In this document: in pieces, positions 1 to 64,000 of the stretch
Position numbering within the stretch: position 1 is the stretch's first letter
Layout of the letters: every line of letters starts with the position of its first letter
DNA from: Gemmatimonadales bacterium
Lineage (GTDB): Bacteria > Gemmatimonadota > Gemmatimonadetes > Gemmatimonadales > GWC2-71-9
Direction: 5' to 3'
Length of the DNA: 64,000 nt
Assembly (NCBI GenBank): GCA_036559745.1
Contig: DATBSO010000184.1
Location: forward strand, 14,023-78,022
The notes under the pieces: generated by a model
Seen by the model: only the letters and a program-made list of their open reading frames with translations
What the model was told of the DNA's origin: nothing
The model's database searches: none
Translations under genes and position numbers: made by a program

Positions 1-258
1 TTCTCACTCCTCAAGGTCGGCTACTCCGGCGGCGACTTGTCGCTCACGTCGAGCTTCATTCAGCTCAATGGCGGAGGCGGCCTGCTGTTCCGGCTGAACT
101 CGAGGGTCAACATGGACCTGGGAGCGACCTTCGGTTACAACAGGCTGGGGGATGGAACGAAGACCAGCAAGTCGGGCGGGGGCTCGGTTTCGGTGGAGTC
201 CGCCTCCGGCTCGAACGTCGTTCTTCGTCTTGGTCTGGCGATCGGCCTCGCCGGGTAA
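1..258 (+). CDS. Outer-membrane beta-barrel protein, C-terminal fragment (5' end outside window)
   Basis: Frame 1 is open from base 1 to TAA at 256-258. The tail ...MDLGATFGYNRLGDG...SNVVLRLGLAIGLAG has an alternating hydrophobic/polar beta-strand pattern with Gly/Ser loops. Family-level guess only. Confidence 0.4.
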   Translation, partial: FSLLKVGYSGGDLSLTSSFIQLNGGGGLLFRLNSRVNMDLGATFGYNRLGDGTKTSKSGGGSVSVESASGSNVVLRLGLAIGLAG

Positions 259-266
259 CCGCGGCG

Positions 267-3200
267 TCAGAGTTCCGGAGTGCCGATGATGCGGCAGCTG
301 GAGAGTTCCCAGCGATCGGCGTTCCTGACGAACTCGGTCCGGAAGACCGGCTGGCTCTTGAGGCGGCCGCCAAAGGCGTCTTTCCAGGTCAACCGGAAGC
401 TGAACTCCATTGCCGCAGCCTCGGGTCCGATCTGCCGAAGACCGTCCATCCGGTCTCCGACCTCAGCCGACCACTCCCGGGTCCGCAGAATACTGGTCAG
501 CTTCTTCAGTTTGTCCCGGTCCGCGCGGGTCGAAGGACGGTACAGCTCAGTCAGCCGGGCCACGTCGTGGGCCTTGAGGGCCGAGTAACACTGGGCGACC
601 CCGGCCAGCACTGTCGCTTCGATCCGCTGGCGATCAGGTGATGGCTGCCGTCCTGGCGCCACCTGGACACCCACGGTGTCCGTCGTCCCATCGGACGTCG
701 CGGTGATCTCGGCGGCGCCGGGCGAGCGCGCCATGAGCGTCCCGGTTACGGCGTCGACCGTGGCCACGGCCGGGTTGCTGCTGGACCAGACCACCCGTCG
801 TCCGCTGATCCCCGCGCCGCTTCCGTCCTTCATGTCGGCCGATAAGCCGAGGGTCTCGCCCACGATCAGCGGTCGGGCGCCGAGGATTCGCAGCTCCACC
901 GCCGCATCAGGAACGGCCGCTTCAGGAGGGATCTCCGCCACGCTCTGGTCCCGGGCGACCGCGGAGTCCGAGACGGTGCTGTCCCGTCCCGCCGAGAGAC
1001 CCGCGGGCCGGTTTCCCGCGCTGTCCTGCCGCCCGGCGACTGGCACGACCACTCGAGCGGGACCCAACCTTCGGCCGGTACGCGGCGTGAGGATCACCGA
1101 GGCAACCTCAGCGTCGCCCTCTCCCGCTGCGACCGAACCGCTCGGCTCGGCCGGCGCCTCGGCGACGGTGATCTGGGCCTGAGGGACGGACGGGGGACGG
1201 GATCGCCCGAGGAACCAGGCCGTTCCCGCGATCAGGATGGTACCAATCGCGGCCGCGAGAACTCTCTCGCGGCGAATCCGTCTCGACCTCTTGAGCTTGA
1301 TGCGACGAGGCTCCGTGGTGACGCCGGCGGCGGCCGTCTCCGCCTGAGGCGCCGCCGGCTCCGCCACACTGACCCGGACTGACTCGCTCACTCCTTCACA
1401 GCTGGCGGTCAGCACGACCGAGCCGGGGTGCAAAGTCTTCACCCGGCCCTCCGCGGTCGGCACCGCCACCTGCGCATCGCTGCTGCTCCAGCGGACCCTG
1501 CGGCCCTGCAGCGGACTTCCCCACCGATCTACGGGCGTCGCGACGACGTCGAACGACCTGCCCGCCGGTACGGTCGTCGGCCGCTCCGCTACGTGAATCG
1601 CCGCGACGCGCGCCGGCAGAACCGGAATGACCAGCTGCGCCCGCGCGTTGTCCAGGAGCGCAGTGATCCGGGTGAACCCGGGCGCCCGCGCGACAAGCTC
1701 GCCGTCCGCGGTAACCGCCGCGATCGATGCGTCGTCGGACTGCCAGCTCACGAGTCGATCGATCGGCTGGCCGTGCTTGTCCCGCACGACGACTTCGAGC
1801 CGGATCTCTTCTCCCACCGCCACACCGTGATCGAGCGGTGCGATCGCGATCTCGTCGGCCCTCGCCTGAGAGACTTCGACCCGAAGAATCGCCTGGACTC
1901 CCTTGCAGCTCGCGATCAGGAGCGTCGTCCCGACCCCCACCGCGACCGCCTCGCCTCCGCTCCCGGCGAAGCGGAGGATATCGGGGACATCACAGCTCCA
2001 CGTCACGTCGTTCGGCGGGAGACAGACTCCGTCACGCCCACGAACGGTGGCAACGAGCACGAAGCTGTCGCCGACCTCGAGACCCGCGGGGGGCGGCAGA
2101 ATGGAGATGGTGCTGACGACGGTCCCGGTGGCCGCTCCACCGGGAGGCCGGGTTCGCGGAGCGGGACTGGTGGGAGTCGGGTCCGCGGCGGCGGCGGCGA
2201 GACTCGTTGACGCCACGAGCCGGCTCAACTCTCCCCGTAGCGAATCGTCTTCGGTGAGCGGCAAGGCTCCGAGCGCCGCCATGGCGTCGGCAATACGAGG
2301 CCACCGGTCCGCGGGATCCTTGGCCAGCATGCGTAGGACGGCCGCCTCGACCTCGGGCGGACAGCCGGCGGCCAGATCTCGAATCGGCGGCGGCGGCTCC
2401 TCGACGTGCGCCTGCATCACGGTAAGGGTGGACCCGCCGAAGGGTGGCGCTCCCGTCAGCATCTCGTACGCCACGGCCCCCAACGAATACTGGTCCGAGG
2501 CGCCGGAGATCTCGGCGCCACGGCACTGCTCCGGACTCATGTATGCCGGCGTGCCGACCAGCGCTCCGGTCAGCGTGCGGGATGGAGTCTGCGCCGCCTT
2601 GGCGATGCCGAAGTCGGTCACGACGGCGTTGCCGTCGCCATCGATGAGGATATTCGCCGGCTTGATGTCCCGGTGAATCACTCGGCACCGGTGGGCGTAG
2701 GTCAGCGCCGAGCCAACCTGAAACAGGATGGACTGGACGACCGGAACGGGAAGCGGGCCACTCCGCTCGATCACCTGCTCGAGCGACCTTCCTTGCACGT
2801 ACTGCATCACAAAGAAGTGAAGTCCTTCGGCCTGCCTCACCGAATAGACCGAGACGATGCTGGGATGATGGAGATGTGCGATGGTGACGGCTTCGTGACG
2901 GAACCGTTCGATCATCCCATCGTCGAGCAGGAGGCCCGGTGACATCACTTTGATGGCGACCTTGCGGGCGAGCGAGATCTCGTGTGCCAGAAAGACCGCC
3001 GCCATGCCGCCGCGTCCGAGCTCCCGTCCGAGCTCGAACTCTCCCAGCGTCGCGAGGCGCAGCCGCTCGACCATGTCGGCCCAGGGAGACGGCGCATCGA
3101 TCGGTTGGAGGGAAAGCGGGTCGGACGGGACGACGGGCTCAGCAGGCGTGCCGCACTCGGGACACGACTGATCCTGCGGAAGAAGCGACTCGCCGCAATT

Positions 3201-3296
3201 GGAGCAGGCGAGCAACTCTGCTCCGCACTGGCCGCAGAAGCGATCGCCGCGTCCGAGACCACCGCCGCAGTGAGCACATGTGAGAGTCGCGGTCAT
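267..3296 (-). CDS. Ser/Thr protein kinase with N-terminal double zinc ribbon, Big_2-like Ig repeats, one TM helix and C-terminal NTF2/SnoaL-like domain
   Basis: 1009-aa ORF. Cys pairs CAHCGG..CGQCG and CSNCG..CPECG. Hanks motifs GRGGMAAV, VAIK, HRDIKPANIL, DFG, SPE. Four Big_2-like repeats (..VTWSCD.., ..VSWQSDDASIAAV.., ..VRWSSSDAQVAV.., ..VVWSSSNPAVATV..). Single hydrophobic helix VLAAAIGTILIAGTAWFLG preceded by RRIKLKRSRRIRRER. Confidence 0.9.
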   Translation of the reverse strand: MTATLTCAHCGGGLGRGDRFCGQCGAELLACSNCGESLLPQDQSCPECGTPAEPVVPSDPLSLQPIDAPSPWADMVERLRLATLGEFELGRELGRGGMAAVFLAHEISLARKVAIKVMSPGLLLDDGMIERFRHEAVTIAHLHHPSIVSVYSVRQAEGLHFFVMQYVQGRSLEQVIERSGPLPVPVVQSILFQVGSALTYAHRCRVIHRDIKPANILIDGDGNAVVTDFGIAKAAQTPSRTLTGALVGTPAYMSPEQCRGAEISGASDQYSLGAVAYEMLTGAPPFGGSTLTVMQAHVEEPPPPIRDLAAGCPPEVEAAVLRMLAKDPADRWPRIADAMAALGALPLTEDDSLRGELSRLVASTSLAAAAADPTPTSPAPRTRPPGGAATGTVVSTISILPPPAGLEVGDSFVLVATVRGRDGVCLPPNDVTWSCDVPDILRFAGSGGEAVAVGVGTTLLIASCKGVQAILRVEVSQARADEIAIAPLDHGVAVGEEIRLEVVVRDKHGQPIDRLVSWQSDDASIAAVTADGELVARAPGFTRITALLDNARAQLVIPVLPARVAAIHVAERPTTVPAGRSFDVVATPVDRWGSPLQGRRVRWSSSDAQVAVPTAEGRVKTLHPGSVVLTASCEGVSESVRVSVAEPAAPQAETAAAGVTTEPRRIKLKRSRRIRRERVLAAAIGTILIAGTAWFLGRSRPPSVPQAQITVAEAPAEPSGSVAAGEGDAEVASVILTPRTGRRLGPARVVVPVAGRQDSAGNRPAGLSAGRDSTVSDSAVARDQSVAEIPPEAAVPDAAVELRILGARPLIVGETLGLSADMKDGSGAGISGRRVVWSSSNPAVATVDAVTGTLMARSPGAAEITATSDGTTDTVGVQVAPGRQPSPDRQRIEATVLAGVAQCYSALKAHDVARLTELYRPSTRADRDKLKKLTSILRTREWSAEVGDRMDGLRQIGPEAAAMEFSFRLTWKDAFGGRLKSQPVFRTEFVRNADRWELSSCRIIGTPEL

Positions 3297-3560
3297 CGAG
3301 CCGCCGGAGGGAATGCGGGCAAGGTACTCCCGAAATATTGGAGTCCGGCGGGCGGGGACGCAAATACGCTTGAGAACGGCTTGACATGGAACCGTAGCAT
3401 GGGGGCAACGCCCCGAAGCACGCGAACCTCTGCCGAGGATATTTCCGGTGCCGTCTTCAGCATCTAAGAATCAGTCGATCAACGAGTTAGGTGATGCCGC
3501 CAAACGACGCGCCTTTCTCGATGCCTGTTTCTCGACCCCGCTCCTTACTCCCACGCCCTC

Positions 3561-3578
3561 GGCCGGGGCAGGCCGGCC
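3561..3578 (-). terminator. GC hairpin at the 3' end of the PilZ gene (possible intrinsic terminator, no U-tract)
   Basis: GGCCGG (3561-3566) pairs with CCGGCC (3573-3578) with a 6-nt loop. It abuts the TAG stop (3578-3580, minus strand). Confidence 0.25.
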
Positions 3579-4192
3579 TAGGACGATGACGGTGACCGCG
3601 CCCCTGGGAAGAACCGGTGGCGAAGCAGCTCCACCAGCTCAGGAGGAAGACCCGGCGCTTCGAGCGCGATCGCGACCTCCTGGCCCATGCGCCGAATGAC
3701 CCGGCCGCGAATTTCGATCGTCGTGTCGGCATCGAGCCGGACTGCTCCCGCGATGACCTCACCCACGGTGGGCATGCGCTCATTGATCCCCACCTGATAT
3801 CGGAGACCGCCGACACTCACGTCGCGCAGGGGAGAGGACGCGTCGAACGTCACCGGCACCGGGAGACGCGGTGCGCCACGCCGTTCACGGCTGCTCTGGA
3901 GAAGGACCGTCCTCTCCGCCATGATGTCGTCTTCCGACGGCCAGGCCGTACCAACCGACGCGATGGCGAGCCCCGACCTGTCGATCCTGACGATCCGCCC
4001 GGCGATGGGCTGCCGGCCACTCGACCGCAGCTGAACCTCGCCCACCACCGGGCGGTTCAGATCCCACACCCGGCCGGGCGGGGCGGGCTCGATTCGTAAT
4101 CCCCCTGCACTGATGTCCCGCACCGCGCAACGCAATCCATCGAACTCGAGGAGCGCCGGCGCCGTCCGGCGGTATTCCGCCCGGGCCGTCAT
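3578..4192 (-). CDS. Tandem PilZ-domain protein (putative c-di-GMP receptor)
   Basis: ATG at 4192 is Met125 of the 3578..4564 ORF. The upstream part is Arg/Gly-rich and runs into the preceding gene, which ends at 4225. Two PilZ-like modules: ..RDISAGGLRI.. and RERRGAPR...RDVSVGGLRY (RxxxR / DxSxxG motifs). The first module lacks a clean RxxxR. Confidence 0.7.
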   Translation of the reverse strand: MTARAEYRRTAPALLEFDGLRCAVRDISAGGLRIEPAPPGRVWDLNRPVVGEVQLRSSGRQPIAGRIVRIDRSGLAIASVGTAWPSEDDIMAERTVLLQSSRERRGAPRLPVPVTFDASSPLRDVSVGGLRYQVGINERMPTVGEVIAGAVRLDADTTIEIRGRVIRRMGQEVAIALEAPGLPPELVELLRHRFFPGARSPSSS

Positions 4193-4224
4193 GCGCCGGT
4201 CGAGCCCTCCGGACCACCGGCGAC

Positions 4225-5943
4225 TCACTGCCCTCGCCCCGCCATCGCCGCGGCGGCACGCGGATCTCGAGCCTCGCCCAGGATCTGGTGCACCACCGCG
4301 ACCGCCATGCTTCCGTCTCCCACGCCCGCCGAGCATCGCTTGATCGAGCCGTGTCGCACGTCGCCGGCGGCGAGCACCCCGGGGATACTCGTCTCGAGCA
4401 TGAAAGGATCGCGCTCGAGCGGCCACGTGCCCGCCGCGCGTTCGCGCAACAGATCCATCACGTCCCGGCCGGTGCAGATGAAACCCCACTCGTCGCGGAT
4501 CAGACTTTGAGGCAGCCAATCGGTTTCCGCTCGCGCCCCGATGAAGATGAAGAGGCCGTGACAATCACGACGCTGCACCGCACGGGACGGCCCACGCGCC
4601 ACCTCGATCGCCTGCAGGGTCGTGTCGCCCACGAGCCTCACGCACTCAGCGTGGTACTCGATGGAGACGTTTTTCTTCTTCTCGAGTTGTTCGACCAGGT
4701 ACTGCGACATGCTCGCCGCAAGGGTCCGCCCACGGACGAGCATCGTGACTGTCTCCGCATAGTCCGATAAGCGCATCGCCGCCTGTCCGGCGGAGTTGCC
4801 GCCGCCGACCAGGCACACATCCTTGCCCTGGAACCTCCGTGCTTCCGCACTCCCGGCGCCGTAATACACTCCCTTGCCCGTCAGCTGTTCGATCCCCTCC
4901 ATCTCGAGCTTTCGCCACTCGACGCCGGTCGCCAGGATGACCGCCCGCGCCTCGACGGTGGTGCCACCATCAAGGACGACCGTATGTGAGACTCCCGATG
5001 ACGGATCACCCGGGTCGAGTCGCTCGACCGAGCGTGCCACGACCAGCTCCGCGCCGAATTTCGTCGCCTGGCGACAAGCCCGGTCGCTCAATTCCTCACC
5101 GCTCAGCCCGGCGGGAAAGCCGAGATAGTTCTCGATGCGCGATGAGGTCCCCGCCTGGCCACCGAAAGCCGTTCGCTCGATCAGCAGCGTGCGGAGACCC
5201 TCGGAAGCACCGTACACCGCCGCTCCCAGCCCTGCGGGACCGCCCCCGACGATGACCACGTCGTAGGCATCGGGCTTCGGCTCGGTCTGCAGGCCGAGCG
5301 CGTCAGCCGCCTGGCGGTATGTCGGTTTCTCGAATCGGTGCTTTCGCTTCTTGTCGTGCTCGTCCGGCACCTCGAGGATCGGCGGCGCGAACGTCGTGCC
5401 TTCATGAGCGCCATCGAGCTCGTTCCACTCGAACGGAATGTGATTGAGCGAAAGAAACTTCCTCAGGTCGTAGCAGTCGGGGTCGAGGCGATGACCCGTG
5501 ACGATCGCCGAGCACTGCGGGGTCTCGACGGTCAGCTTTCGCAGCCGGCTCACCCGGTCGAGCATCGTCTTCGAGATCTCGCCACCCAGGACGCGACACT
5601 CGGTCACGAGGCTGTGAAAGTCCTTCGGCTCGAGACGCATCAACCGTGACGGCGCGGTCGCCTGCAGGCTGGCCAAGGCGGGCGCGCCGAGCATCAGCGG
5701 CACCTCCCCGAAATAGTCGCCAGGCCCGTAGCTGCTGATCTTGAGGTCGCGCCCGCCCACCGATTTGAACACGTCGATCCCGCCTTCGAGCAGGCCATAG
5801 AACGCGGCCGCCTGGCCTTCGACAAGCAACCACTCGCCAGGATCGAGGCGGACGTCCGCGGCGCACTCCGCGATGGATTTGCGCTCGCTCGCCGGAACAG
5901 CGGCGAAGAGGGAAATGTTGGTGAGATCTTCGGCGGTAATCAT
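4225..5943 (-). CDS. Cyclic-nucleotide-binding-like domain fused to thioredoxin-reductase-like FAD/NAD(P) oxidoreductase (no CxxC)
   Basis: ATG at 5943 is preceded by GGAGAA. N-terminal cNMP-binding-like fold (..GDYFGEVPLMLG..). Then VVIVGGGPAGLGAAVYG (FAD site), VCLVGGGNSAGQAA (NAD(P)H site) and GVLAAGDV. The position of the TrxB CATC redox motif reads GAGS. Confidence 0.85.
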   Translation of the reverse strand: MITAEDLTNISLFAAVPASERKSIAECAADVRLDPGEWLLVEGQAAAFYGLLEGGIDVFKSVGGRDLKISSYGPGDYFGEVPLMLGAPALASLQATAPSRLMRLEPKDFHSLVTECRVLGGEISKTMLDRVSRLRKLTVETPQCSAIVTGHRLDPDCYDLRKFLSLNHIPFEWNELDGAHEGTTFAPPILEVPDEHDKKRKHRFEKPTYRQAADALGLQTEPKPDAYDVVIVGGGPAGLGAAVYGASEGLRTLLIERTAFGGQAGTSSRIENYLGFPAGLSGEELSDRACRQATKFGAELVVARSVERLDPGDPSSGVSHTVVLDGGTTVEARAVILATGVEWRKLEMEGIEQLTGKGVYYGAGSAEARRFQGKDVCLVGGGNSAGQAAMRLSDYAETVTMLVRGRTLAASMSQYLVEQLEKKKNVSIEYHAECVRLVGDTTLQAIEVARGPSRAVQRRDCHGLFIFIGARAETDWLPQSLIRDEWGFICTGRDVMDLLRERAAGTWPLERDPFMLETSIPGVLAAGDVRHGSIKRCSAGVGDGSMAVAVVHQILGEARDPRAAAAMAGRGQ

Positions 5944-6054
5944 CGTTCGGCTCTTTTCTCCGTCGGGGAAAACGTTGCTGCTGGATGATAGCCGAAGGCG
6001 CAATCCGGCGTGTGAGGCATGTCACTGTCCGTGGTCCCGGCCGGGGGGCAGGTT

Positions 6055-6064
6055 GGCAATTGCC
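6055..6064. promoter_or_regulatory. Perfect 10-bp palindrome GGCAATTGCC in the divergent TrxR-like / TetR intergenic region (candidate operator)
   Basis: Self-complementary decamer read directly from the sequence. It lies between divergently transcribed genes, one of which is a TetR repressor. Function is inferred. Confidence 0.25.
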
Positions 6065-6177
6065 TCTTTGGTGGCCTTGCGGCCGGACGCTGCGGCCTTA
6101 TTATTTGGCCGCTCAAATACTTTGGTCGCGCCGCCCAAAGACCCCGGCGGCGTTTTGGTCTCTATCGGAGTAATGGA

Positions 6178-6870
6178 TTGACCGTCAACAAGTTAGCTGA
6201 AACGACCCACGAGATCGAACGGGTGCCCAAGTGGCAACGGCGCCCCGACGAACGGCGCGCCGAGATCCTCGACGGTGCCGTGCTCGCCTTCGGGAGGAAC
6301 GGCTACAAGCGGGCGACCCTCGCGCACGTCGCCGAGCACGCCGGCGTATGCCCGGGCACGGTGTCGCACTACTTCGGATCCAAGGGCAGGCTCTTCGAGG
6401 AGATGATCGCCGAGCGGCTGATGGCCTTCGTGGAAACGGAGGAGGCGAGTCTCGCCAACCACCAGGGCCCGATGCGTGACCTCCTGACGCAGCTTCTTCG
6501 CCGTCTGTGGGAGCACGCGTGGCGGCCCGGCATGCTCGAGCTGATGCGGGTCGTGAAAGTCGAGAGCGCCGAGTTCCCGGAATCCGGCCGGCTGCTCTGC
6601 CTGCAATTGGGTGACCGGTGGCGCCGCATCTTCGGCGACATCCTCACCGCCGGCATGAAGGGCGGCGAATTCAGGCAGATGGATGTGGACGTGGCCGCGC
6701 GCACGATCAGCTACGCGCTCGTGGGTGTTGCCGAGAAGGTGTCGGCGTTTCGCTCCTACGACGAGCGCATGCCGCCCCGCGAGGCGATGTGGCAGGCGAT
6801 TCGGGACATGGTGGACCGCTTCGTTCTGGTGACGCCGTCCCGGGAAAACAGACAAGGAGATGCCGAGTGA
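6178..6870 (+). CDS. TetR/AcrR-family transcriptional regulator
   Basis: TTG at 6178 has GGAG (6167-6170) 7 nt upstream; alternative start is GTG 6223. HTH ..YKRATLAHVAEHAGVCPGTVSHYFGSKGRLF is typical of TetR_N. The stop overlaps the next gene's start (GTGA). Confidence 0.8.
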   Translation: MTVNKLAETTHEIERVPKWQRRPDERRAEILDGAVLAFGRNGYKRATLAHVAEHAGVCPGTVSHYFGSKGRLFEEMIAERLMAFVETEEASLANHQGPMRDLLTQLLRRLWEHAWRPGMLELMRVVKVESAEFPESGRLLCLQLGDRWRRIFGDILTAGMKGGEFRQMDVDVAARTISYALVGVAEKVSAFRSYDERMPPREAMWQAIRDMVDRFVLVTPSRENRQGDAE

Positions 6871-8009
6871 GGCAGACGAAACGGGCGCGCGGCCGCGCGT
6901 CGATCGCCGCGACGGTCGTGACCGTCGCGCTTGCTGGTGGGTGCGGGAAGCCTCCCGCGCCGCAGGCACCGCCGCCGCCCGAAGTCGGTGTCGTCCAGGT
7001 GGAACCGCACCGTGTCCCCACTTCCTTCGAGTTTACCGGTGAGGTGGTCCCGTACCGGCGGGTCGAGGTGCGTTCGCGAGTGGAGGGCGTGATCGAGCAG
7101 CGGCCGTTTATCGAGGGAGCCACTGTGAAGCCCGGTCAGGTTCTCTACCGGATCGACCCGATCCGTCCGGAGGCGGCGTACCGGAGCGCGCTGGCGCGGT
7201 ACTCGAACGCCAAGCGAACCCTCGATCGGCTGCAGCCGCTGCTGGCGCAGAACGCCGTCGCCCAGCAGGACGTGGACAACGCCCAGGCGGACATGGAAGA
7301 GGCCGAGGGCGATCTCGCCGAGGCGAAGAAGAACGTGGATGACGCCGTCGTGCGGGCGGAGATCGGCGGTCGCGTAGGCCGCACCAATCTGGAAGTCGGC
7401 GCGCGGGTGACGGGCACCGACGATCTCCTGACCACCATCGACGTGCTCGATCCGTCGTACGTGAGCTTCCGCCCCTCCGCGCAGCAACTGCTCACCTGGA
7501 AGCAGGATCAGGATGCGCGGAAGCTGATACAGGCCGGAAGTCCGCTCCGCGTGCAGGTCACGTTGCCCGATGGCTCGACCCTACCGCAGAGCGGCACGCT
7601 CGATTTCGTCGCGCCCTCGCTCGATGCGGAAACCGGTACCCAGGAGTTCCGGGCCCTGTTCCGCAACCCGGATCGTCTGCTCGTGCCGGGGCAGTTCGTG
7701 CGGGTGCGGCTCACCGGATTCACCCGCGACAGCGCGCTGGCGATTCCGCAGCGCGCGATGCAGCAGGCGCTCGGGCGGCAATACGTCTACGTGGTCGGTA
7801 AGGGCGACACCGTCGTGACCCGCGATGTGGAGCCGGGCCCTTGGAGCGGGAATCTCTGGATCATCAACAAGGGCCTCAATCCCGGTGAGCGGGTGGTGGT
7901 GGACGGCACGCAAAAAGCCACCGCCGGCCGGCCGGTGCACCCGGTTCCGGCGTCGGATAGCATCACCGCTTCCCCGGAGGAAACGGCGAGGTTGGGAGCA
8001 TCGAAATGA
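6867..8009 (+). CDS. RND efflux periplasmic adaptor (membrane fusion protein), lipoprotein
   Basis: GTG 6867 overlaps the TetR stop, with AAGGAGA at 6855-6861. Lipobox LAGGC. Coiled-coil hairpin ..NAKRTLDRLQPLLAQNAVAQQDVDNAQADMEEAEGDLAEAKKN.. and HlyD/AcrA-like barrel region. Confidence 0.9.
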   Translation: MRQTKRARGRASIAATVVTVALAGGCGKPPAPQAPPPPEVGVVQVEPHRVPTSFEFTGEVVPYRRVEVRSRVEGVIEQRPFIEGATVKPGQVLYRIDPIRPEAAYRSALARYSNAKRTLDRLQPLLAQNAVAQQDVDNAQADMEEAEGDLAEAKKNVDDAVVRAEIGGRVGRTNLEVGARVTGTDDLLTTIDVLDPSYVSFRPSAQQLLTWKQDQDARKLIQAGSPLRVQVTLPDGSTLPQSGTLDFVAPSLDAETGTQEFRALFRNPDRLLVPGQFVRVRLTGFTRDSALAIPQRAMQQALGRQYVYVVGKGDTVVTRDVEPGPWSGNLWIINKGLNPGERVVVDGTQKATAGRPVHPVPASDSITASPEETARLGASK

Positions 8010-11000
8010 GCGAAGTCCAGTCGAACGGGGCGGACCAGGAGGTCCGCTACATCTTCATACGCAGGCCGGTGTTCGCGATCGTCATCAGCGTCGTCGTCGT
8101 CCTCCTCGGCGTCTTCGCCATCCGCCTGTTGCCGATCTCGCGGTATCCCCAGATCACACCGCCCGCGGTGCAGGTGCAGGCGACGTTTCCCGGCGCGACC
8201 GCCGAGGACGTCGCTGAAGCCGTGGCCGCGCCGATCGAGGCGCAGCTTTCCGGGCTCCAGGGGCTGCTTTACTACTCGTCGGCCAACGCGAGCGACGGGA
8301 CGCTCAGCCTGCAGATCTATTTCGACGTGACCCGCAGCCAGGACCTGGCGGCGGTAGACGTGCAGAACGCGGTGAAGCTCGCGGAGCCTCAGCTCCCCGA
8401 CGCCGTCCGTCAGAACGGCATCACCATCCTCAAGGCAAATACCGATATTCTCGGCGTCGTGGCGCTCACCTCCACCGATCCTCGCTACGACGCGGCGTAC
8501 CTCACGAATTACATGAAGCTCTACATCGAGGACGAGATCAAGCGCGTGCCAGGCATCGGCAACGCGCTCACGTTCGGCGGTCTCGAGTTCTCGATGCTGA
8601 TCCAGCTCGACCCCGACCGCATGGCGCAGCTGGGGATCACCACGAGCGATGTCGCTGCCGCGGTCCGGGAGCAGAACGCCACCAGTCCCGCCGGCCGGCT
8701 CGGCCGCGAGCCCGCCCCCGCGGGAACCGAGCTCACCCTTCCCGTCACGACGCTCGGCCGGCTCAAGACGCCCGAGCAGTTCGCGGACATCGTGGTCCGC
8801 GCCAAGAACGACGGCTCGATCGTCCGCATCCGCGACATCGGGAAGGTGGTGCTCGGCTCGCGCAACTATGATCTCGCCGGGCGGCTCAACGGCAAGCCGG
8901 TGGCGCCGTTGCTGCTCTATCTCCGCCCGGGCGCCAACGCCCTGGCGGCGCGCGAGTTGGTGGCCAAGCGGATGGACGAGCTGGCGAAGAATTTCCCGCC
9001 CGGTATCCAGTACAAGATCCCGTTCGATACGACGCCGTTCGTCACCGCGTCCATCAAGGAGGTCGTCACCACGCTCCTCGAGGCGATGGCACTGGTGACA
9101 CTGGTGGTGTTCATCTTTCTCCAGAGCTGGCGGGCCACGCTCATCCCCATGCTGGCCGTGCCGGTCAGCGTAATCGGCACGTTCCTCGGCCTGCTGATGC
9201 TCGGGTTCACCATCAACGTGCTGACGCTGTTCGCCCTGGTGCTCGCGATCGGCATCGTGGTGGACGATGCGATCGTCGTGATCGAGAACACCGAGCGGCT
9301 CATGGCCAACGAGGGGCTGCCGGCCCGCATCGCGGCCGATCGCGCGATCCGCCAGGTGGCGGGCGCGCTGATCGCGATCGTGCTCGCGCTCTGCGCGGTA
9401 TTCGTCCCCGTCGCGTTCCTGGGCGGCGTGACCGGCGAGATGTTCAAGCAGTTCGCCGTGACCCTGGTGATCGCGGTGGTGCTCTCGGGCATGGTCGCGC
9501 TGACGCTGACCCCGGCGCTCTGCGCGATCCTGCTCCGCGAGTCAGCCGAGACGCACACGACCGGATTCTTCGGCGCGTTCAATCGGTGGTTCGCCCGCGT
9601 GACCACCCGGTACTCGAACAATGTCGGACGGGTGCTCAACCGCCCCAAGACCTTTCTCGCGACGTTCGCCGTGCTGGTCGCGCTCGCGGCCGTGTTGTGG
9701 CGGCGAGTCCCTACGGCCTTCATCCCGACCGAGGACAAGGGCTACTTCGCGGTCGCGATGCAGCTCCCCGATGCCTCATCGCTTCAGCGGACGCAGGAAG
9801 TGGTCAAACGGGTCGAAGGCTTTCTCCACGACGAGCCTGCCGTCGTGAACATCGTTGGTTTTGCCGGACTCGACGTGCTCACCCGGACCAACCAGACCAA
9901 CAGCGCCACGATCTTCATCCTGCTCAAGCCATGGGAGGAGCGGGGCGCCGACGAGTCGATCGATGCGATCACCAAGCGGATCAACGGCAAGCTCTTCGGC
10001 ATGAAGGACGCCGTCGGCTTCGCGTTCAACCTTCCCGAGATCCCCGGTCTGGGCGCCACCTCGGGCGTCGAGGCCAATCTCCAGAATCGGGCCGGCAAGG
10101 ATGTGCGTGACTTCGCGCAGTCGGTGCAGGCATTCACCGCCGCCGTCAACAAGCTGCCGGCGGTCCAGTCCATGGCCACGAACTTCCGGGCGAATGTGCC
10201 GCAGGTGTACGTGGACGTGGATCGCGCGACGGCCAAGGCGCGCGGGGTGAATCTGACCGACCTGTTCAGTACGCTCCAGACCTTCCTGTCCACCCTCTAT
10301 ATCAACGACTTCAACCTGTACGGGCGGACGTATCGGGTGCAGGCGGAGGCGCTCCAGCAGTTCCGCCGCACGCCCGACGATATCGGCCGCCTCTACGTGC
10401 GCGGCCGCAACGACGAGATGGTGCCGGTCTCGGCTCTCGTTCACACCGAGTTCCGGAGCGGCCCAACCCAGCTGCTGCGGTTCAACGGGTTCCAGTCCGC
10501 GCTCTTCACCGGCACGCCCAAGACGGGACGAAGCTCGGGTGAGGTGCTGAAGGAGATCGACAGCCTGGTCTCCACCGAGTTCGCGCCGCAGGGCATCGGG
10601 GTCGGCTACTCCGGTCAGTCGTTCCAGGAGCGCGCGGCGACCGGACAGGCGGGTCTCGTCTTCGCACTCGGCCTCATCATCGTGTTCCTCGTCCTGGCCG
10701 CCCAGTACGAGAGCTGGTCCATCCCCTTCGCGGTGCTCTTCGGCGTGCCCTTCGGTGCGCTGGGCGCCCTCCTCGGGATCTGGCTGCGCGGCCTGCCGAG
10801 CGATATCTACTTCCAGGTCGGCCTGATCACCGTCGTCGGACTCGCGGCCAAGAACGCGATTCTGATCGTGGAGTTCGCCAACGAGATCCGGGGCAGAGGG
10901 ACGCCCATCCGCGAAGCAGCGGTCGAAGCGGCCAGGGAGCGGTTCCGGCCGATTCTCATGACCTCGCTCGCCTTCATCTTCGGCGTGTCGCCCCTCGTGA

Positions 11001-11203
11001 TCGCGCATGGCGCCGGCGCAGGCAGTCGCCACTCGCTCGGCACCGGCGTGTTCGCCGGGATGGTCTTCGCCACCTCGATCGGCATCTTCTTCATTCCTCT
11101 CTTTTTCCGGGTGATCCGTGGACTCGCGGAGCGGGGCGAATCGCGCCGGCCCGCGGGCGCGAGTGAGCCGTTACCGTCTCCCGCATCACCGGAGGCCCGA
11201 TGA
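8006..11203 (+). CDS. RND (HAE1, AcrB/MexB-type) multidrug efflux permease
   Basis: 1065 aa with typical N-terminus RRPVFAIVISVVVVLLG.. and two large periplasmic loops. Conserved TM4 segment AIGIVVDDAIVVIEN. ATGA overlap with the adaptor gene. Confidence 0.95.
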   Translation: MSEVQSNGADQEVRYIFIRRPVFAIVISVVVVLLGVFAIRLLPISRYPQITPPAVQVQATFPGATAEDVAEAVAAPIEAQLSGLQGLLYYSSANASDGTLSLQIYFDVTRSQDLAAVDVQNAVKLAEPQLPDAVRQNGITILKANTDILGVVALTSTDPRYDAAYLTNYMKLYIEDEIKRVPGIGNALTFGGLEFSMLIQLDPDRMAQLGITTSDVAAAVREQNATSPAGRLGREPAPAGTELTLPVTTLGRLKTPEQFADIVVRAKNDGSIVRIRDIGKVVLGSRNYDLAGRLNGKPVAPLLLYLRPGANALAARELVAKRMDELAKNFPPGIQYKIPFDTTPFVTASIKEVVTTLLEAMALVTLVVFIFLQSWRATLIPMLAVPVSVIGTFLGLLMLGFTINVLTLFALVLAIGIVVDDAIVVIENTERLMANEGLPARIAADRAIRQVAGALIAIVLALCAVFVPVAFLGGVTGEMFKQFAVTLVIAVVLSGMVALTLTPALCAILLRESAETHTTGFFGAFNRWFARVTTRYSNNVGRVLNRPKTFLATFAVLVALAAVLWRRVPTAFIPTEDKGYFAVAMQLPDASSLQRTQEVVKRVEGFLHDEPAVVNIVGFAGLDVLTRTNQTNSATIFILLKPWEERGADESIDAITKRINGKLFGMKDAVGFAFNLPEIPGLGATSGVEANLQNRAGKDVRDFAQSVQAFTAAVNKLPAVQSMATNFRANVPQVYVDVDRATAKARGVNLTDLFSTLQTFLSTLYINDFNLYGRTYRVQAEALQQFRRTPDDIGRLYVRGRNDEMVPVSALVHTEFRSGPTQLLRFNGFQSALFTGTPKTGRSSGEVLKEIDSLVSTEFAPQGIGVGYSGQSFQERAATGQAGLVFALGLIIVFLVLAAQYESWSIPFAVLFGVPFGALGALLGIWLRGLPSDIYFQVGLITVVGLAAKNAILIVEFANEIRGRGTPIREAAVEAARERFRPILMTSLAFIFGVSPLVIAHGAGAGSRHSLGTGVFAGMVFATSIGIFFIPLFFRVIRGLAERGESRRPAGASEPLPSPASPEAR

Positions 11204-12681
11204 TCCGGTATCTCCCGGCAGGACTCCTGGCACTGGTCGCGGCGGGGTGTGCCGTCGGCCCGAGCTATCGTCCCGACGAGGTGGTTCCCGCGTCGACCAA
11301 GGTCGGCGCGGCCCAGTCGAGCGAAACCACCAAGGTCTTCTTCGATTCGCTGGCCAGAGCCAGGGAACAGGACACCCTCGCGACGGCGGGCGCGCCGCCC
11401 GCGCCACGCGTCCTGCTGCCCGATTCGCTCACGACGCTCGCCTGGCTCGACATCTTCCGCGATACCACGATGGTCGGGCTGGTGCGGACCGCACTTCGAC
11501 AGAACCGCGATCTCCAGGTGGCGGTCGGCAGGATCCGCGAGTTCCGGGCGGAGGTCGGGATCGCGCGCGCGCCGCTATTCCCGTCGGTCAGCGCCAATGG
11601 CAGCGTGAGCACCAACCAGGTCGCGATCGGCGCGTTTCCTCCGACGTCCTACGACGCCTTCCGTGTCACGGGCGACCTCGCCTGGGAGCTGGACTTCTGG
11701 GGGCGGACGCGGCGGGGAATCCAGGCCGCCAAGGCCGATCTCGCTTCGGAAGAGGCGGGACAGCGCGCGGTCATTCTCTCGCTCGTGAGCGACGTCGCGA
11801 CCGGGTATCTCTCGCTTCTCGAGCTCGACCAGGAACGCAGCATTGCCGAGCGGACGCTGGCCTCGCGGCAGGCCACACTCGATCTGGCGCGGCAGCGTTT
11901 TCGTCAGGGACTCACGTCGGAGCTCGACGTGCGGCAATTCGAGGCGCAGGTCGCGGTGCCGGCGGCAACCCTCGCGCAAACCGAGCGTCTGCGCGCCGAG
12001 CAGGAGCATCAGCTCAGCCTGTTGCTGGGCGAGGCCCCGAGCACCGTCGCCCGCGGTGGCTCGCTGTCCCAGGCGGTGAGCGCCTTGAGCATACCCGATT
12101 CGTTTCCGGCGACGCTGCTCTCCAGGCGTCCCGATGTCCAGCAGGCGGAGCGGGCCTACGCGGCGGCGACCGCGCGGATCGGGGTGGCCGAGGCGGCGCG
12201 TCTCCCCACGATCTCGGTCACCGGCTCGTACGGCTCGCAGGCGGCCAAGGCGGGCGACCTCTTTACGTCCAACAGCGAGATCTACCAGGCGTTGGCCGGG
12301 ATCTCGCTCCCGATCTTCACCGGCGGACGCCTCGTCAACGAGACCCGCGTGGCCCGGGCGCGGGCCGACCAGGCCAGGGCTCAATACGAGCAGAGCGTGC
12401 TCGTCGCGCTCCGGGAGGCGAGCGACGCCCTGGTGGGCGTGCGCACCGCCCGAGACCAGGTGGCCGCGCAACAGACGCAGGCGCAGGCGCTCCGCCGGGC
12501 GTTTCAGCTCGCCGAGCTGCGGTACCGGACCGGGATCGCGAGCTACATCGAGGTGCTCGACGCCCAGCGGAGCCTCTTCGACGCCGAGCTTGGGCTGAGC
12601 CAGGCGCAGCTCCGCCAGCTGGCGGCGGCGGTGCAGCTCTATCGGGCGCTCGGAGGCAGCTGGACCACCGGATCCCAATAG
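11200..12681 (+). CDS. Efflux outer-membrane factor lipoprotein (NodT/OprM family)
   Basis: ATGA overlap at 11200-11203. Lipobox VAAGC. Two OEP repeats with characteristic ..DLQVAVGRIREFRAEVG.. and ..RYRTGIASYIEVLDAQRSLF... Confidence 0.9.
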   Translation: MIRYLPAGLLALVAAGCAVGPSYRPDEVVPASTKVGAAQSSETTKVFFDSLARAREQDTLATAGAPPAPRVLLPDSLTTLAWLDIFRDTTMVGLVRTALRQNRDLQVAVGRIREFRAEVGIARAPLFPSVSANGSVSTNQVAIGAFPPTSYDAFRVTGDLAWELDFWGRTRRGIQAAKADLASEEAGQRAVILSLVSDVATGYLSLLELDQERSIAERTLASRQATLDLARQRFRQGLTSELDVRQFEAQVAVPAATLAQTERLRAEQEHQLSLLLGEAPSTVARGGSLSQAVSALSIPDSFPATLLSRRPDVQQAERAYAAATARIGVAEAARLPTISVTGSYGSQAAKAGDLFTSNSEIYQALAGISLPIFTGGRLVNETRVARARADQARAQYEQSVLVALREASDALVGVRTARDQVAAQQTQAQALRRAFQLAELRYRTGIASYIEVLDAQRSLFDAELGLSQAQLRQLAAAVQLYRALGGSWTTGSQ

Positions 12682-12712
12682 CGCTTAGCGCTGACGTGAC
12701 GGGAGGGTGCTT

Positions 12713-12733
12713 GCCGGGTGACGACCGCCCGGC
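12713..12733 (+). terminator. GC hairpin downstream of the efflux operon (possible terminator)
   Basis: GCCGGG (12713-12718) pairs with CCCGGC (12728-12733) with a 9-nt loop, 32 nt after the OMF stop. No U-tract. Confidence 0.25.
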
Positions 12734-12777
12734 GAGCTTGTGAGCGTCTCCCAGTCCCACCCCTCTCGGAGCGCATC

Positions 12778-13779
12778 ATGAAACGCCTCGTTCTCGTCGC
12801 GGCTCTGGCAGTCGCCGCGTCTCCCCTGCTCGCTCAAGACAACCCCTTCAAGCTACCCAAGAGCAAAGTCCCCGCCATCCAGATTTCCTACGCCTACGCC
12901 GGCGACATGCAGGGCACCGCCGAGAAGGCCATCTCGAAGGACCGGCTCGTCTCGCACGAGACGACCACGGCAAAGTTCTTCGGCAAGACCACCAACACCG
13001 ACTCGTGGACGATGTTCACACCGGAATGGAATTACACCGCCGACCTCAGCAAGAAGACCGGCATGAAGCGGCCGAACGTCCTGCCGTACATGGAAAAGGC
13101 CTACGACGATCTCGACGGCACGTCGAAGAAGCGGTTGCACCAGAACATGCAGGACATGGCGCAGATGATGACCCGCGCCTTCGGCAGCCAGACCCTCTGG
13201 AGCGGCGAGAAGACCGGCGGCACCAAGACGTACGCCGGGGAGACGTGCGAGGAGCACACCTTCGGAGCGTTCTCCGTCTGCTCGATGAAGGATGCGCCCG
13301 TGGTTCCGCTGCACATGCAGGGCAGCCTGCTCTGTGTGGACTTCGAGGAGACCGCGACGTCGGTCAGGAGGGGCGAGCCCCCCGCATCCGCCTTCGAGCC
13401 TCCCGCGGGGATCGATTTCACGTCCGACACCACGATGACCAACCCCGACTCGCTCGCACACGGTTTCGTCAACTATCTCGCCAGCCAGCAGCTCGCCGAT
13501 TCGATCGCGAAGGCGAAGGCAGACATGGCGAAGCAATCCACCGCCAGCGACACGAGCAGCACGACGGGGTCGGAGCAGAAAGAGTTGACGCCCGAGGAGA
13601 AAGCGCAGCAGCGACAGGCCTGCGAGGCGCTCAAGAACTTCGATCTCGGCAAGACGATGGCGAACGCGGGCAAGTCGATCGTCAACGAGGCGGTGCATGA
13701 GGTCGTCGAGGAAAAGAAGGCGGAGGCCAGGCAGGACGCGAAGAACAAGATCAAGAAGCTGATCAAGAAGCCGTTCTAG
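12778..13779 (+). CDS. Secreted hypothetical protein with Lys-rich C-terminal tail
   Basis: ATG 12778 gives the signal peptide MKRLVLVAALAVAASPLLAQ. Composition is protein-like, with codon usage slightly less GC-biased than the neighbours. Tail ..EEKKAEARQDAKNKIKKLIKKPF. No family recognised. Confidence 0.6.
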   Translation: MKRLVLVAALAVAASPLLAQDNPFKLPKSKVPAIQISYAYAGDMQGTAEKAISKDRLVSHETTTAKFFGKTTNTDSWTMFTPEWNYTADLSKKTGMKRPNVLPYMEKAYDDLDGTSKKRLHQNMQDMAQMMTRAFGSQTLWSGEKTGGTKTYAGETCEEHTFGAFSVCSMKDAPVVPLHMQGSLLCVDFEETATSVRRGEPPASAFEPPAGIDFTSDTTMTNPDSLAHGFVNYLASQQLADSIAKAKADMAKQSTASDTSSTTGSEQKELTPEEKAQQRQACEALKNFDLGKTMANAGKSIVNEAVHEVVEEKKAEARQDAKNKIKKLIKKPF

Positions 13780-13873
13780 CGGGAAGCAACCCTTTTCCGG
13801 GCATCCGCATCCAATTGCAGTGGGAGCGAAACGCGGCCGCACATCGTCCGTAGGGTAGAAGCTCACATTGCTG

Positions 13874-15106
13874 ATGGCGGATGATCGGTTGATTGGCAGG
13901 CGACGTTTCATCGCTGCAACAGCGGGAGGGGCGCTCGGGTTGGTTGGGCCTCTCCCCGCCTGGCCGGTGCAGACCAACGCACCGGCGTCGGGCAGGCGCC
14001 TGTCCCCACGCTGGTTTCCCACTCCCGAGCTGATTCGTCAGCTCCCTCGTCTCCTCGAGCTCGCAACGGTGCCCGGCGCCGCAATCGCTGTCGTCGACAC
14101 TGGGCGCACGTGGGACCACGGCTTCGGCAGGGCGAGCCTCGATCCCCCGCAGCAGGTCACCACCGACACCGTCTTCGAGGCCGCCTCGCTCGGCAAACCG
14201 CTCTTCGCCTATCAGGTGCTGCGGATGGTGGACGCGGGGTTGCTCGATCTCGATCGCCCGCTCTACGACTACCTGCCGGTCCCCGAAGCGAACAACAAGC
14301 GGATGCGCCGGGTCACGACCCGCCACGTTCTCAGTCACACGAGCGGTCTTCCCAATTGGCGGAAAGAGCCTGGTCCCCTCGAGCCCGCGACCGAGCCGGG
14401 AACCGCGTACGCCTACTCCGGCGAGGGCTTCTTCTACCTCCAGCGCGTGGTCGAGAAGGTGACCGGTCGCCCCGTCGCACGCCTCATGGAGGAAGAGATC
14501 TTCGGCCCGTTCGGGATGACCGATAGCAGCTACGTCTGGCGGCCCGCGTTCGATCGGCGGATGGCGGTGGGGTATGACGAGACCGGAAACCGGCAGGAGG
14601 TGTACGCGGCGATCGGCCGCCGAGCCGCGGTCGTGGCGGCCGCATGGAAACGACCGCTTCTCGACTGGCGCTACGAGGAGTCGGCCCGGACGGTCACCCT
14701 GGTCAATCCCGAATGGCCGGTGCTGCCGCTGTACATGGTGCCCAACGTCGCCAGCTCACTCCTTACGACCGCCCGAGACTATGCCCGGTTCCTCACCCGT
14801 GTAGTCGCGCCGCAGCCGGATGGTCTCACGCTCCAGCGTGCGACGCTGGAGCAGATGACCCGGCCCCAGATCGAGATCAACAGCGCCCTGTCGTGGGGCC
14901 TGGGGTGGGGAATTCAGCGTGACGAGTTCGGCCAGGTGCTCTGGCACTGGGGCGCGAACAACAGCTTCCGCAATTTCGTCATTGCCGACATCGCGGGGGG
15001 CCGTGCAGTGGTCGTGCTGACCAATGGCGAGAACGGCCCCCGAGTCTACGAGCGCGTCATCGCCTCGGTCACCGGCCACGACCACCCCGCGTTTCTCAGG
15101 GCCTGA
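13874..15106 (+). CDS. Serine hydrolase, beta-lactamase/transpeptidase-like family, Tat-exported
   Basis: Twin-arginine signal ..IGRRRFIAATAGGALG.. SxxK motif in ..FEAASLGKPLFAY.. and YxN-like YSGEG region. Start ATG 13874 (TTG 13868 is also in frame). Confidence 0.8.
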   Translation: MADDRLIGRRRFIAATAGGALGLVGPLPAWPVQTNAPASGRRLSPRWFPTPELIRQLPRLLELATVPGAAIAVVDTGRTWDHGFGRASLDPPQQVTTDTVFEAASLGKPLFAYQVLRMVDAGLLDLDRPLYDYLPVPEANNKRMRRVTTRHVLSHTSGLPNWRKEPGPLEPATEPGTAYAYSGEGFFYLQRVVEKVTGRPVARLMEEEIFGPFGMTDSSYVWRPAFDRRMAVGYDETGNRQEVYAAIGRRAAVVAAAWKRPLLDWRYEESARTVTLVNPEWPVLPLYMVPNVASSLLTTARDYARFLTRVVAPQPDGLTLQRATLEQMTRPQIEINSALSWGLGWGIQRDEFGQVLWHWGANNSFRNFVIADIAGGRAVVVLTNGENGPRVYERVIASVTGHDHPAFLRA

Positions 15107-15191
15107 ACCGGTCCCCCTTTCAGCTCCACGCCGGCGTTTCAAACTGATCGCAGGTGCAACTCGCACCGCGCTCGCCGTCATAGTGTGTGAC

Positions 15192-15719
15192 ATGCGAGAC
15201 CAACACCGCCCCAAACAGGAACTGATCTGCGAGGTCACCGCCCTGCGGAAGCAGGTGGCCGACCTCAAGGATGCCATGACGGCGCGCCGCCGCGTCGAGG
15301 ACGCGCTCCGTGCCGGAGAGGTACAGATGCGCGCCCTGGCCGACGGGGCGCCCGTGGGACTCTGCCTGTTCAGCCGGAGCGGCACGCCTATCGCCGCGAA
15401 CCTCCCATTCGCCCGGCTGCTCGGCTACGACTCGCCGGCCGAGCTGCTGCGGGTGGCGGGCTCGCTCGGCGTCTTCGCCAACCGCGACGAGGAGGTACGG
15501 ATCTTTTCGCTGGTGGAGCGGGGGCAGGAGCGGGTGTCGGGCGCCATCTTCCGGCAGAAGGATGGCGTCCGACAGGCTTTCGGCGTCATCGGCGGGACCT
15601 GCGGCGACCCGGATGCCGTGGTACTCGTCATACTCGAGCGCCAGCCCCAGCCCTGGCGCGCACCGCCGCTCGCGGCGCTCAGCCCCGCCTGGTCGGTGCC
15701 CACGCGCTCGGCTTCCTAA
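15192..15719 (+). CDS. Stand-alone PAS-domain protein with N-terminal coiled coil
   Basis: ATG 15192. The segment ..ALADGAPVGLCLFSRSGTPIAANLPFARLLGYDSPAELL...FRQKDGVRQAFGVIG.. resembles a PAS fold. The upstream part of the ORF overlaps the preceding gene. Confidence 0.55.
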   Translation: MRDQHRPKQELICEVTALRKQVADLKDAMTARRRVEDALRAGEVQMRALADGAPVGLCLFSRSGTPIAANLPFARLLGYDSPAELLRVAGSLGVFANRDEEVRIFSLVERGQERVSGAIFRQKDGVRQAFGVIGGTCGDPDAVVLVILERQPQPWRAPPLAALSPAWSVPTRSAS

Positions 15720-15732
15720 AATGTGAAGTCGC

Positions 15733-16254
15733 TCACTGGCCCGAGGTCGCGGGACTCGCTCGCGGCCGTTTGCTCATGTACTCGCGCAGCAAGGCGGCCT
15801 CCTCGCTGACTGTGGTCACCGCGATGGTCGTCTCCCGCAACAGCACGACGCAACCCGCCACCAGCCCGCCTACCGCCACGAATCCGGCACACACGCCGAT
15901 GATCTCGAGCGCGTGGGTGGCGGACACAGGCCCGGCCATGCTCACGGCCCCACCGACGAGCGAGATGAACGCCGAGGCCGCGAACCCGCCGAGCGCCCCA
16001 TAGAAGAAGCGAAGGGAGCGAAGCAGCATGAGCGCCCGTTGCTCGGACAAGCCTACCTCGCGCAGCCGGAACTCGGCGAACGGGTCGTCCTCCGCCCGCG
16101 GGCGCTCCAGGTCCGCGGCCAGGGCGCGTGCACGGTCCACCGCCCGGGCGAGGCGGTTGCTGGTGCTGAGCACGAGAATCGAGGAGGCGTTGGTCAGGAC
16201 CGCTGGCGCGACGATGAGCGTGAGCGCGGCGTAGGGGTTGGTGGGATCCGACAT
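15733..16254 (-). CDS. DUF2721-family membrane protein
   Basis: 173 aa. ..LIVAPAVLTNASSILVLSTSNRLARAVDRARAL.. followed by two further hydrophobic helices matches the DUF2721 pattern. Confidence 0.7.
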   Translation of the reverse strand: MSDPTNPYAALTLIVAPAVLTNASSILVLSTSNRLARAVDRARALAADLERPRAEDDPFAEFRLREVGLSEQRALMLLRSLRFFYGALGGFAASAFISLVGGAVSMAGPVSATHALEIIGVCAGFVAVGGLVAGCVVLLRETTIAVTTVSEEAALLREYMSKRPRASPATSGQ

Positions 16255-16320
16255 TGAGGCTCTCGGTGGAGGACCGCGGAATATATGAAGCCGCGGTCCC
16301 CACCGGCGCGCCTCACCTGC

Positions 16321-17928
16321 TCATTTTCCGGCGAGCTTGATCCGCTCGATGCGCCGGCTTTGCGCCCTGGGGTTGTAGACCTGGAGGCTTACGACGCTGC
16401 CCGGCTTCTCCGACGCCAGCACCCGTCGCAGCTCCCCCGGCGTCTTCACCGGGGTGCCTTCGACCGTCAGGATGATGTCCGGGCCGCTGTGGTCACCATC
16501 GACCAGCTCGCCCCACGAGGGACCTCCCTCGTCGACGTCGGTCACCAGCAGCCCTCGCTGGTCGGACTTCAGACTGAGCTGCTGCACATCGTCCGAGCCC
16601 AGGGGAGCCACGGTGATGCCGAGACCTTGGAACGACGCCGCGCCACTGCCGGTGTCATCGGCAGCATCGTCCGACGAGTCGGCCGCGAGCGCCGTCTCCT
16701 TGGCGGCCGGCAACTCCTGAAGGCGTACGTCAAAGGTCTTGCGAACGCCACCCTTCCGGGCCACCTCGACCTTCACGGTCTCACCGGGACGGCGGAAGGC
16801 GATCTGCTGCTGGAGCTGCCCCACGTACTCCACCGGCTTGCCGTCGATGGACACGATGATATCCCCGGGCTCGATTCCCGCCTTCCTGGCCGGCGAGGTC
16901 TCGCTACCGTAATCCTGGACCACGATCCCACGGATGTCCGGCAGACCAACGTAGGCCGCGTCGTTGGGCGAGATGTTGCGCACCGTAACGCCAAGGGCCG
17001 CGCGCTCCACCCGGCCGTGAGCGATGATCTGATCCATCACCCGGCGAGCCAGGTTGATCGGAATCGCGAATCCGTAGCCCGAGTAGAACCCGGTCTCACT
17101 CTCGATCGCCGAGTTGACGCCGATGACCTGGCCGCTCACGCTCACCAGCGGGCCTCCGGAATTGCCGGGGTTGATCGCCGCGTCGGTCTGGATGAAGTCC
17201 TGGATACTCCGGTCGCTGGTGTTGGGCAGGGTGAGGCTCCGACCCTTGGCGCTGATGATGCCCGAGGTGACCGTGAACGTCAGGTTCTCGCCCAGCGGGT
17301 TCCCCACGGCCAGCACCCATTCGCCCACGCGCGAGGCGTCGCTGTCGCCGAGCGGAGCCGGAGTCAGATTGTCGGCCTCGATCTTGAGCACGGCCAGATC
17401 GGTGTTGGGGTCGGTCCCCACGACCTTGGCGGTGAATTCGCGGCGGTCGAGTAGCCGCACCGTCACCTTGTCCGACCCCTCGACGACGTGATTGTTCGTC
17501 AGGATGTAGCCGTCGCGGGACACCACGAAGCCTGAGCCGGCGCTCTCCTGGAACTGAGGACCCTGCTGCCTGCGGAACCGGGGAAAGAACTGCTCGAACC
17601 CGGGCGGGACCTGAAACTCCGGCCCGGTCGACTCACGCCGTTCCTTCCTGTCCGACTTGATGAACACGACGCTCGGCTTTACCTGCTCCGCGACCGCCGC
17701 GAACGCCTGGCTCAAGTCGGAGAGGGCCGCCGCCCCTGCCGGAGAGGTATTGGGTCGGGAAGGCACCGGCTGACCCGCGGCATACCGGGAGCCCGGATTC
17801 GGCTGCTGGGCTGGGGACTGAGCCGAGGAGACGAGCGGGAGGTGGAAGAGGCCGGCGAAGAGCAGTCCGGCGAGGAATGCGATGCCGATACCGCTCGAGC
17901 GGATCCGGCTGGTCCATCCGTCAGACAT
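16321..17928 (-). CDS. Periplasmic serine endoprotease, HtrA/DegP (Do) family, two PDZ domains
   Basis: Signal/anchor ..GIGIAFLAGLLFAGLF.. Catalytic contexts TNNHVV, DLAVLKI, GNSGGPL. Two PDZ-like regions (..GIVVQDY..PARKAGIEPGDIIVSIDG.. and ..GLLVTDVDEGGP..). Confidence 0.9.
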   Translation of the reverse strand: MSDGWTSRIRSSGIGIAFLAGLLFAGLFHLPLVSSAQSPAQQPNPGSRYAAGQPVPSRPNTSPAGAAALSDLSQAFAAVAEQVKPSVVFIKSDRKERRESTGPEFQVPPGFEQFFPRFRRQQGPQFQESAGSGFVVSRDGYILTNNHVVEGSDKVTVRLLDRREFTAKVVGTDPNTDLAVLKIEADNLTPAPLGDSDASRVGEWVLAVGNPLGENLTFTVTSGIISAKGRSLTLPNTSDRSIQDFIQTDAAINPGNSGGPLVSVSGQVIGVNSAIESETGFYSGYGFAIPINLARRVMDQIIAHGRVERAALGVTVRNISPNDAAYVGLPDIRGIVVQDYGSETSPARKAGIEPGDIIVSIDGKPVEYVGQLQQQIAFRRPGETVKVEVARKGGVRKTFDVRLQELPAAKETALAADSSDDAADDTGSGAASFQGLGITVAPLGSDDVQQLSLKSDQRGLLVTDVDEGGPSWGELVDGDHSGPDIILTVEGTPVKTPGELRRVLASEKPGSVVSLQVYNPRAQSRRIERIKLAGK

Positions 17929-18119
17929 GTAGGGCGTCTCCTGTACGTGTGACTGGAACTCGGGCCAGTCGGCCCGGCAGGTGATGGGATGCCCGGCGGC
18001 GCTCGAGGGTCGCGTCCGGAACCCCGGGCGAAACCGAGACTTGCCCCTATCCCGTAGTCAGGTGATGATCCCCGGCCGGGCGAATCACGCCCCGACACTA
18101 CGACCGATGGAGAAACCCG

Positions 18120-20111
18120 ATGGACCGATTGGTAACCGCCTGCCGGACGCCCCTGGCGGGCCTCCTTTGCCTCTACCTCGTCGCCGGATGCGGCGGCGCC
18201 AAGCCGGTTCCGGCTCCCGCACCGGCGGAGCCTGTGGAGGGAACGGCCGCCCGGGCGAAGACGATGACGGTGCCGGTTCTGGAGGGCTTCGAGCGCGCGG
18301 TCGTGAACGGAACCCGGACCCGAACCGGCGTCCCCGGTCCCAAGTACTGGCAGCAGTGGTCGGAGTACAAGCTGGAGGCTGAGCTCAATCCGGTCTCGAA
18401 GCGCCTGACCGGGCACGGGACGATCAAGTACTACAACCGCTCCCCGGACACCCTCGCCACGGTGTACGTGCAGCTGCTCCACAACATCTTCGCGCCTGGC
18501 GCCCATCACGACACCAACGTGCCATGGTCGGTCGAGGGAGTCGATCTGGCGAAGGTGACCGCGCAGGGCACCGCCCTCTCGGCGGCCGGGGGCGAAGGGC
18601 CTGGCTACGAGGTCAGCGGGACCATCATGCGGATGCGCCTGCCCAAGCCCATTCCTCCGGGCGGCTCGGCCGATTTCGCGTTCGACTGGAAGCTCCGCGT
18701 CCCCCCGGACGGGGCGCCGCGTGGCGGTCAGGATGGAGAGGTCTACTACATCAGCTACTGGTACCCCCAGATGGCGGTGTACGACGACGTCAACGGGTGG
18801 CAGACGGACCAGTATCTCGGCAACGCCGAGTTCTACATGGGATACGGGGACTATGACGTCTCGCTGACCTTGCCGGCGGGATGGCTCGTGACGGGCACCG
18901 GCACGCTGGAGAATCCGGGCGACGTACTGAGCGCGCAGACCCGCGCGCGTCTCGACTCCGCCTCGCGGGCATCCGGAATCGTGCACGTCGTCGGGGAGAA
19001 CGACCGCTCCGCCGGCCGATCAACCACCGCCGGCCAGGACGGCAAGCTCACCTGGCACTTCAGCGCGAAGAACGTCCGCGACTTCGCCTGGGGGGCCTCC
19101 ACCCGCTACCTCTGGGACGCCACGAACGCCGCCGTTGGGGACGTGAACGGCGACGGCCGGCCCGATTCGTCGGCGATCTACTCCTTTTATCGCCCCGAGC
19201 AGCGGATCAGTCACTGGGACGAAGCGGCGCGCTACGGTCGCCACTCGATCGAGTTCTTCTCCAAGTACCTGTGGCCGTATCCCTGGCCCCACATGTCTGT
19301 CGTCGACGGCCCCAACTCGTGCGGCGGCATGGAATACCCGATGATGACGTGCATCGGCGGCGAGTGGGATACGCTCAGTATGTACGAGGTGGTGGACCAC
19401 GAGATCGGGCACATGTGGTTTCCCATGATGGTCGGCTCCGACGAGAAGCGCTTCGCCTGGATGGACGAGGGTTTCACCCAGTTCGACCAGTCCCAGGGCA
19501 TGGCCGACTTCTTCAAGGGATTCGATGACGAGGCCCGCAACCGGAAGAACTACCTCGATCTCGCGGAAGAGGGTGGGGAGACGGAGCTGATGCATCACGG
19601 CGACCGGTTCCCCAACTACAACGCGTACGGGGTAGCCGCCTACTACAAGCCCGCCGCCGCACTCGTCGCGCTCCGTGGCGTGATCGGGCGGGACACGTTC
19701 CACAAGGCGTTCACGGAGTACGGCCGGCGCTGGCTCTACAAGCACCCTACGCCGTGGGACTTCTTCGAAACCATAGAGGATGTCTCGCACCAGGATCTTT
19801 CCTGGTTCTGGCGTACCTGGTTCTTCGAGACCTGGAAGCTCGACCAGGCCATCGATACGGTCACGACGGTGGGGGATTCCGTCGAGGTCGTGATCGCCAA
19901 CCGGGGCAAGGCCCCGATGCCGGTCAAGCTGGCGGTGACCCGCGAGAGCGGGCCGGCGGATACGCTGACGGTCCCGGTGGACGTCTGGCTGGGCGGCGCC
20001 AAACGCACCGCCGTCCGGGTGGCACGGGAGCCCACCATCAAGACGATCGAAATCGATCCGGGCAATGACTTTCCGGACGTAGACCGCAGCAATCAGAAGT
20101 GGCCCCGATAG
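18120..20111 (+). CDS. M1-family zinc metallopeptidase (aminopeptidase N-like), lipoprotein
   Basis: Lipobox LVAGC. Gluzincin motif HEIGHMWF-x18-WMDEGF. Confidence 0.85.
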   Translation: MDRLVTACRTPLAGLLCLYLVAGCGGAKPVPAPAPAEPVEGTAARAKTMTVPVLEGFERAVVNGTRTRTGVPGPKYWQQWSEYKLEAELNPVSKRLTGHGTIKYYNRSPDTLATVYVQLLHNIFAPGAHHDTNVPWSVEGVDLAKVTAQGTALSAAGGEGPGYEVSGTIMRMRLPKPIPPGGSADFAFDWKLRVPPDGAPRGGQDGEVYYISYWYPQMAVYDDVNGWQTDQYLGNAEFYMGYGDYDVSLTLPAGWLVTGTGTLENPGDVLSAQTRARLDSASRASGIVHVVGENDRSAGRSTTAGQDGKLTWHFSAKNVRDFAWGASTRYLWDATNAAVGDVNGDGRPDSSAIYSFYRPEQRISHWDEAARYGRHSIEFFSKYLWPYPWPHMSVVDGPNSCGGMEYPMMTCIGGEWDTLSMYEVVDHEIGHMWFPMMVGSDEKRFAWMDEGFTQFDQSQGMADFFKGFDDEARNRKNYLDLAEEGGETELMHHGDRFPNYNAYGVAAYYKPAAALVALRGVIGRDTFHKAFTEYGRRWLYKHPTPWDFFETIEDVSHQDLSWFWRTWFFETWKLDQAIDTVTTVGDSVEVVIANRGKAPMPVKLAVTRESGPADTLTVPVDVWLGGAKRTAVRVAREPTIKTIEIDPGNDFPDVDRSNQKWPR

Positions 20112-20115
20112 GGTA

Positions 20116-20139
20116 AACCGCCCCCCCCAACCGGCGGTT
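20116..20139 (+). terminator. Hairpin just after the M1 peptidase stop (possible terminator)
   Basis: AACCGCC (20116-20122) pairs with GGCGGTT (20133-20139) with a C-rich 10-nt loop, followed by ..ctaccTTTc. Confidence 0.3.
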
Positions 20140-20158
20140 CCGGGGCTACCTTTCAGGG

Positions 20159-22363
20159 ATGTCCCGGGTCCTGATCGTCGCCAATCGGCTGCCCATCTCC
20201 GTCAAGGTCACCGAGACGGGCGTGGACGTCGAGCGCAGCCCTGGTGGCCTGGCTACGGGCCTCCAGGGTCCCCACGAACAGTCCGACGGCCTCTGGATCG
20301 GGTGGTCCGGAGCCGCCGAAGAGCTGACCGCCGAGCGGCAGGCCGAGCTCGATGCCAAGCTCGAGCAGATGCGCCTGGTGGCCGTCCCCCTCCCGACCGA
20401 CCTCGTCAACCGCTACTACCAGGGATTCTCCAACGGGGTGCTCTGGCCCCTGTTCCACTATCTGCTCGAGCAGGTGCCGCTGCAGGTGAGCGACTGGGAT
20501 GCCTACGTCGAGGCCAACGAGCGCTTCGCCGACGTCGTCGCCTCACGATACCAGCACGGCGATCTCATCTGGATCCACGATTACCAGCTCCTGCTGCTTC
20601 CGGGTCTTCTGCGCAAGCGGATCCCGGACGCCCGGATCGGGTTCTTCCTTCACATCCCGTTTCCCTCCGAAGAGCTGTTCCGAACGCTGCCGTCGCGGGA
20701 GCGGATACTCGAGGGAATTCTGGGCGCCGATCTCGTCGGCTTCCACACGCCGACCTACCTCCGGCACTTCTCTACGTCGCTGATCGATATCCTCGGTATC
20801 GCGGTCGAGATCGACCGGGTCCCGCTTCCGACCCGCGAAGTACGGCTCGGCGTCTTCCCGATGGGCATCGATGCGGCCTCGTTCGAGTCGCTGGCGGCAG
20901 ATCCCGCGGTCGAGGCGGAGGCCAAGGCGATCCGGGGCGACGGGAGCGTCCGTCTTCTCGTGGGGGTGGACCGGCTGGACTACACCAAGGGCATTCCGCG
21001 GCGCCTCCTGGCCTACGAGCGGATGCTGCACGTCCATCCCGAGCTGCGGGAGCGGGTGCGGCTGCTTCAGGTGGCAGTGCCGTCGAGGACGGGAGTCGGC
21101 GCGTACCAGGACTACCGGACCCGGGTGGACCAGCTGGTGGGGCAGATCAACGGCGCGTTCGGTACGCCGCGATGGATGCCGGTGCACTACATCTTCCGCG
21201 GGCTCGCCGAATCGGATCTGGTCGCGCTCTATCGCGCGGCAGACGTCATGCTGGTGACGCCGCTTCGCGACGGCATGAATCTCGTCGCGAAGGAGTTCAT
21301 CGCGTCGCGCAACGACGGCGACGGTGTGCTGGTGCTCAGCGAGTTCGCCGGCGCGTCGTGGGAGCTGCCGGAAGCGGTTCGGGTGAATCCGTATGACGTC
21401 GAGGGTGCGGCCGAGGTCTTCTATCGCGCGCTCACGATGCCGGCGGATGAGCGGCGGGCGCGCCTCGCACCGCTCCGGGTCCGGGTACGTACCTTCGACG
21501 TCCACCGCTGGGTGGCCTCGTTCCTGGAGCAGCTCGAGGAGTCCACGCCGATCGCGCCGCCACGCGGGCTCCCGGCCGGAACCCAGGCCGCACGGGATGC
21601 GTTGACCAGCAGGCTTGCCGAGACCGACGGACTCCTGCTGCTGCTCGACTACGATGGAACGCTGGTGCCCTTCGCCGCGACGCCGGATCTCGCTCGGCCG
21701 GACCCGGGTCTGGTCACGCTCCTGGGATCGATCGCCGCGCGCCCCGATACCGAGGTCCACGTGGTGAGCGGGCGGGCGCGCGACGCCCTCGACCATTGGC
21801 TCGGACATCTCCCGGTGTGGCTGCACGCCGAGCACGGGTTCTGGTCCCGGGCGCCGGACTCGCGGGAGTGGGTGCCGGCCGCCGAGCCCGGAGGCAGCTG
21901 GCGCGAGCCCGTGCTCGCGATTCTCCGCGACATCACCGCGCGCACCCCTGGCTCGCTCATCGAGACCAAGGCGGCGGCCATCGCGTGGCATTACCGCATG
22001 TCCGATCCGGAAATCGGCGCACGGCGTGCCAACGAGCTGCGCCTGCATCTCAACCAGGTGTTGAGCAACCAGCCGGTGGAGATCATCCCGGGTCACCGCC
22101 TGCTGGAGATTCGCCCGTACGGCATCCACAAGGGACGCATCGTGGCGCAGGTCTCTTCCGAGCGGCTCGCCAACACCGCCATCCTCGCCATTGGGGACGA
22201 CCGGACCGACGAGGATCTCTTCGCGGCGCTGCCTCCCGAGGCGATCACGATCCGCGTGGGTCCCGGCCCCACCCACGCGCGGTTCCGCATGGACGGCATC
22301 AGCGCGGTGCGCGCACTGCTCCAGAGCCTGGTGGATACCGGCGTCGGCGCCGGCCCCCGCTGA
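20159..22363 (+). CDS. otsA: Bifunctional trehalose-6-phosphate synthase / trehalose-6-phosphate phosphatase (OtsA-OtsB fusion)
   Basis: N-terminal GT20 domain (..[12 protein letters not shown].., ..[10 protein letters not shown].., ..[12 protein letters not shown].., ..[11 protein letters not shown]..). C-terminal HAD phosphatase (..[13 protein letters not shown].., ..[12 protein letters not shown]..). Confidence 0.9.
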
Positions 22364-22365
22364 CG

Positions 22366-22905
22366 ATGACCACTCCCGCCCCCGCGATCACCGGAGACGA
22401 CCACGTGCTGGGCCAGGCCGGCGCCCGGGTGACGCTGATGGAGTACGGCGACTTCGAGTGCCCGAGCTGTGGGGCGACGCATCCGATTCTTCGTGAGGTG
22501 CGCCGGGCGTTCGGGCCGAACCTCCGGTTCATCTTCCGGCACTACCCACTGCGGGACAATCACCCGCATGCAGAGATGGCCGCGCAGGCGGCCGAAGCGG
22601 CGGCCGCCCAGGGGAAGTTCTGGGAAATGCACGACCGGTTGTACGAGCATCAGGACGCGCTCGACCAGCGCGGGCTCACGCGTCATGCCCGGAAGATCGG
22701 CGTCGACGTCGCGAAGTTCGAGACCGACCTCGCGGCCAGGACCTACGCGACGCGGGTCGAGCGCGACGTCGAAAGCGGGCGCGCGAGTGGCGTGCGGGGG
22801 ACGCCGTCGCTCTTCATCAATGGAGTCATCTACCGGGGCCCGCGAGATCGGGCCTCGCTCGTGGCGGCATTGGCGAACGCCGCGATGGCGCCCGCGGTGC
22901 CCTAG
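22366..22905 (+). CDS. DsbA-family thioredoxin-fold protein
   Basis: ATG 22366 lies 2 nt after the otsA-otsB stop. Active site ..EYGDFECPSCG.. (CxxC) and ..GVRGTPSLFING.. (cis-Pro loop). Confidence 0.85.
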   Translation: MTTPAPAITGDDHVLGQAGARVTLMEYGDFECPSCGATHPILREVRRAFGPNLRFIFRHYPLRDNHPHAEMAAQAAEAAAAQGKFWEMHDRLYEHQDALDQRGLTRHARKIGVDVAKFETDLAARTYATRVERDVESGRASGVRGTPSLFINGVIYRGPRDRASLVAALANAAMAPAVP

Positions 22906-22920
22906 GCGGAGGGTCGAGCC

Positions 22921-23928
22921 TTGGCGAAGAAACTCATGAATACGGCGGTGCAGACCGGGCCGCGTCGCATCGGCCGCCACACGATCCAGCGCCTGCTGCT
23001 CTACTATCTCGTGGCGGGCGGGATCCTGCTTCTGCTCACAGCGGTCTTTCCGCAGCGGGCAATGACGCCTGCGGGAGACATTCCACCCACTGGCATGGCG
23101 GAAGGCCTCGACTGGTTGCGATGGCGACTGGCGGTGATGCCGCTCGGCGCGCCGGCCTGGGTCGATGCCTGCGTCCAGATGGTGGGCGCGTTCCTTCTGG
23201 TGTTGCCGATCGCGTTCACCTACATCCGGACCCGCACCAGGGTGAAGTACGATCACTCGCTGGTGCAGACGGTCGTGATGCTGCCGATTGTGGTGACCGC
23301 CATCCTCGTCGTCGTACAGGACAGTCTGGCCCTCGCCTTCAGTCTTGCCGGGATCGTGGCGGCGGTTCGCTTCCGGAACAACCTGAGGGAATCCGGCGAC
23401 GCGGTGTACATCTTCGGGTCGATCGGGATCGGCTTCGCCTCGGGGATCCACGCGCTCAGCGTCGCTACGGCTCTGTCGGTCACCTTCGTGGTCGTCGAGC
23501 TGGTCCTCTGGAGGCTCGATCTCGGCGCCGAGTTCGACGACATGTTCAACCGGCTGTGCATGCCCTCCGGCGCGGATCGCGCGGCACCGCCTTCATCGGC
23601 CGGCGACGTGCCCGAGCCGACGGGCGGGAACGGACGGAAGCGAGGCGCGTCCGAGAGCCCTGACAGCGATCCCCGTCTCACGACGCTCCGGATCTACGTG
23701 GACGACCTCGCCGCGGGTCGCCTGGCGGTGGAGCAGGTGCTGGCGCGGGATGCCAAAGTCTGGACCGCGTCGTCCACCGAGCCGGGGGAGGGGACCGCAG
23801 GCGTGCTCGAGTATCGGGTCCGTCCCCGCAAGAGTGTGGGGCTCGCGGCGGTCCGGGACAACCTCCTGCGCGACGGCGCGCCCCACATCATCGCAACCGA
23901 CGAGACCGACGCCGCTCATCGGCTCTGA
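22921..23928 (+). CDS. DUF4956-family membrane protein with soluble C-terminal extension
   Basis: ..LAFSLAGIVAAVRFRNNLRESGDAVYIFGSIGIGFASG.. matches the DUF4956 core (xRFR..D..F.F). Start is TTG 22921 or ATG 22936. Confidence 0.65.
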   Translation: MAKKLMNTAVQTGPRRIGRHTIQRLLLYYLVAGGILLLLTAVFPQRAMTPAGDIPPTGMAEGLDWLRWRLAVMPLGAPAWVDACVQMVGAFLLVLPIAFTYIRTRTRVKYDHSLVQTVVMLPIVVTAILVVVQDSLALAFSLAGIVAAVRFRNNLRESGDAVYIFGSIGIGFASGIHALSVATALSVTFVVVELVLWRLDLGAEFDDMFNRLCMPSGADRAAPPSSAGDVPEPTGGNGRKRGASESPDSDPRLTTLRIYVDDLAAGRLAVEQVLARDAKVWTASSTEPGEGTAGVLEYRVRPRKSVGLAAVRDNLLRDGAPHIIATDETDAAHRL

Positions 23929-23986
23929 CGAGATTCTGTCATGAAAACCATAGGTCGTCGCGCCGGGCGCGCCGTATCTATGGAGC

Positions 23987-25447
23987 ATGAGCCTCTCAAC
24001 GACCAAGAGCGTCGCCGCCCTCCAGGCGGAAGCACGCACGCCGACCCTCCGCCGCGCCCTCGGACCCCTCAATCTCACCGCGCTCGGCATCGGCTCCGTC
24101 ATCGGAACCGGCATCTTCGTGCTCACCGGGACCGCGGCCTCGCAGAACGCGGGCCCCGCGCTGGTCGTCTCGATGCTCATCGCCGCCTTCGCCTGCGCAC
24201 TCGCCGGCCTCTGCTACGCGGAGCTGGCGTCCATGATCCCGGTGGCCGGAAGCGCATATACCTACGCCTACGCGTCATCGGGCCAGTTTGTCGCCTGGAT
24301 CATCGGCTGGGACCTCATTCTCGAATACGCGCTGAGCGGCGCGACGGTCGCGGTGGGATGGTCGGGATACTTCGTGAGCTTCCTGCGCGACCTCGGACTC
24401 GCGCTCCCACCTCAATTGACGGCGGCGCCGGCGGTCGGCGCCGTGGCGTCCGGCGGGAGCATCGTGCCTGGTGTCTTCAACCTGCCGGCCGCGCTGATCG
24501 TGCTGCTGGTGACGGCGCTCCTCGTGATCGGCATTCGCCAGAGCGCCAACACGAACACGACGCTCGTGCTGATCAAGACCGGCGTCCTCATCCTCTTCGT
24601 TGCGCTCGGCGCGGCGTACGTCCGGCGGGAGAACCTCGTACCATTCGTGCCGCCGAATACAGGCGAATTCGGACACTTCGGCTGGAGCGGCGTACTCCGT
24701 GGCGCCGCCATCATGTTCTTCGCCTACGTGGGGTTCGACGCCGTGTCGACCGCCGCCCAGGAGGCGAAGAACCCGCAGCGTGACATGCCGATCGGAATCC
24801 TCGCCTCACTGCTGATCTGCACGATCATCTACATCGCCGTCGCCGTGGTTCTCATCGGCATCGTGCCCTACCACAAGCTGAACGTGGCGGATCCGATCGC
24901 GGTCGGCATCGACGCCACGGGTCTGACCTGGTTCAGCCCGGTGGTGAAGATCAGCGCGCTCTTCGGCCTCTTCAGTACCATTCTGGTTCAGCTCCTGGGG
25001 CAGACCCGTATCTTCTTTTCCATGAGCCGTGACGGATTGCTTCCCGAGGTGTTCGGCCGAGTGCACCCCAGGTTCCAGACTCCGTGGCTCAGCACGATCC
25101 TGACCGGGTCGGTCGTGGCCATCGCTGCCGGTCTCCTCCCGCTCGCCGTCCTGAGCCAGCTCGTGAGCATCGGGTCCCTGCTGGCGTTCGTGCTCGTCTG
25201 CATCGGAGTCCTGGTACTCCGGCGGACCGCCCCGGACGTGCCGCGGCCCTTCCGGACCCCCTGGGTGCCGTGGGTGCCTGTGTTGGGGGCCCTCTCCTGT
25301 ATCGTCCAGATGGTGAGCCTTCCGCGATCGACCTGGGAGCGCCTGATTATCTGGATGGGGCTGGGCCTGGCGGTGTACTTCTTCTATGGGCGGCGCGTGC
25401 GGACCCGCGCGCCGGTGGCCGATGGGCAGGAGGCGGCAACCGGGTGA
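23987..25447 (+). CDS. APC-superfamily amino-acid permease (cationic amino-acid transporter-like)
   Basis: 486 aa, about 12 TM helices. ..LGPLNLTALGIGSVIGTGIFVLTG.. and ..FFAYVGFDAVSTAAQEAKNPQRDMP.. are typical of the family. Confidence 0.9.
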   Translation: MSLSTTKSVAALQAEARTPTLRRALGPLNLTALGIGSVIGTGIFVLTGTAASQNAGPALVVSMLIAAFACALAGLCYAELASMIPVAGSAYTYAYASSGQFVAWIIGWDLILEYALSGATVAVGWSGYFVSFLRDLGLALPPQLTAAPAVGAVASGGSIVPGVFNLPAALIVLLVTALLVIGIRQSANTNTTLVLIKTGVLILFVALGAAYVRRENLVPFVPPNTGEFGHFGWSGVLRGAAIMFFAYVGFDAVSTAAQEAKNPQRDMPIGILASLLICTIIYIAVAVVLIGIVPYHKLNVADPIAVGIDATGLTWFSPVVKISALFGLFSTILVQLLGQTRIFFSMSRDGLLPEVFGRVHPRFQTPWLSTILTGSVVAIAAGLLPLAVLSQLVSIGSLLAFVLVCIGVLVLRRTAPDVPRPFRTPWVPWVPVLGALSCIVQMVSLPRSTWERLIIWMGLGLAVYFFYGRRVRTRAPVADGQEAATG

Positions 25448-27105
25448 GATCCACGTCGCGGTACCTGATACTTCTCCTGGCCCTGACACTCGCGTTGTCG
25501 GGGCTTCTGGCCTATGAGGCGCAGCGCGCCACGCGTTCGCACCAGGTCACCGCCGAGCGCGCGCTCAAGGACTACGCCACGGTCGCCGCGTGGGAATTCG
25601 TATCGGCGAGCGAGGAGAAGATCGACCGCGCTCTCGCGACCGCCCTCGGCCCCGTCACCTCGACGCCCGCGGTGTCCCCTTACGATTCTCTTCCTCCCCC
25701 ATCGGCTCTGGCTCCGGCGGCCGATTCGATCCTGCGCTGCGATGCGTCGCAGGATCCCGCGCGCCGCTACTTCGCGCTCGACTTCCGCACTGGCACGCTG
25801 GTGACGAGCGGGCAGAGCCGGAGCCCGCGATCGCTCGCGTGGCTCCGAGACTCGCTGCTCGAGCCTGCCCGCCGCGCGCTGCCTCGGGGTGGACAGTACG
25901 GTGCGCTCTGGATGCGAGAAGGGCCGGCCGATGCCGTGGCTCTCTACGGGATCAAGTCGCTCCGATACAGCGGGTACGCCGTGCACGACGCACCGGTGGC
26001 GGCGTACGGGCTGATCACCTGTCCCGCGGCCCTCGCGACGGTGTTCGGGGACGTTCTCGCGCGCCACGCGTTGCTTCCCAGGTCCGTGACCGGCGGCCTG
26101 GCGAACCGGGATCTGGTGACCATCGAGGTGACCGATCCGGCAGGCGCGATCATCTACCGCGGCGGCGCCTCCGGCCCCGCCGGGTTCGGCGGCCAGGCGG
26201 AATCGGGATCTTTCGTCGTACGCGTCTGGCTACCCACCGCGGTCGCCGGTCGGCTGGTCGTCGCGCGTCCAGCCTCCCGGTTGCCGGTGCTCCTCGGTCT
26301 GTTGGCTCTCACCGCCGGCCTTGCCGCGGTCGGGGTACGCCAACTGCGCCGGGAACAGGAGCTCACCCGTCTCCGCGCGGATTTCACATCGAGCGTCTCC
26401 CACGAGCTGCGTACGCCGCTGACTCAGATTCTCCTGTTCGCGGAGACGCTCGAGCTGGGACGCGCGGGAAGCGAGGACGGAAGGCGGGAGGCCGTCGACA
26501 TCATCGTCCAGGAGGCCCGCCGCCTGGCCCATCTGGTGGAGAACGTCCTGCACTTCTCCCGCGCTGAACGACAGATGGTGAGGGTGAAGAAGGAGATGGT
26601 TGCTCTCGCCCCGCTGCTTCGGGAGATCACCGAGCGCTTCGCGCCCCTGGCAGGGCATGCCGCGCTTCGGATCCGCACGGAGCTGGACGAGCGGCTCGCG
26701 GCGTCGGTCGATCCGGAGTGCTTCCATCAGGTGGTCATCAATCTGCTCGACAACGCGGTGAAGCACGGCGCCCGCGGTGGCCTCGTGACGGTCCGCACCT
26801 CGCTCCGCGAGGGCTACGCCCGGGTGGAAGTCGAGGATGCCGGACCGGGAATTCCGCCGGCCGATCGCCAGCGCGTCTGGGAACCATTCGTCCGGCTGCG
26901 GGGATCGGACGGGGCCACGGGGAGCGGCATCGGACTCGCGGTGGTGCGGCAGCTCGTGGCCGCGCACGGAGGCCGGACCGGAGTGGATGACGCGCCGAGC
27001 GGCGGCGCACGGTTCATGGTCGAGGTACCGGGTGGCGTGCTGCTGGACAGTCCTGCCGCTCCCGTGTCCCACCGGATCACGGAGGCCACGTGGCCCGAGT
27101 CCTGA
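25444..27105 (+). CDS. Sensor histidine kinase with large periplasmic sensor domain
   Basis: GTG 25444 overlaps the permease stop (GTGA). TM1 is LILLLALTLALSGLLAY, followed by a roughly 270-aa loop and TM2 LPVLLGLLALTAGLAAVGV. H-box FTSSVSHELRTPLT. N, G1 and G2 boxes (..NLLDNAVKH.., ..DAGPGI.., ..GSGIGLA..). Confidence 0.85.
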   Translation: MRSTSRYLILLLALTLALSGLLAYEAQRATRSHQVTAERALKDYATVAAWEFVSASEEKIDRALATALGPVTSTPAVSPYDSLPPPSALAPAADSILRCDASQDPARRYFALDFRTGTLVTSGQSRSPRSLAWLRDSLLEPARRALPRGGQYGALWMREGPADAVALYGIKSLRYSGYAVHDAPVAAYGLITCPAALATVFGDVLARHALLPRSVTGGLANRDLVTIEVTDPAGAIIYRGGASGPAGFGGQAESGSFVVRVWLPTAVAGRLVVARPASRLPVLLGLLALTAGLAAVGVRQLRREQELTRLRADFTSSVSHELRTPLTQILLFAETLELGRAGSEDGRREAVDIIVQEARRLAHLVENVLHFSRAERQMVRVKKEMVALAPLLREITERFAPLAGHAALRIRTELDERLAASVDPECFHQVVINLLDNAVKHGARGGLVTVRTSLREGYARVEVEDAGPGIPPADRQRVWEPFVRLRGSDGATGSGIGLAVVRQLVAAHGGRTGVDDAPSGGARFMVEVPGGVLLDSPAAPVSHRITEATWPES

Positions 27106-27767
27106 TCGTCGAAGACAACCCGAACCTCGCGTACGGACTCCGGACCAACCTCGCCTTCGAAGGCCATGCCGTCGAGGTCGCCGAGGACGGACCGACCGGC
27201 CTCCGGCTCGGCCGGGAGCGAAAGCACGAGCTGATCGTGCTCGACCTTATGCTGCCGGTGATGGATGGCTTCGAGGTGCTGCAGTCGTTGCGGGCCGACG
27301 GGGTGGAGACGCCGGTGCTGGTGCTCACGGCCAGGGGAGACGAGGCCGATAAGGTGCGCGGCCTCCGCAACGGGGCCGATGACTACGTGACGAAGCCGTT
27401 CGCCCTGAGAGAGCTGCTGGCGCGAGTGGCGGCCCTGCTCCGGCGTGCGACCGCCTCACCGGCACCGCGCGCGTTCGGGAACGTGGTCGTGGATCCGGCA
27501 ACCCATGTCGTCACCCGGCGAGGCGTCCCCGTGGGCCTGAGGCCCAAGGAATACGATCTCCTCCAGGCGCTCCTTCGCCGCAATGGGCGAGTCGCGACCC
27601 GCTCGGAGCTCTTGCGTGAGGTGTGGGGATACCACGAGAGCGTCCTCAGCCGGACGCTCGATACCCATGTTGGAGAATTGCGGAGGAAACTGGAGGAGGA
27701 CCCGGCCCGGCCCCGGTACATCCTCACCGTTCGGAAGACCGGGTACCAGCTCGCGCTGGCCGACTGA
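27090..27767 (+). CDS. OmpR/PhoB-family response regulator
   Basis: GTG 27090 overlaps the HK gene by 16 nt. Receiver ..VLIVEDN.., ..LIVLDLMLP.., ..VLVLTARG.., ..DDYVTKPF... Winged-helix output ..LRPKEYDLLQAL...VWGY...RTLDTHVGELRRKL.. Confidence 0.9.
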   Translation: MARVLIVEDNPNLAYGLRTNLAFEGHAVEVAEDGPTGLRLGRERKHELIVLDLMLPVMDGFEVLQSLRADGVETPVLVLTARGDEADKVRGLRNGADDYVTKPFALRELLARVAALLRRATASPAPRAFGNVVVDPATHVVTRRGVPVGLRPKEYDLLQALLRRNGRVATRSELLREVWGYHESVLSRTLDTHVGELRRKLEEDPARPRYILTVRKTGYQLALAD

Positions 27768-27772
27768 CGTGC

Positions 27773-28189
27773 CTACTCGTTGGCCAGCGCTTCCGGTTTG
27801 ATGCGGCGGATCGCACGCTTGGCCGACGCGGCGATCTCGTCGTTGATCTCCTCGTCCATCATCTTCTTGAGCTTGGGCACCGCGGCCGAGGCGCCGGGCC
27901 CGATCTCGCCGAGCGCCACGGTGACCGGGAAGCGCACGCTCGCATTGGGATCGTCGAGCGCCTCGATGAGCGCGGGAACGGCCGGTGCACCCGCCGGGCC
28001 GAGTCCGGAGATCTCGTAGGCCGCGGCGTTCCGCGTCTGGGGTGCGGCGGCCTTGAGATCGGCCACCCACTCGCTGAGAGGCCGTCCATCGACGATCGTA
28101 TCCTTGGCGGAGGCAGCGGCTTGTGCGTGAATGGACGGCGCCACCAGCAGATAGGCCCCGACCAGTGCCCCCAACGTACGCTTCAGCAT
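27773..28189 (-). CDS. Secreted HEAT-repeat protein
   Basis: ATG 28189 is preceded by GGAGG. Signal peptide MLKRTLGALVGAYLLVAPSIHAQA. Repeats ..AVPALIEALDDPNASVRFPVTVALGEIG..AVPKLKKMM.. are HEAT/PBS-lyase-like. Confidence 0.65.
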   Translation of the reverse strand: MLKRTLGALVGAYLLVAPSIHAQAAASAKDTIVDGRPLSEWVADLKAAAPQTRNAAAYEISGLGPAGAPAVPALIEALDDPNASVRFPVTVALGEIGPGASAAVPKLKKMMDEEINDEIAASAKRAIRRIKPEALANE

Positions 28190-28373
28190 GGATCCTCCAA
28201 CGACGTTTCGGCCTTCGGGATGCGACCAGTACTGCCGGAATATAACCGCCACCGAAACGGTGGCCGGGGCCGCGACGACTGGCGCGCGACGGGGCTTTCC
28301 GATAAATCTTCCGCCCGGCGTGCCCGCACCGGGTGCGCCCAGGCGACATCCAGCTACCCGACGAGCTCCCCGA

Positions 28374-29774
28374 ATGAGACTTCTTCCGCCTATCTCCGCC
28401 CCTGCCTTCGCTGCAGGGGTCCTGCTCGCCGCCGCGACCCCTCTCTCGGCCCAGCAGGGCGCAATCGCGTCCACTTACGCGGCCGTCGCGGATAGCATCT
28501 ACCGCGCTGCCACTGGCGATAGCCTCGCCTACATCCGGCTGGGGCGTCTCGTCGACACCTTCGGCCACCGGATCAGCGGGTCGCCGAGCCTCGAGGCGGC
28601 GATCGACTGGATCCTGGCCGAGATGACGAAGGATGGGCTGGAGAAGGTGCGGGGGGAGCCGGTCATGGTGCCGCGATGGGTGCGCGGCACCGAATCCGTC
28701 GAGATGATCCGGCCGCGACCCATGCCGCTCCGGATGCTCGGCCTCGGCGGGAGCGTCGGAACGCCGAAGGCCGGGATCACAGCGCAGGTACTCGTCGTGA
28801 CCGGTTTCGAGGAGCTCGAGCAGAAGGCGTCCGAGGCAAAGGGCAAGATCGTGCTCTTCGATACCCCGTTCACCGACTACGTCGTCAGCCGCAGAGTCCG
28901 GACCGACGGGCCCTCCGCCGCGGCGCGGGTCGGCGCGGTGGCGTGTCTCATCCGCTCGGTGGCATCGTCGTCCATCCGCAGTCCGCACACCGGCGCCCTC
29001 CGGTATGACTCGACGGCCGCCAGGATTCCCGCCGCCGCGCTGAGCGTGGAAGACGCGATGATGCTGCACCGCTTCCAGAACCGCGGTGAGCGAATCGTCG
29101 TCACGCTCCGCATGGGCGCACGCATGCTGCCCGACGCGCCCTCCCGCAATGTGGTCGCCGAGCTGGTGGGTCGGACGAACCCCGATGAAGTGGTCGTGCT
29201 CGGCGGACATATCGATTCGTGGGACGTCGGACAGGGAGCGATGGACGACGGCGGTGGATCGGTGGCGGCGTGGGAGGCGGTCCGCCTGCTTCAACGTCTC
29301 GGACTCCGGCCTCGGCGGACCGTGCGGGTGGTGCTGTGGACCAACGAGGAAAACGGGGGGCGGGGATCGCAGGCGTACCACGACGCGCATGCGAGCGAGC
29401 TCGCGGGTCACGTTCTCGCGATTGAGTCGGATAACGGCGTGTTCAATCCGAAGGGCTACACCTTCGTCGGCTCCGACGCCGCGGCGAGCGTGGTCACGCA
29501 GGTGGCCGCGTTGCTCGATTCAGCCGGTATCTCGGGAGTGCAGCGGGTGCCGGAGAGCCCGGCGGCGGACATCACGCCGCTGGTCGAAGGGGGTGTGCCG
29601 GGTATGGAGCTCGATGTGGACGGAAGCCGATACTTCTGGTATCACCACACCGATGGCGACACACTGGACAAGCTCGACCCTGCCGAGATGGCCCGTTGTG
29701 TCGCGGCGATGGCGGTGATGGCCTATGTCGTCGCTGATCTGGCGGATCCATTGCCGAGGAAGACCGCGAGCTGA
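28374..29774 (+). CDS. M28-family zinc peptidase (carboxypeptidase Q-like)
   Basis: ATG 28374 gives the signal peptide MRLLPPISAPAFAAGVLLAAATPLSAQ. ..VLGGHIDSWDVGQGAMDDGGG.. and ..WTNEENGGRG.. are M28 metal-ligand contexts. Confidence 0.85.
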   Translation: MRLLPPISAPAFAAGVLLAAATPLSAQQGAIASTYAAVADSIYRAATGDSLAYIRLGRLVDTFGHRISGSPSLEAAIDWILAEMTKDGLEKVRGEPVMVPRWVRGTESVEMIRPRPMPLRMLGLGGSVGTPKAGITAQVLVVTGFEELEQKASEAKGKIVLFDTPFTDYVVSRRVRTDGPSAAARVGAVACLIRSVASSSIRSPHTGALRYDSTAARIPAAALSVEDAMMLHRFQNRGERIVVTLRMGARMLPDAPSRNVVAELVGRTNPDEVVVLGGHIDSWDVGQGAMDDGGGSVAAWEAVRLLQRLGLRPRRTVRVVLWTNEENGGRGSQAYHDAHASELAGHVLAIESDNGVFNPKGYTFVGSDAAASVVTQVAALLDSAGISGVQRVPESPAADITPLVEGGVPGMELDVDGSRYFWYHHTDGDTLDKLDPAEMARCVAAMAVMAYVVADLADPLPRKTAS

Positions 29775-29783
29775 GCGGGCAGC

Positions 29784-30416
29784 TCACAGCATGATGAGTC
29801 CGAGCCGCGCGGCGCTCACCGCCGCTTCGGCCCGGGTCGAGACGCCGAGCTTGCCGAAGATCGCGGCAACGTGCGACTTCACCGTATGGTCGGAAATTCC
29901 CAGTCGCGCGGCAATGACCTTGTTGCCGAGCCCTTCGGCCAGCATCGCGAGGACTTCGGTCTCTCGCCGACTCAACGCCTGGGTCGGAGCGGCGGGTGCG
30001 TGCGACGCCGCCCTCGGCGCGGCGGGGGCATGATCGGCGGGGATAACGGTGAGCCCCGCGGCGGCGGCGGCTACAGCGGCCGCGATCTGTATGCCCGTGG
30101 CCGTGCGGGACAGTGCTCCGCGTGCGCCGGCGCGTATCGCCCGCGTGGCCCACGCGTCGGTGGGGTCGTCGCCGAGCACCACGACCGCCGGCTCGCGACC
30201 GGCGCGGTCAGGTGGGAGGGCCAGAGGTACGGGAAGTGACTCCCCCGGCTCGAGTGCGACGAGGAGCACGTCGGCCTCCACCGTGTCGGTGAGATCGGCG
30301 GGGATGCCGGGCCACCCCGGCGCCTCGAGCACGGTGAACGAGGGATTGGCCGCGAGCAGCGCGCCGAGTCCCACGCGTACTGCGGGGGCCGCGGCCGCGA
30401 TGACGACTCTGATCAC
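29784..30416 (-). CDS. LuxR/NarL-type DNA-binding regulator with degenerate (non-phosphorylatable-looking) receiver domain
   Basis: GTG 30416 overlaps the upstream protease stop (GTGA). C-terminal HTH ..LSRRETEVLAMLAEGLGNKVIAARLGISDHTVKSHVAAIFGKLGV... In the receiver-like N-terminus the acidic pair reads AA (VVIAAAAP), the phospho-acceptor position reads A (DVLLVALEP), T/S reads G (VVVLGDD) and K reads R (GALSR). Confidence 0.8.
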   Translation of the reverse strand: MIRVVIAAAAPAVRVGLGALLAANPSFTVLEAPGWPGIPADLTDTVEADVLLVALEPGESLPVPLALPPDRAGREPAVVVLGDDPTDAWATRAIRAGARGALSRTATGIQIAAAVAAAAAGLTVIPADHAPAAPRAASHAPAAPTQALSRRETEVLAMLAEGLGNKVIAARLGISDHTVKSHVAAIFGKLGVSTRAEAAVSAARLGLIML

Positions 30417-31027
30417 GCGGCGCGCCGCCCCGGTGTCGTGAGGCCGGCCCATTCGAGGAACCGCGCGACGATGTTGAGCGGGAGCGCGTAGCCCAGGCCT
30501 CCCGCCACCAGGGTGTTGATGCCCACGACGCGGCCGTGTGCATCGGCAAGCGGGCCGCCGGAATTGCCGGGCGAGAGTCGGATATCGGCGCGGATCCAGC
30601 GGGGCTCGCCCGAGTCGTCGGACGCGACATGATGCACGACGCCGAGCGAGAGTGCATTCGGCACGCCGAGCGGATGACCGAAGGCGAGCACAAGGGCGCC
30701 CGGCACGAGCGAGGTTGCTTCGCAGTGCGCCGCGATGGGATATGTGCCGGCCGGGATCCGGAGCGCGGCGAGGTCGAGGCGGGCATCTCGCGCTGCCAGC
30801 GTCGCGTCCACCGTGCGGCCATCGGGCAGGCGCACCTCGCCCGCACGACCGCGCGCCACGTGGGCGTTGGTGACCACGATGCCGTCCGGCCGCCAGAGCA
30901 CGCCGGCACCTTCGCCCGAGCCACCGATCCTGACGCGCACCGTCACCTCGCGCAGCGCGGCGGCGACGTGCTCGAGTTCTTCTGCGATCGGCAGGGCGGA
31001 GAGCGCCGCGAAGGACGTGATCGCCAT
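30413..31027 (-). CDS. Trypsin-like serine protease (S1C/HtrA-like, no PDZ)
   Basis: 204 aa with catalytic contexts TNAHVA, DLAALRI, GNSGGPL. Separated by 2 nt from the upstream protease gene. Confidence 0.8.
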   Translation of the reverse strand: MAITSFAALSALPIAEELEHVAAALREVTVRVRIGGSGEGAGVLWRPDGIVVTNAHVARGRAGEVRLPDGRTVDATLAARDARLDLAALRIPAGTYPIAAHCEATSLVPGALVLAFGHPLGVPNALSLGVVHHVASDDSGEPRWIRADIRLSPGNSGGPLADAHGRVVGINTLVAGGLGYALPLNIVARFLEWAGLTTPGRRAA

Positions 31028-31029
31028 GG

Positions 31030-31977
31030 CTACCGTCCCCGGCGGGCGGGGCGCTCGGCAATCGTGACGGGAACGGTGACCAGTGCGCCGGCGCGAACGA
31101 TCCGGACGGCGGCGGTCTTGCCGACACGGTCAGGACCGAGCGCGGCGAGGAGGTCGGCTGGATCGGAGACCTCGTCGCCCTCGAGCGCGACGAGGATGTC
31201 GCCGAGAAGAAGTCCGGCCCGGTCGGCAGGGCCACCGGCCTCCAGGTTCACCACGACGAGGCCGCCGCGACTCCCGAGCTCGAGCTGAGCCTGGAGCGTC
31301 TCGGGAAGGAGGACGGGCTGCACCGCGAGCCCGAGGAACCCCCGGCTCATGGTGCCGGTCGACAGAAGCTGGCTCGCGATCCGATCCACCGTGCTGGCGG
31401 GAATGGCCAACGCCGTCGCGCGGGCGAGTCCCGACGTGTTGATGCCCAAGACGCGGCCTCCCGCTTCCACCAGTGCGCCGCCGGAGAATCCGTCGTAGAT
31501 GGAAAGGTCCAGGCGGACGAAGCGATCGATCCGGCCGCCTTGCCAAGTCGTCCACTCGCCAGCCACGGCGCTGACGATGCCCAGGCTGGCGGTGAGGTGC
31601 GGACCGGGGCGTCCGATGGCCAGCACCAGGCGGCCGACCTGGAGGTCGCTCTCAGCCGCCCGCTCTGCCGGTGGCACCGCGGCATCTTCGAGCCGCAGGA
31701 CGGCAATGTCGGTCGAGGGATCGCGGCCCGCGAGGGTCGCGCGTACCGAGCGGCCGCTCGCCAGCGTCACGCTGATGTCGTCGTCCCGGGTGATCGTATG
31801 GCTTGCCGTGACGACGACGCCGGGTTGCCAGACGACCCCCGAGGAGGGAATCCGGCGACGTGCGCTGATGGCGACCACCGAGCGCCCGGCGAGCTCGACG
31901 GTAGCGGCAAGGTCCCGGGACAACCCGGCGAGGGCGCCCGACGGACCAGTCGTTGATGCGGTCATGCGAAGCTCCAT
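31030..31977 (-). CDS. Trypsin-like serine protease with C-terminal PDZ domain (HtrA-like)
   Basis: 315 aa with contexts TASHTI, DIAVLRL, GFSGGAL. PDZ-like ..GGLVVVNLEAGGPADRAGLLLGDILVALEG... Confidence 0.85.
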   Translation of the reverse strand: MELRMTASTTGPSGALAGLSRDLAATVELAGRSVVAISARRRIPSSGVVWQPGVVVTASHTITRDDDISVTLASGRSVRATLAGRDPSTDIAVLRLEDAAVPPAERAAESDLQVGRLVLAIGRPGPHLTASLGIVSAVAGEWTTWQGGRIDRFVRLDLSIYDGFSGGALVEAGGRVLGINTSGLARATALAIPASTVDRIASQLLSTGTMSRGFLGLAVQPVLLPETLQAQLELGSRGGLVVVNLEAGGPADRAGLLLGDILVALEGDEVSDPADLLAALGPDRVGKTAAVRIVRAGALVTVPVTIAERPARRGR

Positions 31978-32148
31978 TGGTCTCCGGCGGACGCTCCATG
32001 CGTCTGCCGCACGCCGAACGATGCCGTATCACGATCGCCGGGACATCGGCCGAACGGGCGAGCGAGGGATCGGGCGTTCGGGCGGGGAGATCGAAACCGC
32101 CCCGTGAGTGGCTGCGTAGGCCATCCTGTAACCCCTGCGACAGGACCC

Positions 32149-34506
32149 ATGTTCCTTCCACTGCTGCTGCTGCATCTCGGCGGATTAGACGGCACCGACC
32201 CGGCCATGGTCTACAATGGTCGCGCCGGGAGCACCGAAGTGCGTGCGCCCAGGCTCGATGCGAAGGTCGAGGTAGACGGGAAACTGGATGAGCCGGAGTG
32301 GCTCCAGGCCGCGTTACTCACCGGGTTCTCCCAGTTTTCGCCGGCCGACGGCATTCCCGCGGCCGACTCGACCGAGGTGTACGTCTGGTACTCGTCGGAC
32401 GCGATCTATTTCGGTATCCGAGCGTTCGAGGCGCATGGGGCGGTGCATGCCACGCTGGCCGACCGGGACAAGATCGACGCCGACGATTACGTGCAGATTC
32501 TGCTGGGCACGTTCAACGACGGACGCCAGGCCACCGTGCTTGCCGTGAATCCTTTCGGTGTGCAGTCGGATGGCGCGCTTGTCGAAACCGGATCCACCAG
32601 CGGCAACGGATTCAACAACGCGGTGGTCCGCCGCGAGGTGGCCGACCTGAGCCCGGACTACGTGTTCGACTCGAAGGGGCGGCTGACCGACTACGGGTAC
32701 GAGGTCGAGGTCCGCGTCCCCTTCAAGAGTCTCCGGTTCCAGCCGGCGAAGGAGCAGCGCTGGAGCATCAATGTCACGCGCCGCGTGCAGCACTCGGGGC
32801 AGGAGGATTCCTGGACCCCCGCAAAGCGGGCCAGCGCGTCCTTCTTGTCGCAGTCCGGCCATCTGGTGGGCCTCACCGATCTGCAGCGGGGTCTGGTCCT
32901 CGACCTCAACCCGTCAGTCACCTCCAAGACTCTCGGTAGTCGGACCGCCACGGGGTGGGACTACTCGGGCGGGAGTCCCGAGCTCGGCGGGAGCGTTCGC
33001 TGGGGGATCACCAACAACCTCAACCTCAACGGGACAGCCAACCCGGACTTCTCCCAGGTCGAGTCGGACGCTGGACAGTTCCAGTTCGATCCGCGCAACG
33101 AGCAGTTCTTCCAGGAGAAGCGCCCCTTCTTCCTCGACGGCAGCGAGCAGTTCAACACCCTCAATACCCTCATCTATACCCGCCGGATCGTGCAGCCGGT
33201 CGCCGCCGTCAAACTCACGGGCAAAGGCCTCGGCACCGACATCGGATTCCTGTCGGCGGTGGATGACCGCGAAGCATCGGCGACGGGAGACGATCATCCC
33301 ATCTACAACCTCCTGCGGCTACAGCGGGACTTCGGCGCTGCGACACGACTGGGAATGGTGTACACCGACCGCATCGATGGCGACAATTCCAATCGCGTCG
33401 CCGGGGTGGACGGCCGGTGGGTGAAGGGCGCCTACAGCGCCCAGCTTCAGTTCGCCGGAAGCCGGACCACGAGCTTCGATGTCACGACGACAGCGCCGAT
33501 GTTCTTCGGCCGCGTCATCGCGAACGGCCGCACGTTCGGATTCCGCGCCACCGTCAACGGCTCCGATCCGGACTTCCGCGCCCGCAGCGGGTTCTTCCCC
33601 CGTGCCGGGTATTCACACGCCAACTTCCAGCCGCGCGTGTCGTTCTACGGCCCGTCCGGCAGCGCGATGGAGAACCTCACGATCGATCTCAACCTCGACG
33701 GACTGTATCGCTGGGATCAGTTCGCGACGTATGACGGCATGCAGGAGGAGAAGATCCACCTCAACGCCAACCTGGTGATGTGGGGTGGATGGCACGTCGG
33801 GGCATCGGTGCTGACGGAGCAGTTCGGCTATCCGTCGGAGGTGTATACCGATTACCGGCTCGAGCTGCCGAACGCCGCCGGCGGACTCGACACCGCCGCG
33901 TTCGTCGGACGCCACGCGATCCCCAACAAGGATTACGTGTTCACGCTCGACACGCCGGAGCTCCGTGGGTTCTCCGGCAGTCTGTTCTTTCTCTGGGGAC
34001 ACGACGAGAACTTCTTCGAGTGGGCCTCGGGAAAGATCTACTGGCTGACCCTTGCGCTCGACTGGCGGCCCACCGACAAGCTGCGACTCAGCGGCAACTA
34101 CGAGCTGCAGCAGGTGAACCGCCGCACCGACGGCAGCCTGGTCGACGTGAACCATGTTCCCCGTCTCAAGATCGAGTATCAGGCCTCGCGCCCGATCTTC
34201 ATCCGGCTGGTCGGCGAGCTGCAGAGCGACCGCCGGAGCGCGTTGCGCGACGATACCAGAACCAACGCCCCGATTCTCATTTTCGATCCCGAAGTGGGCG
34301 ACTTCGTCCGCACGACAGGGTTCAGCCGACGGTCCTTCCGCGGCGACCTGCTGTTCTCCTACCAACCGACGCCGGGGACTGTACTGTTCGCCGGCTACGG
34401 CAGCACCCTCCGTGACCCCGTGGACCCGAACGACCCGCTTCGCTCCGGGCTTCGGCGGTCGGATGATGGATTCTTTTTCAAGATGAGCTACTTGTTCCGC
34501 ATGTAG
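32149..34506 (+). CDS. DUF5916 / carbohydrate-binding family 9-like outer-membrane-associated protein
   Basis: ..VDGKLDEPEWLQAALLTGFSQFSPADGIPAADSTEVYVWYSSDAIYFGIRAF.. matches the CBM9-like N-domain. It is followed by a long beta-rich region ending ..FFFKMSYLFRM. Start uncertain (ATG 32149 or GTG 32104). Confidence 0.75.
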   Translation: MFLPLLLLHLGGLDGTDPAMVYNGRAGSTEVRAPRLDAKVEVDGKLDEPEWLQAALLTGFSQFSPADGIPAADSTEVYVWYSSDAIYFGIRAFEAHGAVHATLADRDKIDADDYVQILLGTFNDGRQATVLAVNPFGVQSDGALVETGSTSGNGFNNAVVRREVADLSPDYVFDSKGRLTDYGYEVEVRVPFKSLRFQPAKEQRWSINVTRRVQHSGQEDSWTPAKRASASFLSQSGHLVGLTDLQRGLVLDLNPSVTSKTLGSRTATGWDYSGGSPELGGSVRWGITNNLNLNGTANPDFSQVESDAGQFQFDPRNEQFFQEKRPFFLDGSEQFNTLNTLIYTRRIVQPVAAVKLTGKGLGTDIGFLSAVDDREASATGDDHPIYNLLRLQRDFGAATRLGMVYTDRIDGDNSNRVAGVDGRWVKGAYSAQLQFAGSRTTSFDVTTTAPMFFGRVIANGRTFGFRATVNGSDPDFRARSGFFPRAGYSHANFQPRVSFYGPSGSAMENLTIDLNLDGLYRWDQFATYDGMQEEKIHLNANLVMWGGWHVGASVLTEQFGYPSEVYTDYRLELPNAAGGLDTAAFVGRHAIPNKDYVFTLDTPELRGFSGSLFFLWGHDENFFEWASGKIYWLTLALDWRPTDKLRLSGNYELQQVNRRTDGSLVDVNHVPRLKIEYQASRPIFIRLVGELQSDRRSALRDDTRTNAPILIFDPEVGDFVRTTGFSRRSFRGDLLFSYQPTPGTVLFAGYGSTLRDPVDPNDPLRSGLRRSDDGFFFKMSYLFRM

Positions 34507-34539
34507 CGCCGCTCGGGGGTCGAGCGGTCGGGACGCCGG

Positions 34540-34572
34540 GCTTACGCTCCGGGCGGGAAGGACGCCGCCCGG
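34540..34572 (+). repeat. Hairpin repeat copy 1: GCTTACG-N2-CCGGGCGG-N8-CCGCCCGG
   Basis: 8-bp GC stem 34549-34556 / 34565-34572 preceded by GCTTACG. A near-identical element occurs at 34741-34774. Confidence 0.6.
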
Positions 34573-34740
34573 TGTCATCGCGCATCCGATGCGTAGGGGC
34601 AGCTCCGCGTGAGAGGGTGGCGCCCTCCGGACGCCACAGTGGCCTGCGCCCGGGTGAGGAAGTGGGAGTAACTGGCGGCCCACTGAACGCGTCCGTCCGG
34701 GCACCCCCCTCTCCCACGTCGCGCCCCCAGGCATCGAAGT

Positions 34741-34774
34741 GCTTACGACACCGGGCGGCGCAGGGCCCGCCCGG
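34741..34774 (+). repeat. Hairpin repeat copy 2: GCTTACG-N3-CCGGGCGG-N8-CCGCCCGG
   Basis: 8-bp GC stem 34751-34758 / 34767-34774 preceded by GCTTACG. Same stem sequence as copy 1, about 202 bp away in the same 400-bp intergenic spacer. Confidence 0.6.
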
Positions 34775-34908
34775 AGCGCAAGCCCGGCAGCGAGAGCAGA
34801 TCCGAAGCGCCAACCCGCGTGCACGTTTCCCCCGCTCCCGCATCGCCTGTCGGTCCCGGGCATGGACATTGCCCGCCGAGTCGCCCGTCCCCGTCCCTCG
34901 AGGCCCGC

Positions 34909-35487
34909 ATGAATCGGCCGCTCTACGCCCTCGGCTGGAGTTACGTCGCCTTGTGCGGTCTCCTGCTGATGGATGCGCGCCGCCGACCGGTGCCCTCCGG
35001 CGGCGAGCCGCCCCCGCCCGCCACGCCGTTCCGCGGTGAAGCGTCCGAGTGGTTCGCCCAGGTCAAGCCGTTCTGCAATGCCGTGGAAGTCCAGGTCCGC
35101 CAGCAGCAAGTCCCGCCCCCCGCGACCGTGGACGGTGCCGGGTACGGGGCTGCGTGTTACGCCCTGGCCGGGAAGATCGAAGAAGCCAAGAAGGTCATCG
35201 ACGGACTCGATGCCGACCAGCGCTCCCGCGCCGCGGGAATCGTCTTCGAGATCGGACACCCCGTGGCCGACGCGGGGGACGACAAGTCGGCTGGCCCGAT
35301 CATGCGTCTCGTCGTCGGTTATCAGCCCGACAACTACATGGCCCTCTACCACGCCGGGATGTCGGAGTACATCCTGGGCGAGAGCGCCTTCGCCCGGACC
35401 CACCTCAAGCAGTTCATGAAACTCTATCAGAGCGAGGACGGCTGGCGCGCCAACGCGCGCGACGTCCTCAAGCGGCTCGGCGACTGA
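34909..35487 (+). CDS. Hypothetical membrane-anchored protein, translationally coupled to the downstream kinase
   Basis: ATG 34909 gives an N-terminal hydrophobic helix LYALGWSYVALCGLLLM. Composition is protein-like (..KQFMKLYQSEDGWRANARDVLKRLGD). Its TGA (35485-35487) shares one base with the kinase ATG (35487). Confidence 0.5.
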   Translation: MNRPLYALGWSYVALCGLLLMDARRRPVPSGGEPPPPATPFRGEASEWFAQVKPFCNAVEVQVRQQQVPPPATVDGAGYGAACYALAGKIEEAKKVIDGLDADQRSRAAGIVFEIGHPVADAGDDKSAGPIMRLVVGYQPDNYMALYHAGMSEYILGESAFARTHLKQFMKLYQSEDGWRANARDVLKRLGD

Positions 35488-37316
35488 TGACCACGTCCTC
35501 ATTCCTCACGCCCGGGGCGGTGCTGGCCGGCCGCTACGAGATCCTCCGTGAGCTGGGACGAGGCGGGTACTCGGTCGTCTACCTCGCGCGCGACCAATCC
35601 GTCGGAACCGAGGTCGCCCTCAAGCTCCTCGTTCCGCCGCCGGCCGCCGCGCAGCTCGCGCGCGAGCGGATGCGGCGCGAAGTCCAGGCGGTGCGCGGGC
35701 TCTCCCACGCCAACATCGTCGCCGTGTTCGATTTTCTGGAAGACGGGCCGTGGAGCTTCATCGTCATGGAGTACATCGCCGGGCCCGACCTCCAGGTCCG
35801 CGTGCGCGAGCGTGGCCCGCTCGAGGCGGGCCAGGCCGTGCAAGTGGGGTGCGACATCGCCGGCGCGCTCACGGCCGCACACCGGCGTGGCATCCTCCAC
35901 CGCGATGTCAAACCGCCCAACGTGCTCCTCGAGCCAGATGGCCGCGCCCGTCTCACCGACTTCGGCTCCGCGAAGCTCGACGGACAGCTCGGCGTCACCG
36001 GGACGGGAGCGCTCGCGGGGACGCTGGCATACACGTCGCCCGAGATTCTCGCCGGACGGCGGGGAGATGCCCGCGCCGACGTCTACGCCCTGGGACTCAC
36101 GCTCTACTTCGCGCTCACGGGCAGTCTCCCCGAGAGTCCGTCCGCGCACCTCCCGCCTTCGCCGTCGGAGGACGGGTACCATCCGAGCCGCGTCTCGCCG
36201 GCCGTGCCGCCGTGGCTCGACGAGGTGATCGCGCGCGCCACGACGTCGGCCGCGGAGAACCGATACCCCACGGCTGCGGCGTTCGGCGAGGCGCTCGCCG
36301 CACATGGCGCATCCCCGACGATGACGCGGGACGACGCGGCGACGTGCATGCTCTGCGGCGGCCCCGACCCGCTCACGCTCGGCATCTGTCCGACATGCGG
36401 CGGGTCTCCCAGGGCGGCGGACACGCTGGTGTTCCTCGATCGCGATCGCAGCACTGTTGCGCGTCGCGCCATCGCCCTGCGCCTCGCCGTGGTGATGCCC
36501 GACCTTCGCGACGTCGATCGCGACGCGGCCGCTCGCGGTGAGCGCCCGCTCTTCCGGGTTCCCGCGGCCAGCGCGACGCGGCTGCTCGAGGAGCTCGGAC
36601 GACGCGAGCTGCCGTCCCGCACACTGTCACCCTCCGGCGCGTGGACGGTCGTTCCCGCCGGATTCTGGCTCCTGGTCGCCGCGGTCGTGGTGGCGGGGAG
36701 TACCGCTGGCATGGCGGTCCTGCCTCCGCTTCTCGCGACCACACCCATGGTCGGTGCACTCCTGGTGCTGGGCGCCCGGCGCCTCTCGCGCACGCCACTC
36801 GTTTCGCCGCCCGCCCGGCGGAGCGGTCTCGCTCCCGCCGTCGAGAACGAAGTGGTGCGCACACTGTCCGAGCTTCCGGCAGGCACCGCGCGCAGTCTCC
36901 TGTCCGACCTCGTCCGGATGTGCGCCACCCTCAGCGCACGACTGGAGCGCACCGGTGACGATCGCGGCCTGACGCCGCAGCTCGCGGATCTCCTCATGGC
37001 GGCCTGCGGGGCGGCGACCGATCTCTCGCAGCTGGACGAAAACCTCGGACGGTTCGAGCGGCAGCGAGACCGGCTCGCAGCGCTACCCGAGGGCTGGCTC
37101 GACACACTCGCCCGCTGCGAACGAACCCGCGACGCACTGGTCCAGCGCCTTCTCGAGGCCATGACCGTGGCGGGACGGCTTCAGGGACAGCAGGCCGCGT
37201 TCGCCGCGGCCACCGACGAGTCGCTCGCCGATCTGACACGCGAGCTGAGGCTCGAGGGTGAGGCTCAAGGGGCCGCGGCGAAGGAAGTGGCCGCTCTCTT
37301 CAAACGGGAGATTTGA
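35487..37316 (+). CDS. Ser/Thr protein kinase with internal zinc ribbon, two TM helices and C-terminal helical domain
   Basis: GRGGYSVVY, VALK, HRDVKPPNVLL, DFG, SPE. CMLCGG..CPTCGG. Hydrophobic helices VVPAGFWLLVAAVVVAGS and LPPLLATTPMVGALLVLG. Ala/Leu/Arg-rich helical tail. Confidence 0.85.
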   Translation: MTTSSFLTPGAVLAGRYEILRELGRGGYSVVYLARDQSVGTEVALKLLVPPPAAAQLARERMRREVQAVRGLSHANIVAVFDFLEDGPWSFIVMEYIAGPDLQVRVRERGPLEAGQAVQVGCDIAGALTAAHRRGILHRDVKPPNVLLEPDGRARLTDFGSAKLDGQLGVTGTGALAGTLAYTSPEILAGRRGDARADVYALGLTLYFALTGSLPESPSAHLPPSPSEDGYHPSRVSPAVPPWLDEVIARATTSAAENRYPTAAAFGEALAAHGASPTMTRDDAATCMLCGGPDPLTLGICPTCGGSPRAADTLVFLDRDRSTVARRAIALRLAVVMPDLRDVDRDAAARGERPLFRVPAASATRLLEELGRRELPSRTLSPSGAWTVVPAGFWLLVAAVVVAGSTAGMAVLPPLLATTPMVGALLVLGARRLSRTPLVSPPARRSGLAPAVENEVVRTLSELPAGTARSLLSDLVRMCATLSARLERTGDDRGLTPQLADLLMAACGAATDLSQLDENLGRFERQRDRLAALPEGWLDTLARCERTRDALVQRLLEAMTVAGRLQGQQAAFAAATDESLADLTRELRLEGEAQGAAAKEVAALFKREI

Positions 37317-37455
37317 CACCGTCCGTCGCATCCGTTGACAGCTCTGTCCACCGCGCTCCTGGAATGTCGTTGGATCGCTACAACGAATTCCGTTCTCGCT
37401 CTCGTGCAACCCGCTGCATGGGAGACACAACTTCAACCTCCAAGCAGGCATCGCT

Positions 37456-37504
37456 CCACACCTTGCGGTTGATCCACCACACCGCTGCTGCCCCCCTCCA
37501 CACC
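37456..37504 (+). promoter_or_regulatory. Three CCACACC heptads at exact 21-bp phasing upstream of the biosynthetic cluster (candidate regulator-binding array)
   Basis: CCACACC at 37456-37462, 37477-37483 and 37498-37504, each preceded by C(T/A). They lie in a C/A-rich stretch of the 288-bp spacer, 100-150 nt upstream of ATG 37605. Confidence 0.35.
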
Positions 37505-37604
37505 CCTCCTCATATGGCGTACCTCTTGCCCCTTTCACGAGTTGCGAAACGGGGACATCCGACAAGCACTGCAAACCCTTGCAACAGCGAGACGGCCGCG
37601 AGCG

Positions 37605-38822
37605 ATGCGCGTACTCCTGCTGAACTACGAGTATCCCCCCTACGGTGGCGGCGCCGGTGTCGCCACCGAGGCGCTCGCACGAACGCTGGCCTCCCGCGGG
37701 GTGACGGTGGACGTCGTCACCGCGGGTGATGAAGCGAGTCACGAGTCAGTGCAGTTGTGGGATGGGACGGCCTCGCAGGAAGGACAGCTCAACGTTCACC
37801 GGGTACCCTGTAGCCGCACGTCTGTGCACGAGGCGGGGATGCGGGACGCGGCGAGCTATCTCCTCGCCGCGCTGCCGTTGGTCCGGCGACTCCTCCGCAC
37901 CGAGCGGTACGACGCGGCCCACTTCTTCTTCTCGCTCCCGACCGGAGCGATGATTCCGCTTCTCGATCTTCGCGGCATCCCCGTCATCGTTTCGCTCCGC
38001 GGTTCCGACGTCCCCGGTTACGACTCGCACAACCTCGCGCTCCGGCGAGCTCATCGTCTGCTCAAGCCGCTGACCCGGTGGATCTGGGGACGGGCCGATC
38101 GCGTGGTGCCGGTATGCGAGAGTCTCGGCAGACTCGCGCGCCAGACGATGCCCAAGCTCACCTACACGGTCATCCCGAATGGCGTCGACCTGGACCGGTT
38201 CCATCCGGCTACCGTGCGCCGTCATCGTCGCGCGGACCGCGTGCGCTGTATCGCCGTCGCGCGGCTGGTCGAGCGGAAGGGTCTCGACCATCTGCTCCGG
38301 GCGATCGCGTCGCTCGAGCGAGGGCGCTACGAGCTCGAGATCGTGGGCACGGGACCGGACGAGCACGCATTACGGGAGCTCGTGGCGACACTCGGGCTCG
38401 ACGGCCTGGTGACGTTCAGCGGATCGCTCGATCGCGCCAGCGTGGCCCGCCGTTATCGTGATGCCGACATCTTCGCCCTCGCTTCGGTCGAGGAGGCCTT
38501 CGGCAACGTCTTCGCCGAGGCGCTCGCGTCCGGTCTGCCGATCGTCGGCAGCAACATCGGCGGAATCCCCGCGCTGGTCGAGCACGGCGTCAACGGCCTC
38601 CTGGTTCCTCCACGGGACCCACACGCGCTGGCTGCCGCAATCCGGCAGCTCGGCGAGAACCCCGGACTCCGCGCGAGCATGAGCCGGCGGAACCGTGAGC
38701 ACGCCGAGAACATGCTGTCGTGGGATCGGATCGGGACCCGCTACCTCTCGCTCTACCATGGCATCCGCGTTCCCGCACGCGCCGGCTCTCGGCTGGCCGA
38801 GCTTCCATCGAGCTCCTGGTGA
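37605..38822 (+). CDS. GT4-family (GT-B) glycosyltransferase
   Basis: MRVLLLNYEYPPYGGGAGVA.. N-terminus. C-terminal ..EEAFGNVFAEALASGLPIVGSNIGGIPALVEHGVNGLLV.. (EX7E region). Confidence 0.9.
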   Translation: MRVLLLNYEYPPYGGGAGVATEALARTLASRGVTVDVVTAGDEASHESVQLWDGTASQEGQLNVHRVPCSRTSVHEAGMRDAASYLLAALPLVRRLLRTERYDAAHFFFSLPTGAMIPLLDLRGIPVIVSLRGSDVPGYDSHNLALRRAHRLLKPLTRWIWGRADRVVPVCESLGRLARQTMPKLTYTVIPNGVDLDRFHPATVRRHRRADRVRCIAVARLVERKGLDHLLRAIASLERGRYELEIVGTGPDEHALRELVATLGLDGLVTFSGSLDRASVARRYRDADIFALASVEEAFGNVFAEALASGLPIVGSNIGGIPALVEHGVNGLLVPPRDPHALAAAIRQLGENPGLRASMSRRNREHAENMLSWDRIGTRYLSLYHGIRVPARAGSRLAELPSSSW

Positions 38823-40120
38823 GCTACGCCGTCGGTTTCTGGGTGGCCGCGGATGCCTTCGAGGTGTTCCGGGCCCAGCGGTTGAGTCCCGATGCGCTCG
38901 GGGCGCTCGCCCGGCGAAGGCTCGGCCGTCTGCTCGTGGCGGCTGCCGGCACGGAGTTCTACCGGCGCCGATTGAATGCCGCGGGCGTAGACCCGCGGAG
39001 TCCGATGCTCCGCTCCGACCCCGACGCCATCATGTCCGTGCTCGCCCCCGTGGGGAAAGCGGAGCTGCGTGACGCGGGCTCCACGATCCTTCGGGGCGGA
39101 CGGATTCATCCCTCCTGGCAATCGTCGAGCTCTTCTGGCTCGACCGGCGAGCCATTCCGGGTGTTCTACGAGCCTCGGGCCTGGGCGACGCTCAAGCATC
39201 TCGTGAAGCTGCGCGCACGCATGGCGTGCGGCCTCCAGACCACCGACCGGATCGCGCTTTTCGATGCGATTCCGCCGTCGCGGCGGTGCGGCGTCAGTCG
39301 CGCAAGCCGGGTGGCGCGGATCAGCGTGCTGCAGCCGCCGGACGCGATGGCCGATCAGCTCTCCGCCTTCGCGCCCGATGCGGTCTACGGCCTCCCCTCG
39401 GCGCTGCTCGAAACGGCCTCCGCGCTGCGCCGGCGCGGCGCGAAGGTGGCGATCGAAAGGGTTTTCACCAGCGGCGAGCTGCTCCAGCCCGCTATCCGGG
39501 ATGCACTTGCCGATGCGTTTGGGGCGCGGGTCTTCGATGTCTACGGCAGCTCCGAGACGAAGGAGATCGCCTGGGAATGCTCCAGTGGCGGGATGCACGT
39601 CAACGCCGACGTGGTCCACCTGGAGGTGCTGGACGACGACGGCCGACCGGTGCCCGACGGGGTGGAGGGGAACCTCGTTGCCACCCCGCTCGTGAACCAC
39701 GCGATGCCGCTCCTCCGGTATCGGATAGGTGACCGCGGGAGTCTGCGCCCTCACGCGTGCGCGTGCGGCCACTCCTTTCCACTGCTCGGCGTGGTCACCG
39801 GCCGGGCCGCCGACGTGCTCGTGCTGTCCGATGGGCGCAGGATCTCGCCCTATGCCCTCACCTGCGCGCTCGAGCTGGAGCCCAGTCTCGTCCGCTATCA
39901 GGTGAACCAGCTCGACCCGGCGCGCATTCGCGTCCGCGCCATCGTCGCACCCGTCGCCTCGCTCGAGGCGGTAGCCGGCCGCATTCGCTCCCTGATCCGC
40001 TCCCAGGTAGCACCCCATCTCGAGACCGAGGTGGAGTTCGTGGACCATCTCCCCACCGGACCGCGGGCCAAGTTCCGCGTCGTCCAGCCGCTGGCGTCGC
40101 CGGCGGAATCTCTCGCCTGA
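38819..40120 (+). CDS. CapK/PaaK-like adenylate-forming enzyme (coenzyme F390 synthetase-like) 1
   Basis: GTG 38819 overlaps the GT4 stop (GTGA). ..SSSSGSTGEPFRVFY.. (AMP-binding P-loop-like motif), ..VYGSSETKEIAWEC.., ..LLRYRIGDRG..CACGHSFPLLGVVTGRAAD... Confidence 0.8.
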   Translation: MSYAVGFWVAADAFEVFRAQRLSPDALGALARRRLGRLLVAAAGTEFYRRRLNAAGVDPRSPMLRSDPDAIMSVLAPVGKAELRDAGSTILRGGRIHPSWQSSSSSGSTGEPFRVFYEPRAWATLKHLVKLRARMACGLQTTDRIALFDAIPPSRRCGVSRASRVARISVLQPPDAMADQLSAFAPDAVYGLPSALLETASALRRRGAKVAIERVFTSGELLQPAIRDALADAFGARVFDVYGSSETKEIAWECSSGGMHVNADVVHLEVLDDDGRPVPDGVEGNLVATPLVNHAMPLLRYRIGDRGSLRPHACACGHSFPLLGVVTGRAADVLVLSDGRRISPYALTCALELEPSLVRYQVNQLDPARIRVRAIVAPVASLEAVAGRIRSLIRSQVAPHLETEVEFVDHLPTGPRAKFRVVQPLASPAESLA

Positions 40121-40134
40121 TCCGGGATCTCACG

Positions 40135-41103
40135 ATGATCCAGATACCCTCCGATCGTTCTTCCTTCCGCTCCGAGCCCGGCGGCCGTGGCGGCGCGCGC
40201 GCGCTGCCCCACCCGCTCACGCCGTACGCGGATCTCATCGTGAACTTCTGTCCGACGGGGATGATTCCGACCAAGGCAATGACGCCGCACGTACCGGTGT
40301 CCCCGTCGGAAGTAGTCGATCAGGCGTGCGCGGCGCTGGAGCGCGGCGTGGCGATCGTCCATCTCCACGCCCGGGACGACGACGGCGCGCCGACGTGGCG
40401 GGGCGAGATCTACGAGCAGATGATCCTCGGGATCCGCGCGCAGTTTCCCGAGGCGATCACCTGCGTGAGCTGCAGCGGCCGGAACTTCCCGGAGTTCGAG
40501 CGGCGGAGCGAAGTGCTGGAGCTGACCGGCGCCGCGCGTCCCGACCTGGCGAGCCTCACGCTTACGACCCTCGATTTCCCGACCGGCACCAGCCAGAACG
40601 CGCCCGACATGGTGATCGCGCTGGCCGAAAAGATGATCGCGAAGGGGATCAAGCCCGAGCTCGAGTGCTTCGATTACGGGATGATCAACGCCGCCAACAT
40701 GCTCATCGCCAAGGGAGTCCTGGGCGACGGCCCCCACTACTTCAACCTACTCCTCGGCTCGCGCTACTCGGTGCCGGCCACCGCCCGTCACCTGTCCGGC
40801 ATGATCGCCGATCTTCCCGATGACTCGCTGTGGTCGGCGGCCGGGATCGGTCTCTTTCAACTTCCAATGAACGCGCTCGCCATCGCGATGGGCGGACATA
40901 CCAGGGTCGGCCTCGAGGACAACATCTTCCACGGCTTCGACCGGAGCGAGCTGGCCACCAACCAGGGTCTCGTCGAGCGCGTGGCCGACCTGAGCGAGAC
41001 CTTCGGCCGCCGGCTGGCGTCGCCCGCCAGCGCCCGCGCCATGATGGGCCTCGGACCGTCCGCCGCGGTGCTCCAGCGCGAGCGTGCCGGGCTCGTCCGA
41101 TGA
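40135..41103 (+). CDS. BKACE-family enzyme (3-keto-5-aminohexanoate cleavage enzyme-like, DUF849)
   Basis: ..LIVNFCPTGMIPTK.., metal-ligand contexts ..VAIVHLHARDDDG.. (HxH) and ..GHTRVGLEDNIF.. (E). TIM-barrel-like length of 322 aa. Confidence 0.85.
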   Translation: MIQIPSDRSSFRSEPGGRGGARALPHPLTPYADLIVNFCPTGMIPTKAMTPHVPVSPSEVVDQACAALERGVAIVHLHARDDDGAPTWRGEIYEQMILGIRAQFPEAITCVSCSGRNFPEFERRSEVLELTGAARPDLASLTLTTLDFPTGTSQNAPDMVIALAEKMIAKGIKPELECFDYGMINAANMLIAKGVLGDGPHYFNLLLGSRYSVPATARHLSGMIADLPDDSLWSAAGIGLFQLPMNALAIAMGGHTRVGLEDNIFHGFDRSELATNQGLVERVADLSETFGRRLASPASARAMMGLGPSAAVLQRERAGLVR

Positions 41104-42443
41104 TCACCAAGGGGCCGGACCTCCTCGGAACCGCCAGCGCGGTGCAGCGTCATCCACGCGCCGACCGGGCGCAGCTCCAGGCGTTTCAGGACGCCAAGCT
41201 TCGCCGGCTCCTCTCACACGCCTACGAGAACGTCCCCTACTATCGAAAGCTCTTCGATCGCCATCGCCTGCACCCGCGACACATCCGCGGGGCGGTGGAC
41301 CTCGAGCTCATCCCGATCACCAGCAAGCAGGAGCTGCGCGACCTTCCGGCCACGGACCTCGTCGCCCGAGGAGTCTCTCCGGTGGCCCTGCTGTCGGTGC
41401 GGACAAACGGATCGACCGGCGAGCCGTTCATCATCCGTCGCACCCGTCTCGAGCAGGGATTTCACACGCTCTTCCGCCAGCGCGCCTACGAGTCGTTCGG
41501 CCTCGGGCTCCGCGGCCGAATCGCCGCCGTGGGCCTGCCGCGCCCAGCCGATCCGAAGGAGAGCAGGGTCGTGGGCCGCTGGCTGAGCGCGATGGGCGTG
41601 CACCCCACGCTCCGGGTGGACGGGTTGCAGGACCCCGAGGACATCGTGGATCAGCTCGAGGCCTTCCGCCCCGATCTCATCACGGCGCTCCCCGGCATGC
41701 TGCTGCGCGTCGCCGATTTCCTCCTGGATCACCGTCCCGAGCGACTGCGCCCGCGGATCGTGGTGGTGGGCGGTGAGGTCCTGACCCCGCTCGTCCGCCG
41801 CCGGCTGACCGAGGCATTCGGCGTGGCGCCGCTGGAGACGTACGCCTGCCACGAGTTTCAGCTGCTCGGCTGGGAGTGTCGGACCCACGGCGGCATCCAC
41901 ACATGCGATGACGGCGTCGCCATCGAGGTGCTGCGCGACGGCCAGGCGGTGCAACCCGGCGAGGAGGGGGAGGTCGTCGCCACCAATCTCCACGCCTACG
42001 CCATGCCCCTCATCCGGTATCGCCTTGCCGATCTCGTCACTCGCGGCGCCGACCGATGCGCGTGTGGGCAGCCGTTCTCGGTCATCGGCGCCATCCGCGG
42101 GCGGATGGTGGATTATTTCCCGCTTCCGAACGGCCGCACGATTCACCCGTACCAGATCCTCCAGTGCCTGCAGCCCGGCTCCGACGGGTGGATCCGCCAG
42201 TATCAGCTCCTGCATGACCGGCCCGAGCGCATCGTCCTTCGGGTGGTGCCGTCCGATTCAATCACCCCCGAACTGGAAAGCCGGATCACCGGGGCCGTGA
42301 TGCCGCTCCTCGGCCCTGGCGTCGAGTTCCAGGTGCGGATCGTGGACGACCTCCCGCTCGATGCCGGCGGCAAGTTCCGCCACGCGCGCTCGCTGATGGC
42401 CTCCACGTACGAGCGCCTCGTCCCCCCGGCCGCGAATGGTTAG
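41100..42443 (+). CDS. CapK/PaaK-like adenylate-forming enzyme 2 (paralog of 38819..40120)
   Basis: ATGA overlap at 41100-41103. ..YENVPYYRKLFDRH.., ..TNGSTGEPFIIRR.., ..LIRYRLADLV..CACGQPFSVIGAIRGRMVD.., colinear with the first copy. Confidence 0.85.
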   Translation: MITKGPDLLGTASAVQRHPRADRAQLQAFQDAKLRRLLSHAYENVPYYRKLFDRHRLHPRHIRGAVDLELIPITSKQELRDLPATDLVARGVSPVALLSVRTNGSTGEPFIIRRTRLEQGFHTLFRQRAYESFGLGLRGRIAAVGLPRPADPKESRVVGRWLSAMGVHPTLRVDGLQDPEDIVDQLEAFRPDLITALPGMLLRVADFLLDHRPERLRPRIVVVGGEVLTPLVRRRLTEAFGVAPLETYACHEFQLLGWECRTHGGIHTCDDGVAIEVLRDGQAVQPGEEGEVVATNLHAYAMPLIRYRLADLVTRGADRCACGQPFSVIGAIRGRMVDYFPLPNGRTIHPYQILQCLQPGSDGWIRQYQLLHDRPERIVLRVVPSDSITPELESRITGAVMPLLGPGVEFQVRIVDDLPLDAGGKFRHARSLMASTYERLVPPAANG

Positions 42444-43791
42444 GCTCGCCGAGCCATACGAGCAGGACCCCGCGCCCAGACTCTTCGTGCACGGTGCGGC
42501 GAGTCCGGCCAGAGGCGCGCGCGGAACGCCGCGTGCCGTCGAGCGCGCCTCCGAGCGGGCGCTGGTCCTCGCGCGGGCGCAGGACATCGTCTGCGTGAGC
42601 GAAGAGGTGGAGCCGGCCTATCTCGCCTACCTGGCCGAGCTCGGCCTGGGACCGGCGCCCGATCGCGTCGTGGCCGCGTCGCGATTCGGCGATCACGAGC
42701 CGGGGCGCGCGCTCTGGGCCCGGCTCGCGGGAAGCACCGAGGCTCTTCGGGCGATCGGCACACTGCTCCGCGACGCCGGCCCGTCGCGGCTGCATCCGTT
42801 CATCGCCTCGCGCGGCTCCTTCGCGCTCGCGGCGGCCCTCGAGGTCGCGTCCGAGACCGAGGTAAGCGTGGTAGGGGGTGACCCGGAGATCGTCGAGCGC
42901 GCCGATCACAAACACCATATCCGGGAACGCGCCATCCGGCTGGCGATCCCCGTGGCCGATGGGGAGGTCGTGCAGCTCGCGGTTGCAGGTGGGCGCCGCC
43001 GCCGTGACTTCGACGCGCTCCGCGCCGCGGTGGAGCGCTGGCTTCGGCCCACCGGCCGCGTGCTCGTCCGCGGTACCCAGGGCGCCGGCAACTCGGCCAG
43101 CTACGTCGTTGGCACGGGCGGTACCGATCCTGACGGGCTGATCCGCGCACTCGCCGATCACCCGGAGACCCGGACCTACCTGGTCGAGGCGATGGTGGCC
43201 GCCACCCTGTCACCCAACGTGCAGCTCCACGTGGCACCCGGCGACGGCCCGATCACCTGCGTCGGCGTCACCGACCAGCGCTGGGAGCGTCCGCTGGTTC
43301 ACGGGGGGAACCTGTATCCCTCGATGGCACGTCTTGCCGGAGAGATGGTGGACTGGGCAACTCGCCTGGCGTCATCGCTCCAGCGGGAGGGGTACGCCGG
43401 TCTCCTCAGTCTCGACTTCGTCGAGTACGCCGATCCCGCCACCAACGCGCCTCGCGCCATCCTCGTCGAGGCGAGCCCTCGGGTGACGACGGATACCTAT
43501 CCGCTCGCGCTCTTCGCGCGGCTCAACGACGCCCAGCGCGTGGCCGGCCGTCCCGAGAGCGCCGCGTTCGTCTCCGGGACCATCGACACCCGGCCACGGC
43601 GCTTCGCCGACTTCCATCGCGCCGCACACCATCTCCTCTATTCGCCGACCACCGGGACCGGTGCGGTCCCGGTCCACATCGGCGCGCTGAGCCGGGGCAA
43701 GTGCGGAGTGGTCGTCCTCGGTCCGAGCCGCGACGCCGTCCTGCGCGCATCCGGGGAGCTCCAGAGCTGGTGTCGGAGGGAAGGACGGTGA
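42436..43791 (+). CDS. ATP-grasp-type ligase (pre-ATP-grasp + PGM1-like C-terminal domain)
   Basis: 8-nt overlap with the upstream gene. ..ADHKHHIRERAIRLAIPVADG.., ..VLVRGTQGAGNSASYVV.., ..YLVEAMV.., ..YAGLLSLDFVEY...ILVEASPRVTTDTYPL.. resemble the ATP-grasp nucleotide/Mg sites. Family assignment made by eye. Confidence 0.6.
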   Translation: MVRLAEPYEQDPAPRLFVHGAASPARGARGTPRAVERASERALVLARAQDIVCVSEEVEPAYLAYLAELGLGPAPDRVVAASRFGDHEPGRALWARLAGSTEALRAIGTLLRDAGPSRLHPFIASRGSFALAAALEVASETEVSVVGGDPEIVERADHKHHIRERAIRLAIPVADGEVVQLAVAGGRRRRDFDALRAAVERWLRPTGRVLVRGTQGAGNSASYVVGTGGTDPDGLIRALADHPETRTYLVEAMVAATLSPNVQLHVAPGDGPITCVGVTDQRWERPLVHGGNLYPSMARLAGEMVDWATRLASSLQREGYAGLLSLDFVEYADPATNAPRAILVEASPRVTTDTYPLALFARLNDAQRVAGRPESAAFVSGTIDTRPRRFADFHRAAHHLLYSPTTGTGAVPVHIGALSRGKCGVVVLGPSRDAVLRASGELQSWCRREGR

Positions 43792-44774
43792 CGCTGCTCG
43801 CCTCCGTCGAAGAGCGGTTCCTCGTCCCCGCATACGCGTCCCGGCTCGCCGAGGCGTGGATCGCGACCCATGGCGCCCTCGCTTTGCCGTTCCAGCTGCG
43901 CGGCGAGGTGCGCCGGTCCGTGGTCGCGACCGAGGGCGGCTCACTTCGCGTGCTGGAGATCGGCCGGAAGAAACATCTGACGCCATTCCGTCAGAAGCTT
44001 CTCGGTCCCGTCACGCAGGAGCACGACGACGGAACGCTGACGCTCACAAGCCCCGCCGCGCTCGACGCCGTGAGTGCGGATCTCACACTGGTGGAGATCC
44101 ATCGCTGGATGGCGCCCCGGTTTCGCCGGGCCGGATGGATCGTCGTCCCGGCCGATGTACGGTGGCAGGGCGATCTCTCGAATCTTCCACCCCGCCGGCC
44201 GACCGTCAGCCTCAAGTCGGACCTCGCGAAGGTCCGGCGACACGACTACACCCTGGAGCACGCGACCGACTCAGGTGACTGGGACGAGTTCTACCACGGG
44301 ATGGTGGTGCCGCAGGCCCGCGCCCGCTTCGGCGACGACGTCTGGATCCCGAGCGAGCGGCTCCAGCGCGTGCTGTCGGTGAGGGGAAGGCTGCACTTCA
44401 TCCGCCGTGGAGGCGTTCGTGTGGCGGGGGTGTGCTCGGTCCGCGACGGCGCGTCGCTCTGGCTGCCGTTGATGGGGCTGCGCCAGGGCGATCAATCGCT
44501 CTTGCGCGAAGGCGTGTATTCGGCGGCCTTTTCGCTCGTGTTCGCCTGGGCTCGCGAGATGGGCTGCCAGCGAGTGGACATGGGCCGGACGTCGCCCTTC
44601 GTTCACGACGGCATCCAGCGCTTCAAGCGGAAGTGGGGACTGCAGCCGGCGGCTGATCCGCTCAGCCATCTGATTGCCGTACGCGCTGGCCAGTCGGTCC
44701 GGCCGATGTTCGAGCGGCAGCCCGTGTTGATCGAGACGGCGCGCGGCATAGCGACCTACCCGGAGGCCGCATGA
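43788..44774 (+). CDS. GNAT-fold acyl/aminoacyl-transferase (Acetyltransf_6 / FemAB-like)
   Basis: GTGA overlap at 43788-43791. ..KSDLAKVRRHDYTLEH.., ..LHFIRRGGVRVAGVCSV.., ..GCQRVDMGRTSPFVHDGIQRFKRKWG.. are typical of the BioF2-like/FemAB-like acetyltransferase domain. Confidence 0.6.
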   Translation: MTLLASVEERFLVPAYASRLAEAWIATHGALALPFQLRGEVRRSVVATEGGSLRVLEIGRKKHLTPFRQKLLGPVTQEHDDGTLTLTSPAALDAVSADLTLVEIHRWMAPRFRRAGWIVVPADVRWQGDLSNLPPRRPTVSLKSDLAKVRRHDYTLEHATDSGDWDEFYHGMVVPQARARFGDDVWIPSERLQRVLSVRGRLHFIRRGGVRVAGVCSVRDGASLWLPLMGLRQGDQSLLREGVYSAAFSLVFAWAREMGCQRVDMGRTSPFVHDGIQRFKRKWGLQPAADPLSHLIAVRAGQSVRPMFERQPVLIETARGIATYPEAA

Positions 44775-45454
44775 GCCTGCCGGGCCGTCTCACGAGGCTC
44801 GTGGGCCATTGGCGCGATCTCCCGGCGGAGACAGCCCGCGCGTGGCGGGTGGGTGGACTGCGTGAGGTCCGTCAGCTCTTCGCCGACCGGTCGGTGCATC
44901 TCGTCTTCCGCCGTGACCGGATGGTCGTGATCGCGCAGCGGCTCGATGGCGTGCGCGAAGTGCCGGCTCCGGCGGGCGTGACGATCTCGATCGCGACGGC
45001 GGCCGACGTCGATCGTCTTGCCGGAATGGTCGGGGCCCGCGACCTCGATCTGTTCCGGGCCCGGCATGCGGCGGGTCGTACCTGCCTCCTCGCCTGGCGC
45101 GACGGACGGCCGATCGGCTACACGTGGCTCTCCGAGCACGTCGGGCCCGACGTGACGATCTGCCCGCTCCCGCTCCCGTCCCACGCGGCCTACCTCTACG
45201 ACCTCTACGTCGTGCCCGCGGAGCGCAGCTCCGGCGTCGGCTCGGCGCTCGTGAGCGCCCGGCTTCGTCTCGCGCGCGAGCGCGGCTTCATCGAGGGCTG
45301 GCGGATGATCTCGGTGGGGAACCGTGCGTCGTTCCGGACGGTGGACAAGACCGGTGGGACGGGTACTCGCGTAGTCGGGGAGATGCGGTACTACAAGGTT
45401 CTCGACCGCATCTATCCCCGGTTCACGCCGGCTCCCGATGCGGCCCGGCCATGA
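44771..45454 (+). CDS. GNAT-family N-acetyltransferase
   Basis: ATGA overlap at 44771-44774. ..LLAWRDGRPIGYTWL.., ..YLYDLYVVPAERSSGVGSALVSARLRLARERG.. (acetyl-CoA-binding Q/RxxGxG/A-like motif). Confidence 0.7.
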   Translation: MSLPGRLTRLVGHWRDLPAETARAWRVGGLREVRQLFADRSVHLVFRRDRMVVIAQRLDGVREVPAPAGVTISIATAADVDRLAGMVGARDLDLFRARHAAGRTCLLAWRDGRPIGYTWLSEHVGPDVTICPLPLPSHAAYLYDLYVVPAERSSGVGSALVSARLRLARERGFIEGWRMISVGNRASFRTVDKTGGTGTRVVGEMRYYKVLDRIYPRFTPAPDAARP

Positions 45455-46629
45455 GCGCCGTGCCCTCTCTGGCGGCCCCTCCTGAAAACACCCGATTCGC
45501 CGTCGCGATCGAAGGCAGGGCCGCGAGCGTGCGTCCCGATGAATGGAACGCACTCGCCCGGCGAGGCTTCTCGCTCCACCGTTGGCACGCCGCGGCTGAA
45601 GCGAGCGGCTGGCGCGCGCGCCACGTCGTGGTCCGCGAGCGCGGCGCGATTCGCGCGATCGTCCCCGCGTACCTCCTCGATGGCGGGGCCGCGCTCGACA
45701 TCCACGACCGCTGGCTCGGCCCTCTCGGTCCGGCGATGGCCGCAATGGGCCTCCGTCTCAGGCCCACCATCTCCGTCGGCGCGCCCGGATCCACCACGAG
45801 CGATTGGCTTGGCGATCTCGACGGCCTGCCCGATGTGATCCTCGCGCAGGTGCTTGCCGCACTCGAGGACCAGGCTCGGCTCGATGGGGCGCGGGCGGTG
45901 GTGTGGCCGTTTGTGGATCAGGACAGGACGCGCCTCCGCGAAATGGCCCGACAGGCGGGGTACCTCGACGTCTATGCCGGCTCGAGCGCGAGGCTCGGCA
46001 TCGAATGGCCTTCCTTCGACGAATACGTCTCGAGTCGCTCGAAGAGCCTTCGCCGGACGATTCGGGGTGAGCTCCGCTCTCTCGCCGATCAGGGGATCCG
46101 CACGGCGATCACCGACGACTTCCGCGTCCACGCCGGTGCGATGGCGTCCGTGTATCGTGGCAGCAACGGACGTCACCGTGGACGGACTCCCGCCGTGCCG
46201 GATGCCCTCTTCGAGCAGCTTGCGAGGGTGCCGACTCCGGGACTCTGGGGACAGCTCGCATTCGTCGGCGACCATCTCGTCGCATCGAGCGTCTCCGTCG
46301 TCGCGGGCGGCATCATGGAGGGGACCCTCGCCGCGTTCACGCCGGAGTTTCTCGGCGGACCGGTCTATCACAACGACCTGGTGTACGAGCCGCTGCGTCT
46401 CGCCTGTTCGCATGGCGTGGGCGCGCTCGACCTTGGACCCACGGCGCTATACCCCAAGGTGCTGCGCGGTGCACGGCTGCGCCGGCGCCGGACGCTCGCG
46501 CTGGGCGTGTCAGGTCCGGTGCACGCGGCCCTCAGGACGCTCGGTCCGCTGGTCGCACGCCGGACGGAGTGGAAAGAGCGTCGGGCACTCGCCCCGCTCG
46601 GCGCGCTCGAATCGCTGATCATCGCATGA
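45451..46629 (+). CDS. FemAB-like / DUF482-type GNAT-fold protein
   Basis: ATGA overlap at 45451-45454. ..RPDEWNALARRGFSLHRWHAAAEASGW.., ..FDEYVSSRSKSLRRTIRGELR.., ..LDLGPTALYPKVLRGARL.. resemble the peptidoglycan-biosynthesis/recognition FemAB_like family. Confidence 0.6.
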   Translation: MSAVPSLAAPPENTRFAVAIEGRAASVRPDEWNALARRGFSLHRWHAAAEASGWRARHVVVRERGAIRAIVPAYLLDGGAALDIHDRWLGPLGPAMAAMGLRLRPTISVGAPGSTTSDWLGDLDGLPDVILAQVLAALEDQARLDGARAVVWPFVDQDRTRLREMARQAGYLDVYAGSSARLGIEWPSFDEYVSSRSKSLRRTIRGELRSLADQGIRTAITDDFRVHAGAMASVYRGSNGRHRGRTPAVPDALFEQLARVPTPGLWGQLAFVGDHLVASSVSVVAGGIMEGTLAAFTPEFLGGPVYHNDLVYEPLRLACSHGVGALDLGPTALYPKVLRGARLRRRRTLALGVSGPVHAALRTLGPLVARRTEWKERRALAPLGALESLIIA

Positions 46630-48068
46630 CCAGCGTTCGCCTGCCGATCTCGACCGCGCGCCGGCCGAGCCTCCTACATCGGATCGCAGCCTACTCGGCG
46701 AGCCGCGGTGTCACGGAGGGACTCCTCGGGCTTCGCGGCATCGCGCTCGCCACCGTGCTTGGCCCTGCCGGCTTCGGTGCCTGGGCGCTGCTCCGGCTCT
46801 CGATGCGCTACGGCACCTTCGCCGCGCTCGGCGTCTTTCGTGGCATGGAGCTGGAGATGTTGAGCGTCCGCCGAGGCGACCGGGGCACCGCGGACTACGC
46901 GGCGAGCGCGGCACTCGGCTTCATTCTGGCGGAAACAGGGACGCTCGCGGCCATTGCTGTCGTCGCTTCGTTCCTGGTGAGGGACCCGGCCCACGCGCTC
47001 GTCCTTCGAGGATTCGCCGCCGCGGTGATCTTCGAGCAGACCTACATCTATGCGATGGTGTGGACCCGGGTACGAACGACGCTCCGGCGCTACGCCATTC
47101 TCGAGATGGCCAATGCTGCCCTTCAGCTCGTGTGCGGAGCATCGCTCGCCTGGGTCTGGGGGCTTCCGGGCGCCTTTGCCGGGATGGCGCTGGCGAGCGC
47201 GCTCGCGATCGCGTTGTCCGCCGGCTGGGTGGTCTTCCGTCCCGCGATCCGGCCCGTGCCGCTGCGACGTCTGCTCGGCGTCGGCATTCCGATCACGGCT
47301 TCGATGCTGCTCGCCACCGCGCTCTACACCGCCGACCGATGGGTCGTCGCCGCGCTGGGCGGCGCGACCCTGCTCGGCTACTACGCGTTCGCCGCCGCGG
47401 TCGCCGATGTGACCGGATCGTTCGCCTGGGTGGTGCGAACCGTCGTGTTCGCCGACGTGTACGGGCTGGCCCAGTCGTCCGGGGCGGCGGCTGCGCTCAC
47501 CCGTCACTTCGATCGTGCCGTGATCCCGTTCGCACGGCTCTACCCACCGCTCCTCGGTGCGCTCGCCTGCGTGCTCGGACCCGTCGTGACCCTCGTCGTG
47601 CCCCAGTATCTCCCCGCGGTGGCGCCGGCGAGACTCTTTCTCCTGTGCGGCGCGGCCGGCGGCATCGTGAGCCTCGCGGCGGTCGGCGCGGTCGCGGCGG
47701 GGAAGCATCGGAGCCTGCCCATCCTCTCGGCCGGCGCGCTGGTCGTGAGCCTCTCGCTCTCGGTCGGCGCGATCCGATCAGGCTTGGGGCTCGAGGCAGT
47801 GGCCGCTGCGGCCCTCACCGGCCAGGCGATCTATGCGGCCGGGGTTCTGTGGCTCACCTGCCGGGAGAGCGGGCGCACGGATACGGTCGCATTTCTCCGG
47901 CGCGCGCTTCTTCCCCTCGTCTGGTGTACGGCGGCGGTGGTCACGGTCGGGCGGCTCTTTCCCGGAAACGATTTCGCGTCCGCCGGCCTCGCGCTCCTCG
48001 CCTATCTCCTTCTGATGGTTCCCCTCGTGCCGTCCATCCGCCGCGAGTGGCGGGGAGTGCGGAGGTAA
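46626..48068 (+). CDS. MOP-superfamily (Wzx/polysaccharide-biosynthesis-protein-like) flippase/exporter
   Basis: ATGA overlap at 46626-46629. 480 aa, at least 12 hydrophobic helices. N-terminus ..LRGIALATVLGPAGFGAWALL.. is typical of Polysacc_synt proteins. Confidence 0.75.
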   Translation: MTSVRLPISTARRPSLLHRIAAYSASRGVTEGLLGLRGIALATVLGPAGFGAWALLRLSMRYGTFAALGVFRGMELEMLSVRRGDRGTADYAASAALGFILAETGTLAAIAVVASFLVRDPAHALVLRGFAAAVIFEQTYIYAMVWTRVRTTLRRYAILEMANAALQLVCGASLAWVWGLPGAFAGMALASALAIALSAGWVVFRPAIRPVPLRRLLGVGIPITASMLLATALYTADRWVVAALGGATLLGYYAFAAAVADVTGSFAWVVRTVVFADVYGLAQSSGAAAALTRHFDRAVIPFARLYPPLLGALACVLGPVVTLVVPQYLPAVAPARLFLLCGAAGGIVSLAAVGAVAAGKHRSLPILSAGALVVSLSLSVGAIRSGLGLEAVAAAALTGQAIYAAGVLWLTCRESGRTDTVAFLRRALLPLVWCTAAVVTVGRLFPGNDFASAGLALLAYLLLMVPLVPSIRREWRGVRR

Positions 48069-48071
48069 ACG

Positions 48072-48920
48072 ATGGCCGCTCCGCGCGAGCGACTCTCCGT
48101 CGTGGTGCTCACGTCGATCCCGCTCGGGATCGAGGTGGCGGCGGCGCTCAAGGCGTTGCCGGAGGTCGGGCGCATCGTGCTCCTCACGGCCCCGGCCGCG
48201 CCGTCGCGATCCATGCTTGATCAGCTGAAGGTCACCTGGCGGTACGAGGGAATACCGGGTCTTCTCCGAGCCGTGTTGCGGCGCGCGCGAAAGGCGGCAC
48301 GGCTCGAAGAGGGGAACAAGGTCGCCGCCCAGGCGGCTCGCCGTTGCCCCAGCGTCGCCCACTTCGCGATGCCTCGCTTTCACTCGGAGACCTGCCGCGC
48401 CTTCATCGACGCGATGGCCCCGGACCTCGGCGTGGTCGTCGGCACCCACATCCTGCGTGGAGACCTCTACCGCATCCCGCGTCTCGGCTGCATCAACCTC
48501 CACCTGGGCGCGGCGCCCGAATTCCGCGGCTCCTCCCCCGGCTTCTACGAGCTGCTGGAGGGCGTTGGGGAGGCGGGCGTCACGATTCACCGGGTGACCG
48601 ATACCCTCGACGGCGGCAACATTCTTCTCCAGGAGCGGTTCCCGCTCGACATCGCCCCCAAGGGCGATCCCCTCGAGTATCTCTCGCGTTATGTCGCCGA
48701 CGTGCTCTGCCCCAACGGCGTGCGGATGATGACCGCCGCGGTGGCGGCACTGGCCCGAGGCGCCTGCGCGGAGCGAATTCAGGACGTCTCCCGGGCCCGC
48801 CCGCACCGGCGTGCGACCTGGGCGCTCAAGAAGGCGCTTCGGCGTCGGGTGGCCGGGAGAAGGGCGGCGCGGAGGGGAACCGTTCACGGGAGGTTGACAT
48901 CCCCCGCGACCGAGCCGTAA
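48072..48920 (+). CDS. Formyltransferase (Fmt/ArnA N-domain-like)
   Basis: Starts 3 nt after the exporter stop. ..GCINLHLGAAPEFRGSSPGFYEL.. (catalytic N/H region) and ..TIHRVTDTLDGGNIL.. (catalytic Asp region). Arg-rich tail. Confidence 0.8.
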   Translation: MAAPRERLSVVVLTSIPLGIEVAAALKALPEVGRIVLLTAPAAPSRSMLDQLKVTWRYEGIPGLLRAVLRRARKAARLEEGNKVAAQAARRCPSVAHFAMPRFHSETCRAFIDAMAPDLGVVVGTHILRGDLYRIPRLGCINLHLGAAPEFRGSSPGFYELLEGVGEAGVTIHRVTDTLDGGNILLQERFPLDIAPKGDPLEYLSRYVADVLCPNGVRMMTAAVAALARGACAERIQDVSRARPHRRATWALKKALRRRVAGRRAARRGTVHGRLTSPATEP

Positions 48921-48989
48921 GTTGCCGGGAACTAATCCCTAGCAGCCGAGTCTGAATTTGTCACAACGCCGTATCATGCGCCCCTGTTG

Positions 48990-49019
48990 CTGCCCTGTCC
49001 CAGCCGGACAGGAGGGCAG
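48990..49019 (+). terminator. Bulged GC hairpin downstream of the cluster (possible terminator)
   Basis: CTGCCC-TGTCC (48990-49000) pairs with GGACA-gga-GGGCAG (49006-49019), about 70 nt after the formyltransferase stop. No U-tract. Confidence 0.3.
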
Positions 49020-49144
49020 GCGCTGACCTACGTCGAGGCACATGCTGCATGAGTCGACGGCCGCGCCCTCCCAACCGGGTCACGCGGCCGATTTCATTTT
49101 CCGGGTTTGACGGTCTGTCCAATGCGAGGGAACGAGGAGGAGTT

Positions 49145-50038
49145 ATGGGAGCAGCACAAGCAGTGCGTCCAGTTGTCCCAATCGACCAGCGGGGCTACGC
49201 CCACCCCGAGGTCCTGGTGTCGACCGACTGGGCGGCCGAGCACCTCAACGATCCAAAGGTCCGCCTGATCGAATCGAACGAGGACATTCTCCTCTATGAC
49301 ACCGGGCACATCCCGGGCGCGGTCAAGCTCGACTGGACTACGGACCTGAACGATCCCGTCGTGCGTGACTACATCGACCGCGAGCGGCTCCAGAAGTTGC
49401 TGCGGGCGAAGGGCGTCAGCGACGACACGACGATCGTCTTCTATGGCGACAAGAACAACTGGTGGGCGACCTATGCCCTCTGGGTGCTTCAGCTCTTCGG
49501 TATCACGAACATCAAGATCCTCGACGGCGGCCGGCTCCGCTGGGTCGAGGAGGGCCGGAAGCTCAGCACGGACACGCCGACGTATCCGGCAGGCAACATC
49601 ACGCTCAAGGAGCGGGACGACGCCAAGATCCGCGCGTTCCGTGAGGATGTGCTGGCGCATCTGAAGAAGAAGGGTCAGCTGGTGGACGTGCGGAGCCCCG
49701 AGGAGTATCGCGGAGAGCGGACCCATATGCCCGAGTATCCGCAGGAGGGATGCCTCAGAGGCGGCCACATCCCCGGCGCCAAGAGCATTCCGTGGGCCAA
49801 GGCGGTGGATCCCGACACCCACACTTTCCGCCCGGCGAGCGAGCTCAAGAAGCTGTACGAGCAGGACAACAATCTGAAGAAGGATTCCGAGACGATCGCG
49901 TATTGCCGGATCGGTGAGCGCTCGTCCCACACGTGGTTCGCGCTCACCTATCTCCTCGGCTTCGACAACGTCCGCAACTACGACGGCTCGTGGACGGAGT
50001 GGGGCAATGCGGTGAGACTGCCGGTGGAGAAGCCGTAA
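49145..50038 (+). CDS. Thiosulfate sulfurtransferase (tandem rhodanese domains)
   Basis: ATG 49145 is preceded by GGAGGAG. ..[14 protein letters not shown].., active-site loop ..[14 protein letters not shown].., ..[10 protein letters not shown]... Confidence 0.9.
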
Positions 50039-50040
50039 GA

Positions 50041-50128
50041 GAAGACGGAAAAGACGGAGAGGACGGAGAAGACGGAAAGGTCCGCCCCACCTCTCCGTCC
50101 TTTCCGTCCTCTCCGTCTTCTCCGTCTT
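50041..50128. repeat. Long imperfect palindrome built from 9-bp tandem units (RARGACGGA x4 / inverted x4); probable bidirectional terminator between convergent genes
   Basis: Left arm 50041-50080 reads GAAGACGGA AAAGACGGA GAGGACGGA GAAGACGGA AAGG. Loop tccgcccca. Right arm 50090-50128 reads CC TCTCCGTCC TTTCCGTCC TCTCCGTCT TCTCCGTCT T. About 35 of 39 positions pair (hand count). The element fills the whole gap between stops at 50038 and 50127. Confidence 0.75.
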
Positions 50129-50885
50129 ATTTCATCTTGTCCGGATAGTTGGTGACAATCCCCGCCACCCCCCGTGCCCATAAGGCCCGAGCGGTGGCGG
50201 GTTCGTTGATGGTCCAGACGTCCACCGGGCAGCCCAGCGTCCGCGCGCACTTCACGAATCGTTCCGTGGGGACGGTGATGAGCTTGTGCTTCTCCGGCAC
50301 GGAGAGGAGCCGGTATCCGACACGGGGCAGGGGAAGCCGGAGGAGCGCGGCGCGGTAGAGTGCCGAGATTTCGGGACCGGACGCGGCGCGCACGAAGGGA
50401 GGCGCGGTGAAGAGCTCGAGCGCCGCCCGATGCTCGGAGGCGAGTACACACCGGTCAGCCGCCCCTTCGGTCACCAGCACCCGCTGCACCGCCGCCTGCA
50501 CCTCCGGCTCCTTGATCTCGATCAGGATCGGCATCCGCGGAAACGACCACAGCACTTCCCCGAGGGTCGGGACACGGACACCGGTATCGCGGAACGGAAA
50601 GGTCCGGCCTCCATCGGTTGTGAAGTGATGGCCGGCGTCGGCCGATCGCAGATCGACCAGCGTCTGGCCCCGGACCGGCCCCGATTTGTCGGTCGTGCGG
50701 TCCATCGTCGCGTCGTGTATCACGACCGGCGCGCCGTCCCGGCTCAGCCGGACGTCGAGCTCGAACGCATCGGCGCCCTGGCTCGCGGCCAGATCGAAAG
50801 CCTGAAGCGTATTCTCCGGCGCGCTTCCCGAGGCCCCGCGATGGGCGATGACGGGGCGCGCCGCGAGATCGAGCAAGGGATTCAT
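50127..50885 (-). CDS. Glycerophosphodiester phosphodiesterase (GDPD family)
   Basis: ATG 50885 overlaps the upstream stop (ATGA). ..VIAHRGASGSAPENTLQAF...GADAFELDVRLSRDGAPVVIHD.. is the canonical GDPD N-terminus. Confidence 0.85.
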   Translation of the reverse strand: MNPLLDLAARPVIAHRGASGSAPENTLQAFDLAASQGADAFELDVRLSRDGAPVVIHDATMDRTTDKSGPVRGQTLVDLRSADAGHHFTTDGGRTFPFRDTGVRVPTLGEVLWSFPRMPILIEIKEPEVQAAVQRVLVTEGAADRCVLASEHRAALELFTAPPFVRAASGPEISALYRAALLRLPLPRVGYRLLSVPEKHKLITVPTERFVKCARTLGCPVDVWTINEPATARALWARGVAGIVTNYPDKMK

Positions 50886-52510
50886 CCGCCACCGAATTGA
50901 GCACGCAGCGTGTCGCGCAGCGCGGACTTGAGAAACTTGCCCGTCGAGGTTCTGGGGATTGCCGGCACGAAGACCACGTGATCGGGCAACCACCAGGAGG
51001 GGAATCGTTCAGCCAGGTGCGTGCGAAGCTCGTCCGGTGTGACCGAGTGACCGCTTCGCAGGACGACCGCGGCGGCAGGCCGCTCGATCCATTTGGGATG
51101 TGGCACAGCGACGACCGCAGCCTCGGCGACCGCCCGATGGCTCATGAGCGCTCCCTCGAGCGCCACCGAACTGATCCACTCACCTCCCGATTTGATGAGG
51201 TCCTTGCTTCGGTCGCGGATGTCGAGCGTGCCCATCGGGTCAATCGAGGCGATGTCGCCGGTGCGGAACCAACCGTCGTCGGTGAAGCCGTTGTCGTCCT
51301 CCGGACGATAATACGCGGCCGCGACGTATGCGCCCCGGACCTCGAGCTCGCCCATCGTTACGCCGTCCCAGGGGACCAGTCCAGCATCGTTTCGCACCCG
51401 CAGCTCGAGCAGTGCGCCGGGCTGACCCGCCTTGAGCCGGAGGATGTGTTGCTCGGCGGGCGACAACGACGCGCTGTCCGGTGTGAGCCGCCCGATCGTG
51501 CCGACCGGCGCGATCTCCGTCATGCCCCAGGACGTCACCGGCCGCAGCCCATGTCGCTCCTCGAGTCCCCGCACGAGGGCGTCGGGTGCCGCGCCGCCAC
51601 CGATCACGAGCGTGCGAAGGCGGGAGAGGTTCCATCCGTCAGGTGCGGCATCGAGCGCGTCGAGCACGCCGAGCCAGAGGGTGGGCACTCCCGCGCTCAT
51701 CGTGACTCCTTCGCCGTGACAGAGATCGAGAAGCACGCGCGCATCGGGATGCTCACCGGGGAGCACGAGCGCGGCGCCGGTGAGCGCGGCGGTGTAGGGC
51801 AGCCCCCAGGCATTGGCGTGGAACATCGGCACCGCGGCGAGGACCACGTCGTGGGCGCCGAGCGCAAAGCTGTCGGGCATGGCGGTCGCCATCGAGTGCA
51901 GGACCAGGGCGCGATGGGAGTAGACCACGGCCTTCGGGCGTCCGGTCGTGCCCGACGTGTAGCACATGGAGGCCGCGGCACGCTCGTCCTGCTCGACGGG
52001 CGACTCGATCTCCGACACACTCGCGATCAACGAGTCGTAGTTGTGCATCCCCTCGGCAACGTCGCCTGCGTCCCCGGCCACGATCACCTCGCGGATCGGC
52101 GTTCGGGAGCGGAAGCGATCGAGCAGCGGCAGGAGTGAGGCGTCCACCAGAACCACGCGGTCCTCCGCGTGCGTCGCGATGTAGGCCAGCTCGTCGGGAT
52201 GGAGCCGCAAGTTGAGCGTGTGGAGCACGGCACCGATCAGCGGTGCCGCGAAGTAGGCCTCGAAGTGTCGGTGATGGTTCCAGCACAGCGTGGCGACACG
52301 GTCGCCGGGGCCGACCCCGAGGCGGCGCAGCGCGATCGCGAGCCGGCGGGCCCTGGCGAGTGATTGGCCGTAAGTGGACCGGTGCAGCGATCCGTCCGTG
52401 TTTCTGCTGATCACCGGCCGTTGCTGCCAGAGCGTTCCCGCCCGCCGGGCGATGGCGGTGATGGTGAGCGGATAGTCCATCGTGAGGCCGCGCATGGGCT
52501 CGCCGGTCAC
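50882..52510 (-). CDS. Long-chain fatty-acid--CoA ligase (AMP-binding family)
   Basis: ..MCYTSGTTGRPKAVVYSHR.. (AMP motif), ..WGMTE.., ..GWFRTGDIA.., ..DRSKDLIKSGGEWISS... Start is GTG 52510 overlapping the esterase stop (GTGA); alternative ATG 52495. Confidence 0.9.
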   Translation of the reverse strand: MTGEPMRGLTMDYPLTITAIARRAGTLWQQRPVISRNTDGSLHRSTYGQSLARARRLAIALRRLGVGPGDRVATLCWNHHRHFEAYFAAPLIGAVLHTLNLRLHPDELAYIATHAEDRVVLVDASLLPLLDRFRSRTPIREVIVAGDAGDVAEGMHNYDSLIASVSEIESPVEQDERAAASMCYTSGTTGRPKAVVYSHRALVLHSMATAMPDSFALGAHDVVLAAVPMFHANAWGLPYTAALTGAALVLPGEHPDARVLLDLCHGEGVTMSAGVPTLWLGVLDALDAAPDGWNLSRLRTLVIGGGAAPDALVRGLEERHGLRPVTSWGMTEIAPVGTIGRLTPDSASLSPAEQHILRLKAGQPGALLELRVRNDAGLVPWDGVTMGELEVRGAYVAAAYYRPEDDNGFTDDGWFRTGDIASIDPMGTLDIRDRSKDLIKSGGEWISSVALEGALMSHRAVAEAAVVAVPHPKWIERPAAAVVLRSGHSVTPDELRTHLAERFPSWWLPDHVVFVPAIPRTSTGKFLKSALRDTLRAQFGGG

Positions 52511-53421
52511 GGCTTGGGGTGGCTGGCGAAGAACGACCAGATCGTCGTGGTCGCGTCGAGATCCCGAGTTACTCGTCCGAGCGCACGAGCCCAACCCGGC
52601 CCGCCCGGCCAGGTGTGGCCGCCGCCTTCAATAGTGTAGAGCTCGACATCGCGGCTCTCCCTGCACCCGCTCCACGTACTGAGGCGGACCCTGGTGCCGT
52701 CGGTGACCCGGTCGGCCTCGGGCGTGACCGTGGGCTCACCGGTGCATCCGGCGATGCCGGCCCAGAGCTCGACGCTCGCGGTGGCGGACAGCACCTCGCC
52801 GCGCCGGGACGCGACATTGCCGCCGCTGTATGGAACCAGTCGGTCTTCAGTGCCCTGGAACGCGGCGACGGCGACGGGTGGGACGTGCGCGCACTGTGTC
52901 GTGAGCGCGGCGGGCATCGCGCCCGCCACGGGGGCGATACCCGCGAGCACGCCGGGGAGGTCGCAGGCCAGCCGGTAGGAGAACATGGCGCCGTTGGAGA
53001 TCCCCGTGGCGTAGATGCGACCCGAGTCGAGACTGAGCTCGCGCCCCAGCGTGTCGATGAGCGCGCGAATGAAGCCGACATCGTCGCTCGGGACGAGTCG
53101 GCGCCCGTCGTTCCATCGCCGGCCGAGTCCGGCAGGGTAGGCCACCACGAACCCCTCCCGCTCGGCGAGGAGGGTGAACTTCGTGGCGCGGGCCATCTGC
53201 CTCGGATACCCGCCGGCGCCGTGGAAGACGATCACGAGTGCAGCCGGGTGCGACGCGTGATACCCGGTTGGCACATAGAGGAGATAGCTGCGCTCGATGC
53301 CGTCGACGGTGAGCGTGCGCGCCCTGGCCGCCGGCGCCGACTGCGCGGCCGCGGAGCGGGGAACCGAACCAAGCATCGTAAGCGCGATCAGCATACGGGT
53401 CGTGTGCCGGAGTGGAGTCAT
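52507..53421 (-). CDS. PHB-depolymerase-family (LpqC-like) secreted esterase
   Basis: ATG 53421 gives the signal peptide ..MLIALTMLGSVPRSAAAQ. ..LVIVFHGAGG.., nucleophile elbow ..ATGISNGAMF.., ..GGGHTWPG... Confidence 0.8.
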   Translation of the reverse strand: MTPLRHTTRMLIALTMLGSVPRSAAAQSAPAARARTLTVDGIERSYLLYVPTGYHASHPAALVIVFHGAGGYPRQMARATKFTLLAEREGFVVAYPAGLGRRWNDGRRLVPSDDVGFIRALIDTLGRELSLDSGRIYATGISNGAMFSYRLACDLPGVLAGIAPVAGAMPAALTTQCAHVPPVAVAAFQGTEDRLVPYSGGNVASRRGEVLSATASVELWAGIAGCTGEPTVTPEADRVTDGTRVRLSTWSGCRESRDVELYTIEGGGHTWPGGPGWARALGRVTRDLDATTTIWSFFASHPKP

Positions 53422-53567
53422 CGTGCTGCATTTAAGCGGGGGCCCGGGTGTCCCACAACTATGCCACCTTCCCCTTGTGATTCCAGGGAAGCTGCGCGCC
53501 GGGTAACGCGCGGGACTTTTCTCCGGCTGGCGGGTATACATACAGGACACCCGTCTCCGGAATCTGC

Positions 53568-54221
53568 ATGACGAAGCCGAGCGACATCTCCGATCTCCGC
53601 CGCGAGTACTCCCGCGCCCGACTCGACGAGTCGGACGTGAGCCACGACCCATTCGTCGAGTTCGCGCGCTGGTTCGCGGAGGCCCAGGATGCGCAGCTAC
53701 CCGAGCCCAACGCGATGACGCTCGCGACGGCATCGGCGGAAGGCGTGCCTTCGGCCAGGATCGTGTTGCTCAAGGCGTTCGACGAGCGCGGATTCGTCTT
53801 CTTTTCCGACTATCGGAGCCGGAAGGGCGGGGAGCTCGAGGCCAACCCCAGGGCTGCGCTGGTGTTCTATTGGGGCGAACTGGACCGTCAGGTGCGGATC
53901 ACGGGCGGAGTCGCGCTCACGGCGCATGAGGAGTCGGAGCGCTACTTCAAGTCCCGCCCGCTCGGGAGCCGGCTCGGCGCGTGGGCATCACGCCAGAGCC
54001 AGGTCATCCCCTCGAGAGCGACACTGGAGAGGGACCTGCAGGAGGTGGAGGCTCGTTTCGGCACGGATGACGTGCCGCTGCCGCCGTATTGGGGTGGCTA
54101 CCGGGTCGTCCCTGACACGATCGAATTCTGGCAAGGCCGGGAGAGTCGGCTCCACGACCGGATCCGCTACGTGAAGGAAGCGGGGGCGAAAGGCTGGAGG
54201 GTGGAGCGATTGTCGCCGTAG
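53568..54221 (+). CDS. pdxH: Pyridoxamine 5'-phosphate oxidase
   Basis: 217 aa. ..[13 protein letters not shown]...[10 protein letters not shown]...PSARIVLLK..., ..[28 protein letters not shown].., ..[16 protein letters not shown].. is classical PdxH. Confidence 0.95.
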
Positions 54222-54267
54222 AGGGAGACCGCGCAGCACCCCACTGCGCCCCGCCCCATGTTAGCCA

Positions 54268-54312
54268 AGTCACATCCGTCCTTCTCTCCAGGTCACATCC
54301 TTCGTTCTCTCC
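54268..54312 (+). repeat. Tandem imperfect 22-bp direct repeat (GTCACATCC-N-TC-N-TTCTCTCC x2) upstream of the small paralog pair
   Basis: 54268-54289 reads aGTCACATCCgTCcTTCTCTCC and 54291-54312 reads gGTCACATCCtTCgTTCTCTCC, 19 of 22 identical by hand count. A third GTCAC occurs at 54329-54333. Confidence 0.6.
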
Positions 54313-54420
54313 TCCGTGTATGATTGCAGTCACGCGGGTACGGCCCAAAACCGAGGCCGCCCGCACGGAGGCCAAATGCGTGATCAGCGATTGTCCGATA
54401 TGAGCCCCCCTCGAACGACC

Positions 54421-54666
54421 ATGGACCGTGGCTCCGATTCGTTTCTCTGGGGGGTCCGATGGGAAACCATCGAGCATCACGGGAACGCGCCTCTTTTCGG
54501 GGCTCTCATGCCCTATTGTTACGCGACCCTGGATGAAGCTCGCCATGAACTGCGCCGGTTGCAGCAAGAGCAACCGACGCAGATCAACCCCCTGCTGGGA
54601 GGGGAACCCCGGGACGTTCGGTATTTCCTGATTGCCCGCCGGGCATCCGAGCTGCTGGAGCCCTGA
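54421..54666 (+). CDS. Small hypothetical protein, WGVRWET-motif paralog A (81 aa)
   Basis: In-frame ATG 54421 gives an 81-aa product that aligns without gaps to paralog B over its whole length. Longer alternatives are ATG 54376 (GGAGG 4 nt upstream) and GTG 54316. No family recognised. Confidence 0.5.
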   Translation: MDRGSDSFLWGVRWETIEHHGNAPLFGALMPYCYATLDEARHELRRLQQEQPTQINPLLGGEPRDVRYFLIARRASELLEP

Positions 54667-54845
54667 GGAGTCTGCCCTAGAGCACGAACGCAGTGTTGTC
54701 CCGGCCTCCAATCCGCGATTCTGTCGACTTCGATCTCCGTCGAGATCGGCGCATTACTCATTCCCTATCGTCCAACACAACCCGAGGCGCACAGCATGAA
54801 CGTTCACGGGCGTACGATCGATCGGCTACCGGGGGCCTAGCCTTC

Positions 54846-55091
54846 GTGCGTGGCATTTCCGGCATGCTGGCGTGGGGAGTCCGCTGGGAGACGGTCGATC
54901 GTGCCGATGGAGTACCTGTCTACGGGATGCTCCTGCCCGAGGCGTATGGAACGAGGCGCCAGGCGCGACGGGCCCAGCGACGGATGGCTCGCTTGCATCC
55001 CTACCAGACCAACCCATTCGGCGCGGGTGACCGGTTGCGGGTGCGTTATGTCGTCTTTGCCCGGCCCGCCCGTGAAGTCTCTGGCTCGTGA
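54846..55091 (+). CDS. Small hypothetical protein, WGVRWET-motif paralog B (81 aa)
   Basis: GTG 54846 gives an 81-aa product, the same length as paralog A. About 30 of 81 positions are identical (WGVRWET, P..G.L.P..Y.T, AR..RR, P.Q.NP, VRY..AR). Alternative start ATG 54864. Confidence 0.5.
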   Translation: MRGISGMLAWGVRWETVDRADGVPVYGMLLPEAYGTRRQARRAQRRMARLHPYQTNPFGAGDRLRVRYVVFARPAREVSGS

Positions 55092-55186
55092 GGCGTACGC
55101 TGCGTCCGGAAGCCGACGCGGACGTCTGGCGGGGACGCAGATGTGCCGTATCATTGCTCATTGGACGAAATGAGGCTCGACCTGCC

Positions 55187-55675
55187 ATGCTCAGCAGACT
55201 GCATCGGTGCTCGATAGCGCTCGCCCTGGTGTTCGGCGCGCCTGGCCTGGCCGCCCAGGCGATCGGCGATTCGACCATGAGTACGGTTCCGCCTGATTCC
55301 GTCACGGTCGGCGTCGCCGACACCAGCGCCTCGCCGGCAGGCAGCATCGCCCCCCCCCCGGCAACAGGGTCACGACCGGCCATGGTCGTCGAGGTGCCTC
55401 CGGCCGTCGACACGGTCGTTGCCCGCGCATGCGGCGGCGCGGCGCCCGGCACATCCGCCCCGGGGCTTATCGGGGTCGTCTTCCGGGCGCACGCGACGGA
55501 GGGCGATCGGGCCGCGGCGGCCCGTGAGGTGGGTGGTACCCTCGCGAATGCCGGTGACGGCTCGAAGGCCTACATCCAGCTACCGGACGGCGGGGTACCG
55601 GTGCGCACCGCGGCGAGCCGCATCATCCAGCTGAGCTGGGTTTCCGGAGTGTCCGAGATATCCTGCCCCCGCTGA
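55187..55675 (+). CDS. Secreted hypothetical protein
   Basis: ATG 55187 gives the signal peptide MLSRLHRCSIALALVFGAPGLAAQA. Ala/Pro/Gly-rich linker, then a small globular C-terminal part. No family recognised. Confidence 0.5.
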   Translation: MLSRLHRCSIALALVFGAPGLAAQAIGDSTMSTVPPDSVTVGVADTSASPAGSIAPPPATGSRPAMVVEVPPAVDTVVARACGGAAPGTSAPGLIGVVFRAHATEGDRAAAAREVGGTLANAGDGSKAYIQLPDGGVPVRTAASRIIQLSWVSGVSEISCPR

Positions 55676-55690
55676 TACCTGGGGTGGAAC

Positions 55691-56044
55691 ATGATCCTTT
55701 CCCCTCCGCACTACGATGACCCGCAGCACCCATCGCTGTACGACGGTCTCACCGGCTGGGCATCGCACGCCCACCAACGCCTGCTCATCGGCCTCGTCGC
55801 TGCCGGCATCGTGGCCGCCGGCGTGATCCTGGTGATCGACTGGCGCCGTGTCCCGATTTCCGGTCTTCTTCTCACGGTGAGTGCCGTGGCGGGATGGGGT
55901 CTGCTCGAGCAGCGCGCGGCCACGCCACACTCGGCGCTGGTCGCCGCGACGCAGACGATCCTCGTCGTGCTGGGGACCATCGCGGCCGTCATTGCGGGCT
56001 TCGGCCTCCTCTTCTGGGTCATGGGGCCCGCACCCGTGCTCTAG
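55691..56044 (+). CDS. Small three-helix membrane protein, hypothetical
   Basis: 117 aa with hydrophobic helices LLIGLVAAGIVAAGVILVI, ISGLLLTVSAVAGWGLL and ILVVLGTIAAVIAGFGLLFWV. Starts 15 nt after the previous stop. Confidence 0.5.
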   Translation: MILSPPHYDDPQHPSLYDGLTGWASHAHQRLLIGLVAAGIVAAGVILVIDWRRVPISGLLLTVSAVAGWGLLEQRAATPHSALVAATQTILVVLGTIAAVIAGFGLLFWVMGPAPVL

Positions 56045-56146
56045 GCGCTCAGCGCGTGAATCGAGATCTTCCCACCTCTCGTAGATCCCTTATGTTCCCG
56101 CCGCCGGTTCGCCCCGCCCTGATACTCCGCTGCACCGAGGATACGC

Positions 56147-58216
56147 ATGATCCGCCTTCGACACCTGTATGCCTTCTCCGTCTCGATCTTCGCGCTGGCG
56201 GCTGTCTTTCCCCACGCCGTGGCCGCCCAGCTCGCTCCCGCCGGCCTCGACACGGCCGGCATGGATCACGCCGTCAAGCCCGGAGACGACTTCTTCGATT
56301 ACGCCAACGGCGCCTGGCTCAAGACCATCGAGATTCCGGCCGACCGCAGCAACTACGGCGCGAGTACGATGCTCATCGAGCTCACCGACCGCCGTACCGT
56401 GGATCTCATCCAGGAGACCGCGAAGGGCAACGCGCCGGCTGGCTCCGACGCCCGCAAGATTGGCGACTATTACTCGGCCTTCCTGGACACGACCAGCATC
56501 GAGACCGCCGGCCTCAAACCGCTGATGCCGACGCTCGATTCGATCACCGCCATTCCCGACCGGAAGGCTCTCTCCCGGTTCCTCGGCACGACTCTGCGCG
56601 CCGATGTCGACGCGTTCAACGCCACCAACTTCTACACGGACAACCTGTTCGGCCTCTGGGTGGCCCAGGATCTCGACGACCCCTCGCACTACTCGCCGTT
56701 CATACTCCAGGGCGGGCTCGGCATGCCCGACCGTAGCTACTACGTGGACACCTCGTCTTCGATGGCGGTGATCCGGGAGAAGTACCGCCCCCACGTGGCT
56801 GCCATGCTCGAGCTCGCCGGGGTGGCCGATGCCGAAAAGAAAGCTGCGGCGATCGTGGAGCTCGAGACGAAGATCGCGACGGCACACTGGAGCCGCGAAG
56901 CGTCGGGCGACGTGAGCAAAGGGAACAATCACTGGACGAGAGGAGACTTCGGCACGAAGGCGCCGGGACTCGATTGGGACGCCTACCTCGCCGCGGCAGG
57001 ACTCGGCAAGGCCGCCCGCTTCACCGTGTGGCAGCCCAGCGCCGTGACCGGCATTGCCGCCCTCGTCGCGAGTGAGCCGCTCGAGACCTGGAAGGCGTAC
57101 CTCACCTTCCACGCCGTCCAGTCACACGCCGCGGTGTTGCCGGGGAAGATCGGCGCCGAGTCGTTCGCCTTCTTCGGTCCCGTCATGACCGGCGCGCAGA
57201 AACAGCGCGACCGGTGGAAGCGCGCCGTCACCGCCACCAACGGCGGCCTCGGCTATGCCGTCGGCAAGCTCTACGCCGCCAAATATTTCCCGCCGTCGGA
57301 GAAGGCGCGGGCGCAGGCGCAGGCGATGGTTACCAACATCGTCGCGGCATTCCGCGAGCGCATCGACCATCTCGACTGGATGGCGCCCGCCACCAAGAAG
57401 GAAGCCAAGGCCAAGCTCGCCGTCCTCAAGGTGGGCGTGGGCTATCCCGACACCTGGCCAGACTATACCGGGCTCGAGGTGAAAGCCGGCGATGCCTATG
57501 GCAACGCCGAACGCGCGTCGCTGTTTCAGCTCCGTCGGGCCCTCGCCAAACTGAGCCGCCCGGTGGACCGCGGTGAGTGGGTGATGACGCCGCAGACAGT
57601 GAACGCGGTCAACCTGCCCGCCATGAACGCCCTCAATTTTCCAGCCGCGATCCTCCAGCCGCCGTACTTCGATCCGAAGCGGCCACTCGCGATGGACTAC
57701 GGCGCCATCGGCGGCGTCATCGGCCACGAGGTGAGCCACAGCTTCGACAACCAGGGCGCGCTCTTCGATTCCAGGGGAAAGCTGCGCAACTGGTGGACCG
57801 AGGATGACTTCAAGCACTTCCAGGCGTCGGGTGCCCAGCTGGTGAAGCAATACGACGGGTACAAGCCGTTCCCCGACCTCGCGGTGAACGGCCAGCAGAC
57901 CCTGGGCGAAAACATCGCCGACCTCGCCGGTTTGGCCGCAGCCTACGACGCGTGGCACCGGGCCATCGGCGGTAAGCCCGCGCCGGCGAGTAACGGGATG
58001 ACAGGAAACCAGCAGTTTTTCGTCAGCTTCGCGCAGAGCTGGCGGCGGAAGTACCGCGAGCCGGCGCTGCGGAACCAGATCCTGACCGATGGCCACGCAC
58101 CGGCGCGGTACCGTGCCTCCACGGTGCGGAACATCGACGCGTGGTACCAGGCCTTCGACGTGAAGTCGGGAGATGGCCTCTACATCCCTCCTGCGGACCG
58201 CGTGCGGGTGTGGTAG
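56147..58216 (+). CDS. M13-family zinc metallopeptidase (PepO / endothelin-converting-enzyme-like)
   Basis: Signal peptide ..SIFALAAVFPHAVAAQ. ..NAVNLPAMNALNFPAAILQPPYF.., HEVSHSFD zinc motif, ..GENIADLAG.., C-terminal ..PPADRVRVW. Confidence 0.9.
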   Translation: MIRLRHLYAFSVSIFALAAVFPHAVAAQLAPAGLDTAGMDHAVKPGDDFFDYANGAWLKTIEIPADRSNYGASTMLIELTDRRTVDLIQETAKGNAPAGSDARKIGDYYSAFLDTTSIETAGLKPLMPTLDSITAIPDRKALSRFLGTTLRADVDAFNATNFYTDNLFGLWVAQDLDDPSHYSPFILQGGLGMPDRSYYVDTSSSMAVIREKYRPHVAAMLELAGVADAEKKAAAIVELETKIATAHWSREASGDVSKGNNHWTRGDFGTKAPGLDWDAYLAAAGLGKAARFTVWQPSAVTGIAALVASEPLETWKAYLTFHAVQSHAAVLPGKIGAESFAFFGPVMTGAQKQRDRWKRAVTATNGGLGYAVGKLYAAKYFPPSEKARAQAQAMVTNIVAAFRERIDHLDWMAPATKKEAKAKLAVLKVGVGYPDTWPDYTGLEVKAGDAYGNAERASLFQLRRALAKLSRPVDRGEWVMTPQTVNAVNLPAMNALNFPAAILQPPYFDPKRPLAMDYGAIGGVIGHEVSHSFDNQGALFDSRGKLRNWWTEDDFKHFQASGAQLVKQYDGYKPFPDLAVNGQQTLGENIADLAGLAAAYDAWHRAIGGKPAPASNGMTGNQQFFVSFAQSWRRKYREPALRNQILTDGHAPARYRASTVRNIDAWYQAFDVKSGDGLYIPPADRVRVW

Positions 58217-58289
58217 GGGCCGCTTGCCTCCGCCGCCACGCCAATGCACAATAGGGTACGGGCGATCGGTCCGCGCCCAACCCCGTAAG

Positions 58290-58308
58290 GCCCCGCCCCA
58301 GCCGGGGC
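58290..58308 (+). terminator. Short GC hairpin downstream of the M13 peptidase gene (possible terminator)
   Basis: GCCCCG (58290-58295) pairs with CGGGGC (58303-58308) with a 7-nt loop, followed by tgTTggTg. Confidence 0.25.
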
Positions 58309-58420
58309 TGTTGGTGAGGCAAAGGGGGCATACTCCCGGATCCGTCTGATGAGCCTTTGGGACGCCACGGCGTCGCCGCTGGGGGGTGTGTCGCCCGTGG
58401 CTTGACCAAAGGACCCTCCG

Positions 58421-59048
58421 ATGACCACCCAGAAAGACCTCAAGCGCCTGGTTCGTGGGCGCATGCAGAAGACGGGGCGAATCCTACACTGCCGCCCGCG
58501 CGCAGCTCCTCAAGCAGAAGCCCGCCGCTACCGTCTCACCTCGTCCCTCCGAGTACGCGAAGCTCGCCGGCAGAAGCGACGAGATCATCAAGGCCAAAAC
58601 CGGGTGTACCTGGGAACGCTGGGTCAAAGCGCTCGACCGTGCCAAAGCCCATGCCTGGCCTCACCGAGAGATCGCGAAATACGTCAACCAGAAATACAAA
58701 GTGCCCGGGTGGTGGGCGCAGACCGTCACCGCCGGCTACGAGCGCATCAAGGGTCTTCGCGCCGTCGGCCAGCGGCGCGACGGATCGTTCGAGGCGAGCA
58801 AGAGCAGGACGTTCGGCGTTCCGGTCTCGCCCGGGGTAGATCTCACGATCCGGACCTCGGCGCGGGAGAAGTCGATGCGAATCACCTGGCCCGATCGCAC
58901 GTCCTTGGAAGTGGGATTCATGAGCAAGGGGTCGGACAAAAGCAGCGTCGCCGTCGCCCACACGAAGCTGACGGATCGGGCCGCGGCGGCGAAGGCCAAG
59001 CACTACTGGGCCGACCGCCTGGATGCCCTGAAGGACGTTCTGATGTAG
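58421..59048 (+). pseudogene. Conserved-hypothetical gene interrupted by a +1 frameshift in a G4 run (or assembly indel)
   Basis: ATG 58421 (AAGGA 7 nt upstream) encodes MTTQKDLKRLVRGRMQKTG. After GGGG at 58474-58477 the protein-like sequence continues in the +1 frame (ESYTAARAQLLKQKP...WWAQTVTAGYERIKGLRAVGQRRDG... to TAG 59048), while the original frame becomes Arg-rich nonsense. Alternative is an intact CDS from GTG 58455, which has no SD. Confidence 0.5.
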
Positions 59049-59123
59049 AGGGAGCTCCCTCGGCTCCGACTTCTCTACGGAGGCGCCAACCACGGCGCCC
59101 AGACCCTGAGCGGAGATCGAACG

Positions 59124-59522
59124 ATGCGTTTCATGCTGATGATGCACGCCCCTCGAGGGACCGGCGACTACCAGATCAACAACTGGGCGCCGGAGGACTT
59201 CAAGGCTCATATCGCCTTCATGCACGCGCTCAACGCAGAGCTCACAAAGGCCGGCGAGATGGTTGATTGTCAGGGGCTTACGCCACCGGGCCAGGCGAGG
59301 ATCGTTCGCGCCGGCAAGGGTGGAGCACCGGCCGTAACCGACGGACCGTTCGCGGAGGCGAAAGAGTTCCTCGCCGGGTACTGGATCGTCGAAGTGGATC
59401 GGCCGGAACGCGCCTACGAGATCGCGGGCAAGGCTTCGGCGGCGCCTGGACCGGGGGGCAAGCCGTTGATCATTCCGATCGAGGTGCGCCAGGTGATGAG
59501 CGCGCCGCCGGATCAGGCGTAG
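59124..59522 (+). CDS. YciI/DGPF-domain protein
   Basis: MRFMLMMH.. start and ..VTDGPFAEAKEFLAGYWIVEVD.. DGPF motif. Its stop is directly followed by the sigma gene start. Confidence 0.85.
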   Translation: MRFMLMMHAPRGTGDYQINNWAPEDFKAHIAFMHALNAELTKAGEMVDCQGLTPPGQARIVRAGKGGAPAVTDGPFAEAKEFLAGYWIVEVDRPERAYEIAGKASAAPGPGGKPLIIPIEVRQVMSAPPDQA

Positions 59523-60773
59523 TTGAATCAGCTTCTGGATTCGGCCGTCGGGCATCTGCTCCGCGATCTTGCGCCGCAGGTGCTCGGCGTCGTGGCTCGC
59601 CGGCACGACGACTTCGCCGCGGCCGAGGACGCGGTCCAGGAGGCCTTGATTGCCGCGTCCACGCAGTGGCCCCGCGCCGGTATTCCCGATAACCCAAAGG
59701 GCTGGCTCTACCGAGTCGCCGTCCGGCGTCTCACCGATCAGGTACGGAGCGAGGCAGCCCGCCGGCAACGAGAGGACAGCGTCGCGGCCGAGCGCTCGGC
59801 CGATGAGCCGTTCGTGCCGGCGCTCGATGGGGACGTCGTGGACCAGGACGACACACTGGTCCTTCTCTTCATGTGCTGCCACCCCGCGCTCACTCCTCCG
59901 TCGGCGATCGCGCTGACGCTTCGCGCGGTCGGCGGTCTCACCACCGCGGAGATCGCCCGGGCGTTCCTGGTTCCGGAGGCAACCATGGCGCAGCGCATCA
60001 GCCGGGCCAAGCAGAGCATCAAATCGTCCGGGACTCCCTTCGCCATGCCGTCGCCGGACGAGCGCGCCGAGCGTCTGGGCGCCGTGCTGCACGTGCTGTA
60101 TCTCATCTTCAGCGAGGGCTATACCAGTACCAGCGGCGCGTCGCTCAACCGGCCCGACCTCTCCAACGAGGCGATCAGGCTGACCCGGGCCGTGCGCGCG
60201 CTCCTGCCGAAGGACGGCGAAGTCGGGGGACTGCTCGCGCTCATGCTGCTCACCGACGCGCGGCGCTCCGCGCGGACCGGCGCCGGCGGCGAGCTGATTC
60301 CGCTCGACGAGCAGGATCGATCGCTATGGGATAAAAGCCTGATCGCCGAGGGGACGACGCTCGTGTCCGATGCGTTGTCCCGAGGGTCGGCGGGCTCCTA
60401 TCAGCTCCAGGCGGCGATCGCCGCGTTGCACGACGAAGCGCCGAGCACCGAAGACACCGACTGGCCTCAGATCCTGGCGTTGTACGGCCTGCTCGAACGG
60501 ATGTCGGACAACCCGATGGTGACGCTCAACCGGGCGATCGCGGCCGCGATGGTGCACGGTCCGGCGGTGGGGCTCGAGCTGATGGCGGTGCTCGATGACG
60601 ATCCCCGGGTGAGCGGACACTACCGTCTCGATGCCGTTCGCGCCCACCTGCTCGAGATGGCGGGTGAGCGCGAGCGGGCAGTCGCCCACTATCGAGTCGC
60701 GGCGGAACGGACGACGAGCATTCCGGAGCGGGACTATCTCCTTACAAAGGCAGCTCGACTTCCGGATGGCTGA
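59523..60773 (+). CDS. ECF sigma factor with long C-terminal TPR-like extension (ECF42-like)
   Basis: TTG 59523. Region 2 ..DFAAAEDAVQEALIAASTQWPRAGIPDNPKGWLYRVAVRRLTDQVR... Region 4 ..TTAEIARAFLVPEATMAQRISRAKQSI... Roughly 200-aa helical extension ..YQLQAAIAALHDEA... Confidence 0.85.
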   Translation: MNQLLDSAVGHLLRDLAPQVLGVVARRHDDFAAAEDAVQEALIAASTQWPRAGIPDNPKGWLYRVAVRRLTDQVRSEAARRQREDSVAAERSADEPFVPALDGDVVDQDDTLVLLFMCCHPALTPPSAIALTLRAVGGLTTAEIARAFLVPEATMAQRISRAKQSIKSSGTPFAMPSPDERAERLGAVLHVLYLIFSEGYTSTSGASLNRPDLSNEAIRLTRAVRALLPKDGEVGGLLALMLLTDARRSARTGAGGELIPLDEQDRSLWDKSLIAEGTTLVSDALSRGSAGSYQLQAAIAALHDEAPSTEDTDWPQILALYGLLERMSDNPMVTLNRAIAAAMVHGPAVGLELMAVLDDDPRVSGHYRLDAVRAHLLEMAGERERAVAHYRVAAERTTSIPERDYLLTKAARLPDG

Positions 60774-61281
60774 GGCGGTCGGCCGCGGGCGCAGTGGCCG
60801 TCGCGGTGAACTTCCCGAACACCGTCAGCTCCTGATCCTCGTCGGCCGGATCGGCTGCGTCGAATCCGATGGCATCGATCTCGAAGCGGCCTTCGATGAG
60901 ATCATGAGTGGATCGGGTAATCGTGAGCCTCCCGGCGCGGGCGCGAAAGGCTCCCGTCGAGGCCGTCGGCGGTCCGGTCACCACCAGCGCCTGGATGCCC
61001 TCGGAGGGATCTGCGCTCAGGTGGTACACTCCCGGCCCGGGCACGCTCCGCAGGGTGAACAGGACGGCGCCTGTCGGCGAGGTGGCGCCGAGCGTCAGGA
61101 CGATCGGTCCCGAACCCTGGGTTCCGCGCACCGGCCCGAATTCGGCCGAGCCGCGCAGGGTGAGTGTCTTGGCGCCCGTAGTGTGAGCCTCGAACCTGGA
61201 CCCCGTGCTCCGGGCCGTAAGGGTTGCGGCTGCCAGGCAGGTTCCGAGAACGATGGTGTGAAGTATCGACGTCGTGTGCAT
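60742..61281 (-). CDS. Secreted hypothetical beta-rich protein
   Basis: ATG 61281 is preceded by GGGAGA. Signal peptide MHTTSILHTIVLGTCLAAATLTA. The 3' end overlaps the convergent sigma gene by 32 nt. No family recognised. Confidence 0.5.
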   Translation of the reverse strand: MHTTSILHTIVLGTCLAAATLTARSTGSRFEAHTTGAKTLTLRGSAEFGPVRGTQGSGPIVLTLGATSPTGAVLFTLRSVPGPGVYHLSADPSEGIQALVVTGPPTASTGAFRARAGRLTITRSTHDLIEGRFEIDAIGFDAADPADEDQELTVFGKFTATATAPAADRLSHPEVELPL

Positions 61282-61348
61282 GTGCGTCTCCCATTGTCGG
61301 TGATAATCCCGTGATGGGAGGGTATACGCAGGGTGGTGCCCCGATTTC

Positions 61349-62623
61349 TCACCTGCCTCTGGGAGTGTCGAGGCTCCGCACACGCCGCCTCAGGAACTTC
61401 CGCTCCGTGGGATTCCTCGCGAGGGCGAACGCGGCCTGGAAGTGGCCCCGCGCGCCCTCGCGGTTTCCCAGCCGGAGCTCCATCTCCGCCATCGCGGCGG
61501 GATAGAACGGATAGCGGGACAGCCGGTCGTGCTGGGCGATCTCGCGCAGTGCCGTGAGCCCCCGCTCCGGCCCGTCGCGCTCACCGATGGCGATCGCACG
61601 GTTGAGCGCGACGACGGGCGATGGCGACAGCTCCATCAATCTGTCGTACAGCGAGACGATCTCCGTCCAGTCGGTCTCCTTGACGCTCTTCGCACTCGCA
61701 TGCGCCGCGGCAATCGCCGCCTCGATATGGTAAGCCGTCACCTCCGACCCGGCCGCCGAGCGCTCGAGCAGCGCCAGTCCCTCCGTAAGGAGCCTCGCAT
61801 CCCAGCGCGAGCGATCCTGCTCGCCCAGCTGGAGCAGCTCCCCCGCTGAATCCACCCGCGCCGGCAGTCGCGCGGCGTGGAGATGCATGAGCGCCGCGAG
61901 CGCGTCCGTGGCCGGCGTCGCCGCGGCCGGGTACTCGCGGAGCAGGCCGGTCAGGCGAATCGCCTCGCCGCACAGCTCGACCCGCACAGCGGCTTCCACC
62001 GAGCCACCGTGGTATCCCTCGCTGAATAGCAGGTACAGCGCGCACCGGACGGCCGCGAGCCGGGACGGGAACTCCGCGTCGGCCAGGTCGAAGAGCTGGG
62101 GGGACTGGGCGAGCAATTTCTTCCCACGAGCAATCCGTTTCTCGATCGCGGCGCGACCGCTGAGAAAGGCGCTCGCGATCTCCGGCGCGCCGAACCCGCA
62201 GAGGATGTTGAGGATGAGCGCCACCTGTGCCTCCTCCGGCAGCCGGGGATGACAGCACGAGAACATCATCCGGAGCTGCTCGTCGCGGATCGTATGCTCG
62301 GCGAAGGCGTCGGTCACGCTGGCGGCAGCGGTCCACTCGGACTCGAGCAACCGGCCCATCTCGGGAGCGAACGTGAGCGCCGTCCGCTCCCGACGGATGA
62401 CGTCGAGCGCGCGATGTTTGGCGGTCGTCATCAGCCACGCGGACGGATTGTCGGGGATGCCGCGGACTTTCCAGATCTCGAGCGCGCGGCAGAAGGCATC
62501 CTGCACCACGTCTTCGGCGAGCGCGAGATTGTGCACGCCGAAGATGTGCGTGAGCGCGGCCACCATGCGACCCGACTCACGCCGGAAGAGATGGTCGTCC
62601 GAGTGCTCCGCCGTACCGGTCAC
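61349..62623 (-). CDS. ECF sigma factor with C-terminal TPR-like extension (ECF42-like), second copy
   Basis: GTG 62623 overlaps the upstream stop (GTGA). ..LFRRESGRMVAALTHIFGVHNLALAEDVVQDAFCRALEIWKVRGIPDNPSAWLMTTAKHRALDVIRR... Region 4 ..GAPEIASAFLSGRAAIEKRIARGKKLL... Extension ..YHIEAAIAAAHASA... Confidence 0.85.
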   Translation of the reverse strand: MTGTAEHSDDHLFRRESGRMVAALTHIFGVHNLALAEDVVQDAFCRALEIWKVRGIPDNPSAWLMTTAKHRALDVIRRERTALTFAPEMGRLLESEWTAAASVTDAFAEHTIRDEQLRMMFSCCHPRLPEEAQVALILNILCGFGAPEIASAFLSGRAAIEKRIARGKKLLAQSPQLFDLADAEFPSRLAAVRCALYLLFSEGYHGGSVEAAVRVELCGEAIRLTGLLREYPAAATPATDALAALMHLHAARLPARVDSAGELLQLGEQDRSRWDARLLTEGLALLERSAAGSEVTAYHIEAAIAAAHASAKSVKETDWTEIVSLYDRLMELSPSPVVALNRAIAIGERDGPERGLTALREIAQHDRLSRYPFYPAAMAEMELRLGNREGARGHFQAAFALARNPTERKFLRRRVRSLDTPRGR

Positions 62624-63186
62624 CCCGCCGGCTCGTAGCAGTGCAGCACGTTCCCATTGGCGAAGGCCCGCGTCTGCGTGAGCTTGAGACTCTTTGCATC
62701 CTCGACGCCCGCGAACAGGCTTTTCCCCTGGCCGAGGATGATCGGATGCACGACGAGCTGGTATTCGTCGATCAGGCCGGCCTGCGCGAGCTGTGAGATG
62801 ATACTGCCACTCCCGAGAATCGCGATGTCGTCGCCAGACGCCTGTTTGAGCTTCCGCACTTCCGCCGCCACGTCGCCCTTCACCATCGTCGTGTTCTCCC
62901 ACGAGGATTTGTCGAGCGTCCTCGAGAACACGATCTTGGGCAGTTTGTTCATGCCTTCCGCCACGGCCGGGTCGTTCTTCTTTGCTAGTGGTGTCGGCCA
63001 ATAACTCACCATCATGTCGTAGGTGACCCGACCGAGCAGGAGCGTCCCTCCACCTTGCGCGTTGCCTGCGACGAATTCATTCCACTCCGGGTCCGGGGCG
63101 GCGCGATGGGCCCACTCCAGCTCGCCCTTGGGCCCCGCGAAGTAGCCGTCCAGCGTGACATTCGTGAAAGTCGCCAGTTTCCTCAT
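62620..63186 (-). CDS. Dihydrofolate-reductase-family protein (RibD C-terminal-domain type)
   Basis: MRKLATFTNVTLDGYFAGPKGELEWAH.., ..TLLLGRVTYDMM.., ..ILGSGSIISQLAQAGLIDEYQLVVHPIILGQG... Confidence 0.85.
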   Translation of the reverse strand: MRKLATFTNVTLDGYFAGPKGELEWAHRAAPDPEWNEFVAGNAQGGGTLLLGRVTYDMMVSYWPTPLAKKNDPAVAEGMNKLPKIVFSRTLDKSSWENTTMVKGDVAAEVRKLKQASGDDIAILGSGSIISQLAQAGLIDEYQLVVHPIILGQGKSLFAGVEDAKSLKLTQTRAFANGNVLHCYEPAG

Positions 63187-63200
63187 CTCGGGTCTCCTTA

Positions 63201-63557
63201 CTAAAGCGGCAAGTGCATGACGGGGCGGATCTCCACGGCCGAGCCGCCCACGACCATAGGGCAGTCGCCGGCGAGCGACAGGGCCTCAGTCATGTCCCGC
63301 GCCTCGATGACGATGAATCCGAGCACCAGGTCCTTGGCCTCGGCGTAGGGGCCGTCGGTGACCACCTTCTTCTTCCCCCGGATGACCTTGCCGGTTCTGT
63401 CGAGCGGCTGGCCCGGGTTCTTGAGATGTCCCTTCGATTCCAGTCCCTGGATCCAGGCCCGCCACGCCTGCATGCTCTGCTGGGCACGCTCGGGCGTCCC
63501 CATGGCCTCGTGCTGCTCCTCATCCGTAGCCCGGAAGAGAAAGACGAACTCGCTCAT
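63201..63557 (-). CDS. YciI/DGPF-domain protein, second copy
   Basis: ATG 63557 is preceded by GAGGAGG. MSEFVFLFR.. start and ..VVTDGPYAEAKDLVLGFIVIEAR... Confidence 0.85.
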   Translation of the reverse strand: MSEFVFLFRATDEEQHEAMGTPERAQQSMQAWRAWIQGLESKGHLKNPGQPLDRTGKVIRGKKKVVTDGPYAEAKDLVLGFIVIEARDMTEALSLAGDCPMVVGGSAVEIRPVMHLPL

Positions 63558-63783
63558 CGTGTTGCCTCCTCGTGTCGCGCCCGTTGCGGAATGCGGACGT
63601 CTTCCGCGCCGCCGGTGCGTCTGCACTTCGACGTTCGAGCCCGCCCCCTCCGGACATTGCATGCCCGCCTCTTCCACGGCAACTGGAGTCCCCGGTGATC
63701 ACGGTCACATACTGGCGCCGGCGTACCAATCATCATGATCTCCGCGCGGGGTGTACCGCAAATTCACCGGACACGGAGAGCAT

Positions 63784-64000
63784 ATGGCGACCAGAAAGAA
63801 GTCGACCCGCAAGTCGAGCCGTCGGCGATACGGCAAGAGTGCCAGCAAGAGCGTCGAGAGCGCCATGCGGCGGAAGAAGAAGGGAACACTGCGGAGCGGC
63901 CCTGGAGGCAAGGGCGGGAAGGTGAAGAGCCGGAAGCAGGCGATCGCGATCGGTCTTTCGGAGGCGCGCAAGAAGGGGGCGAAGGTGCCGCGGAAGAAGA
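63784..64000 (+). CDS. DUF6496-like small basic protein, 5' fragment (runs off window end)
   Basis: Not in the ORF track because there is no stop within the window. ATG 63784 (GGAGAG upstream) encodes MATRKKSTRKSSRRRYGKSASKSVESAMRRKKKGTLRSGPGGKGGKVKSRKQAIAIGLSEARKKGAKVPRKK... The ..SRKQAIAIGLSEARK.. motif is typical of DUF6496. Confidence 0.6.
   Translation, partial: MATRKKSTRKSSRRRYGKSASKSVESAMRRKKKGTLRSGPGGKGGKVKSRKQAIAIGLSEARKKGAKVPRKK

Follow-up and report, generated by a model that had tools for sequence, protein, structure and literature searches.

Ten genes (G1 to G10) lie head to tail on the forward strand between positions 37605 and 48920 of the window, by which we mean the whole 64-kb stretch of DNA that was analysed, and all ten ORFs are open and in frame (Table 1). 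Every junction listed in an earlier sequence-only reading of this DNA was reproduced exactly, and seven of the nine within the operon are overlaps. The start of G1 is backed by ATGCGCGT, which is conserved at the gene start across 35 aligned loci, and the boundaries of G4, G5, G6 and G7 are identical in independent gene calls on other contigs with the same sequence. Orthologous loci whose proteins are 50-90% identical have the same tight junctions.

Table 1. Genes, junctions and upstream elements of the locus, in window coordinates.
Feature	Position	Strand	Basis or remark
Palindrome TGTCGTTGGATCGCTACA (TGTNG-N8-CNACA)	37365..37382	.	candidate enhancer (UAS) for a sigma-54 activator
Second conserved non-coding block GCAACCCGCTGCA (GCAAnc-N3-CTGCA)	37406..37418	.	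alignment of 35 upstream regions
Sigma-54-type -24/-12 element TGGCGTACCTCTTGC	37515..37529	+	candidate promoter
G1, retaining GT4 glycosyltransferase, 405 aa	37605..38822	+	Pfam
G1/G2 junction, GTGA	38819-38822	+	
G2, PaaK-like adenylate-forming ligase, 433 aa	38819..40120	+	NCBIfam, motifs
G2/G3 junction, 14-nt gap	before 40135	+	
G3, beta-keto acid cleavage enzyme (BKACE) family protein, 322 aa	40135..41103	+	Pfam BKACE 265 bits
G3/G4 junction, ATGA	41100-41103	+	
G4, PaaK-like adenylate-forming ligase, 447 aa	41100..42443	+	partner of ATP-grasp
G4/G5 junction, 8-nt overlap	42436-42443	+	
G5, PGM1/BesA-like ATP-grasp amino-acid/peptide ligase, 451 aa	42436..43791	+	core gene; Pfam, predicted fold
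G5/G6 junction, GTGA	43788-43791	+	
G6, Acetyltransf_6 (FemAB-related GNAT), 328 aa	43788..44774	+	Pfam
G6/G7 junction, ATGA	44771	+	
G7, small GNAT N-acyltransferase, 227 aa	44771..45454	+	Pfam Acetyltransf_1 41.6 bits
G7/G8 junction, ATGA	45451	+	
G8, FemAB_like (DUF482) tandem-GNAT protein, 392 aa	45451..46629	+	Pfam, predicted fold
G8/G9 junction, ATGA	46626	+	
G9, Wzx/PST-type MOP-family membrane protein, 480 aa	46626..48068	+	Pfam on orthologues; polytopic
G9/G10 junction, 3-nt gap	before 48072	+	
G10, formyltransferase, catalytic domain only, 282 aa	48072..48920	+	Pfam Formyl_trans_N

Upstream of G1 the candidate -24/-12 element takes the form TGGC-N7-TTGC, which, or a one-base variant of which, is present in all 35 loci at 29-131 nt before the GT4 start; its GG and TTGC do not vary among the 34 loci that were tabulated. 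To judge from its position, a transcript would start near 37540. The palindrome occurs once in the whole window and is found in 34/35 orthologous upstream regions, in 33 of which the distance to the -24 element downstream is 137-151 bp. The sequence-only reading had missed both the sigma-54 promoter and the palindrome. Neither rpoN nor a matching activator was seen within the 64-kb window. No sigma-70-like promoter was found in 37000-49300, including inside the operon, and terminator-like sites within the operon are not in excess. Together with the tight junctions, these absences point to one transcription unit. Therefore, 37365-48920 is most likely a single sigma-54-dependent operon of ten translationally coupled genes.

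The domain calls made earlier for all ten proteins were each confirmed by HMM search, and those for the ATP-grasp (G5) and the FemAB-like protein (G8) by predicted fold as well; no NCBIfam equivalog reached its cut-off. G5 matches Pfam PreAtp-grasp (42 bits), and its family comprises 191 clusters at E<=1e-30. The top Foldseek matches of its AlphaFold model (pLDDT 84.6) are BesA (8yi6), a Streptomyces peptide ligase (8ynd) and PGM1 (3wvq), at TM 0.72-0.79. PGM1 (pheganomycin), BesA, related Streptomyces ATP-grasp peptide ligases and S. aureus LdmS share the PreATP-grasp domain with G5 and form its best group of predicted-fold matches, although sequence identity is only 15-18%; like them, G5 would form an ATP-dependent amide bond through an acyl-phosphate. 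The genomic setting differs from theirs: the neighbours of G5, in Gemmatimonadota, are a GT4, PaaK-like ligases and Fem-like transferases, and neither a gene for a precursor peptide nor partner genes of the bes or pgm type are present.

The two adenylate-forming ligases, 33% identical to each other, match only the AMP-binding region in Pfam, and in NCBIfam they come closest to PaaK, F390-synthetase and DVU_1553-type ligases. G2 matches the DVU_1553, PaaK, BagE/FevW and F390-synthetase types, all under cut-off, and has the P-loop SSGSTGEP, YGSSE, RYRIGD and a C-terminal Lys. The solved structures nearest to G4 are PaaK (4r1l, E 6.5e-24), a NatL2-type ligase (6siw) and AjiA1. G2 and G4 match in sequence the direct ester- or amide-forming PaaK-like ligases NatL2, AjiA1 and BagE/FevW and keep the adenylation motifs, but score far under the equivalog cut-offs. 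The sequence-only reading placed CapK in staphylococcal capsule loci. The likeness of our proteins to 'CapK'-annotated ligases of polysaccharide loci comes from a Pfam CapK_C match of G4 orthologues, the sole support for that label. The G4-G5 pair is retained in other phyla, and natural fusions of PaaK to ATP-grasp (G4::G5; P0129) and of AsnB to ATP-grasp (P0140) link the ATP-grasp with other enzymes of carboxylate activation. G3 shows the highest conservation of the ten proteins (74-90% identity across loci) and scores 236.7 bits against the Kce equivalog, with its cut-off of 382.

Of the three putative acyl- or aminoacyltransferases, G6 by itself matches Acetyltransf_6 weakly (23.6 bits, cut-off 22), whilst 17/17 of its orthologues carry the domain (best E 3.8e-11); a sequence search of G6 against the PDB gave no match. 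G8 matches Pfam FemAB_like (37 bits) and Acetyltransf_6, and neither G6 nor G8 had any match in NCBIfam. The 11 top Foldseek matches of the AlphaFold model of G8 (pLDDT 85.6) are Sbb17/Sba18, FemX and the MprF C-domain, the first being Sbb17, whose structure was solved in complex with streptothrisamine. The best structural matches are thus the aminoacyl-tRNA-dependent peptide synthases Sbb17/Sba18 and the MprF aminoacyl-lipid synthases, though G8 has no detectable sequence similarity to them and belongs to Pfam FemAB_like (DUF482), a family for which no functional study was found in the literature. During biosynthesis of streptothricin-related antibiotics, Sbb17 attaches an aminoacyl group to the amine of an amino sugar, the type of step that we propose for G8. 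On its predicted fold, G8 is probably an aminoacyl-tRNA-dependent transferase.

G1 matches Pfam Glycos_transf_1 (126 bits) with Glyco_transf_4 and carries the EX7E motif at residues 297-305. Its nearest solved relatives are BshA, MshA, PimA/PimB and sucrose-phosphate synthase, and its alignments with BshA (5d00, E 1e-22) and MshA span the full length of the protein. It is nevertheless under every NCBIfam equivalog cut-off (BshA 115 vs 274; MshA 111 vs 462; stp2 glycosyltransferase 135 vs 409), with partial matches to EPS and PEP-CTERM glycosyltransferases. G9, with about 12-14 hydrophobic segments, scores 22.4 bits against Polysacc_synt_3, just below the cut-off of 23; among its orthologues 11/12 match Polysacc_synt_3 (best E 2e-12) and 4/12 Polysacc_synt. 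G10 (Formyl_trans_N, 58.8 bits) has the motif INLH...PEFRG...LDGG, keeps the Asn-x-His...Asp catalytic residues and is nearest to Met-tRNA formyltransferase, sugar N-formyltransferases and ArnA among solved structures.

Some 45 Gemmatimonadales MAG species carry the locus, flanked on one side by a DUF5916 gene and on the other by a rhodanese gene that is always downstream on the same strand (72-89% identity across loci). Synteny is conserved: dozens of species-level genomes share these genes in an identical or almost identical order. The ten-gene cluster of the earlier reading is therefore conserved but is not a fixed unit, since content ranges from GT4 and ATP-grasp alone up to 11-12 genes, the largest variants adding Mur-type and ATP-grasp ligases. 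The content is largely nested: {GT4, ATP-grasp} is joined by G4, then G8, then G2 and G7, then BKACE and G6, and in a last layer by Wzx, Fmt and a Mur ligase, each present or absent. Reduced loci are placed within clades of full loci in a neighbour-joining tree without support values, on which the reading of gain and loss is based. Hence the locus is modular, with a GT4 and ATP-grasp core, and the ten genes together are its most complete form, not an obligate unit. Wzx and the formyltransferase are each dispensable: the former is missing from the otherwise full loci L003, L018, L023 and L031, so flipping-based export is not essential, and the latter from L012 and L028. The GT4 is kept in every Gemmatimonadales locus having both flanks, except L033. 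As L033 lacks it and the G4-G5 pair occurs without it in other phyla, the sugar may be a late decoration and not the scaffold. The toolkit recurs in an alphaproteobacterial MAG (L050: G4, G5, two Acetyltransf_6 proteins, GT4, a G2-like ligase and a GNAT), with an LpxL/PatA-type acyltransferase adjoining the GT4, whilst in Nitrospiraceae L049 the ATP-grasp lies with five PaaK-like ligases, two AsnB-type amidotransferases, a GT2, a MocA-type sugar oxidoreductase and a methyltransferase.

In line with the sequence-only reading, we found no characterised pathway that contains this set of genes; no PADLOC model matched the ten genes, and no relevant paper on the combination was found in the literature. 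A scan of about 40 other ORFs of the window, outside the short stretches 3471-4224, 22364-22905 and 54222-55075, bore out its statement that NRPS/PKS modules, carrier proteins, nucleotide-sugar enzymes, Wzy/Wzz and exosortase are absent. No priming transferase was seen in the 64 kb, and the locus has a single glycosyltransferase. The hedged proposal of the sequence-only reading, an aminoacyl- or peptidyl-decorated glycoconjugate or an exported peptide-like metabolite, still seems the best reading. We hypothesise, with about an even chance of being right, that the operon makes a short aminoacyl/peptidyl (pseudopeptide) chain, sometimes N-formylated, on a single-sugar acceptor, independently of ribosome and NRPS.

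In the pathway that we propose, whose substrates, step order, product and product location are all inferred, the GT4 would form a single glycosidic bond to a small or lipid acceptor. The always retained ATP-grasp would then form an amide bond via an acyl-phosphate, after which G4 and then G2 would add further acids via acyl-adenylates; lineages that have a Mur-type ligase and a second ATP-grasp may extend the chain again with these. BKACE might convert a beta-keto acid and acetyl-CoA to an unusual acyl-CoA, a guess from family chemistry alone, for G7 or G6 to transfer the acyl group. G8 would add an amino acid from aminoacyl-tRNA, G10 would cap a free amine by N-formylation, and the Wzx-type protein, if present, would flip a lipid-linked product across the inner membrane to its outer face. 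Peptidoglycan precursor assembly (Mur ligases, FemXAB, MurJ) follows the same logic, in which stand-alone ATP-dependent ligases build a peptide on a sugar before aminoacyl-tRNA-dependent Fem extension and MOP-family flipping; the likeness extends to the Mur_ligase_M+C protein encoded in some variants and the FemX-like predicted fold of G8. However, the ligases here are mainly ATP-grasp and PaaK-like, not MurC-F, a GT4 takes the place of MurG/MraY, and BKACE, GNAT and formyltransferase have no counterpart in that route. The parallel is one of mechanistic analogy, not membership.

A possible but doubtful alternative is that the operon does no more than decorate a polysaccharide (EPS, capsule or O-antigen), and that the genes for its backbone, priming transferase, polymerase and export are located elsewhere. 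The ligases would then amidate uronic acids or acylate amino sugars on an undecaprenyl-phosphate repeat unit that Wzx would flip. This would suit the encoded Wzx/PST-type protein, the polysaccharide-like neighbourhood of L049, the AsnB::ATP-grasp fusion and the partial GT4 matches. PEP-CTERM/exosortase EPS loci reportedly carry, in Haft's descriptions, a FemAB-related protein, an acyl-CoA ligase and AsnB. Compared by description, they combine Fem-related GNATs, adenylate-forming ligases and a GT4 as the operon does, a likeness to which L049 adds its AsnB-type enzymes; unlike them, the window shows no exosortase and the stp2 score is low. Against decoration stand the lone glycosyltransferase, the lack of nucleotide-sugar, Wzy, Wzz and priming transferase genes in 64 kb, the two-gene versions of the locus, the dispensability of Wzx in several lineages and the use of small molecules or lipids by the nearest solved relatives of the GT4.

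The full-length alignments with BshA and MshA also bring into play a cytoplasmic small glycoside, either a mycothiol- or bacillithiol-like thiol or a compatible solute, which we regard as unlikely. Here a BshA/MshA-like GT4 would be followed by amino acids added by the ligases and a GNAT cap, with sigma-54 control of expression as a link to stress or nitrogen status. The mycothiol and bacillithiol pathways do share a GT4 of the same neighbourhood (MshA/BshA), an ATP-dependent ligase and a GNAT (cf. MshD in mycothiol synthesis), the minimal locus is a GT4 with one ligase, and many variants lack Wzx. Yet G1 falls far short of the equivalog cut-offs, a deacetylase and Cys ligase are not seen, many loci do carry Wzx, and those pathways have no counterpart to Wzx or the Fem-like proteins. 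The rhodanese gene that always follows speaks for this reading, but has the look of a housekeeping gene conserved at the flank.

One of the nearest structural relatives of G5 is PGM1, but a pheganomycin-like route, with non-proteinogenic acids placed on the N-terminus of a ribosomal peptide, is very improbable. The sole non-coding stretches inside the operon are 14 nt and 3 nt and so leave no space for a precursor gene; no conserved small ORF lies in the leader of about 65 nt or the 128-nt tail, the conserved promoter elements fill the upstream 290 nt, and BesA and LdmS, equally close to G5, use free amino acids. Lastly, that these are unrelated neighbours or several independent units without a shared product, as differing gene content between genomes might suggest, is scarcely credible given the overlapping junctions, order and coupling conserved down to about 45% protein identity, the gene fusions, and one conserved promoter before the first gene with none found internally.

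In summary, the observed gene structure, family and fold membership, conserved nested synteny, fusions and conserved promoter elements describe a real and conserved operon from soil Gemmatimonadales bacteria that is uncharacterised. Uncultured Gemmatimonadales keep this modular locus at one chromosomal position, and its gene set is apparently undescribed, yet built wholly from known enzyme families.

Ten consecutive genes on the forward strand (G1 to G10), delimited by codon-position G+C and ORF structure in a window of 65-73% G+C, are packed head to tail. Direct reading of the sequence gave six 4-nt ATGA/GTGA overlaps, a single 8-nt overlap and two short gaps, in agreement with every junction listed in the sequence-only reading. 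The start of G1 is set by ATGCGCGT, which is conserved across an alignment of 35 orthologous loci, and the boundaries of G4 to G7 are identical in independent gene calls on other contigs with the same sequence. Within 37000-49300 there was no sigma-70-like promoter, and terminator-like hairpins did not exceed their frequency in shuffled sequence. An intrinsic terminator was not found 3′ of G10, where the fold is no better than that of shuffled sequence (z = -0.8), and therefore transcription may continue into the rhodanese gene that follows. Pfam and NCBIfam searches upheld the earlier family assignments for all ten proteins; each component comes from a known enzyme family, and none of the ten reached the cut-off of an NCBIfam equivalog.

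Coordinates of features in the window and in related loci (L numbers) of other genomes
Source	Positions	Strand	Feature
Window	4225-6021	-	Cyclic-nucleotide-binding domain fused to pyridine nucleotide-disulphide oxidoreductase
Window	6016-12681		RND efflux operon
Window	20117-22363		Fused trehalose-6-phosphate synthase/phosphatase (Glyco_transf_20 + Trehalose_PPase), 748 aa
Window	34687-35487		Conserved protein of ~194 aa
Window	37365-37382		Palindrome TGTNG-N8-CNACA, in 34/35 loci
Window	37406-37418		Third block GCAACCCGCTGCA, conserved across aligned loci
Window	37515-37529		Sigma-54-type element TGGCGTACCTCTTGC, in 35/35 loci; GG and TTGC invariant in 34 tabulated
Window	37605-48920	+	G1 to G10
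Window	38819, 41100, 43788, 44771, 45451, 46626	+	4-nt ATGA/GTGA overlaps
Window	before 40135	+	14-nt gap
Window	40135-41103	+	G3 (BKACE)
Window	42436-42443	+	8-nt overlap
Window	before 48072	+	3-nt gap
Window	59049-63698		Region of two ECF-type sigma factors, each beside a YCII-domain gene
Window	59523-60773	+	ECF-type sigma factor with DUF6596
Window	61349-63076	-	ECF-type sigma factor with DUF6596
L001	2473-3057		Conserved protein of ~194 aa
L001	11356-12343		G6 orthologue, 234 aa
L002	2799-3785		G6 orthologue, 328 aa
L003	6459-7688		Extra 409-aa gene
L034	3858-6511		Tandem GT4 genes
L045	9569-12728		Tandem ATP-grasp genes
L050	15247-17486		Lip_A_acyltrans gene and GT4
L063	4280-5539		Mur_ligase_M+C protein, 419 aa

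The 290 nt upstream of G1 are non-coding and contain conserved blocks shared by all locus variants. A sigma-54-type -24/-12 element matches the canonical register TGGC-N7-TTGC, and in 33/34 loci a palindrome precedes the -24 element by 137-151 bp; together with a third block, these elements occur in nearly all 35 orthologous loci. Counted in the window alone, neither the sigma-54 element nor the palindrome is rare enough for significance, and the case for both is therefore their conservation across loci. These sequence elements predict a sigma-54-dependent promoter ahead of G1; the palindrome is spaced from it as enhancers of sigma-54 activators are, and is a candidate site of that kind. The ORFs scanned across the 64-kb window, and the flanks retrieved for other loci, included no Sigma54_activat protein. 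A riboswitch or leader RNA upstream of G1 was rejected, as no Rfam family reached gathering level anywhere in the window and matches in 37200-37700 were noise alone; the conservation is explained by promoter-type DNA elements. These upstream elements are a new finding, beyond the sequence-only reading.

G5 carries a PreATP-grasp domain (PF18604, 42.4 bits against a cut-off of 27.5) that is common to every full-length homologue. The top 19 Foldseek matches of its AlphaFold model (pLDDT 84.6) were BesA, 8ynd/8ynq and PGM1 (E 2e-21 to 8e-15), the best being to BesA, a Streptomyces ATP-grasp peptide ligase, and PGM1 (TM 0.72-0.79). G5 thus has the N-terminal domain and the modelled fold of a PGM1/BesA-type peptide ligase, and this activity is predicted for it. 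The family is small, since 1.84 billion representatives yielded 191 clusters at 50% identity (E<=1e-30). Two natural fusions join a PGM1-like ATP-grasp to a full-length G4-like PaaK ligase (P0129, 896 aa) or to an AsnB-type amidotransferase (P0140, 1103 aa), and the G4-G5 pairing is retained in other phyla. Moreover, a Mur_ligase_M+C protein lies directly 3′ of the ATP-grasp gene in many relatives, such as L063, and its gene is also found in L019-L027, L032, L035, L039, L040, L043, L046 and L058; in the gammaproteobacterial MAG locus L059 a Mur-ligase-like sequence adjoins the ATP-grasp gene on the opposite strand. An extra gene between G2 and the BKACE gene (L003, L016, L033, L036, L044) encodes a protein with a weak CPSase_L_D2 (ATP-grasp) signal, which is probably another ligase.

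G2 and G4, which share 33% identity, have intact adenylation motifs of the adenylate-forming (ANL) superfamily: SSGSTGEP (P-loop), YGSSE, RYRIGD and AKF with the C-terminal catalytic Lys in G2, and NGSTGEP, RYRLAD and GKF in G4. Their nearest structures are PaaK, NatL2-type ligases and AjiA1. Scores of 67.9 bits (G2) and 102.2 bits (G4) against the PaaK equivalog TIGR02155 (cut-off 646) place both, by sequence, as PaaK-like members of the superfamily and not as phenylacetate-CoA ligase proper. Between them in the operon is G3, a full-length BKACE protein (265 bits, Pfam positions 2-274 of 274). Enzymes of this family convert a beta-keto acid and acetyl-CoA to acetoacetate and an acyl-CoA. G3 scored 236.7 bits against the Kce equivalog NF052387 (cut-off 382), and its substrate is therefore not assignable. 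BKACE identity among orthologues is 74-90%, compared with about 45-80% for the operon neighbours, which suggests either a tightly constrained role or recent spread.

G1 is a GT4 glycosyltransferase (Pfam, 126 bits) with an EX7E motif, whose nearest solved structures are BshA, MshA, PimA/PimB and a sucrose-phosphate synthase. NCBIfam cut-offs were missed for the BshA (115.5 bits, cut-off 273.7) and MshA (111 bits, cut-off 462.5) equivalogs and for the PEP-CTERM glycosyltransferase families stp2 (135 against 409) and stp3 (102 against 442). The same protein matches GT4-conflict in Pfam (50.7 bits), far below its generic GT4 matches; a defence or conflict system, considered on account of this match, was rejected, as PADLOC matched none of the ten proteins.

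Of the transferases, G7 is a GNAT by Pfam and G8 matches both FemAB_like (DUF482) and Acetyltransf_6. The G6 match to Acetyltransf_6 is weak alone (23.6 bits), and all 17 of 17 orthologues match. Neither G6 nor G8 has an NCBIfam match, and for G6, G8 and G9 sequence searches of the PDB, profiles included, returned nothing. The top 11 structural matches of the G8 model (pLDDT 85.6) are all aminoacyl-tRNA-dependent enzymes, nearest to Sbb17/Sba18 (solved with streptothrisamine), FemX and the MprF C-terminal domain, with tandem GNATs that use acyl-CoA donors lower down the list. The modelled fold is therefore that of FemAB/aminoacyl-tRNA-dependent transferases, and an aminoacyl-tRNA donor is predicted, though not fixed by fold alone. 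That G6 and G8 are recent paralogues was rejected (no BLASTP match; hhalign probability only 2.5%). The G6 orthologue is called shorter in the long-read MAG contig L001 than in L002, a short-read contig of the same organism, and the long-read assembly is probably frameshifted there. G9 is polytopic and falls 0.6 bit short of the Polysacc_synt_3 cut-off; judged from family-wide Pfam matches, with Polysacc_synt_3 in 11/12 orthologues and Polysacc_synt in 4/12, it is predicted to be a Wzx-type flippase. In G10 the catalytic domain of a formyltransferase is present and retains Asn-x-His and Asp.

Searching 185,579 species genomes with G5 as the seed, and hence for G5-carrying loci only, recovered 58 loci. 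Gemmatimonadales or Gemmatimonadota MAGs account for about 45 of them, none of the 58 comes from a cultured Gemmatimonadota isolate, and the remainder belong to Nitrospirota, Planctomycetota (Brocadiia), Verrucomicrobiota and Alpha- and Gammaproteobacteria. In Gemmatimonadales the locus is always flanked by DUF5916, with or without a kinase, and rhodanese. Its content there, as shown when all loci were searched by tblastn with the proteins of the window, varies from 2 to 12 genes in a largely nested fashion. GT4 and ATP-grasp occur as a pair (L013, L014, L015/L062, L022, L030), with a Mur-type ligase (L046), with G4 (L029), with G4 and Mur (L032, L058) or with G4 and G8 (L010). L043 holds G1, G2, G4, G5, Mur, G8 and G7, to which L019 adds BKACE and G6. 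G1-G8 are accompanied by Wzx without the formyltransferase in L012 and L028, and by the formyltransferase without Wzx in L003, L018, L023 and L031. All ten genes are found in the window order in L001, L005, L006 and L007, and together with a Mur ligase in L021, L024, L025, L035 and L063. GT4 is absent from one locus, L033. Since reduced loci are nested within full-locus clades in a neighbour-joining tree of the ATP-grasp without support values, the data favour repeated loss of modules with GT4 and ATP-grasp kept.

Outside Gemmatimonadales the alphaproteobacterial MAG locus L050 groups G4-G5 with two Acetyltransf_6 genes, an LpxL/PatA-type acyltransferase directly 5′ of GT4, a G2-like ligase and a GNAT. 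The acyltransferase-GT4 pair resembles PatA-PimA of glycolipid synthesis, an analogy that hints at a lipid acceptor. In L049 (Nitrospiraceae) the ATP-grasp is accompanied by five PaaK-like ligases, one Acetyltransf_6 protein, two AsnB proteins, a GT2, a methyltransferase and a MocA-type oxidoreductase. Tandem duplications are seen of GT4 in L034 and of the ATP-grasp in L045 (Brocadiaceae MAG).

Upstream of the operon in the window are genes for a DUF5916 protein, a small uncharacterised protein and a Ser/Thr kinase. The small protein, conserved and without a Pfam match, lies between the other two and occurs only in loci that also carry the kinase. Downstream, a two-domain rhodanese is followed on the opposite strand by GDPD, an acyl-CoA synthetase and an esterase. 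Elsewhere there are an RND efflux operon, a TetR gene and, next to both, the cyclic-nucleotide-binding fusion gene, together with an OtsA-OtsB fusion, a two-component pair, peptidases, kinases and ECF sigma factors, whose DUF6596 domain is C-terminal. The sequence-only reading had reported no NRPS/PKS, carrier protein, nucleotide-sugar enzyme, Wzy/Wzz or exosortase, and none appeared among the window ORFs scanned.

Taken together, the operon and its relatives encode two or three predicted kinds of ATP-dependent carboxylate-amine ligase, namely ATP-grasp (acyl-phosphate), PaaK-like (acyl-adenylate) and, in relatives, Mur-type, along with one or two FemAB-related transferases, a GNAT, BKACE, a formyltransferase, one retaining glycosyltransferase and a Wzx-type protein. 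As the simplest scheme, we propose that an aminoacyl or peptidyl chain would be built stepwise and independently of NRPS, either directly on a single sugar borne by a small or lipid acceptor or separately, with attachment to that sugar afterwards. Acylation or formylation would cap the chain, and in loci with Wzx it would be flipped across the inner membrane. We infer the substrates, step order and product alike, and consider this general scheme about evenly balanced between right and wrong. A succession of elongation steps is consistent with the nested gene contents.

The operon resembles PGM1-homologue pseudopeptide pathways in its ligase-based logic and peptidoglycan precursor synthesis in its order of ligases, Fem transferases and MOP flippase. 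A narrower version of the scheme, which we hold to be unlikely, is a second peptidoglycan-precursor-like line, in which up to five stand-alone ligases of three superfamilies (ATP-grasp, PaaK-like, Mur-type) and tRNA-dependent transferases would make a formyl-capped oligopeptide or pseudopeptide with a beta-keto-acid unit on a single lipid-linked sugar, switched by sigma-54 and displayed on the envelope, with lineages adjusting its length through module gain and loss.

Alternatively, the operon could decorate a polysaccharide made elsewhere, a somewhat unlikely reading that nonetheless comes ahead of the other alternatives: the Wzx-type protein is, at family level, a feature of Wzx/Wzy-dependent loci, but the window ORFs scanned include no priming phosphoglycosyltransferase, Wzy polymerase, Wzz/PCP or set of several glycosyltransferases, GT4 being single. 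A cytoplasmic, mycothiol- or bacillithiol-type glycoside is rather improbable, as G1 misses both equivalog cut-offs and the locus lacks a deacetylase or Cys-ligase gene. Pheganomycin-like modification of a ribosomal peptide is very improbable, the operon having neither room for a precursor gene nor a conserved small ORF, and we find it scarcely credible that the genes are unrelated neighbours.

Unlike PEP-CTERM/exosortase EPS loci, the operon lacks an exosortase among scanned ORFs and misses the glycosyltransferase and FemAB family cut-offs; unlike NRPS/PKS clusters, no scanned ORF has condensation, ketosynthase or carrier domains. Membership of each named pathway fails on the features compared, given the missed PaaK, Kce, BshA/MshA and PEP-CTERM cut-offs, the absence of Wzy, Wzz and a priming transferase from the scanned ORFs, and the negative PADLOC result. 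Searches of the literature on the gene combination, CapK and DUF482 found nothing relevant, and the Lipocone paper does not describe this gene set. The cluster is thus real, conserved and apparently undescribed.

No concept is overturned, the parts all coming from known enzyme families; what is worth following is the multi-ligase design, the natural series of 2 to 12 genes and the conserved, predicted sigma-54 control. If the proposed chain assembly on a sugar is true, this would be a compact natural case of making a peptide-like chain without ribosome or NRPS, with at least three amide-forming chemistries (acyl-phosphate, acyl-adenylate, aminoacyl-tRNA) acting on one sugar, and the 2-to-12-gene series would serve as natural deletions for assigning steps by comparison. 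Biocatalysis would also gain a source of stand-alone ligases, FemAB_like (DUF482) would be placed in a functional context for the first time, as would a BKACE enzyme outside catabolism, and Gemmatimonadota would have a defined member of a sigma-54 regulon together with its candidate enhancer. Moreover, were the peptidoglycan-like version true, the product would be an envelope glycopeptide or glycolipid of a new class, from a phylum that has scarcely been studied.

Follow-up and report, generated by a model that had tools for sequence, protein, structure and literature searches.

The BKACE (DUF849) family includes Kce from Cloacimonas acidaminovorans (PDB 2Y7D-G, BKACE group G2), which serves lysine fermentation. 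Tyr145 of this enzyme has been proposed to contact the CoA sulfur, and the residue equivalent to its Glu143, E171 of PdKce, was shown by mutagenesis to be the catalytic base (PMC11961710). BsfD, a BKACE homologue from Burkholderia (PDB 9ZSC), acts in the biosynthesis of flavophos (2,4-dioxopentylphosphonate). Two glycan systems are also close to the case described here. In the VPS locus of V. cholerae, the PaaK/CapK-like protein VpsH adds glycine to lipid-linked GulNAcA (PMC13463779). In Flavobacterium psychrophilum, wfpC-G (ACP, two KS, KR and a PglD homologue) lead to 3,5-dihydroxyhexanoyl-Qui2NAc4N (PMC6519341).

We analysed a stretch of 64,000 nucleotides from a Gemmatimonadales bacterium (the window), in which a BKACE gene is flanked by two adenylase genes. 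An earlier note, made from the sequence alone, had reported a BKACE between two adenylases at 38819-42443. The three ORFs (Ad1, BKACE and Ad2) lie there on the plus strand, and every peptide quoted in the note was found in the translations. Its interpretation was upheld with respect to an intact BKACE, a biosynthetic operon and adenylases that do not belong to the paa pathway. It was not upheld with respect to adenylases activating the BKACE product, and the sandwich arrangement proved to be lineage-specific.

Operon structure and the chromosomal island

The three genes are part of a translationally coupled operon of ten genes on the + strand, and stop and start codons overlap at seven of the nine junctions. 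The operon begins with a GT4 glycosyltransferase (37605..38822; Pfam Glycos_transf_1 E 1.6e-36, Glyco_transf_4 E 4e-24), which scores below every NCBIfam equivalog cut-off. It is found in 35 Gemmatimonadales loci and adjoins BKACE in the Ignavibacteriales locus L040. A TTG further upstream, at 37542, is an alternative start. A GTGA overlap connects GT4 to Ad1 (38819..40120, 433 aa), a PaaK/CapK-like adenylate-forming enzyme and the conserved adenylase of the island. BKACE (40135..41103, 322 aa), a Zn-dependent TIM-barrel protein which we assign to an acyltransferase-coupled subfamily, is followed with an ATGA overlap by Ad2 (41100..42443, 447 aa), a PaaK/CapK-like adenylate-forming paralogue whose copy number differs between species. 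Ad2 in turn overlaps by 8 nt with an ATP-grasp ligase with a pre-ATP-grasp (PGM1-type) N-domain (42436..43791; Pfam PreAtp-grasp E 1.1e-10), which was found in 23 related loci and gave no match in a PDB sequence search.

Three GNAT-fold transferases come next. For the Acetyltransf_6 (FemX/BioF2-like) transferase (43788..44774; E 1.9e-4), found in 28 related loci, the score of 22.0 bits is at the Pfam cut-off; its start was revised to GTG 43788, which gives a GTGA overlap. The second is a GNAT acyl-CoA N-acyltransferase (44771..45454; Pfam Acetyltransf_1 E 1.7e-10), a candidate user of the BKACE product. It sits four genes downstream of BKACE, whose direct neighbours in the window are the adenylases, and it is present in 22 of the 24 island loci reaching beyond its position. 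It is weakly similar to the GNAT that follows BKACE in L040, L042 and L050 (profile probability 96.6%). The third is a FemAB_like / Acetyltransf_6 transferase (45451..46629; Pfam FemAB_like E 2.2e-9, Acetyltransf_6 E 2.3e-7), and two FemAB_like genes are also present in the Ignavibacteriales island. A Wzx-like MOP-family flippase or exporter (46626..48068; Pfam Polysacc_synt_3 E 1e-4) has an ATGA overlap with the gene upstream; its 22.1 bits are just below the cut-off of 23, and its L040 counterpart reaches 47 bits. The last gene codes for a formyltransferase-like protein of the Fmt/ArnA N-domain type (48072..48920; Pfam Formyl_trans_N E 7.6e-16). Its NCBIfam matches to fmt (E 5.9e-17) and ArnA (E 5.5e-11) are both far under the cut-off, and the gene is optional across species, with only 12 related loci having it.

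No Wzy, initiating phosphoglycosyltransferase or nucleotide-sugar genes were found in the operon or among the other window genes scanned, and no sugar aminotransferase gene was found in the operon. Of the components of a Wzx/Wzy-dependent O-antigen or capsule locus, only the Wzx-like protein and one GT4 are present. The operon looks like a tailoring island and not like a complete polysaccharide locus.

About 40 Gemmatimonadales species have BKACE at the same chromosomal position, in a hypervariable island flanked by DUF5916 and rhodanese genes. BKACE is the best-conserved island gene in 32 of 33 loci, with a median identity to its orthologues of 79% versus 49-64% for the other island genes. 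As the gene arrangement has been kept in about 35 Gemmatimonadales species, the juxtaposition is not due to chance. Ad1 is adjacent to BKACE in most of the Gemmatimonadales islands and in Ignavibacteriales L040. Ad2-type genes occur in 0-4 copies (none in L031 and L033, four in L030). Eight species have the ATP-grasp gene between Ad1 and BKACE, and one species (L023) has GT4-BKACE-Fmt with neither an adenylase nor a GNAT. Thus, the adenylase-BKACE-adenylase sandwich is specific to the lineage.

Conserved residues of BKACE and the adenylases

BKACE matches Pfam PF05853 (E 8e-79) with 265.2 bits (cut-off 24.8), its residues 34-306 corresponding to positions 2-274 of the 274-position model. The closest solved structure is 3NO5 (E 1.6e-48), and Kce (2Y7D) aligns over its full length (E 5e-44). 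The HxH and Glu contexts to which the earlier note had drawn attention are retained. In a proper alignment HxH (Kce His46/His48) and the ED pair (Glu230/Asp231) align exactly, the Zn ligands being His76, His78 and Glu261, and these ligands are invariant in 63 of the 63 clade members. Catalytic residues Glu143, Arg226, Asp231 and Ser82 of Kce are kept as Glu177, Arg257, Asp262 and Ser112. This supports a catalytically intact enzyme. Tyr145 is replaced by Phe179, as in the whole clade, which is compatible with family membership because 3NO5, 3CHV and BsfD have Phe at this position as well. Glu14, which according to the Kce structure paper reportedly binds the amino group of the substrate, is replaced by Ile44.

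A maximum-likelihood tree was computed from 63 relatives (46-90% identity) with three characterised or solved BKACEs (Kce, 3NO5 and 3CHV) as outgroups. The 63 locus BKACEs all group together in a single clade (support 100/98), apart from the outgroups. The clade carries the signature Ser84, Thr108 and Asn170 (Kce numbering), where Kce itself has Gly, Asn and Gln, and a conserved loop of its own after strand beta-3 (SGRNFPEFE[R/K]R).

The two adenylases are colinear paralogs, as had been proposed, and can be aligned end to end with 33% identity (E 3e-50). Pfam AMP-binding (cut-off 29.9) is matched by Ad1 with 32.3 bits and by Ad2, below the cut-off, with 22.5 bits. The top NCBIfam match of Ad1 is the DVU_1553-family ligase (117.6 bits versus a cut-off of 300). 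In the PDB, Ad1 matches the PaaK-like ligase 6SIW (E 1.8e-20) and Ad2 matches PaaK 4R1L (E 6.5e-24). With their P-loop motifs (SSGSTGEPF in Ad1, TNGSTGEPF in Ad2) and C-terminal lysine motifs (AKF and GKF, respectively), both have the sequence features of the PaaK-like branch of the adenylate-forming (ANL) superfamily. Neither is PaaK of the paa pathway: scores against TIGR02155 are 67.9 and 102.2 bits versus a cut-off of 646.3, and no paa genes were found among the window genes scanned.

Relatives in other phyla and gene fusions

Outside the Gemmatimonadales island, 40 loci from at least 8 phyla were compared. Two Ignavibacteriales share the gene set GT4, Ad1-type, Ad2-type, BKACE, GNAT, FemAB_like and Wzx, in two different gene orders. 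In L040 the Ad2-type paralogue matches Ad2 with E 2e-56, and in L038 BKACE is far from the adenylases. In Bacteroidota and others, BKACE adjoins an acyltransferase of the NeuD/PglD type or a GNAT, often together with glycosyltransferases; in Gillisia (L068) the locus is of the complete O-antigen type and includes NeuB, GT4, DegT and Wzx. No adenylase was found near BKACE in the loci of the same clade from Bacteroidota, Acidobacteriota, Planctomycetota and Pseudomonadota.

An acyltransferase, either a NeuD/PglD-type LbH enzyme or a GNAT, lies directly beside BKACE in 23 of the 40 loci and at most two genes away in 35. LbH transferases of the NeuD/PglB/VioB family occur in 30 of the 40, and GT2 genes in half of them (20 of 40). 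Of the 29 tree loci with an LbH transferase, most come from Bacteroidota, and a single ancestral arrangement may underlie them, so that the counts overstate independence. Among the best 150 cluster representatives, natural fusions were seen in the form of eight GNAT-BKACE, two BKACE-GNAT and one BKACE-DegT protein, and no BKACE-adenylase fusion was seen. The fused BKACEs carry the clade signature. The idea that BKACE makes a building block for the flanking adenylases was not borne out by these data, which point to acyl-CoA-dependent acyltransferases, with ten GNAT fusions, as its constant partner.

Proposed role and comparison with known systems

We propose, with confidence and doubt about evenly balanced, that BKACE represents a distinct, uncharacterised branch of the family that partners acyl-CoA-dependent acyltransferases in glycoconjugate biosynthesis. 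Judged from its sequence and context, it most likely uses a beta-keto acid and acetyl-CoA to form an unusual acyl-CoA, with which a glycoconjugate would be N-acylated. The beta-keto acid, small and uncharged, would attack acetyl-CoA as a Zn-bound enolate, and CoA would cleave the adduct to acetoacetate and the non-standard acyl-CoA, with no use of ATP. The acyl group would then be handed to one of the GNAT-fold transferases (43788-46629), which would transfer it to an amine on a sugar, or on a chain attached to a sugar, with GT4 installing that sugar. Ad1, Ad2 and the ATP-grasp protein, whose number varies between species, may be ATP-dependent amide ligases that add amino acids or similar units; for Ad1 and Ad2 a role like that of VpsH is probable by analogy. 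The Fmt-like protein may cap an amine, and the Wzx-like protein would flip the lipid-linked product outward.

The coincidental presence in the operon of an enzyme with a catabolic or housekeeping role (such as Kce, or an enzyme for 3-oxoadipate or carnitine) would agree with the mostly catabolic BKACE roles in the literature and with automatic annotations, which name orthologues 3-keto-5-aminohexanoate cleavage enzyme or 3-oxoadipate:acetyl-CoA acetyltransferase. However, the protein misses both equivalog cut-offs (NF052387 for Kce, 236.7 bits versus 382; NF053568 for the 3-oxoadipate enzyme, 195.8 versus 350), has Ile in place of Kce Glu14 and falls into a separate clade. It is neither of these two enzymes, and does not group with a known catabolic subfamily. 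Genes for lysine fermentation, carnitine or aromatic degradation were not found among the window genes scanned. BKACE is translationally coupled to its neighbours, and synteny and fusions with glycan enzymes extend across several phyla. The operon with its Wzx-like gene is biosynthetic and exporter-containing, as the earlier note had it, and we regard a catabolic or housekeeping role as very improbable and close to refuted.

It is also unlikely, though less so, that the sandwich reflects a three-step substrate relay. Ad1 would make an acyl-CoA, BKACE would condense or remodel a beta-keto or beta-amino acyl unit (acyl-CoA plus acetoacetate to beta-keto acid plus acetyl-CoA, or other remodelling) and Ad2 would activate it for amide formation. 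PaaK-family enzymes are typically CoA ligases, the BKACE reaction is treated in published work as a Claisen-type condensation possible in either direction, and both the frequent Ad1-BKACE adjacency, which includes L040, and the ATGA overlap with Ad2 would fit. Yet BKACE occurs with no nearby adenylase in four other phyla and in L023, is distant from the adenylases in L038 and is split from Ad1 by the ATP-grasp gene in eight species; Ad2 is missing from L031 and L033 and fourfold in L030, and the fusion partners are GNAT and DegT. Rather improbable, too, is a non-canonical chemistry like that of BsfD, yielding an unusual ketone-bearing unit and not an acyl-CoA, either by C-acetylation of a beta-keto acid and decarboxylation to a 1,3-diketone or by decarboxylation alone. 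Phe at the Tyr145 position is shared with BsfD, the distinctive clade loop is the same post-beta-3 loop in which BsfD differs, and BKACE groups G6 and G7 are without canonical activity according to the literature. But this Phe is also present in 3NO5 and 3CHV, the closest solved structures, and the BsfD-type insertion is missing. The canonical reaction is a named activity nearby, because the second-best NCBIfam match is the 3-oxoadipate:acetyl-CoA acetyltransferase equivalog. An acyl-CoA product is also the simplest account of the fusion and adjacency with acyltransferases that consume CoA thioesters.

For a BKACE that supplies acyltransferases, the known systems offer partial parallels. Kce belongs to the same Pfam family and has the Zn ligands and the four catalytic residues in common with it, but serves lysine fermentation, whereas the context here is glycan biosynthesis. 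With 3NO5 and 3CHV the protein shares Phe145, Arg86 and Lys17; it differs from them in its pocket (P10, M13, C80, S84, N87, F88, T108, N170), and it lacks the aromatic-degradation context of the 3-oxoadipate:acetyl-CoA acetyltransferase equivalog. BsfD (sequence match E 1e-33) is a precedent for a BKACE that serves biosynthesis and not catabolism. It belongs, however, to a phosphonate small-molecule cluster, takes the reaction no further than C-acetylation and contains about 20 inserted residues, Arg91 among them. The window BKACE has no such insertion, and its coupling is to acyltransferases and glycosyltransferases.

The best functional analogue of Ad1 and Ad2 is VpsH, a PaaK/CapK-like protein that is encoded in a Wzx-type glycan operon and that genetic evidence connects with amide-linked amino-acid decoration (PMC13463779); the likeness is one of family type and operon context. 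VPS has a single such enzyme and lacks the BKACE, FemAB-like and ATP-grasp partners that are present here. In O-antigen loci such as that of F. psychrophilum, genes for making an unusual acyl donor are encoded together with an N-acyltransferase of the NeuD/PglD family (wfpC-G; PMC6519341), and in Bacteroidota the relatives of the BKACE described here occupy the position of this acyl-donor module. The wfpC-G module uses ACP, KS and KR chemistry, while here one enzyme, BKACE, would be enough to form the acyl-CoA out of a beta-keto acid and acetyl-CoA.

The BKACE gene and its operon

The three ORFs at 38819-42443 on which the earlier note was based, and the peptides that it quoted, are all present in the translations. 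They code for a PaaK/CapK-like adenylase (Ad1, 38819-40120, 433 aa), a BKACE (DUF849) protein (40135-41103, 322 aa) and a second adenylase (Ad2, 41100-42443, 447 aa), and they represent genes 2-4 of a ten-gene operon which lies entirely on the + strand. The operon starts with a GT4 glycosyltransferase gene (37605-38822). Downstream of Ad2 are genes for an ATP-grasp protein with a pre-ATP-grasp domain (42436-43791), an Acetyltransf_6 protein (43788-44774), a GNAT (44771-45454), a FemAB_like protein (45451-46629), a Wzx-like flippase (46626-48068) and, as the final gene, an Fmt-like formyltransferase (48072-48920). Stop and start codons overlap at seven of the nine junctions (GTGA, ATGA or 8 nt), and gaps of 14 and 3 nt are found at the other two. 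GTG 43788, in a GTGA overlap with the stop codon of the ATP-grasp gene, is the most likely start of the Acetyltransf_6 gene; the first in-frame GTG (43701) is improbable because the two genes would then overlap by 91 nt. When the ATP-grasp and FemAB-like proteins were compared to the PDB by sequence search, no matches were obtained.

The window has a G+C content of about 68%. The other window genes that were scanned have housekeeping functions without relation to the operon (RND efflux, an OtsA-OtsB fusion, peptidases, a permease), and none of them takes part in lysine fermentation or in the breakdown of carnitine or phenylacetate. The OtsA-OtsB gene (20159-22363) is a trehalose-6-phosphate synthase/phosphatase fusion (GT20 and Trehalose_PPase) and is unrelated to the operon.

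Ad1 and Ad2 are indeed colinear paralogues, with 33% sequence identity across their whole length (E 3e-50). Both match solved PaaK or PaaK-like ligases (E 1e-20 to 1e-24), and the top NCBIfam model for both is the DVU_1553-family AMP-dependent ligase, with scores far under the cut-off. They score 68 and 102 bits with the PaaK model TIGR02155, for which the cut-off is 646, and thus are not bona fide PaaK, an assignment that would have placed them in the paa pathway. A full-text search for CapK or PaaK in connection with uronic acid amides found no literature.

A separate BKACE clade with an apparently uncharged pocket

The 322-aa protein covers the Pfam BKACE model from end to end (E 8e-79) and is similar to the solved structures 3NO5 (E 1.6e-48) and 2Y7D (E 5e-44), the latter being the 3-keto-5-aminohexanoate cleavage enzyme Kce. 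In an alignment that included Kce, 3NO5, 3CHV and 62 relatives, the zinc ligands His46, His48 and Glu230 (Kce numbering) are invariant, so the metal ligands named in the earlier note persist in a proper alignment, and the same holds for Ser82, Glu143, Arg226 and Asp231. The equivalent of Glu143 in the Paracoccus enzyme, E171, has been identified as the catalytic base by mutagenesis (PMC11961710).

Other pocket positions are uncharged in the window enzyme (Met13, Ile14, Thr16, Ser84, Thr108, Thr110, Asn170). The position of Kce Glu14 is occupied by Ile or Val in the window protein and its relatives, and Tyr145 is replaced by Phe, which is also found in 3NO5, 3CHV and BsfD, the BKACE homologue of flavophos biosynthesis. 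Arg86 is shared with 3NO5 and 3CHV. The apparently uncharged pocket argues against an amino substrate that is held in the way Kce holds its own; judged from these residues, an acyl group that is small and neutral or polar would fit.

The window protein stays below the NCBIfam equivalog cut-offs both for Kce (236.7 versus 382) and for 3-oxoadipate:acetyl-CoA acetyltransferase (195.8 versus 350). In a maximum likelihood tree with only three outgroups (Kce, 3NO5, 3CHV), the 63 BKACEs from the window and related loci form one clade which is separate from these solved references (support 100/98), and those from the Gemmatimonadales island are monophyletic within the tree (support 100/99). The clade is marked by the signature NFCPTGM(I/V)PTK, Cys80, S-x-SGRNFPEFE(R/K)R, SLTL(S/T)SL(D/N)F and Asn170. 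By this tree and these models, the enzyme does not fall into a known catabolic subfamily. The 120 best protein homologues are exclusively Gemmatimonadales orthologues, without distant named relatives among them.

Variable islands and a constant acyltransferase partner

Orthologues of the window BKACE (72-90% identity) occur in about 40 Gemmatimonadales species, in a genomic island that is always flanked by a DUF5916 gene and a rhodanese gene and is highly variable in between. Gene content of the related loci was derived from crude ORF calling, and the island carriers, including those from Ignavibacteriales, are all MAGs. Only GT4, Ad1 and BKACE are nearly constant. Ad2-type adenylases number from zero (L031, L033) to four (L030) per island and GNATs from one to three, while the PGM1-like ATP-grasp, the Fmt-like protein and Wzx are optional. 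A second, COG3919-like ATP-grasp is inserted between Ad1 and BKACE in eight species, and seven or eight species have a MurF-like Mur ligase without the N-terminal domain. The BKACE is the best-conserved island gene in 32 of 33 loci, with a median identity of 79% as compared to 49-64% for the other island genes, a level comparable to that of the housekeeping rhodanese flank (81%).

The extremes of this variation are seen in two loci. L030 has four successive Ad2-type paralogues after the BKACE (10955-16288), giving five adenylases in total, which looks like an expansion of the amide-ligase set. L023 has a minimal island, GT4-BKACE-Fmt-like (4746-7957), devoid of adenylase, GNAT and flippase; even so, its BKACE shares 76% identity with that of the window. 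In addition, some Gemmatimonadales have a second BKACE paralogue (54% identity) at another genome position (L039, L043). In L039 (9387-10852), this copy is directly downstream of a GNAT that resembles those fused to BKACE elsewhere (BLASTP E 1e-22 to the library protein P0133).

Two MAGs from Ignavibacteriales (L038, L040) hold the same gene set. The order in L040 is GT4, an Ad1-type adenylase, BKACE, GNAT, two FemAB_like genes, two Ad2-type paralogues and Wzx; L038 arranges these families differently. That the gene set is kept despite the shuffled order argues for functional coupling. In both genomes, a gene for a bacterial alpha-2-macroglobulin (about 2,030 aa; L038, 3580-9663; L040, 960-7058) directly precedes the island.

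Further loci, with BKACEs that are 46-54% identical, were found in Bacteroidota, Acidobacteriota, Planctomycetota, Pseudomonadota, Fidelibacterota and Thermodesulfobacteriota. Outside the Gemmatimonadales and Ignavibacteriales islands, the recurrent neighbour is an acyl-CoA-dependent acyltransferase. It adjoins the BKACE in 23 of 40 loci and is at most two genes away in 35 of 40, counts which are phylogenetically non-independent. In 30 loci there is a NeuD/PglB/VioB-family LbH sugar N-acyltransferase (TIGR03570, E 1.5e-35), with PglB-ATD, VioB, PerB and PglD as PDB relatives, and in four loci the neighbour is a GNAT (L039, L042, L050, L057). We considered whether the island GNAT belongs to a specific BKACE-associated subfamily, but BLAST and hhalign returned only a generic, non-discriminating GNAT-level similarity. 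In 20 loci, the BKACE-acyltransferase pair occurs with GT2 glycosyltransferases, and ATP-grasp ligases are also often present. The pair of Gillisia (L068) is part of a complete O-antigen-type locus with NeuB, GT4, GT2, a DegT aminotransferase and Wzx. A Pseudomonadota MAG (L057) carries a nucleotidyltransferase-class I/II aminotransferase fusion (11462-13294) downstream of its BKACE-GNAT pair, an architecture reminiscent of the cytidylyltransferase-transaminase fusions that serve to decorate cell surfaces with phosphonates.

The partnership extends to gene fusions. Among 1.84 billion cluster representatives searched exhaustively with HMMER, 4,521 relatives reached E 1e-3 or better, and fusions were counted among the best 150 of these. 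There are eight GNAT-BKACE and two BKACE-GNAT fusions, two fusions of BKACE to a class I/II aminotransferase, one to DegT and one to an aldo/keto reductase. A domain that consumes CoA thioesters is thus fused in both orders, which is the strongest evidence that an acyl-CoA product is passed to a transferase. The GNAT- and DegT-fused BKACEs have Ser84, Arg86, Thr108, Phe145 and Asn170 in common with the window clade, while Kce, 3NO5 and 3CHV have Gly84 and Gln170. The gene contexts of the fusions again show amide ligases or acyltransferases, e.g. a YheCD-type ATP-grasp, an Asn-synthase-like protein with PGA_cap, or an LbH transferase.

Some individual fusions deserve mention. In P0146 (632 aa; L084, 1408-3306), the fusion partner of the BKACE is a DegT sugar aminotransferase, and the divergent neighbouring gene codes for an LbH acyltransferase; P0165 (817 aa) is the aldo/keto reductase fusion. 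In P0211 (742 aa) and P0248 (753 aa), a BKACE with 34-36% identity to that of the window is joined to a class I/II aminotransferase fold (Aminotran_1_2). These two form a sister branch which has Gly84 but also Thr108 and Asn170. The domain fused to their BKACE could function as an aminotransferase or, with the acyl-CoA product as its substrate, as an alpha-oxoamine synthase. In L081 (101-2946), a GNAT-BKACE fusion gene is immediately downstream of a thiolase gene on a contig of only 3 kb, which hints at recycling of the by-product acetoacetate or acetoacetyl-CoA.

The earlier note had proposed that the BKACE supplies the two flanking adenylases. The comparative data point elsewhere, as the sandwich arrangement is lineage-specific while the universal partner is an acyltransferase. 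An anabolic rather than catabolic role, which had also been suggested, is well supported.

Proposed function and known systems

In BKACE chemistry, a beta-keto acid, bound to zinc as its enolate, attacks acetyl-CoA, and the adduct is cleaved by CoA into an acyl-CoA and acetoacetate. By this reaction, the window enzyme would provide a non-standard acyl-CoA without the use of ATP. A GNAT-fold transferase of the operon would then place the acyl group on an amine of a sugar or of a sugar-linked chain, and a short variable amide-linked chain on the sugar would be exported by the Wzx-like protein. Such a chain fits the enzyme classes that occur across the island variants: ligases of the PaaK-like, ATP-grasp and Mur types, Fem-like transferases, and enzymes for capping with formyl or acyl groups. 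In this scheme, the acceptor of the GT4, the carrier lipid and the sequence of steps are all inferred.

A comprehensive reading, which we offer with considerable doubt, is that this undescribed branch (Ser84, Thr108, Asn170, Phe145) is an ATP-independent acyl-CoA supplier for N-acylation of surface glycans. The rare acyl-CoA that it might form from a common, small beta-keto acid would go straight to a GNAT or PglD-type transferase, either fused to the enzyme or encoded next to it. For Gemmatimonadales and Ignavibacteriales, this reading takes the acyl group as the invariable root of a variable peptide that is linked to a sugar. Ribosomes would not be involved: the peptide would be assembled by stand-alone ligases of the PaaK-like, ATP-grasp, Mur and Fem types, and its length would depend on their number. 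Candidate conversions under this doubtful reading are malonate semialdehyde to formyl-CoA, oxaloacetate to oxalyl-CoA, and a hydroxy-keto acid to hydroxyacyl-CoA. We also considered 3,5-dihydroxyhexanoyl, as in the O-antigen of Flavobacterium psychrophilum, and rejected it since ACP, KS and KR genes, rather than a BKACE, are considered responsible for that route.

A BKACE branch from many phyla, very abundant in soil Gemmatimonadales, appears tied to glycan N-acyltransferases by adjacency and natural fusion. If true, this would be a novel, inexpensive way to obtain the unusual acyl-CoA donors with which cell surfaces are decorated, and one which requires neither ATP nor ACP or ketosynthase. 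It would also provide a genetic marker for unknown N-acyl groups of O-antigens and capsules, and new biocatalysts for rare CoA esters. The Gemmatimonadales island, with its four amide-ligase classes and Fem-like transferases, is a candidate system through which a major, uncultured soil lineage could assemble sugar-peptides independently of ribosomes. Some carriers of the clade BKACE are in culture (among them Algoriphagus, Gillisia, Marinifilum and Indibacter), so that the core hypothesis can be tested directly.

Full-text literature searches found no paper on a BKACE in a polysaccharide or glycoconjugate locus. What seems to be new, on the basis of sequence comparison, is an acyltransferase-coupled, glycan-associated BKACE subfamily within an uncharacterised hypervariable tailoring island. 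Known BKACE roles are almost exclusively catabolic, BsfD being the sole biosynthetic case that we found. For the adenylases, the best functional analogue is VpsH of V. cholerae, a PaaK/CapK-like protein which, as genetic evidence shows (PMC13463779), adds glycine to the GulNAcA of the VPS disaccharide while this is lipid-linked; by this analogy, Ad1 and Ad2 may have a comparable role.
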